Shown: in pieces, positions 1 to 64,000 of the stretch
How positions within the stretch are numbered: the stretch's first letter is position 1
Layout: the number at the start of each line of letters is the position of its first letter
Source of the DNA: Octopus vulgaris
Taxonomy: Eukaryota
Assembly: GCA_951406725.2 (NCBI GenBank)
Contig: OX597816.1
Span: forward strand, 135,098,001 to 135,162,000
DNA length: 64,000 nt
Direction: 5' to 3'
Program-made: the position numbers and the translations under genes
The notes under the pieces: generated by a model
Told to the model about the DNA's origin: nothing
Database searches by the model: none
What the model saw: the letters and a program-made list of their open reading frames with translations, nothing else

Positions 1-914
1 AACGGGAATACTGTATAAAATAAGTAACAGTAACTTTAGTAATGGAAAATTATCGGCTTAAATTAGTTTGTCCTTCCCCACTCGATAACTAAAATATATC
101 AAGATGACGACTACATTTTAAGTTAAGGAAATATCATTTCAGTACCAGATTCCTACTATGTATACACATCAGCAGCTATTAAATTCCACATATATAAAGA
201 TTAAATCATTTGCATACATCGCCATCCATAAACTAGCGAGGCTACCAAGTTGTTATTCGTGGGTGTAAACAAACTTAGATTAAGAAATGGTGAATACTCC
301 ACCACTACCACCTCAAAATTAAACTCTATTAAAATGAGAAGGCAGTAAAAATACACTCCACCCATAACTTTAGGAGGAGGGTGGGCGGCTGCCTGCCTTA
401 AAACTAATAGAACACCTGTCACTAATAACTTGCATTCCGTCATTCTTAGATCCTACTTACCTACCACGTTTGGCGTTTGCAACAAATAAATCTCACTGCT
501 GTCGTTTACCTGAAAATCTGTTTATCTACCTCCTAAACCATTAGAGTAATTGAATGCTATATACTCTCAGTTGAATTCCAACATCTTATAAAATAAGTGT
601 TTACAGTTTTGCGTTTTAACAAGAAAACATCGGTTATAAAATGTTTAAGTTTCAACTAGTTATTTTTAGGAACTATTTTCTTTGACTATGTTTCAATGGT
701 AAATCTTACAAACCAAATACGATTTACATATTAAGAGTTCTGAAGAAGAAGAAGAAAAGTAAATCTTAGCACATTCTGTAGTATTTTTATTTACAGCCAG
801 TATGTTCCATATAATATCAAAAGCATAATTAAAATATTAAAAGTATAAATCTTAACGAACAATTATTTTTGAAACCCTTAACAAGGAATGCACACTAATT
901 TTTAAAACATCCCC

Positions 915-920
915 TTTATT
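915..920 (-). promoter_or_regulatory. Candidate polyadenylation signal of HAUS1-like gene
   Basis: AATAAA on the minus strand about 80 nt after the stop codon; AT-rich context lowers specificity. Confidence 0.3.
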
Positions 921-1000
921 TGTAGGAATAACTGAGGTGGGGTAGAAAACAATTTAAATATCAAAATCTAAAGCGTCCAAAAATATTTTCTCGATTGTGG

Positions 1001-1446
1001 TTAAAATTGAGAGTAGGTACAACTCTTTTGTTTTAGCAAATCATCTAATTCTTCTTGAAGTTGATTTTTATAGAATTCTAGTTTACTTATTTCGTTGCTT
1101 ATCGACCTTAAAGTTAATGGCAACTTATTGAACTCTGTCAACCGACATTCAAGAGAATTAGTGTTCTTCACAATTTTGTCTTTAGCTTTCACACTATCCA
1201 AAATAGCCCCATGGACAAGTGTTGTGTCAATGCCAGTAGATTTGACTTTTTCCTTTAATGTAGTGAATTTCTGAAAACCATTTTCCAATCCTACAACTGG
1301 CTCCTGACAAAAACTGATGGTCCTAGGTAATGTAGAATGGGTCAGGCCGTAGTGGATCTTCATACTCGAGTGGTTGTCAATACTGGGTTTTAATTTGAAT
1401 TTCTGTTCGGAGACCACCTGCATTTCGTTTTTAAGATTTATCAAAG
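1001..1446 (-). CDS. HAUS1: HAUS1-like, last coding exon
   Basis: Acceptor ttcgcag|CT, phase 1 matching the upstream exon. Open to TAA at 1001. STGIDTTLVHGAIL...RLTEFNKLP resembles the recalled HAUS1 C-terminus (ARGMDASLSHQSL...KLESYLDL). Confidence 0.8.
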
Positions 1447-2245
1447 CTGCGAAGCAAATACAAAATTAATTTTTAAAGAAAATTATATATACATAAATAT
1501 ATTTTTTTTAATATAAAAACCAATAGAATAAAGTCTGAAATGAATGTCAAGATAAAAAGCAAAAAAAAAAAAAGCCAAACCAACAAGCCATTCACATCCG
1601 TAATCAGCCGTTTAGCTTTTAAAAATGATAGATTTAAGCTAAATTCAGATATGCAATCATGTTAAAGGAATAAGAAAAATTAATGTGTATTAAAAGGAAG
1701 ACTAGTTTTCTTTGCATTGTGTGGGATAAAGGATGTCCACACGCTCACCAAGCCGTCTAGTTTATTGAAATCACTTCAAACGGAGATTTAAAAAAAATAT
1801 CGCTGTCTTAGCTTTCCTGGTGTGCAGCTCTTGCTTCTCAACGGTACTAGATATAATATGAAATAGGTTTAATGATACAAACAGGTAAACAGAACTCAAA
1901 AACACATGTACATATTTATTAAGTTAGTTGGCAGAAGTTACAAAATGACTCAAAGGCCGAACATTTTGTACTTCGGTACTTATATGTTAAGTTCCAATTC
2001 ACGACCCCACCCCGAGCGCCTTTGCAACTTCTGCGGATCAAGTTAAAAGTATAGTATAAAATATTAATTCTAACAGTGTAAAGCCACAAATTCGAATCTA
2101 TTATATGCTAATTTAATTCACTAGAACTTAAAGACATAACTAAAAGGTTTGATGCTGCTTATCCACTGTTCACGATGGAATGTTAATTTACAAATCGATA
2201 AGAGATAAATATGAAAATTATCGTTCAAAAATTAGACATACTTAC

Positions 2246-2561
2246 CCATCATATAACTAGTTTCTGATAAACTGTTAAGGTTTAGTAGACGAGCAAGTTC
2301 GCATAATATTTCCAGATATTTCTTAGAACATTTGGAATTGTTACCCACTTCCAGTTCCATAAAGTTTAGCACTCGAGACAAGCTTCTATTTTCAGATTTG
2401 TATTCTAGGGCTTTCTGATTTAAATCACTGACTCGGAGTTCGCTAGTTTTATCCTTGATGTAATTAATATTCATTAACGATCGAAGAATGAACAATGAAC
2501 GTTCGTTATACTCAAACTTGAAATCATCTAAACCGAGAGTTTTCTTCAACCAATCAGTAAT
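2246..2561 (-). CDS. HAUS1: HAUS1-like, internal coding exon
   Basis: Long polypyrimidine tract then tag|ATT; donor G|gtaagt. ITDWLKKTLG..FEYNERSLFIL..DLNQKALEYKSE parallels recalled HAUS1 VAAWLKKIFG..YEVNPRTTEIL..DLKQKASEYESE. Confidence 0.82.
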
Positions 2562-2584
2562 CTAAAAAAGAAAAGAAAAAAAAT

Positions 2585-3019
2585 GGTTTCAGATTTCGGC
2601 ACAAGGGCCACGATTTCCGTTGGTGGGGGCGGAGTCGATTGTATCAACCCCAGTATTCAGCTGGTACTTATTTTATCAATCCTGAAAGGATGAAAAGCAA
2701 ATTCGACCTTGGCGGAATTTTAACTTAGAACGTAAAAAAGAACGAAATGCTGTAATGCATTTTGTCCAGTGCGGTAACGATTCTACCATCTAGTCGCCGT
2801 AATAATTCTAATTTTGGCACTAAGTCAGTAATTTTAAAGGTAGGGGAAGTCGACTACATTGACCAGAGCACTTCACTAGTGCTTTATTTTATCGACCCTG
2901 AAAGGATGAAAGGCAAAACTAATCTCGGCGGAATTTGAACAACTCGGAATATAAAGACATAAGAAAGGCTGCTGAGGATTTGTCCCTCGCGGTAATAATT
3001 CTACCAGTTTCACCGCCTT
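2585..3019 (-). mobile_element. Two tandem tRNA-derived SINE copies (family M, core GACTTTGCCTTTCATCCTTTCGGGGTCGATAAAATAAGTACC)
   Basis: Two consecutive ~215-bp copies; the same core recurs at 7155, 8630-9180, 9594, 51368, 63112 and 63662. Confidence 0.8.
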
Positions 3020-3072
3020 AATATAATTTCAAAACGTTGATAAGAATAAAAGGATTTACAATAAAAACATAC

Positions 3073-3147
3073 AAACGACTTCATTGATCCGGAGAGGATA
3101 CTAATACACCTATACAGTCTCTCTGTGACTGAACCAACTTCAGGAAT
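3073..3147 (-). CDS. HAUS1: Candidate upstream exon of HAUS1-like gene (ATG at 3084, MKSF)
   Basis: tag|ATT...ATG AAG TCG TTT|gtatgt. 75 nt open in frame; the phase-0 donor joins in frame to the exon at 2561. No homology support. Confidence 0.45.
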
Positions 3148-3576
3148 CTATAACCATTTCGATTAAAAGTAGCCGTGTAAGCTGTCTGAAGTTTCGGACT
3201 TCATCACAAAGTAACACATTTAAAGATTATGAAAAGAAAAGAGATACCCAGAGTCGCAACTTTGCATAAATGAATGGTTAGATAAGTACGAAAATGTTAC
3301 GTGAAGAGGACCAAAATATTTTAATCCGGATTTTAATTAAGATTTATGGTGAAGATCAAATAATCATTAGCTTAATGATCAATGGTACTCAGGAAAAGCA
3401 AAGGAGAGAATTTGAGGAGCGAGTGTTTCTCGCCACTACGGATGTGATTTTAAGATTTTTTGGTTCACTTAAACAGCAGACATTATCAATCGACCTTTCA
3501 TTGGAGAACAGTGAACATCATCAATTGAGGTTTCAAAAATTTTATATGGATATGACTATCACCAAAGGAAGGTAAA

Positions 3577-3897
3577 TACTTTACGGTACTTTGCAATAAT
3601 GCTGCCGCTTCATGCTCTTGCTTGATGAGGCTGGGGTCATCCCAGGTTAGTGGTCCCTGAGACATCATCATGCGTAGAGCCGACAAGGTCTACCAGCGTT
3701 CTCCATCGCTGGCGGTCCCGTACCAAGCCCTTTGCATCCTCCAAGGCGATGTCGTGCTTCTGGAGATCTTCCCCAATCACGTCCGGCAATATGATCCTGG
3801 GCCTGCCACGAGGCTTCTTCCAGCCCGTAGTTGCGTCGAATGAGAGTAGAGCCTTGGTAAGATGAGCTAGCGGGGGACGGAAGACGTAAATTTTGTG
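3577..3897 (-). mobile_element. RTE-clade LINE 3' fragment
   Basis: Translation GWKKPRGRPR...DRQRWRTLV is the typical RTE ORF C-terminus, followed by a short UTR and an AAAGTA-type tail. Confidence 0.75.
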
Positions 3898-4089
3898 TGA
3901 GATCAACAATTGTTACGGTTTTTGTACTTATTTAAAGTGAGAATGACAGTAAAAATTACCCTTAAGAAAAAGAGATAATTTAGGTTGGGAGTGTCACTTA
4001 AGGGTTAGTAAAAGTTAGCCATTATTCTAAACTACAGAAGTAAACCAGTATTATATTCTCTCAGTTGCAACAGATCCCTTTTTAAAAAA

Positions 4090-4093
<4 letters not shown>

Positions 4094-4135
<42 letters not shown>
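4094..4135. repeat. (TA)n microsatellite
   Basis: About 20 perfect AT units. Confidence 0.95.
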
Positions 4136-4138
<3 letters not shown>

Positions 4139-4408
4139 CTTAGGCTGTACAAACAGTTGTTTATTAATTGCAAAACATTCATGATTTGATGCTAATTCTA
4201 GGTTCCGTTTAGATAAAACTTTTCAAGTAAAGAAGAGAGTAGTTCAATTTTGCTTACGTGTGGATCCAATTTTATAGAAACTCTTGGTGTTGCCATGACT
4301 GGATGCTGAATCAGGGTTCTAAAGGTATTAAACTTCAATTCCGTTGAGACCCGAAACGTTTAATGCAGAAAAAAGCCTCAACAAGGACGTTAAATATTGA
4401 TGATATGA

Positions 4409-6065
4409 TTCTTTATTACCCACTAGGGGCGACACAGAGGGGGACACCACAAGACATGGGGACATAGAACATTATAATTAAAAATTTATGAAAAATGATA
4501 ATATGAAAGCGATGCTAAAGGCCCCATCCGTTAGCATCACTTACCTGTCCTTTGGTTTTCACCGTCACTTGAATGTTCTTTCCCAATACGAATAAATTCC
4601 ATATCCATTCTTACTCCGAAATACTCATCCATATTTTCCACGAATTCATCGCTCATTCTTATATCTTTCGCCTCCCAATTCTCCCTTTCACACCTCACCA
4701 TAAACTCATCTATGTTCTTCTTTTCAATCACAGCATACCTAGTCTCACCAACTTCATACCATTTATACTCTTCCATTAGCCTTTTAACTTCATTCTGTTC
4801 AGTCATCGTACAAATGTACGGCCTAGGTTCGATTTCAATCTCTCGTCTGTCTGTATTATATTTTTTCTTTTTTTGTTTTCTTGTTGGGGGGGAGCGGGTG
4901 TCTGCAGGGATAGGGTGGGACTCAGAGGGTGTGGGTGGTTTTGGGGTGGATTGGTGTTCCATGTTATTTTCTTTTCCTCGAATTCTTCTCTTCCTCTTCT
5001 TTCCAGCTTCCTTCCATTTCTGTGTATTCTCTTCCTCTTCTACTGTCTCCTTCTCCTCTGGTTTCTGTTTCTCTCTGTGTGGTTCGGAATCCATTTCTTT
5101 CCCTGGGGGAGGGCAGAAGGCTCTTATGTGACCCCTCAGGCCACACTTGTAACAACGTGGAGCTCTGCCCTCCACCCACACACTCATGACCACGTCTCCC
5201 AATCTGATGCTTTCCGCCAGGTCCACCAGTACCTCGTTCTCTGCCTGTACGTTCAGCTCCACTGTTACGCCTCTCCAGCCCTCGGTCTTAACCGAGGCAT
5301 GGAGAATATCCACTTCCTCCTCGTGGCCGCTGATCACAGCCGCCACAATCCACTCTGCCTCCACGTTTGGTGGCACTCCCTCCACCCTCACTCGTGTAAT
5401 CCTTCTATTCAAATACATAGGTAAAAGTGTTACCTTTTCTGACTTCACCGCCATCCTCCCCGCTGCAGTCCCACCTCTAAAATGCACCACTACGGCACCA
5501 CACTTGGATCCTCGAGTCAGAAAATTCATTTCCTCCTCCGCTCCTCTCAGGGCCTCCTCCATCCACTCCATGTTTACAACCTCTATTTTCCTCCTTTCAT
5601 TCGCGAACACCCGGCAAACAATGGTCCTCCCATCACACCATTCCCCTCTCCTGGGTGTCGGTGACAGCTCCACCTCACCGCCCTCCTCCTTCATGTATTT
5701 CTGGCAACTCGGCAACTTGGCCAAGTCGACACCCCTCTCCTCAGCCTTCCTGGTTACACCGGCACAGGCACAACCCAGCTCCTCGTCCAACCTCCTCGCT
5801 GCCACCCCCAGCTCCCTCTCAGACGCAGACAAGTCTGATAAAGACTCGAAAAATCCAGCCCCTTCTCCCATCAGCCTCATTGCCACTGCCCGCTCCAGCT
5901 CCTCATCTGTCGTGGACAAGTGTGTTAGAGACTCATAGTCCATTTCCTTCTGTCTGACAGACCGAAAACGGCCGCCAAAACAGAAAAAGTGTAACGCGCA
6001 GAACCAGCGAAATGCGAAACCGCATCAACGCCGTTCAAAATTTCCACAACAACAACAACAACGCT
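4409..6065 (-). mobile_element. ORF1-only non-autonomous LINE-like element (~1.65 kb)
   Basis: About 120-nt CpG-rich leader, ORF1, then ~125-nt T-rich 3'UTR ending CCCCTAGTGGGTAATAAAGAA. No ORF2; TSD not found. Confidence 0.65.
4537..5943 (-). CDS. LINE ORF1-like (gag-like) nucleic-acid-binding protein with CCHC zinc knuckle, L1/Tx1 type
   Basis: Uninterrupted 468-aa ORF, GC-rich against background. CYKCGLRGHIRAFC fits CX2CX4HX4C, preceded by an RRM-like segment (RITRVRVEGVPP) and followed by a basic low-complexity tail (KKRKRR). Confidence 0.85.
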   Translation of the reverse strand: MDYESLTHLSTTDEELERAVAMRLMGEGAGFFESLSDLSASERELGVAARRLDEELGCACAGVTRKAEERGVDLAKLPSCQKYMKEEGGEVELSPTPRRGEWCDGRTIVCRVFANERRKIEVVNMEWMEEALRGAEEEMNFLTRGSKCGAVVVHFRGGTAAGRMAVKSEKVTLLPMYLNRRITRVRVEGVPPNVEAEWIVAAVISGHEEEVDILHASVKTEGWRGVTVELNVQAENEVLVDLAESIRLGDVVMSVWVEGRAPRCYKCGLRGHIRAFCPPPGKEMDSEPHREKQKPEEKETVEEEENTQKWKEAGKKRKRRIRGKENNMEHQSTPKPPTPSESHPIPADTRSPPTRKQKKKKYNTDRREIEIEPRPYICTMTEQNEVKRLMEEYKWYEVGETRYAVIEKKNIDEFMVRCERENWEAKDIRMSDEFVENMDEYFGVRMDMEFIRIGKEHSSDGENQRTGK

Positions 6066-6501
6066 TTTTGTTCTTTTTTTTCCGAATTTCAGGAGCCTTA
6101 TTTTGTCCTTATTATATTTCAAATGACGCAAGCAGGATAATTTAGAATAAACCGAGTTAACCTTATAATTTTTTTTTTTTTTTCAAGTAACAAGAATTAA
6201 TGGTTTGGACAGTTCTATTTTTAGCTGGGGTGGGATTACCGAGTTAAATTGTTTTCTGGTTACCATTCCAGCTCTCTACGATTCTAGTTCAAATCCGCTA
6301 AGGTCAGCTTTGCTTTTATCCTTTCGGAGTCGCTAAATAAAGCATTGGTCCTGTGCTCGGGGAGTTGAAAGTGTAAAGCAAAAGTGTTGTAAAATAAAGC
6401 AAAGCTCTTGGCCTCTTGAGTTCTTGACTTCATTTTAATCTCTAATTTTCATTTTAAGTAGTTAATGTTCTTGAAAGAGCAGCGACGTCATACAATTTCA
6501 T

Positions 6502-6981
6502 CAGTGCCGTCTTAAGGCATGAGCACATTGGACTGTGTGGAGACACATTGCCTAGTGGTTAGAGTAGCGGACTCGCGGTCGAGGGATCACAGGTTCGAAT
6601 CTCAGACCGGGCGGTGTGTGTGTTTATAAGCGAAACACCTAAGCTCCACGCGGCTCCGGCAGAAGGTAATGGCGAACTTCTGCTGACTCTTTCGTCATAA
6701 CTTTCTCTCACTCTTTCCTCCTGCATCTAGCAGCTCACCTGCGACGGACCGGCGTCCCATCCAGGTGAGGAACCTATACGCCAAGGAAACCGGGAAACTG
6801 GCCCTTATGAGCCAGGCGTGGCTCGAGGAGGAACAAACAACATTGGACTGTGACTCGAGCACCCCCACCAGTCTAGCGAACCCAATGCTAATCTATGTAT
6901 GATGTGGTTATGTATGATAAGCTCCAGCACATTGATCTGCTCGGCGGCGGGGAGTCCCATAACGCTATTAAAATGGCTCTG
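6502..6981. mobile_element. hAT-type MITE with nested SINE
   Basis: Imperfect TIRs CAGTGCCGTCTTAA / TTAAAATGGCTCTG; 8-bp TSD AATTTCAT (6494-6501) / AATCTCAT (6982-6989). Confidence 0.7.
6538..6839 (+). mobile_element. tRNA-derived SINE (head A, tail X)
   Basis: A box TTGCCTAGTGG, B box GGTTCGAATC; perfect 13-bp TSD ACATTGGACTGTG (6525-6537, 6840-6852). Confidence 0.9.
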
Positions 6982-7154
6982 AATCTCATTTATCTTTCCT
7001 TATACATCCTAATTAAATGAGAAGGAATAAACATGTTACAAGAGTTAAAGAATGTCACAAATACTCCCATTTAATTAGTGAATGGAAGAAGAATATGGAC
7101 AAAAGTTGTACTTAATTATTAGCTAAGAGGACTGTCAATCTGTCTGCTTAAAGT

Positions 7155-7355
7155 AAGGCGGCAGAATCGTTAGCACGCTGCGCAAAATAGTTGGCGGCAT
7201 TTCGTCCGTATTTACGTTCCAAGTTCAAATTCCGCTGAGGTTGACTTTGCCCCTTTCGGGGTCGATGAAATAAGTACCAGTCGAGCACTGGGATCGATGA
7301 AATCGATTTAACCCATCCCCCAAACTTGCTGGTTTTGTGCCAAAGTTTGAAACCA
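7155..7355 (+). mobile_element. SINE family M
   Basis: GGCAGAATCGTTAGC...AGTTCAAATTCCGC plus the shared core. Confidence 0.8.
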
Positions 7356-7559
7356 ATATGTAGGTTTTAAATAATTTTCTCTGGTTGAATAATTCCAGCA
7401 GTAAACTGAGAAACAAAAAGCATCCAATGTCTGAATTACGGTAAATATAAATGTGCTATTTATCTATTTATTTATTTTAATAAAAATATGTTCATATTTT
7501 GTGTTGATTTAAATTCTACCCATGTCATTTTAAGATGCAAGGACAGAAGAAAAAATAAA

Positions 7560-7900
7560 GCTGGGTGGTAAGAAGCTTACTTCCCAACCACATGGTTCTG
7601 GGCTCAGTCCCACTGAGTAGAACCTTGAAAAAATGTCTTCTACTAAAACCTCGGACCGACCAAAGCCTTGTAGACGGAAACTGAAAGTAGCCTGTCGTAT
7701 ATGTGTGTGTGTGTGTCCACCATCGCTTGACAACCGATGCTGGTGTGTTTACGTCCCCATAACTTATCGATTCGGTAAAAGAGACCGATAGAATAAGTAC
7801 CGGGCTTACAAAGAATAAGTCCTAGGGTCCATTTATTCGACTAAAGGCGGTACTCTAGCATGGCCGCAGTTAAATGACTAAAACAAGTAAAAGAATAAGA
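7560..7900 (+). mobile_element. SINE family K (GGTAAGAAG head, internal (TG)n, GACTGAAACAAGTAAAAGA end)
   Basis: Matches copies at 10243, 16125, 37720, 47512, 49915, 53450 and 54830. Confidence 0.8.
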
Positions 7901-8629
7901 GAAAGAATCTACTTATTTTGCATTCAACTTTGGCTATGCTCAACGCTCTTAGCTGCCATTCGAACCACCGACCAAATGATATCGCCTTTAAAATTTATTT
8001 GAAGATAAATAATTTAACTCTTGGTAGTCCAAATCATTTTTAATAAGTTTGTCCTAAAGGTCTAAGTTTGCTTTCAGACTTTTAATTAGTCCTTTTTCCA
8101 TACCTTATGAATAATATAAAGCTTTCATGGGACTTAAGTTCCTGCTGATGGTTGAAAAAGAAGAAAGAGTGTGTATCATATACGACGCACAGAAGCCAGG
8201 AAGGCAAATGAAACTCAAGATAGGCAAAGGGTTAAGATCTTCACAATTTTTGGAACTTCTCTTCAATTACTATCATACATTTATTAATAATATACGTGTT
8301 TTCAAAGTGCAGTGTACAGATCATATTACATCTTCCTCAATTGGAATACTACTTGTATCTGCGGTTATGGAAATTTGAGATTTTCGAATTAGTTAACGTC
8401 ACCTTGTATGTATTTGTTAAAACTAAGATCTCATTGATCTACATAGCATTTCCATTCAACAGTTTTTGTATTTTCTAATATATTAAATATGTATTAAAAC
8501 CTCTCTCTCAGTTGGATGTTCGTATTTCATTTGAAAATAATCGACATTTCATGTTGCCTGGAATGACATTCAACAATTTGAACTACATTATTTTTCATAT
8601 TGTATCAGTATAAATTTCTCACGTAGGTA

Positions 8630-9180
8630 GATTTGGTGGAGGGGAGAACAGACGATTTAATTAACCTTAGAACATGACTAGTGATTTATTTTATCAACCC
8701 TATAAGGTGGGAAACAGTGTTGATCTTGACAATTTTTTATTCAGAAGGTAATGCCAATTCTAATACTGATTTCAAGCATTGACACAAAGCTACACACTTT
8801 TGAGTTGGGAGATAGTATGGTCGATTAGCTTGTACTTGACTAGTACTTTATTTGTCTTCGAAAAGATGAAAGGCAAAGTTAACTTCAGTGAAATCTGAAC
8901 CCAGAGCATAAATGTTTGTAACTAAATATCCTTTCTGCAATAGGCACAAGGCCTAAAATATTTTAGGAGAGAGGGCTAGTGAAGTGCATCGGCCCCCACC
9001 GCCACCAAACCCCAGTGCTCAATTGATACTCATTTCATCAGTCCCGAAATGATAAAAGGCAAAGTCGGCCTCGACGGAATTTGAGCTCAAAACGTAGAGA
9101 CGGTCGAAATGCCGCTAAGGTCTGTAACTAAGTATCGAAAGGCACTTTGTCCGACGATGCTCTAACGATTCTGCCAATGT
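8630..9180 (-). mobile_element. Cluster of three degenerate or nested family M SINEs
   Basis: Repeated AAAGGCAAAGT..ACCTC..GAA.TTGA core variants. Confidence 0.65.
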
Positions 9181-9593
9181 AACAGAGTAGAACGGGTTGT
9201 GCAGTGAATTATTGAAATAGCAGACTTGATTATTTCCTTCTACGTTCTAATTTTAAACTCCAGGCCTGTTTACTTTGCCTTTCAATGTGATATGGTTCAA
9301 CGAGGGAGCCTTACAAGCCAACGGGAGATCTTTTTCGTGGACTTACGAATTGCTAAAAATAAAAGCCAAATCTCCTTCAAATCACACCCTGCTGCCATAA
9401 AGAAAGGGTGTAAAATAATGTAGTTCTATATACTCCTAAGAAAACAACTGTACTTTTATACCTGAAATGCCTTTGATCATAGTTCTACTCAAAGATGACC
9501 TCGGGTTAAACAACAACATGTCTCAAGGTTTGTTGACTAAACCCCTTTCCTATAAATATGCGGCCATGTACTGAAGTTAATATTAACTGTTAA

Positions 9594-9783
9594 AGCGACG
9601 AGTTGGCAGAATGTTTGGTGTCATTTCGTCTGTCTTTGTTCTGAGTTCAAATTCTGCTGGGGTCGGTTTTCCTTTCATCTTTTCGGAGTCGATAAAATAA
9701 GTACCAGAGGATAACTGGGATCGATGTAATTGACTTACTTCCGCTCCCGAATTTACTAGCCTTGTGCCAAAATCTGAAATCAA
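9594..9783 (+). mobile_element. SINE family M
   Basis: GAGTTCAAATTCTGC...TCGATAAAATAAGTACCAG core. Confidence 0.75.
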
Positions 9784-10242
9784 TATTAATACAACTGAAA
9801 CTAAGAAACAATACAAGCGTAGCTGGTGGGGTGTGACGAGGGATGAGGTCCACTCCGGGCAATGATTTTATGGGGAACGGCCCTTTGGGGTTTACTGCAT
9901 CACCTTGTATAGGCTAGAGGGAGGGGGAGCTAGTGGGGGAGGGGACGGAAAACTCAAGGGTAGCCCTGAGCAGCACATTCTCAAGCTAAGTCGCTGAGAA
10001 CCAATCAAGAAATGGAATCGGTTTAACCTTTCTCCAAAAATGTTTGGCTTTGTGTCATTGCTGAAAATAAATAGTAACACAATCAAAAAGGACAAGTTTC
10101 GCTCCTTTCCAAATTCAATTCTCACTTGTATTTTTACAATAATTTTACCATTCAAATGGGCACATGAATAGGTATCGGTTACAAAGTCCACTTCGCAACA
10201 ACATGGTTCCAGATTCAATCCAATCGTCGGGAATTAAATTAC

Positions 10243-10592
10243 AGGTGCAGGTGTGGTTGAAGGGTAAGAAGCTCACTTTGGTATCATATGGTTTCAGGTT
10301 CAGTCCCATTATGCAGCACCTAGGACAAGTGTCTTTATACTATAGCCCCAGACCAACCAATGAATTTGGTAAATGGAAACTGTGTGGAAATTTTTGTGTG
10401 TGTGTCTTCATGTTCATCTTTCCACCACTTAACAACCAGTGTTGGTTTGTTTACATTTTCGTAACTTAGAAGTTCGGCAAAAGGAACCAATAGAAAAAGT
10501 ACCAGATTCTAAAAAATAAATACCGAGTTTGTTTCCAGTTGGTGCTCCAGCATGACAGTAGTCAAATGACTGAAACAAGTAAAAGATAAAAG
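10243..10592 (+). mobile_element. SINE family K
   Basis: GGTAAGAAGCT head, GACTGAAACAAGTAAAAGATAAAAG end. Confidence 0.7.
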
Positions 10593-13254
10593 AGGATCAC
10601 TGAGAGTATTAGATACAAGTATGGCTACATGGTTAAGACATTCACCTCACAAATAACTGGTTTCAGATTTCATCCCACTGCATGACATTTTGGGTAAGTG
10701 TCTAAAACCTTGTGATGGAAATTTGCTAGACTGAAACTAGAAGCTCATTGTATCACCCTCATCATTTTCACTTCCACTTTTCCATGCTTGCATGCATCAG
10801 ACACAATTCATTGAGACAGGTTTTCTATAGCAGGACACTCTTTCTGTTGCCAGCCCTCACTTGTTTTCAAGCAAGGTAATATTTTCCCATAAGCAGACAT
10901 GTTTTCACAAACAATTTAGAAGAATTATTAGAACTGATAGAATAATATTTTCAGGCTGCCAACCTCATCCTTTCATTTCTCTTTTGTTCGAAAACTCATT
11001 TCCAAATGTCTGTCTCCACTCACTATAAAGTGCCATATACAACTTGTTTATAGTATATTCCAATAAGAAGTTGGATTATTGCATGAAATTTTGAAGTACA
11101 TATACATAATGCCTAATGAGTAGAATTTGGTAGAGAGGGAACCATGTGGGATCCAATCAAAGGGACATTTCCTGTTCTTGGGTGATAAAGTTTATAGCAT
11201 CTTCATTAAGGCAAAGTACTTCTATCATTCTATACTATTTTCCTCCTCTCAGGTGCTGTACAGATACCCACACACCCTTCAAGCATTTCTTTGCTTGTGC
11301 TGGTTTTTTCAGCCCTTCTACTTTCCCTATTAATGTATTTATAGGTGAGAGCTCTCTCTCTCTCTCTCTCTCTTTCTCCTTGGAAAAACACTTTTAGGTC
11401 CAGCCTGGCTAAGCAAAACTGGTACCTCATATTAAACTGTGTTGTCTTCCAATGCCAAACCAACATTACAGTACTAAACGACAGGCCTGATCTTGAGGCT
11501 GTTGTAACTGATTGTTTGATGTTGCTGTTGTGATTATGTTTGTTTTTATTGTTGTTGCTGTTTACAATGTTGTTACAGTTGTTGTTCTCATCTTTGCCAT
11601 TACTCAAATTAGCACCACCACTATGCTTTTAACTAGATCCATTCAGTTGCAAGTGTTTGGGCCAGACCTGTTTCAGGCTAACTTCCTCTTAACAGTCTTC
11701 GGGCCTGTTGCCCTTTCTCCTTTCACACTCTTATGATCTTACCTACCCATTCACCCTATCCAATCTCTGATGTTCTCCTTCTTGTAACTTGAGGGTATAT
11801 TTTGACACCTCTGCACTATCTTCTCTCCTTTTCCAACTAGGGTAGCCACGTATCTCCTCCACTGCAAGACACTTATCTCTATCCCTCTCATAACCTAGCA
11901 TAAAGTCACCTCTTCAATACAACACAACATCAGTCGATGGGTCTTGTTTTGCAAGTTACTTGGTGACCTCATTTGTGCCAGTACTGTGTAAAAAAGCACC
12001 AAGTACACTCTGTGAAATGGTTGGCATCCAGCCACAGAAATCATACAAAAGAAGACACTGGAGCTTGGCACAGTTCTCTAATTCATCAGCTCTTGCCAAA
12101 CTGTCCAACCCATACCAGCTTGGAAAATGGATGTTAAATGACTATATATATAATTCATATATACACACGATGTACCAGATGATGAACAAACAATCTTTGA
12201 AACAATGTTAAAAACAACTGAAATATAAAGTTAACTAAAAAATGTTTTTATCAAGTTGATTTAACTCAGTTTCAATAGTAACTGCAGTATCCAATACTAC
12301 AAACCTGAAAGAAAGTTCCTTCTAGTGATAACTAGATATTATGTCAGCTTGGAATCAATAATGAAATTATAGTAATTATTGAAAAGACAAACTATTTTTA
12401 GATTTGATCTATTTTATTATTCAATGGAAGTTACCAGTCCTGACACTTGTACTAGACTTAAACAGACCTCAGTTTTTAAGTCTATTTCTCAAATGAACAG
12501 AAAACAGTAAGGATTTAAATGTATTCAGTACATTCAAATATACATTAGGCATTTGTATTTCATTTGTAAAGACATCAGTTTTATAATTTAAAACAAAAAA
12601 GCTGGGATTATAATTTTTAATCCCCACTGAAAATTCACAACACTAATTTTGATGAATAACTCTTCTGTAATGATGATGATTTTTATGATAGTGTAATTTT
12701 TTTCTTTATTTTTTTTTAATAGACTTTCTGACATATAAAGAAAGCTTAGGTTTAGACTAAATAAAGAGCTATTATAACTTTACTACTAAAGAACATTAAG
12801 TTGTCTTATGATAATAATTAGAAGCACATTAATACATGAAGACTGTCATACAAACCCCAAATGTAAAAGGGCCTTTCTTCTTCAGAGTGTTTTATATAAA
12901 CAGAAAGGTTTAATATTTACAACTATTGTAAATGTTTAACTCTCCATAACAGACTTAGCTTACAGAACTCAGCACTTCTATGTGTGTGTGTGTGTGTGTG
13001 TGTTACTGTTAAATATCAACACAATATATATCCTCTGACTATCAATAGTGTGAGTGCCAATAAATTGTACCAGTTTGAAAGGTCAGTATAATCAGAAATA
13101 AGCATGAAGTCCACATTAATAAACTCCAGTAGTAATTTTCCCTCTGAGCTGTATGCTTGTGTGCATATGTCTTACAACTAGTGCAACAAAGGAAATACTG
13201 TGTGCACACAAAGTTTTTCAAGATGAAATTCAATTTCTTTTTTAATGAAAATAA

Positions 13255-13480
13255 TAATCATCATCATCACTATTTAACATCTGCTTTCCATGCTGGTGTG
13301 GATTGGACAGTTTGACAGGAGCTGGTGAGCCAGAACATTATTGCAAGCCCCAATGTTTGTTTTGGTACAGTTTCTATGGTTGGATGCCCTTCCTAATGTC
13401 AACCACTGTGCAGAGTGTACTTGATGCTTTGTATGTGGTATCAGCACCAGTGAGGTCACCAAGTAACTTGCAAGACCGGG
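13255..13480 (-). mobile_element. Short repeat carrying the RTE 3' tail (CCAGCATGGAAAGCAGATGTTAAA + (TGA)n)
   Basis: Matches the 3' end of the RTE LINE at 27850-28030. Similar copies near 11940, 30880, 36590, 40670 and 43560. Confidence 0.7.
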
Positions 13481-14849
13481 TGAATACAAAAGCAGGGGTG
13501 CAGAGAATTGGAAGGTGAATCGTCAATACAGCATTTGAGCAATGGTTACTCACATGAATGGGCACATTTTTTTGCAATGAAAGACAATTTTCACACAAAC
13601 AAATTTCTCACAGACCCACAGCAAAATATTAGAGAGAACACTGCCCAGTAGACAAATGAAATCATAATCTTTAGAGCAAACACTTCTGCTACACTTCCAA
13701 TAACTTCATTCTTTATGCTGCTGTTACTTTTGAAAGATTTATAATGCTTACCAGACTTCATGGTTCTGTTATCATCTTAAAGCTAAATGTACAGCAATGA
13801 CACATGAATTATTATTATTTAAAGTGACTTAAAAGAGAAATGCATGATATAGCAACATCGCTTTATATACCTTTCTTTCTCATTGAGATGTAACTTTTCT
13901 TCTTCAGAAATGGGGGGAAAAAACAGAGTAACGTTAGTTGTTATCACTCATTAACTCAAAAAGGAAATGCTGAGTCCAAAACCTACGAATGACATCCAGA
14001 AAAGTGTTCTAACCAAAGAGATGGAAGTATGATATATTGATATGGTGTTAAAAACTAATTTATTAATGTATTATGCATGTTGTGTTTCACTGAGAATGCA
14101 ATATAGAGTAAAAATTCAATTAGTTTTATTTTTTTAAATATAAAAAATTACATGAGAATTATGTTTGTATATTAATAGCTATTAAAAAAAGGTGAGAAAA
14201 TGTAAAAAGGCACTTTTGACAAGGCAAGAACATTGCATTTTCTTAACTCTAGGTTTGATTAGTTAGGTTAATATATCTAACAGAATAAATATTTCTTCAA
14301 TAGAATCAAAGTAATAACTGATAATGTTTCCAAATATATAGTGAACATATTTATTACATACAACATATAATTACTGGGATATTTTTTTCATTATGTTGTA
14401 ATATCACAAAAAGGCACCTTTTATAATTTACTGGAAAGTAATAAATTCCTTTAAGGTGTATGGCATTTTCTTTATTATGTTTTTGTAAAGATTATCAAAA
14501 TATAATCATTTCTAAAATAAATACTCATACATAGATAAACAGACAGATAGATAGATAGACATAAAATTTCAATTTTTAAAACCAAATGATATTTAAAACA
14601 GTACCAAAGATCTAATCCAATATTTTCCCCCTTGACTCTTTTAAATTACTTGAACACTCTAGGTAACTACCTTGATATGTTCTAATGAATGGATATTTAT
14701 TAGAACATGGTTATTAGCCAGTCTCTTTGAAACAACTTGGTCAGTATCATAACAGATCAAACAAACTAAATTGTAGAAGTGGCCTCAAGACTATTCAAAT
14801 TTCATAAGATGCTATTGCAGTGACAGCAGGTTCTTCAACTTGAGAAGGT

Positions 14850-15690
14850 TCTCTGGGCCAAAATCAAAGTGAAGGACAACAGAGTGTTAATTCCTGTTTG
14901 CAAATGATTATGTTCTCAAAGCAGGGTCAAAATCTGAGATACAGCAGGACATGAACAGGTTCTTCTCTGCTTGTGATGATTTTGGCCTCACCATCAACAC
15001 AAAGAAAATTCAAGTCATGTACCAATGAACCCTTTGTAAGGAGTACATAGCACATGTAATGAAGGTGGAAGATTAGACTCTACTTACCATTGACAAGTTC
15101 ACATACTTTGGCAACAATCTCTCAAGAATGTTCACAATGATTTTGAAGTAAACCACAGAACTGCCACACTCATCATTGCCTTCAGTGGACTTCACAAAAA
15201 TACATGAGTGAAAGGTCTCAGCCTCTGAACAAAAGGTCTACAGAACCATTATTCTACCAATTTTACTATGTGACAGTGAGACATAGACTATTTACAACAA
15301 GCTGGTTAAAAAGCTGAACTATTTGCACAAATTACAGCATACCCATTGTTAGGAAAACATCCCAGGCACTGAGGTCCTCACTAATGCAGTGTTGCCCTGC
15401 ATCCACATTCTTCTCTACAAAGCCTAGTGGTTGTAATCTGGTCATAATACCAGAATGGATGATGAAATATCTTTTCCAGAGAGTTGATGAGGAGGAAACA
15501 TTCAGTACACTGATACTTATAAGTTCAAGATCTTCCCAAGAGACTTCTAAATTAAAACAAGTCATAATAGAATCTCACAACTGAGAAATACCACTGGTGC
15601 AGGCCCATAAGAAAAGATGACATAGCATCTAAGCAGACAAGGAGATGGAATGAACAGAAGAGAGACCTGAGAAAGCCAAAAGCTACCTGC
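14850..15690 (+). mobile_element. Degenerate RTE/BovB-like LINE RT remnant
   Basis: FGLTINTKKIQVMYQ, DKFTYFG and KVYRTIILPILLCDSET motifs with stops and frameshifts. Confidence 0.7.
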
Positions 15691-16124
15691 ACACTGGCAA
15701 AAAAGAATTCATCAGCTATTCTTGAATACATCCATAAGTAATGATATGTTCATGGTCCATATGTATAAGCACAAAAAAACTATGATTCCTAAACAATTTT
15801 AAAAGGAACCACTTTATTTTTCATAATAAATTTAAAAAGCAAAATAACCACGCAAGTTTTATTGTTCCTATTTCTTGCAGCATCTCATATTAACACCCAT
15901 AAAGACAGTAGAATAACAGAAATGAAAGAGTACTAGATTAAATAATTTGGGGCAGTTGTTTAGATTGCTTTGTGTCCTACCAGAATCATAAAAATCACCA
16001 GTAACATATTGGAAGTATTTCAATATATCATAATCTTCCCCTAAAAATGTGTGCCACTGTGTCAATGTTAGCATTCAATATTAATAACTGTATCAGTAAG
16101 AGTGAAATTGTTAACATCATAGAT

Positions 16125-16557
16125 GCAAGCATGGCTGTGCAGTAAAAAGTTTGCTTCCCAACTACATGGTTCCAGGTTCAGTCCTACTGCATGGCCCCTT
16201 GAACAAATGTCTTTTACTAATAGCCCCTGGCCAACCAAAGCCTTGTTAGTGGATTTGGTAGACAGAAACTGAAGAAAGCCCATTATACGTGATTGTGTGT
16301 GTGTGTGTGTGTGTGTATGAGAGAGAGAGAGAGAGAGAGAGAGTCTTTGTGTTTAACTTCCACCCCCAACTGACAACTGGTGTTCGTTTGTTTATGTCCT
16401 GGTAACTTAGTGGTTTGACAAAAAATATTGATTGAATAAGTATCAAGCTTTGAAATAATAAGTACTGGAGTCAATTCATTGGACTAAAACCCTTCAAAGT
16501 GTTGAGTGCCCCAGCTTGGCCACAGTCCAATGACTGAAACATATAAAAGATAAAAGA
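16125..16557 (+). mobile_element. SINE family K with internal (TG)n(AG)n
   Basis: Full head and end motifs. Confidence 0.8.
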
Positions 16558-17835
16558 TCTATAACAGTTCAATGTTGGGATCCTGGATGCATTCCAGGCC
16601 AATATCTACAGTCATGTTATCAATGTAAGTAAGACGTTTTTCTCTTCTTACATCACCATGAAGTGGGATCCACAAGACATTTGTCTTGGATACTTCCTGA
16701 TCAGTGTGACACACACAGTGACCAGATAGTCACAGCCATCTTTGCCTGATCTTCTTGCTAACTTTCAGCATATTTTACTTAATTTCAAAATGGAAACAAG
16801 GTGTTTCTCTATTTTAACATATTTGGAGTTACTATTCCAAACACTAGAGCATACTTTAATACCTATTTATAGTGAAGCACCAGAGAACTAATAATATTAT
16901 TGATTTAAATGTCATATTCTTCTTCTCCTCTTACATACAAATTTATCCAAACACACAAACTTCACTATATAATTTTTGCCAACATTGTTCACCACCAGTT
17001 TCCTTGATGTCCTTGTTTTATCAAATGTTATTATATTTATTTGTAAATAAGATGAAAATTTTACAGAACTATGTAAAAGTTAAGAACAAAGTATTATTAA
17101 TTAACAAAAGTATTCATCAACAACAGACTAACAGGAACCTCTATGTAGTCACTTGACCTGTTAGAACCAGTAACCAAATCTCCCTCCAATTGTTTTCACC
17201 AATTAAAAAAGAAATAATGAAGGACGCATTAGACAATGTACACTCTTTGTTCAGAAAAAGAAAATATGATATTCCTGACTGGAATACCTTTGATCATAAG
17301 TTTATGAGGCCTAACAACAATTATTTTGGGTTTTTAATCAATACAAACACAACTTTTACTTCTTTTTTCGTTTTTATCATTTCAATTTCTTCAACTAAAA
17401 TTGAAATTATTAAATTTTACAAGACTAATTTCCTTTACCACAAAATTTTACTTCAAATCGTTGATAACTACAAAACCTTTTTTTAATTATTTAGCACCAA
17501 TTTACTATATTGACTAAGAACAGAGTTAGAAAAATAATGTGATATGGTAATGTAAATTATATATAATAAAGATGTGGTGTCTGAATGATAAATGTTTTAA
17601 ATAGTTTTATATCTTAATTACAAGCAATACCTGACACCTTAAGCCAAGATAGATTACTCCGATTGACTATTTCTCTAGAACAGAGTGAGGTGATGGAGAG
17701 CATGTCGTAAAATTATCTGTCCTAAAAATTCAGGCAAATATGCAAAATTTGAGATGATATTTCCATGTTAGTGTAGCAGTATAACATAGCAGCTTAATTT
17801 GAAAAGGACAAACATGAGAAATCATCTGAGAATGG

Positions 17836-18066
17836 CTATTGATTTTCAATACTTGTGAGAGGAGCTAAAACTGGTTCTTTTTGCTGTGAACGTGCAACAG
17901 CAATCTGCAAACACTGCACCCATTGTTCCACATTCTGTTCATCCTTTGCTTTCAACACATACCTCTGGTCAGCAGTAAATATTTCAAAAGCTTTTGGAAT
18001 GTCTCTAATACCTTTTCGTAAAGCTTTCACACTTTGTATTTTACTGACTGGCAATGTTTCTTTATG
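17836..18066 (-). CDS. VEPH1: VEPH1/Melted coding exon 14 (PH domain C-terminal half, stop)
   Basis: tttcag|CAT; KIQSVKALRKGIRDIPKAFEIFT...VLKAKDEQNVEQWVQCLQIAVA; TAG at 17836. Confidence 0.95.
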   Translation of the reverse strand, partial: HKETLPVSKIQSVKALRKGIRDIPKAFEIFTADQRYVLKAKDEQNVEQWVQCLQIAVARSQQKEPVLAPLTSIENQ

Positions 18067-18594
18067 CTGAAATAAACACAGAAATAAGAAATAAGGTTTA
18101 ACATATACCAAGTTTTACACAGTAACGAATTAACTACCTAAGAGCTGTGTAATATATATAATCCCTGAGCTTCAGACAAAAGAACTGTTTCAATGAGTCT
18201 GCAAATGTTTTCTGATTAAATTATATCAACGCACAAAACAGACGTTAATACTTCCCATGCTGAGTAACAAATTGATACATTTTGTTCTACTCAGTACAGC
18301 AGCACTATATTTGAGTAATTAAGGCATTGAACTTCTAACCTAGGGTTCAAGAATTCAAATCTTGTCACACACTTTAGTTACTTCAGTTTACTCTTATAAA
18401 AATATGACTACTATCTTTGCACATTCACGGAACCTGTCACATCCCACAACTCTAGAATAAAGACTTTGATGGGGAGGGGGATTGTTTTGGTTGGAAGAAG
18501 AGGATGTTCTTACAGTTTTTATATGATATTATATTATATCAGTGTTTTACTTGAGCAGTTGCAAGTTGATGGAAGTACGAAAAATATGAGCAGG

Positions 18595-18960
18595 GAAAGA
18601 ATTACTGAGAGATGGCATTCCAGAGAGGAAGTATTGAGAAAGTAGTTAATGTAGAGCCAAGAGTGGGCAGGACATAATATGGGTAACAATGAGAGGAGAA
18701 ATGGATGAGACAAGAATGCCTGAATAGCAGTACTACAAAACCAGCCAGCTTTGAGGAGCAGAGACCATTAGTGTAGTGAGAAAAAAAAACTGAGTGAGAA
18801 GACAGCATGAAGTACAGGTTTGGAGTATGTATGTAGATAACTTCACGCCAATCAGTACAGTAGCCTCTATAATGTATGTACGTGTAGTGATAGCACCATC
18901 TCAGGGGTGAGAGTGGTATTCTGTTGTAAAATAATAAGTTTTTACCATGTGCACAAACCA
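18595..18960 (-). mobile_element. CR1/L2-like LINE 3' remnant
   Basis: FFSHYTNGLCSSKL...YPY...LWNAI resembles the LFYRYY.G.CS.EL...HPY...LWNSLP C-terminus. Confidence 0.5.
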
Positions 18961-19071
18961 TTGTTTGTATGAACTAAAACCATCTTTACTGTTGTCCCCA
19001 TGACTTGTAGCTTAGAAATATCAAAAGGAAAACAAAAAAGTTTAAATCAAAGGGGAAGGAAGAATACTTAC

Positions 19072-19176
19072 AGAATCACCTTTGCTGTAGGTAATGTTTG
19101 ATCCTGATAAGCTGAAATACCGCGTTTTCCATCGTTTCAGAAATTTCCACCGACCCTTCTTCTCTTTTAGTTGTCC
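19072..19176 (-). CDS. VEPH1: VEPH1 coding exon 13 (PH domain N-terminal half)
   Basis: aaag|GGA ... TCT|gtaagt; [25 protein letters not shown] is the Melted PH signature. Confidence 0.95.
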
Positions 19177-19907
19177 CTTTAAGAAAGCAGAGATTTTACA
19201 AATCTTAGTAATAAATCAATAGAAAACTTCTGTAAAACTATATACTGGGAATGGCTAACTACAAGGTAACAGGAAGATGGGTACTATTTAATACCACCTT
19301 AAATAGTACCCATTCAACAGGAAAAACAAGCTTTATGTTGATACTAATGCGCTGTAGTTACACAAAATAATATAATTAATATTACAACACTACTGATCAG
19401 AAAAACAAACTCATTAGCTTAATGAGTAATTCTGGTTGAGAAAAGGAAGGGAGACAACTCTAAAATTTCAACTAAAATTTACTGACGGTAAAGTCTGATC
19501 TTTGGCAAGTATGGTATTAATTCCAGTTGTGTTTTGGTCTAATTAGGCCTCCTCAGTGAAACCTACTCATAACTTATACTTACCAGACCTATGACTACAA
19601 AGAGATACAAAAGGGTGAGATCATATTCACTCCCCACTGGATGCCAACATTTTTCTATTTTAGCTAATTAAATTTCAGAATTGTTTTTTTCTATCTTTCT
19701 TCATCATAATCTATCATAAATTAATTTTCTTGTCTCCTCACTACAAGTGTAATGTTTTATTAAAAACTTTTTAGTTTATTACATTAAGTAGTTTAGCACC
19801 AACTCAAGCAATTAGCAGTTTTGTCTCTGGACATTACTGTACTTTACTTAACAGCCTTTGTAAATAAAAGAAAGAAAAAGGTATAAGAGTTGAATGGTGC
19901 ATCAATG

Positions 19908-20685
19908 TCATCATCATAATCATCATCATTTAACATCTGCTGTCCATATTGGCATGGGTTGGACAGTTTGACCAAACTGGCACACTGAAAGGCTGCACCA
20001 GACTCCAGTCTGATTTGGCATGGCCTTCTACAGTTGGATACCCTTCCTAACACCAACCACTCTGAGAGTGTGATGGGTGTTTTTATGTGCTGCTGGTACG
20101 GATGCCATTTACATGACACTGGGGAGTTTTTATGTGCCACTGGCATGGGTGCCAATTTGCATGACACCGGTATCTGCCACAACTGTGATTTTGTTTGGCT
20201 TTATGGGTCGTCTTCTCAAGCACAACATAATGCCAAGGGTCTCAGCCACTTTGCCTCCATGAGGCCCAACACTTGAAAAGTATTCCTTACGTGCCACCAG
20301 CACAGGTACACTTGGCTTGATGGGTCCTCTCAAGCACAGCACATCACCAAAGGTCTCGGTCACTAGTCATTGCCTCTGTGACGCTCAAAGTTTGAAGATC
20401 ATGCTTCACCACTTCGTTCCATGTCTTCCTGGGTCTACCTCTACCACAGATTCCCTCAACAGTTAGAGATTAGCACTTCTTTACACAGCTGTCTTCGTCC
20501 ATACACATCATATGACCATACCAGCACAGCTATCTCTCTTGCACACCATATCTTATGCTTCTTATGCCTAACTTTTCTCTCAAGATGCTTACACTCTGTT
20601 GAAAATGCACACTGACATTGAACATCCAGCAAAGCATACTGGCTTCATTTCTTTCAAGCCTATGCATGTCCTCAGCTGTCACAAC
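19908..20685 (-). mobile_element. RTE LINE 3' fragment with (TGA)n tail
   Basis: Reverse-complement similarity to 27170-28030. Confidence 0.8.
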
Positions 20686-21046
20686 CCCCGTAACAAATGG
20701 AAATAATATATAAAGTAGAGAGTATTTCTTAAGTTTTTCTTTTTTTCTATTAGTTACTCATAGAAGGTGGAGTTAGTCAATGCCCATGAGAATTGCCAAG
20801 CCCTCCATACTGGTGAGATTGCAGTGCTTAGTTCAGTTTATTCATTTAATATGAACAGAGAAAGAAAAAGCTTCAACTAGACACACCTGTAGGTCAATAG
20901 ATCTGGTTTACCCATTCATGAAGGTCTCTGATATACAGCCAAATAATAGACAAAATCATCGCATAACAACAGAAAAATCTCCAGAGAAGAATAGTAACAT
21001 CACAGACTTATAACGGTAATATGAACTGAAATATATCTTTACTTAC

Positions 21047-21196
21047 AGAAATAAATGGACTACCATCCTGAAGTAAAGTGACCATCTTTTCAGGGTGGTT
21101 GCACATAAAACATGCCCAATGGTGCTCAGCAGCATTGAATTCAAAAACATCGAAATAACGGACACTGTGAAGTTCATGAAGAAGAGCATCTTGATC
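21047..21196 (-). CDS. VEPH1: VEPH1 coding exon 12
   Basis: tttgtag|GAT ... TCT|gtaagt; RYFDVFEFN...WACFMCNHPEK. Confidence 0.95.
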
Positions 21197-21339
21197 CTAC
21201 AAAGACAAGAAAACAACTGAATTTAAGACATTGAAATTAAATATACCATAATTATTTCATGACATTTAATCCAAGTTCCATCATTCTAAGTGGTAGTATT
21301 ACATTCATTTTCTGTTTCAGCTTGATTCGAGTCATTTGC

Positions 21340-22080
21340 CAATCATCTCTGATCCATTTCATCATCATCCAGTGTTTTAAATCCAAGTTTTCTCCTCATT
21401 AATGGGAGTGGCCATATCTACCTCAATGCCATAGCAACCACCCTCACACCATCTTGCCCTGATTTGAGTGTCCTCCTAATCTCCTCCTTCACCTGTCCCC
21501 TCCACGTTTTCCTCAATCTACCTCACTTTCTCAGTCCATTTACCTAAAATTTAAGCACCCTCCTCAGAACATGCTCCTCATCCCTCCTTCAACCCCAGCA
21601 TCCCCATCAAGTCCTCAGTCCTCCTCTTATCAAACAGCTTCACTCCACACATTTCTCTCACCATTGCTCTCTCAGTCCTTCTCAAAATTGTCATCTCTCT
21701 CTCCCTCAAACACCATGTCTCACTCCCATACAGCAATGCAGCTCAAGCAACTCCTATAGCCCTTTCCTTTCATCTTCATTGAGAACCTTTTCCCACATAA
21801 CAACGTTCCATATTCCTTGAACTTCACCCAGACAAGTCTCACTCTTGCTGTCACAGCTGCTTCACATCCACCACTTACATCCACCTTATCTCCCAAATAA
21901 CAAAACGCTCTCACCACTTCCACCTCTTCACATAGTGTTTCCACTGGTTCTCCCAACTCTCCAGCTCTTTTCTCACATCTTCCACAAATAAACTCTCTTG
22001 CCAGTCTTAGGGTCACCTTCTTCCTTTTCATACATCTACCAGGAATCTATTTCTCACACCTCTACACAACACCATTTTTG
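21340..22080 (-). mobile_element. RTE LINE RT/C-terminal fragment
   Basis: FCYLGD...GCEAAVTARVR..W.KF...KGKGYRSC motifs. Confidence 0.75.
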
Positions 22081-22517
22081 CCATTACCCTCCTCCCACAT
22101 ACACCAAATGGATCCACCTTACTCACAAACATTTCTCCTTCCACCCTGCTCACCATCACCTTTGTCTTCTTTGCTTTCAAGCGTCTCCTTCCATTTCCAA
22201 AATTTCTCCCTCAATCCCTCCTTCATCTCACTCATCAGAACACGTTAATCCGCATACAGCATCTCCATTATCAATCCCTCTCTTGCACTCCCTGTCACCA
22301 CACCAACCACTATTGCAAACAACAACCATTTACCATAAACAAATAGTTCACAATACATGTACAATAGTTCATTCATTCATTTTCATCAAATCTGTACTTA
22401 GACACGTAATTGTTCCAACACTTAATTTCTCCAGTGCAAAAAATCTCGAATTTTCATGCTCCTTGAAGAAAGTAATAAGAAACTACAGCCGTTTATCAAA
22501 TGTACTTTGGCATCACA

Positions 22518-23796
22518 CCAGGTTGAGTCAAAAGTCTTTTTTGAATTCTCACTGATGATTTTTCGGTGACTTGTATTTCCACGTTATATCATTAATTTGA
22601 CACAATTTGTAGTCCAACTGTTGTTGAATTGTTTATTCGTTATTTTCATATATAGCTTACAAATATTGTTTATTGTTTATTTTACAGCTTTGATAATGAG
22701 TGATAAAAAAAATTGCAATTAGAGCCATTTTACACTACCTGTGAGAAAAAGAACTGAGTGCAAGGGCAGCAACAGAAGAAATTAATGATGTGGAAGACCC
22801 AGGAGCTGTCAACGAACATGTAGCACAAAAGTGGTTGACATTTCAAGGAAGGTGACACCTGCTATGAAGACAAACTAAGATCAGGAAGACATTCTGTTGT
22901 GGAAAATGAGGCCATGCTTGAAATGGCTGAACAACAGCCAAATACAAGCACTTGTACATTGTCAGCAGAACTTGGTCCTTCACAAAGCACCATCAATCAA
23001 CACTTTTATAAGCTCAACCTTGTGAACAGAAGCTGTCAAGAAACTTTTCATGTACTAACCAATGACCAGGCTCAACAATGAGTGAACATTTGCAAACAAC
23101 TGCTGGCAATTCCCTAAGATGCCTATTTTTGGTGTCAAATTGTAACTGAGGATGAAAAATGGATCTATTTTTGCAATCCTAGTAAATCAGTGACTTTGTT
23201 CCAGCCAGACTTCAGAACATGTTGTCAAACAAGGGTAATTTAAGCAGAAGGTCATGTTGTGTGTTTATGGAATTTCATGGGAGATGGTTGCACTTAGAGC
23301 TTATCCTAGATGGTCATGCTGTGAATGTTAACCTTCATGCTCAACAATGGCAGGGACTACATGATGCTTTGAAAGCCAGTTACTCAACATTGGTCAATCA
23401 AAAATACACACTTCTACAACATAACAATGCCCTAGCACATACTGCCAATGTGACCAAGTGCTAACTTGAGTAACTTGAAGGAATGAAAGTGCTGCCTTGC
23501 CCTGCCTATAATCCAGACCTTACACAATCAGATTACCACATTTTCTGACCCATGGCTCATTTCCTGTAGGGACAGAATTTCAACAATGTAGATGAGATTG
23601 AAAATGGGCATAGAGAGTATTTTGCCTCTAAACCAGCCAAATGGGATAAGCATGGGATAGAGCTTCTGGCACAACAATGACAACAGACAACCAAACATGA
23701 TAGAATACAATTTGGTGAATAAACACTCTTAGTGTATAACTTGTTTGAACTATTAATCAAAGCTTGAAATATAAAAAAATTCTTGACTCAACCTGG
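22518..23796 (+). mobile_element. Full-length decayed mariner transposon
   Basis: TIRs CCAGGTTGAGTCAA at both ends, TA at right, 1279 bp. Transposase motifs IVTEDEKW, LQHNNA and PAYNPDLTQSDYHIF are disrupted by stops and frameshifts. Confidence 0.9.
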
Positions 23797-24913
23797 TAGT
23801 AGTTACACCTGGAAATAAGCATGAAACACAATGAAGGTCAGTGTTGAATCCCAGTCTTATATGGAAGGAAGAAGTTAGACCAGATAAATGCATGCACATA
23901 CATAAAGACTATGTAGAGTGATGGAACTAGTAGAAACTACAGAAGAAGGGTCATTATAGAATTTGGACAGTATGAGAGAGAGATTTCACAGTAAGTCATA
24001 TTAGATTCACAGAGTAGAATTATTGTCTCAGTTGAGTGGTTTCAGTTTATCTTCTTATCTCTCATTTAACTTAATTTCAAATGAATAAATCTTTAGTTAC
24101 AGCTAGGTAACCTATTTCTAGTAACACGAGTCCACATATAAATGAATATGATTATTTCTAGTAATATAAAACATATACATAAATATTCATACTTCTAGTA
24201 ATATATTTGTATGCATGGAGTATAAACTGCTCCTACTACCAATCATTATCATTGACTGAACTTCCTTTTATTCACATTAGCAGAAAAACTAATCTGGAAT
24301 CTCTCGTGAACAAGTTCAAACATTCAGTGAAATAAAAATTAAATAGAGGAATTGTGTATATCATACTTATGTAATAATTGGAAATTCTACACCCAAGAGT
24401 CTTAAAATATTTGTTTCAAAAGAAAGGTTGAAAATAAAAAAATGAAGAAAGAAATCATAAATCATCAAAATTTTGTTTTAGAGCTATAGAATTTTAATCC
24501 AACAATGCTAAATAAATAAAATGAATTTTATACTGTCAACAACTGCTGAATGATTAAACCTTATGTTTTAAAGTGAAATAACTTATCTATTGGGCCAAGT
24601 GTAATATATGATGCCTTCTTTTTACTATCTAACCATGCTAATAAGGAAAAAATTCTGCTTCCTTTTCAGAATTTGAGCATTTTGATGTTGATGCAACAGA
24701 TATTGCTTCCCCCAGTTAAATGCTCTTCTGATAACGAATTAACCATGGAGTAAGAGTAGAATCTGTAGTCACTGTGGTAGACTGAGGCAAATAAAATCAT
24801 GTTCAATGGTTAAAGTCAATCTGAAAACAATTTAGTCAATGGTAGAGTATTTTAACACATTAACAATGTGTTTTGTTTTGGTTTTTAAGCATTTGATCAT
24901 AAATACTAATACA

Positions 24914-25798
24914 CATGGTCTGATCAATAAGTATCCGGACTGTTGCAATAGTAATGAAGCTAAAGCACGGAGAGGGAAGCTGCTTGATACAGATTGACCT
25001 TGAACTCTGCTGTGCATGTGCACTAGCTTTTAATGTTGTAGCTCACTTCTGCTGTTTACAACAGTGCTTGGAAGGAAGGTGTGTAGCATGTGATCATCAC
25101 ATTGACCATGACAAAGAATGTTGAGCAGAGAATCTGCATCAAATTTTGCCAAAAGCTTGGCAATACCTGCTCAGAGGCCCACGCAAAGTTTTCAAACAGT
25201 TTTTATCTTTCTCAACACAATCAAGGAGATCTTGTGCAACTGAAACCTGAGTGTCATTTTGGTCAGCTGAGAGCAGTGTTGGCACAAACTTGGCAAACAC
25301 ACATCTCGTACCCAAATCTTCAGTGATAATGGACTGAACTGAACTGTAACTAATCTTCACATCCTCTGATAACACATGAATGGTGATTCGATGATTTCCC
25401 CTCACAGCTGCATGCACATCTGTGATGTTTTTCTCAGTTCAGCTGGTTGCAGGTCTCCCAGAATGTTCACTGATGTCGACATTTTGTCAGCCATCTTGGA
25501 AACGTCTGAACCATTCATACACTTGAGTGCAACTCATACACTCCTCTCCATACACTTTCTGCAACTTTGCTTAGGCCTTTGAGCAAGTATCAACTTTCTC
25601 TGTGATGGTCAATGTGAGGATCACATGCTACACACCTTCCTTCCAAGCACTGCTGTAAACAGCGGAAGTGAGCTAGAAGATTAAAGCTTAGTGAACCTGC
25701 ACAACAGAGTTCAAGGTCAATCTGTCCCAAGTGGCTTCACTGTGTGCTTTAGCTTCATTAATATGGCAACAGTCCGGATATTTATTGATCAAACCTCA
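24914..25798. mobile_element. Fold-back mariner derivative (two 5' ends, long inverted arms)
   Basis: Both ends read GGT.TGATCAATAA.TATCCGGACTGTTG inward. N-terminal transposase fragments on both strands (EQRICIKFC; VFAKFVP). Confidence 0.85.
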
Positions 25799-25845
25799 TA
25801 TAAGTAAAAAAATATGTATTGAAAAAAATACAATTAATTACTAAC

Positions 25846-25980
25846 CTTAGCTGATGGAAATGATGATGTAACAACAGTAAGAAAACTACTTGGGCCTTTT
25901 TCTGACTTCAGAGCATCCCAGCATCGTTTCAGACAACTTACAGATGTATCTTGTTGGCCTAAAGCAGAAATGGCTTTGGC
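25846..25980 (-). CDS. VEPH1: VEPH1 coding exon 11
   Basis: tttttag|GCC ... AAG|gttagt; AKAISALGQQD..LKRCWDAL..FLTVVTSSFPSAK. Confidence 0.93.
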
Positions 25981-26270
25981 CTAAAAAGAAAGTTCACAAA
26001 ACTTAAATGTTTTGAATAAACAAATTTTAGAAATTATAAAAATGAATTTGTTTTATAGGTAAGAAAACATAGAACTTTGAGGCAAACAAAATGGAAAATC
26101 ATGCGAAATTTTCAAACAACAGAGTGAGTGATATAATGGGTATTGCAAATGGAAACTATAAGTTAGGAGTAAATTGCTGCAGCATCACTGCCATAAAAAA
26201 TACACAAAGCATAATTGTAGCACATCATTATAGATAGTAATATACAATATATAACAGTATATGCAATAAT

Positions 26271-26527
26271 GTGGAGGCACATGGCTTAGTGGCTAGGGTG
26301 TCAGTATCATGATTGTAAGATTGTGGTTTCGATTCCTGGACCAGGCGACGCGTTGTGTTCTTGAGCAAAACACTTCATTTCAAGTTGCTCCAGTCCACTC
26401 AGCTGGCAAAAATGAGTAACGCTGCAATGGACTGGCATCCTGTCCAACTGAGGAACACATATGCCATAGAAACCGGGAAACTGGGCCCATGGGCCTGAAC
26501 AGGCTTTAAAAGGGTGCATTTTCTTTT
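26271..26527 (+). mobile_element. tRNA-derived SINE (head B, tail X)
   Basis: A/B boxes; 13-bp TSD TATATGCAATAAT (26258-26270, 26528-26540). Confidence 0.9.
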
Positions 26528-27016
26528 TATATGCAATAATACATGTTCTTATCTAAAATTTATATATACCACTACAAATTTGTAATTGCAGAAATGTACA
26601 TATGTACATTTTCTGTCACCTAAGACTTATATATAAATAAATCTTTCATGTAACTTCAATCCAAAGATCAGTGTTTAACTCAGTTTTTTCCAGTGACAGA
26701 CAAATATTCTCCTAGATAAATATTTAATCTATCATACAAATTTTCTCAGAAGCTCTAGTGCCTATTCTACATACTTAAATGAATTAAAGTGATTTCTATA
26801 ATTTGTTTGGGTTACAGAGGTACTGACGCATCACATAATGTATTTAAACCTATCATAGCCAGACTTTACTCATGCACTGCAAGTTACTACAGCACTGCAA
26901 GATAATGAAGCAAACACCAATTACTCAGTGCTTCAACTTCTAGAAGTGATAGTTTATTAACACAGTATTTATTTCTAGATGGTGAGCATATTTACAGGTG
27001 CTGAGATATAAACTAG

Positions 27017-28030
27017 TGAAAGTGTAACTGCTAGAGTAAGAATAGCTTGGGCAAAGTTCAGAGAGCTCTTACCTCTGCTGGTGACAAAAGGCCTCTCACT
27101 CAGAGTAAAAGGCAGACTGTATGACGCATGTGTACGAACAGCCATGCTACATGGCAGTGAAACATGGGCCGTGACTGCTGAGGATATGTGTAAGCTCGCA
27201 AGAAATAAAGCCAGTATGCTCTGATGGATGTGTAATGTCAGTGTTCATAGTCGACAGAGTGTAAGTACCTTGAGAGAAAAGTTGGACCTAAGAAGCATCA
27301 GTTGTGGTGTGCAAGAGAGACGTTTGCGCTGGTATGGTCATGTGGCGAGAATGGATGAAGATAGTTGTGTGAAAAAGTGCCACACCCTAGCGGTTGAGGG
27401 AACCTGTGGAAGAGGCAGACCCAGGAAAACCTGGGACAACTTGGTGAAGCACGACCATCAAACTTTAGGTCTCACCGAGGCAATGACTAGAGACCGAGAC
27501 CTTTGGAAGTATGCTGTGCGTGAGAAGACCCGGCAGGACAAGTGAGACCATAACCCATGGCCTCTACATGGGATGTAGCCAGTCCACTTATGCATACCTT
27601 TCCTTCTTGGGACACAAAACTCTACTTGTGAAGACCTGTTGAGGCAAGTGAAAATCCAAAATCCAAAATCAAAATCAAAATCAATCAACATCAATGGAAA
27701 TTGCAGCTGTGATACCAGTGCCGGTGGTACATAAGAGAACCATCCAAACGTGGCCGCTGCCAGCGCCGCCCCGACTTGCCTTGTGCCGGTGTCACGTAAA
27801 AAGCACCATCCGATTGTGGCCATTTGCCAGCTTCATCTGGCATGTAAAAAGCCCCCACTACACTCACGGAGTGGTTGGCGTTAGGAAGGGCATCCAGCCA
27901 TAGAAACATTGTCAGATCAGACTGGGCCTGGTGCAGCCTTCTGGCTTCCCAGACCCCAGTTGAACCGTTCAACCCATGCTAGCATGGAAAGCAGACGCTA
28001 AACAATGATGATGATGATGATGATGATGAT
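27017..28030 (+). mobile_element. 5'-truncated RTE LINE with 3'UTR and (TGA)n tail
   Basis: ARVRIAWAKFRELLP..KGRLY..HGSETW..RLRWYGHV..GRGRPRKTW..DRDLW; one in-frame TGA. Confidence 0.9.
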
Positions 28031-28357
28031 GTGGTAGGCCAATACCTATCAATTTGGATAGCTGTAACTCTCATGTTTAACACAAGTGACAAAATTGCTA
28101 AAGAAAGAATTGGTGTAAATTTTAAGACTCTATGCTAAGGAAATATACCCAAATATTTGCTTTTTTGTAAGCAAAGAAAGGAATATTAAAATAATTTTAT
28201 TAAAACATTTAAAAAAAATTAAATACAGAGTATCATTAAAACTAAATCAGATATGAATTACATCTATTCAGTAGTCAATATAGAAGATAAGTGTGCACTG
28301 GTATTAAAATTAGAGTCTTATAAAAATTGAACTTGACTAAACTAGGTAAATAAATCC

Positions 28358-28398
<41 letters not shown>
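28358..28398. repeat. (ATT)n microsatellite
   Basis: About 13 units. Confidence 0.95.
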
Positions 28399-28400
<2 letters not shown>

Positions 28401-29384
28401 AATATCAAAGAAATTAAGAAAAATACAAGCTTATATGAAGTGTTCCTACATACAATCCATTGTGGCTAAGCATCCAATTGTAACATACAATATAGAAGTT
28501 CCAAATAATTATAGCAGTGAATAAATGTAGGGAATAAATAATATACACATGTGCTTATAATTTCTTCTACATTTGTTCTGTGTATCATAACCATTTTCAC
28601 TATTAAGAATAGTAGTAACCACCCCATTATGCTGGAAGCAGATTGACTGATGATACTCTAAGTGGAGTTCTAAACTCAACAGAAGCAGTTGTACATTTAA
28701 CAGTACACACAAGACATACTATTAAAATATCTAAAGATATAATGGATAAAAATATATAAAGATATTCTTAGAGGTATGTATAAACACTTGTTAATATCAT
28801 CAGAATTTTCAATGTAGCTACAATTATTTTTGATGATATAAACAAGATCAAGCAATTCTATGAGCTGTTGGCAGGAGTTATCCATGATAAAGCTAGCTTA
28901 TAGAAAAAAGTGACCTGAAAATGATGTGCATCATAAAAAAGAATAACAAAGGGTCATGGTGCATGATGGGAAACTGTATGGCAGATTCATCTCACTTGTG
29001 TCATTAAGAAATAATTAAAATTAGTTAAATTAAGAAATATCAATTGAAATGTTTCATAATCTTAGGTGAGGTACATAACACTGCCTACTGCTTAGCTGAT
29101 ACCTTCTCACTTTGTAAATAGCTGTCAGAAAAACCATCCAGCTATAAAAATATTCAATCCAATAATTAGTACATGTGAAAATCTACCAAAACTATCCCAC
29201 CTATGTATGAGAAAATTATGGATGTAAAATACTAATAACCAACTAAAAGTCTGTAGCAGCTCATGGAATACTAGCTATCATCAACATCACTAGCATTGTT
29301 GTAGTTGTCATAGTTACATTTTTTGTGTTTCTTAATAATATAAATGAGATAAATTTGCCATACAGTATCATACCATGCATCATC

Positions 29385-30700
29385 AGGTCGGGTAAGGTGT
29401 GGGGACATGCACTGCATTTGTCAGAATATTCTTAGGTCTCCCCAGGCAACCTATCAAGTAAAATCCTAGTCAATCCCCCATCTCTGTGAGATACCACCTC
29501 ATCTGCTGTGACCATGTGGTCTACCAACATGACCCATCAATCCAGCTGGATCTTCAGTGAAAAGAACATGATAAGCAGGGTCTAACTTGAAAAATCATGT
29601 CAAACAGTTTGGGCTGGTGCTCCCAAGTCATACAAGTAACAGGACATATCCCAGTTTCTAAGTAGAGTCATTGGCTAGATACAAAATCTGACCAGTGGTA
29701 ACCCACAATCCTGCAAAGCATCCTAGTACCAAAGGAGTTCAGGTGACTCCTAAAGGTCAGGGGCAGTATCCAAGTCTCACAACAACAAAGTAGGATAGGG
29801 AGGACTAAAGATGTAAAGATTCAAACCCTTGGCCTCCTGCTCAGATATCAGCATTGCCAAACACAGTTATCCAATGAGTCCACAACTGCACCAACTCATC
29901 TAAGCTTTTTTTTAAGATTTCAGACTCACAGCTAATATCACTATGAATCTCACTGTCAAGATAAGTTAAGCAGTCAACAACTCTTAACATTCTCACCCAC
30001 AACAAAGACAGACAAGATGGAGTCCTCCAAGAAACCAAAGAAGGAATGGATCTTTGTCTTGACTCAAGAAACTCAAAGACATAATAGCTCCACTTCCTTA
30101 TTTAGTGAAAAGAGAGCACTCCTTAAGACATCCAGAGACTCAGCAAGAATAACTGCATCATTAGCAAAATCTAGGTCTGTAATCCTATGAGTATACCATA
30201 ACTCAATCAAACTAGCAGGCATTAAACAGAGTGGGAGCCAAAGCACAGCTTTGATGGTCCCTAGACCTAACTCATAAAATGTCAGATGCTGAGCTCCCAA
30301 TCTCAATCAACACTGACTGTTCCAGTGTACAAGGCCATAATCAGCTTAATCAGTTAAGTAGGTATACCTTGCAGTTCCAGAATCCTCCAAAGCACATCTT
30401 GTCCACTAATTCAAACACCTTGCAGAGGATAACATAGGCTACAAGCAGCTCCTGCCAAAAGCTCCACCTGCATTCAATGAGTACACAAAGAGCCAGAATC
30501 ATGTCAGTGGTAGACCTCTTTGGCATGAATCCTAACTACTCCAGCTGCTGAGAAGCAAGCAGATGATTTCACACTCTATTCAAGATGACCCTAGCAAAGA
30601 CCTTACTGGACACAGAGACAAGTGTAAGAGCCCTATAATTGCCCCATAGTGGGGTAATTATGCCCCTGTTCCAGCCAGGTTGTATGATGCCACTGCACCA
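29385..30700 (-). mobile_element. Old RTE-like LINE RT remnant
   Basis: ITDLDFANDAVILAES (YADD-equivalent) and TYLDSEI motifs, heavily disrupted. Confidence 0.7.
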
Positions 30701-31265
30701 TGATCCTTTGTTCTTCTTTTATGATGTACCTCATTCTCAGATCTAATCTAATAAATCTATCCCTTTTTTTTTATAAGCTATCTCTACCACCGATGACTCC
30801 TACCAACAGTTTACAGAATCATTTGACCTAGTATGGCATCACAAATTTACATTATAAAAAGTAATTTTCAAAATTTGTCTTGAGACATCTTGTACACTTT
30901 GTAAAGTGCTTGGCATTAAAAAGTGCATCCAGTTGCAGAAATCATACTAAAGCAGACTGCAGAGCTTGATGCAGTCTTCTAGTTTGCCAGCCCCTGTGAT
31001 ACCATGTAGCCAAGGCAAACATTGAAGGCAGATGTTAAATGATGATGATGATGATGATTTACCAGTAGTTAATGGTTATGTTAACTACTGGTAAATTGTT
31101 TAATAACAAAGCTGAGGAAAGCATATAAGGACTTTGTTAAATTTTTAAAGTGTTTCTTTTCTTTGCATTTCAACAATTTTTTCAAAGAAAATTATTTAAT
31201 TAGGCTAACATACTTCTACATAACTATAAAATATCTAATTAAAAAACTGTGTAAAAGTCACTTAC

Positions 31266-31408
31266 CTGCAAAGCTAGAAACATGAGATGAATCCAGGTTT
31301 TGGGTATGTGTGTAATTAACACAAAACAATTATTACTATAAAGACACTCATCTCCACGATGACTGGAACATACAAAGTTTAGCTTAACATAACGTTTATG
31401 GCGACCAT
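31266..31408 (-). CDS. VEPH1: VEPH1 coding exon 10
   Basis: ctag|AT ... CAG|gtaagt; CLYS..F...T..PKTWIHLMFLALQ. Confidence 0.95.
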
Positions 31409-31650
31409 CTAGATAAATAAAGTACAAATATAGCATGATATTAATAGATCAGATATTAGGAAAAGAAAATATAGACAAAAATAGATGAAAAAATGAGAGG
31501 AAGTTTTATATAATTTTAACTTAATAAATAAACTAATCACATTGCAATAACAGCTTTATCTATCTAATCCCACATTATAACACAATGTTGAAGTATTTTT
31601 CAGATAATAGTTAAAATTCAAAAAATGTGGTTTTAAAAAAAAATACTTAC

Positions 31651-31768
31651 TAACAACACTACATTTTACAGGTGATGGCAAACGAGCAGTCACATTATTG
31701 ATAAAAACACGGATCTTTCCAAGATGCTTTTCACAAAACTGTTGGACAACATCACGATACAGTTCCTT
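31651..31768 (-). CDS. VEPH1: VEPH1 coding exon 9
   Basis: ttctcag|AAG ... A|gtaagt; RDVVQQFCEKHLGKI...RLPSPVKC. Confidence 0.93.
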
Positions 31769-31844
31769 CTGAGAAATTCAAAAATTACAGAAAGTTAAAA
31801 CAAACACAGGAAGTGTATGTGTACTTGTGTGTGTATGTAGGTAG

Positions 31845-32168
31845 TGAGGCAAATAGCTTAGTGGTTAAGGTATTTGGCTCATGATCATAATGTCATGAGT
31901 TTGATACCTGTGGGTGTGTTATGCTCTTGAGCAAGACACTTTATTTCATGTTGATCCAGTTCACTCAGCTGGCAAAAGTGAGTCGTACATGTATTTCAAA
32001 GGGTCAGCCTTCCCACATTCTGTGACATGCTGAATCTCCCTGATAACTATGTTTAGAGTACGCATGTCTGTGGAATGCTCAGCCACTTGCACATTAATCT
32101 CACAAGCAGGATGTTCTGTTGATTAGATCAGCTGGAACACTCATCATCATAACCCAACAGAGTGCCAG
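31845..32168 (+). mobile_element. tRNA-derived SINE (head B, tail Y)
   Basis: Head like 26271, tail like 47085-47255. Confidence 0.8.
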
Positions 32169-34610
32169 CCTGTAGGTATGTGTGACTGTGCATACATTGA
32201 TGCGCAGTTGGTTGCATGTGAAATAAAAATGCATAAATGGAGGATGCTTTGGCATTGAACAACACCTGAATAATTTTTATTTGTCTTCTGAAGAACTCTG
32301 GGAAATATTTTTCAAGATCAGAAGTGAAATGTCAAGTTTGCATATAGATAATGACTGTATACAGGTTGTTAAAGAGGAATAAAACATTTGTTGTTAGACA
32401 TAGCAGAAAATAAATCATTAAGAGACAGAAAGAAAAGTCTGGGAGATGTAACCAAACCTTTAGATAAACCACAGAATCAATAGAAACATCAGGATTAAGT
32501 TCAAATATATGCCATGTTATAAGTTTCTGAGGCTTACTCTAAATTCAACCATGCCTGCATGCATGCATGAATGTATGCATGCAGCAAAAACACAAATTAG
32601 AGATAGTATTTAAGTTATGTCCAAGACATTTTGTTTTAATCAGATACACAAATACCAAATTCATGTAACAACAACTAAATGCAACTGGTGGACAAGTTAT
32701 ATTTATCAGATGTTATAACAGTCAAACATGTTGGTAAATTACACTTCTTCCCCTATTTTCTTCAGTTTCTCTTCCTCAAGCTTTATCCACTTAGAGTGCT
32801 TGGTAGTTCTTTATACAATTGACATCTTCCACACACATTGCAGACCTAACAGTAGTCTCTCTCTCTTTTTTGTACACTTAAGTTTTTCCAAAGTCACAGT
32901 CAATGACTTTGCTGATACTAAAGTTTCCAAAGACAAGATAATGACAAACTGTCAGGGAGCCTCCAAACCAGTCATAGCCAAACTGCAACCCACAGAACTT
33001 TCTGAATGGCATGCTTAATGGAAAATTATCTCAAATTTTTCTAGCAGTTCAGCCTGTTTGATGATGAACCATGTCTCATGTAGCCCTCTTCTTGGAAAAG
33101 GTTGTCAATGCCTGATCTAAACAATTACTTGGCAACTCAAAATATCAGGTAAATCTCCCTCATATTGTATCCTACTGTCTTTAGATGGGAAGGATACATT
33201 AATAATATAGTTATGTGTAGAGACACTAAGAGAAAGCGGGGAGAGAGACAGGGGGAGAGAGAGAGGGGGTAGTGACAACTTGAACAACTGTGATTATAGG
33301 TCTGTCTAATCAAACTTCAACTGGGTCTAAACAACATCAACAAAACAAAATGATGCTATTTGACCCCCAGATCATCTCTGATTGACCAAACTTATGGTTA
33401 AAAATATTCCAGCTGTACTTATCTGTTTTTAGCAATATGCATCTACTTATGATCAAAAGCATTCCATTACTATCCAGTTTTTTTATCATTTTTATCTCAG
33501 GCATGTTGTCACAGATTACATTATCTGATGTGTTTTTCCTTCCTTTTTTTTTTTTGAGGGAAGTAGTGGGGTTTGATCTGAGAGAGAGGTGACTACTAAC
33601 TCTAGCAGGTTGAGTAACTATATAAAATTACTGCCAATCTTTAATAGATTGTCATTTTGGTCTCCCTTTGCTTACTAAATGCAAAAGATCTCCAAAAGAT
33701 CTAGATCATTGAGAACAAAAAGTAATCTGAGGTAATGAAAAAGGCTACTATTAATAATAATTGTTTCTATTTGGCAGGCATAGAGACGTTGGAGGTAAGA
33801 GCTGTAGGCTGCTAATTGGTAGTTAATTTGGTACAGTGAGAGGTGTCTAATTTCTTGGCTTATTTTCATTGTGGATTGTTTTCAAATCTCAATGTAAATA
33901 CTTGTAAAGAGGAAATGGTTTCAAAATTTTGAAGCAGATTAGTTAAAGGTGATCACTAAAACACCGAGACTTGATAGGCTTATGTACAGAAAAAAGAATT
34001 CTGTATCTGGCAGTTATGTGCATAAAGTGGTGAGGAGAGCCAGCTACAGAAGAGAAGTCTTAAGTTATGTATGTGTGATTGCTTATACACACACACACAC
34101 ACACACACACATATGCACAAAAAGTTAGGGGGAAATAAGCATTAAACATAGAGCCTCTGAAGGTGTACTGCTTACTACACTAATCAGTGAAATTATTAAT
34201 TAATCATTTACACCTTCATAAACTTTACCACCTACACACATAAAACCTCATACCTATATAAAAGGAGACATTAAAGATAAAATATTCATGACTATCTCAT
34301 AATTATCACTGTATCATCGAGACTATCAGATGCTGTTTATACACCACTGATCATAATGCACTTCCTCACGTTGTTGTAATTTTCAAATGATGCTAGCCCA
34401 GTGGTTAGGTGGGAAGGCTAACATTACCCCTGAATGAAGCACCAATCCATTGCAGGGATAACCCATTTACACAAGAACACAATGCACACCAGTCTGGCAA
34501 TTGTGGGTGCAACAGTATGAGGCCATGCACCCTCACCAAATTACGTTAAACTCACTGGTAGTGGGGGAGGGGGTGAAAAACAAAATATAGGCAGCATTCA
34601 TGTCACTCAC

Positions 34611-34749
34611 CATAGAAGAAACAGGAGATGGACAGGATGGATTTGTGGCAGTTGATGTCAGACTGTTACTAAGAGGAATGTCTGATACCATGGTTTCAAA
34701 ACTTGGGCTAGTTGGTCTATCAAATATTGGGTCAGTATTTAATGAACTT
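34611..34749 (-). CDS. VEPH1: VEPH1 coding exon 8 (S/T/P-rich linker)
   Basis: ttttcag|A ... ATG|gtgagt; phases 2 and 0 bridge exons 7 and 9 exactly. Weak homology support. Confidence 0.8.
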
Positions 34750-35190
34750 CTGAAAATACACAACAAATGACATCAAGTTTATCTCTAAAGATTTTCTATA
34801 GAATGTAGAGCCAGCACTGAAAGTTATGATGCTTCATATACATCTAAATAAACAATGTAATCAAAAACAGAAAAATGGGTAATGAGTGCATATGCATATT
34901 TCAGGAGTTATTGTTCTTTCTTCAGTATCACATCCAACCCATTAACTATCCTTAAATACATTGCTTAAATAACCACTAAGTTTAGTAATGTAACACTATT
35001 GAATAAACCAATTTACATATTAAACACATTCCTGGCAACTGGTTTGTTCATATTAATGAAAACAATGCACTGATAACACAAAAGTAGAACACAGCATTGA
35101 CTTATAAACCTTTAGTATATTTGGTAGTGTATTATGGTTGCAAAACAAAATATGGTCCTTACCAGCAATTAACAACAATTGACATATTAA

Positions 35191-35397
35191 CCCTTTAGTA
35201 TCTAGATTACTCTGTCAAATGTAATGCTTATTTACATTGTTTTGAATTAAATATGCATTATTTTGTAGCATCAATGCTGAGACAGTGTATTTTTAGAATG
35301 ACATTGTAGGGTAGATGTAAGAAGTCAGATCTGACCATTTTGAATATAAAACATGAGAATATTTGGGCCAGATATTGCTAGTTTAAATATTAAAGGG
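35191..35397. mobile_element. piggyBac-type MITE
   Basis: TTAA TSD on both sides; TIR CCCTTTA...TAAAGGG. Confidence 0.85.
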
Positions 35398-36760
35398 TTA
35401 AGAGTATTGAACCTGTCATTGTTTCCTTTTGTCAAGACTAAAAACATTGATTTTAAGAAACTTAATTGGTAGGTTAAGTTAGAAATCATTTAATTTAATA
35501 GAATCTTGGGAACAAATGAGAATACTTTCTTGGAATGTTTTGCCCAGTCAGATAGTACTTAGAAATCTGGCACTATGTTTATTGTCTATAATTAAATTTT
35601 TGGTGGGTAGTACAAGATAAAATCAGAACTTTATTTCGAATGAAAAATATTAGTTGTAAAATACAAAATGATACTCTTAAAGGTTTGCATTTGTATTTAT
35701 TTATTTTTTTACCCAACTGAAATTTAAATAATTGTAAATAGTTTAGTAAAATACTTTTCATAAATAATAAGTTTACATTCTCCTGCAAGATGCTGCATGA
35801 TGAAATAAGACCAAATCATACAAAATATATCAAACTCCAAACAAGATAGTAAAACCCAAAAAATGATTTAATCCAAATAACTGCAATTTTATCATAAAGC
35901 TCTATTTTACAAGTTTATTGCATGACTTTAAATTTAAGGCATTATTCAGGTAGTTTTTCAGGCTGAATTTATGACCTACAGTATAGACAGGCTAATAAGC
36001 AGCCAAATTTCTTGAAGCTTTTTTGGTTACCTGACTAACATGACTGAACAGTCCAGTGTTAGTTTTTATGTTATAAAAATCAGTTTGCTGGAGAAAATAT
36101 TTCATCACTGCTCATCCTGCATAACTAGTGTATATCCTTGCATGTTGAAGGGCATATCTACATGAGTTCATAGTATGCTGTTCAATGTCAGTGAAATCTG
36201 GTTTCAAAATATCAAATACAGGCACAACACCAGCTTCGTGGATGCTGATAGTCCAGAACCTCTTATAATGTACACTAATTTGTGAGCCGGAAATTCAAAT
36301 TCCTGCAACTGATAGACTAGTTTACTGGTACCTTGCACCGTACAGTATTAATAAACTTATATCATTTATATTAATGTATAGGTACCTGTATTTCATTTAA
36401 TTACTTAAATAAATTTAATGTTTGTTAATATAGAGTGTGTTAGCCAAGGTGACCAACCCTAGCTTGGAAAACAAAATCAGTAGTCAAGAAAGGCTTTAGA
36501 ACAAAAGGTTCTGGAAAATCAATGTTATACTTGTACTAAAACAATCTCACTTAAAGTAGCAGCATCGTGATTGGATGACCATCTTATCATTAGCATCATC
36601 ATCATCATCAATTAGCAACTGTTTTCCATGCTGGCATAGATTAGATGGTTTGACCGAAACTGATAAGCCAGAGAGTTGCACCAGGGTTCAGTCTGTTTTA
36701 GCTTGATTTCCACAGTGGGATACACTTTCTAACATCAATCACTCCATAGAGTGTACTGGA

Positions 36761-37092
36761 TGTCTTTCACATGTCACTGGCATGGCTACCTCTCGTGTAT
36801 CACTGGCACCGTTCTGGTGGCACTGGCTCAGATGCCTTTCGAGTGTCACCAGCATGGGTGCCTTTCATGCGTCACCAGTATGGGTGCCTTTTGTGTGTCA
36901 CCAGCACAGGTGTTTCTCACTTGTCACTAGTACGGGTACCTTTCACATGTCACCAGCATGAGTACCTTTCACATGTCACCAGCACAGGTGCCTTTCATGT
37001 ACCACTGGCATGGGTGCCTGTCGCATATCACTGGCACAGGTGCATTTCATGTGACACCAGCACATGTGCCTTTCACATGTCATCAGCACTGG
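36761..37092. repeat. 26-bp minisatellite (about 12 degenerate units)
   Basis: Unit approximately GGTGCCTTTCACATGTCACCAGCACA, contiguous with an RTE-tail repeat at 36590-36760. Confidence 0.85.
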
Positions 37093-37719
37093 CCAGAAAA
37101 CATGTACCTGAAGAAACCACTTTGATACGTTACTTGTCAATGATGTCATCAGTTGGAGAAATCTAACCTACAGTGGTTTCATCAAAGGTGGTTAACAAAG
37201 ATGCTTAGATTCCAAGTGAATAGTACTGACTCTCAAAGAGAAATGTTAAGGACTACAAAACATCAATACTATGTTGTATAATATTAAAGCAGATTTTGAT
37301 GCTCATAAGGAAATGGTTGGAAAAGTGCTATGAAAGCAACAATAATGATAGACGTGGTGGTGGTGGTGTGGTGGTGGTAGTAGTAGTAGTACTAGCAGCA
37401 ACAGTGGTAGCAGTTAGTAGTAGATGTAGTGGTGGTGATAGTGGTAGTAGTAATAGTAGTAGTACTAGCTGGACCCATGAAAAATTCACGTAATACATAA
37501 AAAATGTAAGCATCTGTAAATTGTGTGCTGGTGCCATGAGAAATGTTTCTATATTGCAACAGTTACAGAATATAGAAAGAAGTGTAAAACCAATAACTAT
37601 ATAATCCAACTAAAATATCTCAGTTACGCAAACATAAACAGAATTATTATTTAACCTTAAAATATATCGCACATATTCAAAGAATCTTCTTGGTTTAGTG
37701 GTACGGAACGTTCTTCTGG

Positions 37720-38020
37720 TATTCTTTTATTCTTTTACTTGTTTCAATTATTTGACGGTAGCCATGCTGGAGCACCACCCTTGAGTCGAAGAAATTGACC
37801 CCTGGACTTATTCCCTGTAAGCCTGGTGCTTATTCTATCAGTCTCTTCTGCCGAACAGCTAAGTTACGGGGATGCAAACACACCAACATCAGTTGTCAAA
37901 CAATGGTGGTAGGGGACAAACAGACACAAACAGAAACACATAAAAATATATATATGACGGGCTTCTTTCAGTTTCCACCTACCAATTCACTCACAAGGCT
38001 TTGGTCAGCCCAAGGATATA
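37720..38020 (-). mobile_element. SINE family K
   Basis: Reverse complement of the family K body and end. Confidence 0.75.
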
Positions 38021-38549
38021 GAAAACGCTCTTTAAAGTATAGAGTTGAATTTCGTGTAGCCACCTGTTGGTAACTTTTTCTCTCAACCCATTTTGTAGGG
38101 GTATTACCCATTTTCCTGGGCTCTTTTCACAGCTATACCCTATTTGAAATTTGCATTAGTTTTTATGTGAAAAAAAAGAGGAAGGGAGTGGAGGCTTGTT
38201 TGAAGTTTGTAGAGAAAATGTTAACCGTACCTGAAAAAAAACATGGTCTTTCCCCTCCAACTAAAAGACATGAAGAACTATGAAAGAAGGTAAATAAGTA
38301 CCAGGGGTGGGGGAAAGAAGAGAGAACTAACAGTCGATTGTTCTAGAACTCCCAGAATAAAAACGTAAACACCTGAAAGACTTACCCTCTATTCATTACT
38401 AAATGTCTTTCCCTCTTCTTCATTGTTAAAAGTAAAGAAGCTAGAAAAGACTGATCATATTTCAGTCTAATAGTCCTTGTAGATGACTGAGGCTTTCCTT
38501 TCTCTGTCTCTACCATTTCACTCCTTTTCTCTATGGTTAAGAGAGTGAA

Positions 38550-38848
38550 GGTGATTGGCTCAGTGGTTAGGGGTATTCTGCCCACGATCATAAAGTCACA
38601 AGTAGGATTCACTGCAGTGTGCTGTGCTTTTGAGAAAGGTACTCTACTTCACCTTGCTGCAGTCCACTAGGCTGGCAAAAATGAGTTATAGCTGTAATTC
38701 AAAGGGGCCAGCCTTGTAACATTCTGTGTAAGGCTGAATCTCTCCTTATCTCTGTGGAGTATTCAGCCACTTGCATGTTAATTTTATGAGCAAACCGTTT
38801 GTTGATTAGAAAAACAGGAACCTCGTCGTCGTAACCAATTGAGTGCCA
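38550..38848 (+). mobile_element. tRNA-derived SINE (head B, tail Y)
   Basis: Similar to 31845-32168. Confidence 0.75.
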
Positions 38849-39976
38849 TTTTTTTCAGTGACAGAAAAGGAAATGTTCCATATCACAAGGCAAAAATGTC
38901 ATCTGAGAAGTGAAAGCTAAGACAAAGTAATTACTATTCCATCATGTATTCACCCTCGATTCAACCTGCACATCAGTGTTTATCTGGGGGCTTGGTCTCC
39001 ACATTGGTGAGACCCACAAATGCCACTGTTAGGACCAGATTAATACCCATAGTAACCCTAATGACTAAATAGAGTTTCCTGCCCCAATATAGGACCTTTT
39101 TTTCATTTTCTTCCAACCACTTGAGATTTATCTTGCTCTAGTCCACTCAGCTGGCCAAAATGAGTTGTAGCTGTAATTCAAATGGACCAGCCTTGTCATA
39201 TTCTGTGTGAGACTGAATCTCCCTGAGAACTATGTTAATGATATGCATGTCTGTGGAGTACTCAGCCACTTGTAAGGTAATTTTATCCTCATCTGGTAAT
39301 GAAAAGTGAAAGTGACATCCAATATTTGCTGTGTTTATGTATCTATAACTTTTCTTTCGATCTATGTATTTCTCTCTTTCTCCTTCACTTCTGTGTCCCT
39401 CTTCTCCCCCACTTTTAATTTAACAATGTGTGTATGTATCTCTGTATCAACTTTACTTTGGATCTATGTATCTACTTTTCTTGCAATGTAATAAACGTTT
39501 AAAAACACAATATGAACACCGTCACCACCCTCTTTCTCTCTCACTCACTCTTACTTCTTCTCTGAAACATTTAAAAACACAAAACAAACGTCATCACCAC
39601 TCACTGACTCTCTCTCTCTCTCTCTTTCCATATTACTTCCTCTCTGTCCTCCTCTCTCTTGCTTTGCCACTCGCTTCTCTGAAGTGTGACACACACCACA
39701 GGTATGAACAAAAACAAGCACAACCAAGCGTATTAATATTATTAATAAGTAGTAGTAGTAGTAGTTGTAGTAGCAGCAGTACTGTGACAGCAATTTAACA
39801 TCTAGTCTGGCCAGTTTTAATCAACATATCAAGTTTTATTTGACACTTTGACTCAAAAATCTACATTGTGATAACTTACAACATTTTAAAAACCTTTTTT
39901 TTCTTTTTAATTTAAAATGAAAACAAAAGAAAAAATAACGAATTGTTCGAATAATGAATTAAACAGAATCAGGTAC

Positions 39977-40144
39977 CTGCTTGCTTTTCTTAGACTAAGC
40001 TGGTTCAAGTTATAGGGAGCTATTAAATTATGTTTAACTGGTAGGGTATCACTTGGATATGTGCAGTTGGGTGGATTACCGACCGTAATCACAGTAACAG
40101 TCCCTTCAGTTTGACTGGACACAGATCGGACTTCTTTTTCAGGC
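39977..40144 (-). CDS. VEPH1: VEPH1 coding exon 7
   Basis: ttaaag|G ... AG|gtacct; PEKEVRSVSSQTEGTVTVITVGNPPN; phases 2 and 2 fit the neighbours. Confidence 0.82.
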
Positions 40145-41669
40145 CTTTAATACAAGACAACAGTGGGGAAAACAAATAATAGTATTTTGAACTGATAGAA
40201 TCTTGTGTAATCAACATTAAAAAATACATATATACAATATGAAAAAATCTCCAAAATACACAAACAAAATATTCACACATACCATTACTGTCATCAGAAA
40301 AGATATCATGACTAACGTCAGCAAATACAACAATAATGCTATCATCATCATCTACAATATCATCATTAACCTCAACTTATATCCATTTCTAAAGTTGTCA
40401 TGGATTACATACACCTTCATTCAGTATATCCCTATATGTTACAATACAAAGTGGTTTCAGTAGTAAAGTTTACAATAAAAATTTACAACTGAAATCTAAT
40501 AAAGAATACTAATTCCAATTTTTATCAGTTATATTCAATTTCTCAATTAGCTACTGGTTTGGATTCCTGGCTCTCACCCAGGTGGCTCAGGTTTGATTCC
40601 TGGCATGGGAATGCTATGCTTTTTGTACTCAAGAAGACCCACCCACTACAACAGAATTGAGATATTAAAACCAAGGTGCCATGTAAAAAGCATCGGTAAT
40701 GGTGCCATGTAGAAAGCACCCAGTACACTCTGGCTGGCATTATGAAGGGCATCCAGCTGTAGAAACCAAACCAAACAGACTATGGAAGATGCTGTAGCCC
40801 CTGCTCAAGCCAGTTCTTGTCAAGCTGTCCAACCCATGCCAGCATAGAAAACTGACATTGATGATGATGATGAGTAGGATCTCAGCTGGCCTAGAGAGGT
40901 CTGTGGTGTAAACTGCAAGAACACTATAAATAATATTTTATTAACTCACAAAATTGAGTTCAGATCCTTCACTGGGACTTATCTCAGTGATAAATTGCTG
41001 GTGTGGTATAAACAAAGCCAGTGGCTTATTTATGCTCAAAAGGCTTGGGTACTTCTGGCTGATGAGACACATATTGAAACACCAGTGTCCCGGAATTCCT
41101 TGCAGCAATGAGTTGAGTGTGTTATGATCATACTATCATCATAAAAGTGTAAAGTTGTTCCCCTGTGGCATACACAACAGCAACTAGCATTTGAATGTGT
41201 TGGAACATATTAAGAATAACTGAGTAAATCATTGTAGTAAATCTCACTGTACACAGTGCAGATAATGATTTTTTAACCTTTTTTTTTTCATTTCAGTGCA
41301 ACATCATACAACAGAATTTCGTTAATACTGTCTATAACAGACAGTTGTAACCATCTTGCCTTTATAATAGAATATCATCACAAACAGAAAAATAGGGATT
41401 AACCAGACTAGCTTCAATATTGCATTGAGATTTCATCAGTGGTTGGCATTAGGAAGGGCATCCAGCTGTAGAAACATTGCCAGATTAGATTGGGGCCTGG
41501 TGCAGCCGTTGCTCTCCAGACCTCAGTAGTAGGAAAACTATCTAATTCACAATTTCATTCACTGAATTCAAGTTCTCCAGCGGACATGGGCAATTACAAA
41601 AGTATTCAAACTATAGCGCTGTTTTAATAATTCTTATCACTAAAGTGTACTTGATATGAATAGACTCAC

Positions 41670-42001
41670 GTGCTTCCACTAAGATGAATGTCTCCTTCAG
41701 AAAATGTAACAAATTTTTTCCGCAGCTCCTCACCCTCAAACGAAACATACTTTTTACGCATCTCTTCTGTCTCTGGGCATGTTGCACTTCGCTTCTTTAA
41801 GTCTTCACGTAACTGATGCAAAAGGTCAGCAACATAAGGTTTGTTTTGACAATGTTTATTGATTTCTGGCATGTGTTGGCCCAAAAGATGAGGAGAGGAT
41901 GCTGCAATCATCTTCAAGCCATTTAAGTACAATGGAAGGGTAGTTTTGTCAGCATTTGGCAGCTGTCCCATGAAGTACTGTAGACTACGTTTAGCATCAT
42001 T
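41670..42001 (-). CDS. VEPH1: VEPH1 coding exon 6
   Basis: ttttgacag|AAT ... AC|gtgagt; 332 nt open frame. Confidence 0.9.
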
Positions 42002-43934
42002 CTGTCAAAATTGAAATAAAACAAATTGAAACAAAACAAAACAAACAAAAAATCACCAGACATTCTTCATTTTCTTTCTTTAAAAGTTAATTAATTTTGA
42101 CAGATTCCCTTCTAGGCATTTTCTTTTTATTGCTGCTTTTACATTAACCTTTAGTTGGCAAGGTTTAGATAATTCAGTAATGCATTGTTGCTGAAAATTT
42201 CTTTTGTAACTGTAACCACTTGACTTATTGTATTAAGAGTTGTTCTTGTCACTAAAGTGAAATTCAAACCACAAATGAATGTTATCACTTGTAGAAATAA
42301 TTTCTGATATAAAGGTTAGTCTCTATATTAAATATGAAGTGCCAATAATTAGCAACAAACAATTGTCACACTTGTGGAATATATATAATTCATTTGTTTT
42401 ACATTTGAATTTCTGTGGCCGATGCCAGTGCTGCTTGACTGGCATCTGTGCCAGTGGTATATAAAAAACACTATTCAAGCGTGGTTGAGACCATGATTTT
42501 ATAATCACAAGTACAATTCTCTAACCACTAGGCAACATGCCTTCAACACAAATACTTATTACTGAGGCATTATTTTACAGCCAGATACCTTTCCTGTTGC
42601 TGACTCGTACCTGTTTTTTAAGTAAGGGATTCTTTTATCCCACTTGCCAACAGATGCATGGAGCTACAGGAGAATTTGTTCACACTACAATATGTCATAA
42701 TTGTTGGCATTTTTTTTACATATTGCCTGTTTGGTGATAGAAAAGGCATCCAGCCGTAGGCAATAAACCAACCAATTTAAATGTACAGGTGAGATGTTAA
42801 CTCCACAAGTTTCATCACAAGGTACAAGGACAGCAATTCTAAGAACTGATACAGAGGAGAGAGAACTCATTAGTCCTTCTGTATTGAACAACCATTCGAG
42901 AAGCAACTGCACACTAAAATACACCTAGCTGACCGGTGACAGGAAAGACATCCAACAGCAGAAACCATGCAAAAAGGAAACATGAACTATGAACACTACA
43001 AGCCACCTGTTTAGAAAGGTAATAACTCCAAATAAGAGAGCTGGTACAGAGTAAAGAGAATTCTTAATCCTCTCACATGGGGCAACCTCTCATACTGATA
43101 GCACAAAAAAATGCATACAACCAACACTGTAAGACATACATGACAATTTCTGGGTGTGTCAAATGACATGGACCATAATGGACTGACCCATGCCAGCATG
43201 GAAAAGCAAGCATGAAAGGATGAAGACAATGGTGATTATGATACTTAGCTCTAAGTCAAACATGATTAAGCAGATTTATGAATAAGGCATTCAACCATGA
43301 TATATCATCTTATTTTCTATAAGTGTACTCAAGACTAGGACTACACCATCCTGAAGGATGCAGTATTGTTTGAAGGAAATGTAGCTGCTATTTCTAGCAG
43401 CTTGAGTGACCATGTAGATGCTTCTTCATTTAGCCAAATGAGATCGTAGCCGTGGCCGATGCCAGTGTCACATAAATGACCTTTTTAAAAGTACCTTTCA
43501 ATCGTCGGGCAAGATGTTGTGCTTGAGAAGACCTGTTGAGTCAAGTGAAATCGTAGTCGTGGTCGGTGCCTGTGCCAGTGGCATGTAAAAAGCATCATTC
43601 GAGCGTGGTTGATGCCAGTGCCACCTGACTTTCTCCCGTGCCAGTAGCACATAAAAAGCACCCACTACATTCTCAGGGTGGTTGGTGTTAGGAAGGGCAA
43701 CCGGCTGTAGAAACCTTGCCAGATCAGATTGGAGCCTGGTGCAGCCTCCTGGTTTGCCAGTCCTCGGTCAAACCATCCAACCCATGCCAGTATGGAAAGT
43801 GGATGTTAAACGATGATGATGATGATGACTCCACAGGGTGTGTAGCTCAGAGATTGGAGTCGTTCAAAATCAAGCCATTACTTCTCCACACAGAGAGGTC
43901 AGGGTTGTTTAGGAGGAGAATCTCCTTCCATTAA

Positions 43935-45750
43935 GACTTCAGAAAAAAACTATTTCTGGCATTTTCTCTCTCACTTTGCTTAATTTAGGCTTTCTGGACA
44001 CACTTTCTTCACTCTTCACACTTGCAGGTTGATTCATTAGAGACATATAAAAAGAAGTTTGCTTTTTCCTGCCTTTCAAAATGCTACAAAAATGTGCCAG
44101 AGCAGTGTCATTAAATAAAGCAGCTGCACAACCTGTAGATACTTTTACAGGATGATATTTTTCTACAAATTCAAAAGCATACTGCCACTTTGCCCACACT
44201 GTCTTTATGTCACTCGTAAGATAGCCTTCTCCACTACACTGTCCTCCCCAGGGGAACCAATCTTTTCCACCACATCCGAATGCTGCTGCTCCTCTGAGTG
44301 CAAGTCCATATTGATGACTTTTTTTGGCAGTTAACAATGTTGTAGTGCTCCTTCCAAAACTCACAAAGAGTTAGATTTGTATTTTTGGTGACTTCAAAGC
44401 ACCAACAAAACAGACGTTTGGTGTACAATTTCTTAAAATTAGAAATCACCTGTTTGTCCATGGGCTGCCAGATAGGGATGGTGTTGAGTGAAGGTATAGA
44501 ACTTTTATGAATTTAAGTTTGTCCATGATATCATCTTTGAAGTAAGGAGGGATTTTCTTGAGAAGAAAATCATTCTCCAGAAGGTACTTTCTCATTGCTG
44601 GTCTGAAGATAAGGTTGACCCACTTGGTGAAGAACTGCCTGGTGCACAAGGCTTTAATGTTTGCCCGCTACATGACCTGCAGCTTCTCCTTCATGATTCT
44701 GTGCAACTTGAATGCTCATGGGTTTTCGGAATGGTAGACAAGGAGTGACTTAATCTTCATGTCTCAACTCACACTGGTACAAAAAGTGAGAGTTAGCCTG
44801 TCTTTCATAGGCTGGTGGCCTGGCATTTTCTTCTCTTCTGCTGTTATGTAGGTTCTTCTGGGCATTTTTTTCCCCAAAAAATACCAGTTTCATCACAGTT
44901 GCATACCTATTGTGTGATATTCCTCTTGGCTGCAATGAGCTGACGGAATTCACACACAAAATCCTCAGCTGCCTTCATGTCAGAACTTGCTGCTTCTCCA
45001 TACCTGATGACACTATGAATACCAGTCCTCTTTTTGAAATTATCAAACCAGCCACAACTGGCCTTAAAAGCCTCTGCTAATGTCTCCTCTGTCAATGTTC
45101 CAGGGTTCTGCTTCAAGAGATCCCCATACAGTGCTTGTGCTTTCTCACAGATGATGGTCTCTATAATCATATCCCCTGTGAGTTGCTTCTCATTGATCCA
45201 CAGGAGAAGCAATTTTTCCATTTCTTTGTGGACAGATGTGTGTTGCTTAAAGAGCCTGGAGACACCCTTTTGCTGTTGTAACAGCCTTGATCTCGTCCTT
45301 TTTCTTCAGATTGTCGACGTGCTATGTCCACTACATGCACTCCTCTCTCTTTATCAATGATTTCCTTCTTCAATTCTATTGTAATCAGCTTTTTCTTCTT
45401 CTCAGCACTGTCTTTTGCACTAATCTTCTTAAGACCCATGGTGAACACAACTAATTATCATAAAATAATAGCAAAAAAAAACACACACAAAACTAAAAAA
45501 AACACTGGGACAAACACAACAGAGATGTTGACATAAGATAAACATGTGAGCTGAGCAAGCAGAGACTACACTTGAGCAGAGACTGCACTTGAGCAGAGAC
45601 TGCATTCAAGCAGAGACTAGCGGCTGCTTGTATGAAACTCACTCATACTGTGGATTTCCACTTGTACTTCAAGAAAAAAATTTGCATGGGCCTTGGCTCA
45701 TACAGAAAATTACTCATACAATAGTGCACTTATACTGCAAGGTTCTACTG
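43935..45750 (-). mobile_element. Decayed Tigger/pogo DNA transposon
   Basis: TA|CAGTAGAACCT terminus at 45750. CENP-B-type HTH (ITIELKKEII; IICEKAQALY; FKASCGWFDNFKKR) and DDE remnant (PMDKQVISNFKKLY) split by frameshifts; other TIR not found. Confidence 0.88.
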
Positions 45751-45986
45751 TATTTAGCACATGCTCTGCAGCCTAATAACCAAACATTCCAATATTTATC
45801 CTTCAATTTTTAGAACTTACTTATACTCATTCATCTTCCAGGGAACTGCTTTCAGTATTTCACCATCAACTTACCTTCAATTAATTCAATACAGTAAATA
45901 GTTTTAAGTATTTCTAAGTATTTTAAAATTTAAAACCATTTGTTTGCAGTAATCCTTAAAGTTTGTTGCTAAAGTAAGTTTCTTAC

Positions 45987-46196
45987 CTCACTAAGAGTAG
46001 CAATGCTTCCAATGATAGCAACTGCAGGTTCTGTGTAGACAGGGTAAACAGTGAGTAATGTCTGCAAGGCAGTAACATAAGCCAACAGCGAGCGAGGATT
46101 CACACTAGCTATGTCCACGAGAATGTTCAAAACTGTTGGAGCCATTTCTGGCTGCTTTAGGTAATCACAAAACACAGGAACATATGGCTGCAACAG
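45987..46196 (-). CDS. VEPH1: VEPH1 coding exon 5
   Basis: ttttag|CTG ... GAG|gtaaga; 210 nt, phases 0 and 0. Confidence 0.92.
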
Positions 46197-46918
46197 CTAA
46201 AAGTAAAAAGAATACAAAATATAATACCCAGTAGTAAAAAAACATACAATACATAATAAATTCATCACCCTTGCCATAACCAATATTATCATCATCCAAC
46301 ATTATAGGTTAAATACATGTGTTTCTGCAGTACCTTGGTATTATGCACTCAAGTGGCCAGCCTCAAATTGCAATCACTAGTCTGAGGTATATAAACAAAG
46401 TGTAAAGTCTATCTGTTGATGTATAACAGCACCATGGAGGAAGAGAATTGAATTTTGAGTTATATGCAGCTCTAATAATGTAAACATTATTGATGTCACA
46501 TACTTACTGTATGTGTTATATTTATGCACTCATTAGCTGTGGAACAGGATCAGAGGGAAAAGTCCCTTTAAGATACTAAGTGTTAAAACATTGAATACTT
46601 CAAACCAAGTGAGTCAACTCATCCCATAGGGGATTGAGAAATATAGATACTGATATTTTGCTGTTTTTGCAGCCCATTGGCATTGTGCAATTGAGTCACC
46701 ACAAAACAAATTGCAATTGCTGGTCTGATGTTTATATGCAAATAGTGTAGAATCCATCTGCTGATGTACAACAGTGCTGCATAAGTAAAACAAAGTTAAA
46801 ATTTTGTATTTCAACAAAGCCATTGAGAAATATAATTCAAAACAGCAAGACTAAATACAACAGTAAGTACAAGAACATTTATACAGGAAAAAAGTGATAA
46901 TAATAATAATTATACATA

Positions 46919-47259
46919 GGAGGCGCAATGGCCCAGTGGTTAGGGCAGCGGACTCGCAGCCATAGGATCGCGGTTTCGATTCCCAGACCGGGCGTTGTGA
47001 GTGTTTATTGAGCGAAATCCCTGCTGTACTCTTTCACCACAACTTTCTCTCACTCTTACTTCCTGTTTCTGTTATACCTGTATTTCAAACGGCCGGCCTT
47101 GTCACTCTCTGTGTCACGCTGAATCTCCCTGAGATCTACGTTAAGGGTACACGTGTCTGTGGAGTGCTCAGCCACTTACACGTTAATTTCACAAGTAGGC
47201 TGTTCTGTTGATTTGGATCAACCGGAACCCTCGTCGTCGTAACCGACGGAGTGCTTCCC
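46919..47259 (+). mobile_element. tRNA-derived SINE (head A, tail Y)
   Basis: A/B boxes; 12-bp TSD TAATTATACATA (46907-46918, 47260-47271); CpGs retained. Confidence 0.9.
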
Positions 47260-48189
47260 TAATTATACATAACTGATGGTTGAGTAATGAGCATGTCAAA
47301 AGAGTCTCATTAACTGTTGCAATTAAGGACATCTCAGCTCATCAAGCTTCATGCCCTCCAGTTTTCATGACTGATGATTTATATGAATCATGACTTGAAC
47401 AATCAGTAGTAAGCAAAGTAGGAAGAGAAGTTTATTCATAATGACAGTTACTGAAACATTATGTAACACCAACATCTTCACGACTATCTTGGTTATTTAG
47501 TGTATGTTAATTTATTCTTTTACTTGGTTCAGTCATTTGACAGCAACTGTACTGGAGCACTACCTTGAAGGGTTTTAGTTGAACAAATTGACCCCAGGAC
47601 TTATTTCTTAAGCCTAGTACGTATTCTATTAGTCTCTTTTGCCAAACTGCTATGTAATGGGGGCATAAACACACCAACACCTGTTGTTAAATGGTGATGG
47701 GGGGACAAACACAGACATAAAGACAGACAGACACACACACATATACGACAGACACAAAGGCATATTCTGTTAAGAATATAGTAAAATACAGTATGAAGCA
47801 CGTCCACCTTCAAATTTCAGCCTGTGCTAAACAGTAGTAGTATTATATGTACTTCCAGGTTTGTGTTTGGATATCTGTTGTGTGCGAATAGATAATTGAA
47901 TTAGTGGACCTAATATGGAGATTAAAAGAAAGGAAAATAAAATATGAAATAGAATGATCAATAATAAAGAATGCACACCCATATAATATCCAGCATATGT
48001 GACCTATGCCTTGAGGAAGCCTTGTGCATTCTATTAAGTAACAAAGACTTAGTAAATAAGCATGCTGAGAAAATACCAAGATGTTGCCACCATGTCAAAT
48101 TTGCATTTTCCAGATACAACACAGTTGAATAATAATAACTCAGTGAAATCTCTCCCTCTCGCCTTCCCCCTATCCATGTGTGTTGGGTT

Positions 48190-48478
48190 GTATTTCTATA
48201 TATACATATGCATGCCAGTACACGTATTTAGCATGAATGAATCTATCTATATATACACACACACATATATATATGCATATATGTGTATGTATATGTGTGC
48301 GTATGTATATATGTACATATATTTGCATATGTGAGTGCATGTACATATCCATATATGAGTGTGTGTATATATATATATGTATATATGTATGTATGTGTGT
48401 GTGTGTCTGAGCATTAGTACATATATGGATCTATATGTGAACAGACTCCAAACTTTTTCAGTTATATATATATATATA
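48190..48478. repeat. Compound (TA)/(TG) low-complexity tract
   Basis: Alternating purine-pyrimidine runs. Confidence 0.85.
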
Positions 48479-49552
48479 TGGAAAAAAAGTCAAGGTAGAA
48501 AATGCTAAAATAATTTTATAAAAAACATTTCAGTACCAGTTTCAGTCATTGAGACTTTTTCAATGGCAAGTATGGAAAACATTTAAATTTTGGAAAAATT
48601 AAATGAAAAGTTTTTTAAAAGAATATTTGCAAAGTATTCAATTACAAGGGGCATTTTCCTTGTTTCTGTCTGTCTCTGTCTCTCTTGTTTAATCTCGTGG
48701 GTTCCAGGTCATTGAGAATTCTTGGAAGAAGAAGAAAGAGGAGGAAGAGGAAGAGAATGCGGGAGTGCTATGATAGCAGTAGGATGTTAAATGATCAAGT
48801 GCCCTGAAGTAACTTGTGGATGATAGTAGTGATTGAATTCTTGAGATATCTCTTCACGTGTGCTTCAGTGAACCTGATATACGCACTAACCTGCTCTGGG
48901 TGTCAAGAGCAATACATAGGCCAAACAAAAAACAGTCTACGTCAAAGGATGGCTCTGCACAGATCCCAGATAAAAATTTAAAAAAACAGAAAAATAGCAT
49001 TCAGCCAACACATTGACATTTGCGCCAATAACAAAAATCCAAGTTTCAGAATTTTTCCCTTCTATCAATTCAGGGACGATGCAACCTGTAGCCAACGAAT
49101 TAGTAAAGGGTCCCTCTTTATTACACAATACAGACTCCTTTTGACGCATCCACAACAAATGACATATCCACCATGACCTTAGAATAAACACCCATGCAAA
49201 TATTAAAATGATACATTCAAAAGAGATACCCAAGTATTCACTAAAAACAGTCCCAATCACTGCTATAATCCACAATGAGTCACTTTTAGGTCACTTGACC
49301 TTTTAACATCCTACTACTATCCTACCATCCTGCATTCTCTTATTATTCTGTCTCCTTCTTCATTTTCTTCTTCCTCTCTGCTACCGCCTTCCTTACTTTT
49401 TACTACTACGGCTGTTTAGAATAACACCTACACAAATATTATAAACAATGCATTCAAAAGAGATATCTCGAGAATTCAAACACTACTACCATCCACAACG
49501 TCACTTCAGGGCACTTGACCATTTAACATCCTACTACTATCATAGCACTCCC

Positions 49553-49607
<55 letters not shown>

Positions 49608-49868
49608 CATCCTTCTTCTCTGCTAAGAATTCACAACAACCTGGAACCCACAAGAGTAAACAAGAGAGACAGAGACAGGCAGAAACAAGGAAAATGCCAC
49701 TTGCATTTGAATACTATGCAAATATTCTTTTAAAGTACTTTTCATTTATTTTTACCAAAATTTAATTGTTTTCCATACTTACAGTTGAAAAAGTCTCAAT
49801 GACTGAAACTGGTACTGAAATGTTTTTTATAAAATTATTTTAGCATTTTCTACATTGAATTTTTTCCA
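48479..49868 (+). mobile_element. Penelope-like element fragment with inverted terminal arms
   Basis: GIY-YIG remnant FTCASVNLIYALTCSGCQEQYIGQTKNSLRQRMALH from about 48853. Arms 48479-48855 and 49457-49868 are inverted copies; flanked by (TA)n. Confidence 0.85.
49782..49817 (+). ncRNA. Putative variant minimal hammerhead ribozyme (inverted copy at 48531-48566)
   Basis: CAG-TTGAAAA-AGTC(TCAAT)GACT-GAAAC-TG-GTA-CTG; hammerhead topology, but the core deviates from CUGANGA. Confidence 0.45.
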
Positions 49869-51145
49869 TATATATATATCAACTCATGTGTTCCTTTTCA
49901 ACCTTCTATACACACACACACACAGATATACAGACAACAGGCTTCTTTCAGTTTCTGTCTACCAAATCCACTCACAAGGCTTTTATTGGTCTGAGGCTAT
50001 AGAAGACACTTGCCCAAGGTGCCACACAGTGGAACTGAATTCAGAACCATGTGGTTGGGAAGTAAACTTCTTACCACATGGCTACACCTGAGCCTCGTTA
50101 TAAATTTTAAAAAAAGACACACTGATAATTCCTGTACTAAGATACAACCTTTGTTCATACTTAAGTTTCCCACTGTATGTCCAGTGAATAAAAATCAATT
50201 TATTTCTGTGCAGCATGGGCAGATCTTACTGTCACACAGTATTATATATTTGATATGTATCATAGAGTGGCTATGAACAAAAATTAAAATAGTAGTTAAG
50301 AATTGAAACCCTAAGGCAAGCAATGTTACATACTCTTAAGAAATGTTTGTTAATCTACTTTTTCCAGTTTAATTAGACATCAGCTGACAAATGATTGACA
50401 CTTCAAAGGATATAAGTCTATGTAGACATTTGTTCCAACAACAAATCCATTTCAAGTAAGAAAAGAAAAAATAATACATCTTTAACAAAGAAAAGTAGTG
50501 ACAACCTAAATCAACTTAGTTTCTCTTTAATCTGAAGTTAATAGAACTGACAGCACAGGTATACAAGAGACAACTAAATTGACAGAAATTATAAACCAAC
50601 TAATCTTATGTTATTGTTGTATTTAAGAAGTTAACTCCGATAAAAATTGAGTTTATGGCCATTCAGCAATTTCTTGACAAAGCTGAAATTTTTTACAAAT
50701 TAAAAGAAAACCAGGTGTTGCTTAGAAATGACAGACTAATCCACAGAAAATGAAACACAAAAAAAGACATAAATAACAAGAAAAGTAGCAACAACACAAT
50801 ACATTTACACCTGAATGCATATTAATAATTTATACATATTCAATACATACATAATTTTTTTCATCTTTTTTCTCATTGCAATATCATTCCATCTGAGTAT
50901 CTACATTCTCAAAATCGATCTAACTACTTCAATTCCAGTTGTTTATAGTCTAATTCACAATCTTTTTTCTAATCAGTGTACACATCATCCATTTGCCTTA
51001 CATATTAGTGTTAGTACAAGTATTATTTCTGCATATATAAATCTATAATTTTCCTCTTCATTGTTAACATGCTAAAGGGTTAATGAACTAGAAAGATTGA
51101 ATGCAAAGGAAATATCCTTTGCATTCGATCTTTCTAGTTCATTAA

Positions 51146-51360
51146 CCCTTTAGCATTCAGATTATTTTGCCAAATGTAATGCTTATTATTTACATTGCTT
51201 GGAATAACTCATGCATTTTGTAGCTCAAGACTTCAATGAAGTGACTGTTTATTTTTAGAATGATATTGTAGGGTAGGTGTGAGAGGTAGGATCTGGCCAG
51301 TTTGAACCTAAAACAGGTAGAATATTTTGGCCGGATATGGCTGGTTTAAATACTAAAGAG
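51146..51360. mobile_element. piggyBac-type MITE
   Basis: TTAA TSDs; same family as 35191-35397. Confidence 0.85.
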
Positions 51361-51757
51361 TTAATATTGTTTCAAAGTTTGGTACAGGACCAGCAATTTT
51401 AGTGGAATGATATTACTTGATTACATGAACCCCAGTACTATACTGGTACTTTATTTTATTGACCCTAAAAGGATGAAGGGCAAATTTGACCCCAGCACAT
51501 AATGAGCTGGAAGAAATGATGCTAAGTATTTTGTCTGACATGCTAACAATTAAGCCAGCTCACCACTTTATTAATGTTGCTCATCCACCAGACCATACTA
51601 ATATTCATTAACAGATACTATTTATGACTATTTCACACACTCTCTCTCATACACATCTACTATCTCTCTTTCTTTCTCACACACATGCACATACTCCTTT
51701 ACTCACAACTTTCACTCATAGAAACATAATCTCTTGCACAAAAACAACTCCCCACCT

Positions 51758-51794
<37 letters not shown>

Positions 51795-52520
51795 AACACA
51801 CACATACACAAATCTTGGGTAAGAGACTATTACCCGTTTGTTCCACCCTTCTTCATCTAAGTCATGTAAAAACAAAACAAAAACATTATCGCAAATACAC
51901 ACATGCATTTTCACTCTCTCTCTCTCTCACACACTCCTACACTGCACATTCTCCCACATGTTCTATCACTCATATAGACATGCAAAACAATGACAATAAA
52001 AACATAGAATTAAATGAAATCATCCAAAAGTAAATTGCCACATTTTAGAATCAAAGAACACTTGCAACATAAAAAAAAAACCCATCTCTCAAAAATCCTA
52101 CGCTCCTTGATTACCAACCAATAGTGACCTCTCCCACTTTTCAGTTCATGGTCTAGAGTTGCATATATGAGAATAGACCCATTCAAACCATCCAATCTGG
52201 CCACTTTCTATGAATTTCAAACAGAGCTTGGCTAATGGTAATGCTATGCCAAAAGGTTTATCAATCCTTAACTGTTGTTGCCTTCCACTTTAGTAAAACT
52301 GCTACACCATAAGCTTTTGGAGAGTTGTCTATAATTCTCAACCAAAGGTCCTCACAAATAGAGTGCAGAGTAGATCTTTATCAACACCTAGTGTATACCC
52401 CCAGAACATTGTTGCTAATGCCAGCTGCTTATATTCTGTAGAATGGAAGGATTGGTGTTCCACTAGCCATATTGTTAGACATATAGAGGACTGAGGGATA
52501 GTAATGTTCCAGATGCCAGA

Positions 52521-52523
<3 letters not shown>

Positions 52524-52577
<54 letters not shown>

Positions 52578-53075
52578 CCCTGATGCAGTACCAGACAGTG
52601 GCTCTCATGGCTTCTGATCTTAACTGATTGGAAGTGTTATCATGTACATTGTTTTGTCTTAGTATAAAAGATGGGCTACAGCAAATATTCTGTTCAATAC
52701 CACAGATTTGCTTGTCAGTTGTTTGACCGTAACCAGTTGACCATGTCCCTTAGTGGCTGACGATATGTGCATCTCTGATCACAAGCAGAAGTAGTGAGGG
52801 GCATCATAGCTGTGTGTTGAAAGGAATTCTTAGAGGTTTGGATAATTCACCTTTGGAAACATGGGAGGTTCGTTCAACATCCTTAAACAATCCTTATTCA
52901 GAGACCTTTTGAGCGGGATGGGCTACTCAACCAGAAGAAAATTCTAACTGGTCCCCACCTGCAAGGTCATGCAATGTTTATCTTGATATGAGATCACCAT
53001 GTCACCGTGCACATATGGTTGTGATGCATGTGCCTGGTGTACCGTTATCAGATAGGTAGTCATGATGGGTATACT
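52524..53075 (-). mobile_element. Repeat with (ATT)n tail inserted in an older CR1/L2-like remnant (about 52210-53430)
   Basis: (AAT)n at 52524-52576; the internal segment recurs at 57546-57700; the downstream flank has an RGPQ-like CR1 C-terminal remnant. Confidence 0.55.
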
Positions 53076-53604
53076 TGATGCATACTAAATATGACAACAA
53101 CTGTTCAACATAACTCCACAGGTCAGTAATGTTCAGACACTTGGAAAGCATGTAGAATAATTCCTTTGTTCTGATTGCATCCTGAACAGGCCTGTCAATA
53201 GCAATGGTTGTGGTGTTGGCAACAGTGCAAACTTTTCATTAGGCTGCCTTCTGTTACTGTGCACAGAGGGTCCTCAAGTAGTTGATGCTACTACATGAGT
53301 GGCATGTAGGCCTTCAATCTTTCATCGTAACATACTGATAGAGTCTGACTGAGAGCTTTTTAAAGATTGAAATTTTGTCCATGTTTCCAGTTTAACCTAG
53401 ATTAGGACTTTGATCCCAGTTCCCAGGTAGTATTTTTTAATATCTAGGAGTATAACATGGCTGAGTAGTTAAGAAGTTTGCTTCCCAACTATAAAGTTTA
53501 AGGTTCAGTCCCACAGTGTGGCACTTTGGGAAAGCGTCTTTTACTGTAGCCTTATGTATACCAAAGCCGTGTGATTGAAACTGGTAGACAAAAAGCAGAA
53601 AGAA

Positions 53605-53649
<45 letters not shown>

Positions 53650-53947
53650 TGTCTGTGTCTCTCTGTCTTTGTCTTTACATTGTGTGATAGTTGTAAGCGA
53701 GTGTGATCCATTTCCAGCCAAAAGGAAATATTACCTTACGTGGAAAAGGTGAGAATTAACAGCAGGAAGGGCATCTGGCCATAGAAAATCTGCCTTGGCA
53801 AACTCTGTCTGACCAAAGGAAGCATGGAAAAGTTGACGTTAAAACAATGACTATGATGATGATTATGATGTCTTCCTCTTAGACAACATATACTAAATGT
53901 TCAATCTTGGTAGCACATCATATATTTATAATAATAATAATAATAAA

Positions 53948-54226
53948 TTAATGGAAAATAAAGGTGAACACAATGCCAATTATTGCTGGATCCTTCGGAA
54001 CAGTATCAGAAAGCATCAGGAAGCATATAAAGGAAATCAGAATAGAGTGCCCAGTAGAGCTGATGCAAAAGGTTTGTCTCCTTGGTACAGCTAGAATAGT
54101 CAGAAAAATATTAGATAGTTGAAAAAAACAGATAGCATGATACCATAGGTTGCAGGTAGTAAGCCTGCTATGCATGCAAGACTTCAGGAGTTCCAACAAA
54201 ACCTGAATTAAAAGGAATAATAATAA
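53948..54226 (+). mobile_element. R4/Dong-like (RLE) LINE 3' fragment
   Basis: WKIKVNTMPIIAGSFGTV...LMQKVCLLGTARIVRKIL*; flanked by (AAT)n on both sides. Confidence 0.8.
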
Positions 54227-54235
54227 CAAAATTAC

Positions 54236-54399
54236 CCTTGGGTTTTCTTTTGCAACCATTGCAAACATCTGGATCAAACTTATACTCTCTTGTAGTTCAC
54301 ATGTATCCATGAGCCGTACCAATTCAGGAACATGGTCCAATATAACTTGTTTGTTATCAGGATAGACCTTTTGAAGGAGGAGAGTCAAAGCTGAGTTAC
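54236..54399 (-). CDS. VEPH1: VEPH1 coding exon 4
   Basis: gataaag|GT ... AGG|gtaatt; GNSALTLLLQKVY...LIQMFAMVAKENPR. Confidence 0.9.
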
Positions 54400-54829
54400 C
54401 TTTATCAAAAAGAGAACATGACAAACTGTTAAGATTCAGGATGTAAATCAGTAGAAAATCAGAGTATAAAAGACATCACAGTATAGACCATATGCAGCCA
54501 AAGCCTTATCAATGTTTAACCAATTCATTACACTCCAACTCTTATCACTGCCCACACTATCTCCCAAAATCCATACCAAACATTACACACAAGCATACAT
54601 TCTGAGGAGGACTACTGCTTTAAAGAACACTTTTTTACTCATGCTCCTAAAGTATATTATTCTATGCCTTGAACTCTGTATTAACCATAGATTTATCCAC
54701 TAACTCACCTACCCAATCAATCAGTAAATCTCTTTGGTCTAATAATGGTTACCTCGTTCAGATTAGGAACAGTATGCTACTTTCAGGGACAAAAACAAAA
54801 TTAAATAGTGCAAAGAAAATTTTCCATAA

Positions 54830-55160
54830 GGCACAGGTGTGGCTGTGTGGTAAGAAGCTTGCTTCTCTACCACATGGTTTGGAATATGATCCCACAGCAT
54901 GGCACCTTGGTCAAAGTGTCTTCTATTATAGCCTCAGATTGACCAAAATCTTGTGAGTAGATATGGTAAACAGAAACAAGCCCATCATGTGTGTGCATGC
55001 ATGTCCCTGTAACTTAGCAGTTAGAGCAAAACAGACTGATGGAATAATTATCAGGCTTTAAAAAATAAGTACTGGGGTCGATACATTTGACTAAAATTTC
55101 TTCAAGGCAGTGCCCCAGCATGGCCAAGGTCTAATGACTGAAACAAGTAAATATAAAAGA
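54830..55160 (+). mobile_element. SINE family K
   Basis: Head and end motifs; ends about 35 nt from the exon 3 donor. Confidence 0.8.
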
Positions 55161-55194
55161 TAAGCAACAAAGAAATATTCTGTAAGATAATTAC

Positions 55195-55369
55195 CTTTGA
55201 GAACACTGCTGATGATAAGCTCCATGTAGGAAGCCAACAAGGAAGAACAGCCAATGGCAGCCAAAGATAAATAACTGGAAACATTTCGTACTAATTCTTT
55301 ATTTTCACAATCCAGAAATTGCACAACTACTGGTAATGCTATTTCCATCACTCCCTTTTTAGTATAATT
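55195..55369 (-). CDS. VEPH1: VEPH1 coding exon 3
   Basis: ttctcag|AAT ... G|gtaatt; NYTKKGVMEIALPVVVQFL...NKELVRNVSSYLSLAAI. Confidence 0.95.
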
Positions 55370-56238
55370 CTGAGAAAAATAATAAATCAATAAATTATAC
55401 ATGTCAATTTGAAAAACTCTTACAGAATGTCAACCAATTCCTGGCAGCTGTATTAGCAAGAGACTCATAATAACAGATATAGTCTAAAATGTAACATGCT
55501 AAAGAACAGAATGGTGAAAGTTTCCAATTGACCTTTCTGATTTAAGTACTAATAGAACATAGCCTGAGTATACACATTATCTGGTATGTAAACAAAATTA
55601 ATTGAAAAATCTTCTCAGTTTTATTTTTCCGTCATTCATACTATTTTACTTCAGACAGTTAATACTCAAGTATCATGCTGACATAGACAAATAATAAATA
55701 TTTAATTACTGTCAGGCTACATTGAGAAGTTTAGATCAATTTTAAAAACTCAGAAAATACTAAATATAATTTTCATGATTAAAGAATTACAATAATTTCT
55801 AATGAAAGCAGAGTATTGATTGTAATAATTGTCAATCTAAAATATGAAAACTACAAAGTATTTCAGTATTGAAAACAATAGTCTTATATAAAAATTTTTT
55901 TTTTTGACAACTTCAGTGAAATATATTCAGAGGATAAAAATCTATTAGTGATGGTTGAAATTTTTCTTAATGTACAGGGTAACGATAAAATGTTCACTCA
56001 TACTGGACTATCAGCTGATAAACCATGAGCTGATGGTTTAGTTGGTATTTAGTTGTGTCTCTGCACAACACGCTTTACTCTATATCCTCAGTTCACCTAG
56101 CAATTAAAATAACTTTTTAACAAAAGGTCTCCCTTAGAATATATTACAAAACAATTCTTTAAAACTCTATTAATTGCCCTACTACTAATCACCTACACTG
56201 TAGCAATTTAGTATATATTAAAATGATATAAAATGTAC

Positions 56239-56383
56239 CATAAATAAACAGCTGAGAACATCTGATGCAATTTTAGCATGTGCTGGATCTTCATCCTTGC
56301 CACTTGGTTGCAGATTGTACTTGAGGCATACTTCCAACAAAGATATCATAGCATTGACATGACTGCTGATACTGTCTGTCTCT
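56239..56383 (-). CDS. VEPH1: VEPH1 coding exon 2
   Basis: ttgacag|A ... ATG|gtacat; RETDSI...[18 protein letters not shown]. Confidence 0.95.
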
Positions 56384-57359
56384 CTGTCAAAAATATGAAT
56401 AAACAGCATAGTATTTTTTTTTTCCTGAGAATTGCCAACATTTTTATTTGGGTTAAGTTTGTAGCTACATACAAAAGGTCAGAAGAGAAAAAATACACAG
56501 CTTAGAATAGAAGCATCCAGTAGCAGCAAATAGGAGAAAGTAAGATCAGATTAGAGATTATGGGGAAGAAACTTCATCAAGAGATTATTAATCTCAATAC
56601 AAAATGTAGCTCTAGAGAAGTTTTTCATATAAAGGTCAGGATTCTATAGAAACATAGAAAGATAGTTCTTGTGTATTGTTACTTTGTCAGAATAGGGCAG
56701 TTGCCGTCAAACTTCCAAAAAAAAAAAACATCAAAGTCATCTACCTCAAACTTTTCATGAAACCCATTTACGTTTTCTAACTATTAACCAGACAACCTAT
56801 ATTTGGAGAGGAATAGGCAATTTGTTGACATCTAATTTAAAATGCTGCATAAGTTAAATAAACCAAGTTAAAGAAATTTAATACTTCAGAGAGGTGGTTC
56901 AATTACCTGAAAATCAGATCAATGACAATCTAAACAGGATGCTTTTGTTTTAAAACTTTAGGGTCAAGGAAATCTTTAAATGGGCACTTAGCCTATTAGA
57001 AATAGCAACCAAATCACCTTCAAATCATACCTTACCAACCCAAAAAATAAAAAAAGGAAGACATATTGGACAACAGATTAGTTTCTGATTCATATGCCTG
57101 AGAATAAACATCCTGAAGACAAAATAGGATGATCATAGCAGGAATGCCTTTAATTAGAATTTTGTTCAGTGCTGGTAAGATGCTAAACAATAGCAACTCT
57201 AAATAATTTTTAATTAAAAAAAAAAAAGAAATTTTAAAATTCAATAAAAATTTTACTCTAAATACATTAAAATTTTATGAAAAAATAAAAGTTAAACTCA
57301 TTTCATGTTTGGCTCCAAGTAATATGGTGGATGCACATTACAATCACCAAGTTTTTTTT

Positions 57360-57800
57360 TTTTTTTGTCTTTGGCCTGTAAATGTTATTTCCTATTTTCT
57401 TCTATCTAGAAACCATATGAAATTACTACTATTCCCTTCAAACTTCGCTTTTGTGACCTGGACATCAATGATTTGAAACTGACCTATTTTCCATTACATT
57501 TCAGACAGATTCAGCAGTGAGTTGCTGAAGCAGAAATATCGTTATAGCAAATACCACAGATTTGCTTGCCAGTTGTATGACCTTAACCACTTGAGTATGT
57601 TCCTTAGTGGCTGACAATATGTGCATCTCTGATCATGAGTAGGAGTAGTGGAGAAGTATCATAGTGATATGTTGAGGCGGATTCTTTGGGGTTTAAATAG
57701 ATGTAACAAAAGCAAAGTTAGAAGGAAGTATTAGTCATTTTTCATACTTTCTAGGGGTAAGCAAACAGGAAATAACAGTTGTCACCCAAGGACAAAAATC
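57360..57800. mobile_element. MITE-like element with ~100-bp degenerate inverted arms
   Basis: TGTTATTTCCT...CTAGAAA...CCTTC.AACTT.GCTTTTGT.AC occurs on both strands (57360-57460 vs 57700-57800). Confidence 0.55.
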
Positions 57801-59320
57801 ATGTTACACAGTGTTATGTATATATAACATTAGACAGTGGATCTCTATTTTAGTCTGAGAAGCCAAATTTCAGCTAAATCTAGGGATATTTAAAAATTCC
57901 AAGAGAATAACTGAGAATTATTTGGTATCATCATCATCATCAAATAATATTTAGTATATCATCATCATCAATAAATGTAGCATAGTAATGGTAGTCAGAT
58001 AAGGAGAATGATAATGATATTAACAAATAAAAACATACAATCAGTCTTGTTCTAATTTCAGTTTACAAATTCTTAAAACTGGTAACAGAAGTCAAACAAA
58101 TGCATTTCAAATGTTATCAGTGACATTAGATTTTTACCATAAGTAGTAACATGTTTCCATTTTGATAAGGTTTATGATTAGGATTGCGGGATTGCCTTAG
58201 ACAAGTTCCAAGATAACCTAAGTAATATAATCATAAGTTAGTCATATAAATAATAATAGGTTTTTGTTCCTGTTTTTAGTAACTGTGAGTCATATAAATG
58301 AACCTGTAAATCTAAGGAGAAAAATGTAAATATAGAAGCATAAACTATGAAGTGGTAGGGTATTTATATCCTTAACCCTGATCAATTAAGACCTTACAGT
58401 CTATTTTGAGTCCATGAATAAGCAATTGATTGACAGTCATAAATTATTTCAACTGACCCTTGCTACAGTCTGTTCCCACAATACCTGCTTGTTTAATCTG
58501 TCGTCGTTTGTTTAATTGTATTACTAAAACACTAATTGTCAACTCTATACATAACTTAGAAGTTTTTTCTTTTTTTCACAATCTTTAGTTTTATTTCTCT
58601 AAAATATCAGGTTTTACTTTGATTTAAAAGATTTTGCTTTCTGAAAAGAGATCTGTTTCATTATTCTAATTTTATAAGATGGTCTTTGAGAATTTAATTT
58701 ATTTTCGCAAATTGATTACGAAGATGATAATGGAATACACTACAAAAAGTCATAGAGAAGGAAATACTAAGAAACTTAATATGGCAAACACAATGATTAA
58801 TTGAATCAATACATGTATTGACAAGGTAACATTGTTGAACAATGCCTAACAAAATCAAGGATGACAGTTCAAAGTATAAAAAAAAATATTTTAATTGAAA
58901 TTGGTCGATGCACTTCTAATTGTAATTGGAAATAGGTAATGGAGTGAGAAGGACAGATTCACCTTTAATAGACACAGTGACAACTCCAGACATGTTTTGG
59001 TCTTGGTATGCAAGTGTAATAAAATGTTAATTATAATAAAATTTATGCTATGCTTGCTCACCATCATTGAATTAATGTCAGTCATTTAATGATAATGATG
59101 CAACTCCTGACGTGATGAAAGTAAAAACATATGATGGAGAAGAAACTGCCCTACTTTTGATGTAGTTCACAGCAAATGAGAATCTTTGATCTAAAAACAA
59201 AACCCTAACAATCAATATTTTCATTTATTTATGTTTTATTTAGTTTATGTTCAATATTCTATTCAAAGCTGGATTGGAAAATAACAACTTCATACTTATG
59301 TTATTACAGAGAATACATAC

Positions 59321-59529
59321 CTGATTGCTGATGTGACTCTTGTTACACATATTTCTACAACACTCTGGTCATTACTGCTGGTTACATAATCAAAGCTGTC
59401 AACAATCTGACAAATGCGTTCAAGTACTTCAGTTAAATCATGCTGAATGTCTTTGTCCTCAAGAGAGAAAAGCTCTCCAGCCTTTGATAAATCTTTATCA
59501 TTGAGCACCAGAGCAAAGAGTTCCTGCAT
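59321..59529 (-). CDS. VEPH1: VEPH1 coding exon 1
   Basis: tttttcag|A ATG; MQELFALVLNDKDLSKAGELFSL...NDQSVVEICVTRVTSAIR is the VEPH1/Melted N-terminal signature; AG|gtatgt. Implies an unseen upstream UTR exon. Confidence 0.96.
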
Positions 59530-59547
59530 TCTGAAAAATACAGCAAG

Positions 59548-59615
<68 letters not shown>

Positions 59616-59623
59616 TGTGTATG

Positions 59624-59704
<81 letters not shown>

Positions 59705-59723
59705 ATATATGTATGTGTGTGTG

Positions 59724-59765
<42 letters not shown>
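59548..59765. repeat. Compound (TA)n/(TG)n microsatellite
   Basis: About 218 bp of alternating purine-pyrimidine with a two-fold higher-order structure. Confidence 0.95.
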
Positions 59766-59769
<4 letters not shown>

Positions 59770-59860
59770 TAATCCAAACGGGAAAACAGAAAAAACAACA
59801 ACACGTGGAACAATTACAGTATTATTATTATTAGGCGCTCAGGAAAATGGAAGAAGGAGG

Positions 59861-59895
59861 GTATGACGTTTCGAGCGGAGCTCTTCGTCGGAAAC
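59861..59895 (-). ncRNA. Putative degenerate minimal hammerhead ribozyme in a Penelope-like terminal fragment (about 59766-59960)
   Basis: GTTT-CCGACGA-A-GAGC(TCC)GCTC-GAAAC-GTC-ATAC. Confidence 0.5.
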
Positions 59896-61159
59896 ATAGG
59901 AGAAAGAAAGATCCCGAGACGGGAGGACAGAGGAAAAAAAATTGCAGGTAGTCTTCACGAGATGTAGTCATTCAAAGAAAATAAATGCTCCACAACCGAC
60001 TGGATTTTTGGAGAAATTAAATGATGCAGTAGATGGTGTACTAAACTACCACTTCAAAGGTTTTCATTTCAAATCTCCTGCACTATTTTACTGAATTTTT
60101 TAGACAGTATACTTAATTTAATTAACTCATTACATGACAAGAATTAGTTCTAGATCATCTATAAATGTTTCCCAAGATATATTCGTTGTTTATGACAGTA
60201 GAGATAAGCATCATGAAAGCAAAGGTTAAGTGCCAAATGTCTCTGAGTATAAAAATCATTTGCCATTTTAATTTTATGTTGAGGCACCACTGAAAAAAAT
60301 GCATTGGGCAATGAATGTCAATCAGGAAGTCAGTCTGTCAGAGAACACTGCTTTCAAAGCTAGCATTCATAATAATAATAGTGATCAGACTTCTTATAGC
60401 AGTCAGTTATATTTATAAGATTTATAGCAGTCAGTTATATTTTACAAGACTTACTAACAACAAAGTGGACTGTACATATGACAACTGTGTGAAATTTAAG
60501 GACAGAGCATAGTGCCAGTGATAAAATATAAACTGACAGCCTTTTTAGCCAATGGACTGATATTCCATTGATTTGTTCAACTTCAACCACCCTGCACCAT
60601 TTCAAGAAAAAGATTAGTGAAGAATGAAAGAATAGATAACTTTGGGTTTGTTTAAACATCTGTAATACTTAACTGGTTCTGTCAATCACATAGAGACCTT
60701 TCAGTTTTTCTATTTATTTTATTTTATCTAGTTTCAGCTCATGAGCCGTGGCCATGCTAGGGCACTGCCATTATTTATTTATTTATTTTTGAAAACCAAG
60801 TCAAAGAACCATTCTCCCTAAAAGAACTTTTATATCTTTTCCTATTATTTCATAATTTCTTCACAAATGAAAAGCAAAGTTGACTAGATATTTTTTTATG
60901 GTTTATTCAAGACTTGTGACATTTGCCTACCCTCTGAGACAAGTAATATAAATGTGGTTTGTGTTTAACCTACAAAAACCCAACATCTTCTGGAAAATCA
61001 TTGGGTGGGGATATTTTGAAATAATGGCATTCTAAGGATAAAGGATTGGTGAGAGTAGTTGTGTAAGACTAGTGTAGAAAGATGTAGTATGAATGACTAG
61101 AAGCAGAGAAATGAATGTGTCAGGTAGATATTGTAAGCAACTAGTTGGTTCCAAGAAGC

Positions 61160-62720
61160 AGAAGCTATTGTAATATTAGCAAAATAGTCAGGGTGAGAAG
61201 ACAATGTATGGGATTTAGATGGATTCCATAAGCAGATAGTTGCTCTGTTGCTCTTACATTAAACATGGTCAAAGGTTTTATGGTCACATCTAGTACAGCA
61301 GTTTTGATTTCATCAAATTTCTTAAAGGTGTGGGACCACTGATGAGGGACATGCAAGAGTATGCCCCTGATATATCTGGCTTTGCATGGTTTGTAGTGAT
61401 TGTTACTGAAGAAGGAGAGAAAGAGATTCAAGATTCTGGGAAGATGATTCTTAAAGACTAGCTATTTATAATCCTTGAAATGTTTATCATATTTGAGATG
61501 TTGGAATTGAGAGTGATAGGTTAGTAGTTAGCATGGGTAGAGTGGTTAGCCTTCTAGGGAACAGATCTTTGTAGAGGAAGAAAGGTTTAAGAATTTTGTA
61601 AGAACTTTGAAAACAGAATTATGAAGCAACACAATAAATAATACAAAGAATCTAGCAATAATCTCCACTAGCTGTAATGTGTCAATAACAGCAATTTTTT
61701 TAACAGTTCTTATTACTACTCCTCAAAAGTAAGGGATCAATAGAATGATTTATATCTAGGTACTTCATTATTAAAGCTATTGACTTGCTCCATGCCAAAG
61801 ATTAAAATCTGAGAGGTGAGAGAGGCATCCTGCTTCATCATCATATGTAAATAGTATAAACTTAGACTTTCAGTTGAAACTCATATCAGCAAAAAAAGTG
61901 CAATAGTTATTTTGCTCCCTTTTGTCATTTATCACTGGTTTCCAACTGTCTTCTCTTATTTCTATTCAGAAACTTCCACAACAGCCATGTATACAAACAG
62001 GCCACTCTACAATGAATATTACCAACAGTAGTGAATCCAAGGTTTGGCTATATCCCCCCACAATCTTCCTTCTGTACATTAATGACCTATTTTCAGTCAC
62101 TTAACAACATTCATACGTAGATAGTACAGCTCGTCACTACTTAACTTTGTGCATACAGGCATCATCTAAACGTAACTAAAACACTTCATGCCAGATCTAT
62201 ATTATCTCCATGAACAGAGACCTTGAGTAGCATTCTTCAAACACTCTAGTATCTTTTGATAGCAAAAACATAATCACTTCATACATGAAGAAAACTCTCT
62301 TTGCACATAAACAATATACAACTAAAACTCACACGTTGCCCAGAGTGCTAGACTTTACAATTATTAGACATCTATAACATTACCAAAATTGCAGCAACAA
62401 ACACTAGTATTCCTCTTTAGAATCAGAAAAATTTCATGTGCCCAGTTTGGGGTGCTCTACAAAGTTTGCATTGGAATACTGGTCCTATATCTGGGATAGT
62501 ACAACATTCTTAAACTACTAACTCACAGACAGGCTGTTTTCCATGTTCTGCCAAACTCAATGGTCTCTACTCTTCTGAACTTAATTAACTGCATACCTCA
62601 TACACAGTTCCACCAAGCACATCCATTACTCTTCCTTACATCACCCTTGCTGAATCTTAGCATCCAAGACCTGCACTTTCTAAAATCTACAATCCCTCCC
62701 TGCTCACATTTTCCCAGTAG
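61160..62720. mobile_element. Old CR1/L2-like LINE remnants (minus 61160-61560, plus 61920-62720)
   Basis: PTIFLLYINDL and YVDS (YADD-like) on plus; W.H...E...AVLDV.. on minus. Confidence 0.55.
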
Positions 62721-62722
62721 AT

Positions 62723-62942
62723 CCCTTTAGCATTTAAATCACCCATATCTGGACCAAATATCCTTTCTGTTTTATGTTCAAACTGGTCAAATCCAGCCTT
62801 TCATATCTACACTACAATGTCATTCTAAAAATAAACAATTACACCACTGAAATCTCAAAGTTACAAGACAGTGCATGAGTAATTCAAAATAATGTGGACA
62901 TATAAACATTAGATTTGACAGAGTAATCTGAATGCCAAAGGG
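62723..62942. mobile_element. piggyBac-type MITE, opposite orientation
   Basis: CCCTTTAGCATT ... AATGCCAAAGGG|TTAA. Confidence 0.8.
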
Positions 62943-63111
62943 TTAACCTACAGGTGTTCAAAAAGACCATCATATTTCACCAGTCTTAGCTTGCAAAAGT
63001 TATGGGTACTGCTTCTCCTCCACAGTTTAAAAAGGAATGCCACATATATACATTACATTAACCTATATCACATATCTGAAACATATCTCACATATCTTTT
63101 CTTCTTTTCTA

Positions 63112-63318
63112 CTCTAGACACAAGACCCAAAATTTTGGGGGAGGGGGCCAGTTGATTAGATCAACCCCAGTACACAACTAGTACTTAATTTATCAACCCC
63201 CGGAAGGATGAAAGGCAAAGTTGACCTCAGCAGAATTTGAACTCAGAACATAAAGACAGACGAAATACTGCTAAGCATTTCGCCCAGCATGCTAACATTT
63301 CTGCCAGCTGGCCACCCT
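63112..63318 (-). mobile_element. SINE family M
   Basis: Full core with CpG decay. Confidence 0.8.
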
Positions 63319-63661
63319 GAAAACACAATGATTGTTTTCCAACACAATTGGATAGCAAGAGAAAAATGAGCCTTAACAACAACACAGCATTTAGACTGAA
63401 TGCTAATCAGACCATGAATTTATAATTAAAAAGAAATATGCTGTCACATTTCTTTAACATTTGTAAGTTTAAACTAATATTTCCAACAAACATATAGATT
63501 CTACAAGTAAACCTGAAATAATAATAAGTTAAAATATTAACTGATGTATACTATACAAATAGGTACTTTGCCTCTAAGTTGAGATTATATCAAATATATT
63601 GCAAACATAACCAAGTTAACAGATAATAATCTGTTCTTGTATTATATTTATAACTAAAAGA

Positions 63662-63870
63662 AACGGTGAGCTAGTAGAATTACTGAACAAAATGCTTAAC
63701 AGTATTTCTTCCAGCCTCACATTCTGAGATCAAATGTCACTGAGGTTGACTTTGTCTTTCATCCCTTTGGAGGTTGATAAAATAAGTACCAATTGAACAC
63801 TGGGGTCAATGTAATTGACTAGCACCTCCCCACAAAATTTCTGGCCCCGTACCTTTGGTAGAAAGAATTA
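63662..63870 (+). mobile_element. SINE family M
   Basis: Core GTTGACTTTGTCTTTCATCCCTTTGGAGGTTGATAAAATAAGTACC. Confidence 0.75.
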
Positions 63871-64000
63871 CATCCTTAACTGAAAGGTCAGTTGACTGAT
63901 TGAATCAGTAGAACACTGAACAAAATGTATTGCAGTATTTAGTTGCATCGTTTCTCAGAACAATTCCTGAGATAGACTTTAACCTTTCATCTTCCAAGGG

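Follow-up and report, generated by a model that had tools for sequence, protein, structure and literature searches.

RESULTS

An ORF1-only element upstream of a HAUS1-like gene

The element found at positions 4409..6097 (minus strand) of the window, the 64,000-nt stretch of Octopus vulgaris DNA analyzed here, is best explained as a young ORF1-only copy of a non-autonomous Tx1/L1-type element, likely mobilized in trans by a Tx1 element with the same tail and likely derived from an RNA that had been hyper-edited by ADAR. Based on the sequence comparisons described below, we assign this reading a probability of roughly 0.82. The features of the element and of the adjoining host gene are as follows.

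4409..6097, minus strand: complete non-LTR element with ORF1 only (family A), inserted as a solo copy, with boundaries taken from other copies
5944..6097, minus strand: 5′ UTR common to family A, as judged from other copies, and presumed to hold an internal promoter
4537..5943, minus strand: ORF1, 468 aa, homologue of the ORF1 of the autonomous Tx1-type LINE
5389..5899, minus strand: tract hypermutated by A>G, with 55 such changes on the sense strand and 35 replaced residues, from comparison with other copies
5164..5631, minus strand: two predicted RRM-fold domains, aa ~105-260, approximate limits, as modelled on a natural family member
5113..5154, minus strand: CX2CX4HX4C zinc knuckle, aa 264-277, from sequence
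4609..4806, minus strand: conserved C-terminal alpha/beta domain, aa ~380-445, following a charged low-complexity linker
4409..4536, minus strand: 3′ UTR, 128 nt, the final ~45 nt being the tail common to the autonomous Tx1 element, families B/C/D and a SINE
4258..4296, minus strand: first coding exon of the HAUS1-like host gene, outside the element, same direction, 112 nt downstream

ORF1 runs uninterrupted over 468 codons from an ATG at 5943 to a stop at 4539-4537, as the first-pass annotation of this DNA had described. That annotation had also placed a UTR of about 125 nt, devoid of endonuclease or reverse transcriptase sequence, directly after the stop, and we indeed find a 3′ UTR of 128 nt, whose terminus at 4409 reads AATAAAGAA, with no ORF2 and no APE or RT behind it. 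The other end of the element, previously set at 6065, lies instead at ~6097 when boundaries are drawn from the other copies. The small terminal stem-loop that had been proposed is weak by folding (z-score of -2.2 for the last 62 nt and -1.5 for the whole window UTR), and a conserved stem-loop at this place is unsupported by the folding of the tail of the autonomous partner described below (z-score of 0.4; one earlier folding of this tail used a stretch ending short of the tail's end). Rfam gave no matches in 3000-8000 of the window. ORF1 and two opposite-strand shadows of it are the only ORFs of at least 200 aa (stop to stop) in the 64 kb, and comparison of the flanks revealed no recognizable target site duplication (TSD) at the window copy.

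The element lies 112 nt upstream of the start codon of the HAUS1-like gene (PF25762 HAUS1, E 1e-20; 4258-4296, 2232-2561 and 1001-1465, minus strand), in the same direction. In P0004, a public gene model, this gene is joined to the terminal part of the element ORF1, and a 93-aa ORF beginning with ATG is found at 3294-3575 (plus strand), antisense within HAUS1 intron 1. Elsewhere in the window, exon-like ORFs of a host gene are seen on the minus strand at 41666-42004, 53948-54475, 55091-55429 and 59296-59838 (within 41666-59838), and short fragments at 44907-45305, 21720-22046 and 27225-27545 are presumably transposase- and RT-like.

The ORF1 protein is predicted to carry tandem RRM domains

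The single CX2CX4HX4C knuckle noticed in the first pass is present at aa 264-277. Pfam searches with the window ORF1 gave sub-threshold matches only, among them zf-CCHC (E=0.057, below cut-off) and Ephrin (E 0.007, likewise below cut-off), the latter put down to chance; phmmer against the PDB returned nothing significant, and no L1 ORF1p match was obtained in either the Pfam or the PDB searches. Single-sequence AlphaFold prediction of the window protein reached a pLDDT of 39, and the structure model used here is that of a natural family member with a 75-row alignment, not of the window protein itself. In this model, pLDDT exceeds 90 over aa ~80-280, and the top Foldseek matches are the tandem-RRM proteins IMP3 RRM12, Sxl, U2AF65 and HuR (E ~3e-5), suggesting that the RRM-like region described earlier is real and double. 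The same model does not agree with a basic tail: the basic stretch is predicted to be an internal linker (aa ~285-370), followed by a folded and conserved C-terminal domain (aa ~385-445, pLDDT 70-80). In the Atlas, the ORF1 core is placed near CCHC proteins and ZCCHC3 RNA-binding domains (0.90). Database proteins matching ORF1 are gene-model fragments labelled Octopus vulgaris.

Family A and its ORF1-only relatives

When the DNA of the element was searched against its own genome, 60 matches were obtained, and many of them span the full element at 84-92%. Using a 32-mer anchor from the 3′ part of ORF1, we counted at least 205 copies of family A (35+13+157 exact matches of three variants of the 32-mer), 73 of which were examined (30, 13 and 30 per variant, the first ones by contig order). 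The tail was reached in 70 of these 73 loci and 46 were full length, and APE or RT sequence within 600 nt after ORF1 was present in none (0/73). The junction from ORF1 through the UTR to the tail is constant and recurs at dozens of loci on many contigs, and TSDs of 17 and 18 nt were identified at two copies (L002 and L054). Multiple copies, a constant 3′ end, 5′ truncation and some TSDs are the marks of retrotransposition found across the family.

The first-pass annotation had left two alternatives, a young non-autonomous ORF1-only family using RT in trans or a domesticated gene, and had proposed a BLASTN-type check of the junction. This check returned many copies with the same ORF1-to-3′UTR junction and TSDs at some of them, and the first alternative is supported by the at least 205 copies, the constant junction, these TSDs and the tail-sharing partner. 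The annotation had further considered that all other copies might carry ORF2, which is contradicted by the 73 loci examined. The second alternative is unsupported in view of the copy number and of the protein-neutral changes in the window copy (see below).

Three related ORF1-only families, B, C and D, adjoin family A copies, with protein identities to A of 56% for B and 30-36% for C and D. APE or RT sequence was absent inside the copies of B (0/15) and C (0/6), and D is known from 2 distinct copies only. The dN/dS ratio was 0.20-0.24 for unedited A copies versus B (dS 1.2-1.5) and 0.28-0.31 between A subfamilies, and these values of 0.2-0.3 indicate that ORF1 is kept by purifying selection between lineages, at the level of the element. 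In this assembly the ORF is intact in 10 of the 66 scorable copies and broken in 56; near-identical copies are broken at different A-runs, suggesting that many of these breaks may be assembly homopolymer errors. As far as its structure is concerned, family A is very probably a real, young, ORF1-only family of Tx1 type.

A probable autonomous partner with a common tail

The arrays in which family A copies are found also contain an element of two ORFs that carries the domains Exo_endo_phos, RVT_1 and zf-RVT; in the copy read, the frame is interrupted between APE and RT. The window ORF1 shares 32% identity with the ORF1 of this element (E 3e-39), and the Atlas cluster nearest to the element's RT is the ‘Transposon TX1 149 kDa’ family (0.97), the assignment to the Tx1 clade being based on this Atlas name together with the domain set. 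The best 39 other matches to this element are 98% identical. Its final ~45 nt align with the tails of families A-D and of a SINE, so that the search for an autonomous Tx1/L1 element with a common 3′ end, which had been suggested earlier, was successful. In the genome, the core tail motif occurs 44,717 times as an exact match, and the LINE of a SINE-LINE pair as a rule has its tail in common with its passengers (PMC4494074, in excerpt). We conclude that this element is probably the young autonomous Tx1-type LINE serving family A, and that family A is likely mobilized in trans by its ORF2p, the basis for the latter being the common tail and the common target. A very abundant SINE with the same tail (L011 875-1300; L050), which also occurs in tandem, is likely a passenger of the same Tx1.

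Head-to-tail arrays at a Helitron-like target

The autonomous LINE and the ORF1-only families are stacked head-to-tail at one site of a Helitron-like repeat. This site abuts the 3′ ends of the autonomous copies in 15/20 cases, which lies above the value of >20% of flanks of one type by which target preference has been defined for Tx1 elements (PMC4494074, in excerpt). Arrays of family A are often preceded by the other half of the target sequence, and the two halves joined form a repeat of ~1 kb with Helitron-type ends. Non-autonomous Helitrons start with 5′ TC, end with a 3′ hairpin followed by CTAG and insert between A and T; all these features are seen in several copies of the repeat, and the name Helitron is given here by these end features. 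A 25-mer of the repeat has 1,280 exact matches, and among the first 30 repeat copies, 24 have an empty site, 2 carry members of the clan, 3 a deletion and 1 a SINE.

Autonomous copies are flanked by a duplication of the 12-nt target, and newly inserted copies attach either to this duplicate or to the 5′ end of a relative already in place. The sequence ACATGGAGGAAA was considered as the elements' own 5′ end and rejected, as it is the target site regenerated as TSD. For family A, 56/72 of the 3′ ends abut a relative or the Helitron-like repeat and 16/72 unrelated DNA (one TA-repeat match being counted among the unrelated). At one locus the order is the 5′ part of the repeat, 14 A copies and then the autonomous element. 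At two loci the inter-unit spacer duplicates the locus's own upstream flank, which fits sequential insertion. Within the 14-copy array, the units differ from each other by only 1-25 nt, as compared with 43-66 nt to an outside copy, and 7 spacers of the array are almost the same, so that local DNA-level duplication may account for part of the array growth beside retrotransposition. The window copy is an off-target solo insertion.

The Helitron-like repeat itself seems to carry a decayed Tx1-type ORF1 fragment just behind the target site (L079 2224-2700; L061 2280-2830; L113), as judged from weak tblastn matches in L078 and L084.

Clustered sense-strand A>G changes in the window copy

Compared with the majority of 74 other copies, the window copy carries 99 substitutions, including 59 A>G, 9 G>A, 3 T>C and 6 C>T. 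On the sense strand A>G thus exceeds T>C by 59 to 3 (p 2e-14), and the share of A>G sets the window copy apart from the other 74 copies (p 1e-11). The changes are clustered, 55/59 A>G lying within 510 nt (5899-5389), and depend on the neighbouring nucleotide: within this tract, adenosines are changed after a 5′ A or T in 47/89 cases versus 8/80 after a 5′ G or C (p 1e-9), and after 5′-G in 5/59 cases versus 50/110 after the other neighbours (p 3e-7), with 5′-A (32/62) and 5′-T (15/27) equally frequent. Clustered A>G with depletion of 5′-G has been described as the signature of ADAR (PMC2873906, in excerpt). As for the direction of the change, paralogue B and families C and D retain the residues that are changed in the window copy (YAG, KYG); since these paralogues keep tyrosines where the window copy has cysteines, the change went from A to G. 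The edited haplotype is unique among 40 scored matches, the next best being 86% identical.

Further copies were scored as edited when at least 1 kb long, with at least 8 A>G changes making up at least half of all changes. In the anchor-picked sample, 5/61 copies pass this test including the window copy, and 4/60 without it, and an excess of T>C, G>A or C>T is seen in 0/60. Additional edited copies (L051, L057 and L066) come from a sample enriched by the edited query. The edit sets of the edited copies are different and partly overlapping. Edited copies are also present in family B (1/15) and absent in family C (0/6). No A>G excess was detected in the flanks of edited copies, and no A>G cluster in any of 20 autonomous copies over 1.5 kb, picked as the youngest. 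A confinement of the edits to the 5′ 950 nt was rejected, as L158, from the anchor-picked sample, is edited from nt 616 to 1653.

Two edited copies, L053 (locus L196) and L051 (locus L197), have lost the A of the start codon to editing, which is kept in the window copy. At L194 1326-4846, an A and a B copy stand side by side within one Helitron-like repeat, each bearing A>G edits in a different tract. Pieces of family A in inverted orientation adjoin sense copies at two places (L056 2660-5317; L042 4050-6630) and are possible sources of fold-back or antisense RNA.

Could such a tract have arisen at the DNA level, by a DNA adenine deaminase, by error-prone RT or repair or by a TpA-type hypermutation, and not by RNA editing? 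An action of ADAR on DNA within RNA:DNA hybrids has been proposed (PMC10209271, in excerpt), the two neighbouring edited copies at L194 could point to a locus-level process, and a source of double-stranded RNA was not found: a natural copy has no long internal stem, and the inverted copies at C26 and L056 do not match the edited tracts, C26 being one inverted pair over the 5′ half that does not explain the editing. However, A>G on the sense strand is what RT would be expected to fix from inosine in its template, whereas edits made on the cDNA or template strand would appear as T>C, and the observed changes affect the sense strand only (59:3). The equal use of 5′-A and 5′-T further argues against a TpA-specific process, the depletion of 5′-G corresponds to that described for ADAR (PMC2873906, in excerpt), and the flanks are unedited. 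We consequently regard a DNA-level origin as unlikely, and the window copy as a likely ADAR-edited retro-insertion.

The open frame of the window copy is expected in the absence of selection

An A>G change creates no stop from any sense codon. The edits of the window copy are spread evenly over codon positions, and silent edits (16/55) are as frequent as expected (49/179; p 0.76), with 35 residues replaced, six of them Tyr>Cys. Only 12 private changes of the window copy are not A>G, indicating that it is young. Taken together, a type of change that makes no stops, edits blind to the protein and youth let an open frame be expected without selection, and the earlier reasoning from an intact ORF fails for this copy.

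These results bear directly on the possibility that the window ORF is an RNA-binding gene acquired by domestication or exaptation, in the manner of L1TD1 or ZCCHC3, or that the copy is kept for the regulation of HAUS1. Its frame is intact where 56/66 scored copies are broken in the assembly, it lies 112 nt upstream of HAUS1, its junction is present in runs under three organism labels (the 3′ ones reaching 26 nt on the element side), and its ORF1 core resembles ZCCHC3 domains. Against this, it belongs to a family of at least 205 copies and has kept its UTRs and tail, and it is young, with changes that could not have produced stops and that replaced 35 residues irrespective of the protein, rendering domestication or a regulatory role very unlikely. 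What remains of the earlier reading of the element is the family likely mobilized by RT in trans; domestication is unsupported, the argument from the intact ORF does not hold for this copy, and the editing, the head-to-tail arrays and the Helitron target had been missed.

The window locus in independent sequencing runs

In contigs of the independent run X2, the 5′ junction is bridged without differences and the edited tract is covered by a stretch of 185 nt with 1 difference and another of 313 nt with 7, the latter at a depth of 3.7. The 6 listed differences comprise 3 extra A>G, 2 unedited positions and 1 transversion, and error is possible at this low depth. In the 52-nt patch at 5633-5684, X2 differs in its edit pattern (the 3 extra A>G and the 2 unedited positions), for which gene conversion, a second edited copy and low-depth error are candidate explanations. 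Runs X3 and X4 extend from the flank into an A-type tail by 26 nt, which is below the 31-nt rule applied for bridging, and leave gaps in the 5′ flank and over part of the edited tract; such gaps prove nothing. Overall, the junction at the window locus was retrieved in contigs of runs under three organism labels, no empty site was seen at this locus in the runs examined, and one presumed-RNA run yielded only two short fragments whose ends are loose.

A unique deletion from an ordinary LINE, or an error of assembly or sequencing, would be compatible with the missing TSD at the window copy and with the gaps in two runs. Yet dozens of loci, spread over many contigs, show the same junction, an independent run contains both the 5′ junction and the edited sequence, and different edited copies carry different, partly overlapping edit sets, which makes such an origin extremely improbable.

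DISCUSSION

Our results suggest a model in which the element RNA would encode its own tandem-RRM/CCHC chaperone, and the partner ORF2p would recognize the common tail and prime at the target. A share of the element RNAs would meet antisense RNA in germ cells and become A-to-I edited, and RT would fix the inosines as G in DNA. In the case of the window copy, the product would have landed off-target upstream of HAUS1, its protein likely damaged.

ORF1-only LINE derivatives are known from several clades, namely HeT-A (Jockey), HAL1 (L1) and Ag-Sponge (CR1) (PMC5786205, PMC5753468, in excerpt), and the list of ORF1-bearing cases in the available part of PMC5786205 holds Jockey-, L1- and CR1-derived ones only. 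The mammalian HAL1 is, like family A, a non-autonomous LINE derivative encoding ORF1p only (PMC5753468, PMC5786205, in excerpt). In contrast to HAL1, the octopus partner is of Tx1 type, ORF1 consists of tandem RRM and CCHC, a specific 3′ tail is common to partner and SINE, insertions are directed to a target, and no fewer than three ORF1-only lineages coexist (A, B and C, with D in two copies) at 30-56% protein identity. An identification as HAL1 in the strict sense, that is, as a mammalian L1 derivative, was rejected, the partner RT being nearest to the Tx1 149-kDa cluster and ORF1 giving no L1 ORF1p match. HeT-A (with TART/TAHRE) and Ag-Sponge are likewise ORF1-only and are thought to multimerize with partner proteins (PMC5786205, in excerpt). 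These two belong to Jockey and CR1, respectively. The octopus arrays are interstitial, inside a Helitron-like repeat, and not telomeric. HeT-A forms head-to-tail arrays with its partners.

Targeting of non-autonomous DNA transposons by Tx1-clade elements has been described for Xenopus Tx1L in Tx1D and for crocodilian SINEU-3/Tx1 in Mariner-N4, where, as in the octopus, tandem insertions sandwich the TSD (PMC4494074, in excerpt). The octopus target differs by its Helitron-type ends, and its passengers are protein-coding, ORF1-only and assembled into trains of up to 14 copies. With regard to editing, genomic fossils in print are APOBEC G>A changes on LTR elements (PMC4866542, in excerpt), and edited vertebrate retroelements have in common with the octopus copies clustered mutations of one strand and one type that are fixed by RT (PMC4866542, PMC2873906, in excerpt). 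The APOBEC changes result from cytidine deamination of the cDNA, whereas those in the octopus are A>G with the neighbour bias of ADAR, on a non-LTR element.

The O. vulgaris repeat annotation lists 80 L1-Tx1 families, and the available part of it makes no mention of ORF1-only or nested elements (PMC13282606); the available part of PMC9115989 holds no Tx1. In the literature searched, which leaves most subscription journals outside, we encountered no report of a Tx1-derived half-LINE, of Helitron targeting or of ADAR-edited genomic LINE copies; prior entries in Repbase, Dfam or O. vulgaris repeat libraries are possible.

The present findings add the Tx1 clade and the molluscs to the range of protein-coding half-LINEs, and the several lineages with ORF1 under selection offer a natural setting in which to test why ORF1p is retained by elements that are not autonomous. 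They also show that an intact but A>G-edited ORF can mimic a conserved gene, and public gene models fuse ORF1 pieces to host genes, such as HAUS1. The edited copies would be direct genomic traces of the RNA intermediate.

As a tentative proposal, to which we give somewhat less than even odds, octopus germline ADAR may act on retrotransposon RNA as APOBEC does on vertebrate retroelements. About 1/15 of new family insertions would then bear tens of A>G changes, wrecking the RNA-binding protein without breaking its frame and leaving a datable heritable record of RNA editing in the germline; the substrate would be a clan of old ORF1-only lineages depending on one Tx1 RT and forming HeT-A-like trains inside a Helitron. 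If the changes are indeed due to ADAR, cephalopod A-to-I editing would reach the germline and heritable DNA at a measurable rate (4/60 copies), and a role of ADAR as a mutagenic brake on LINEs would become testable by counting.
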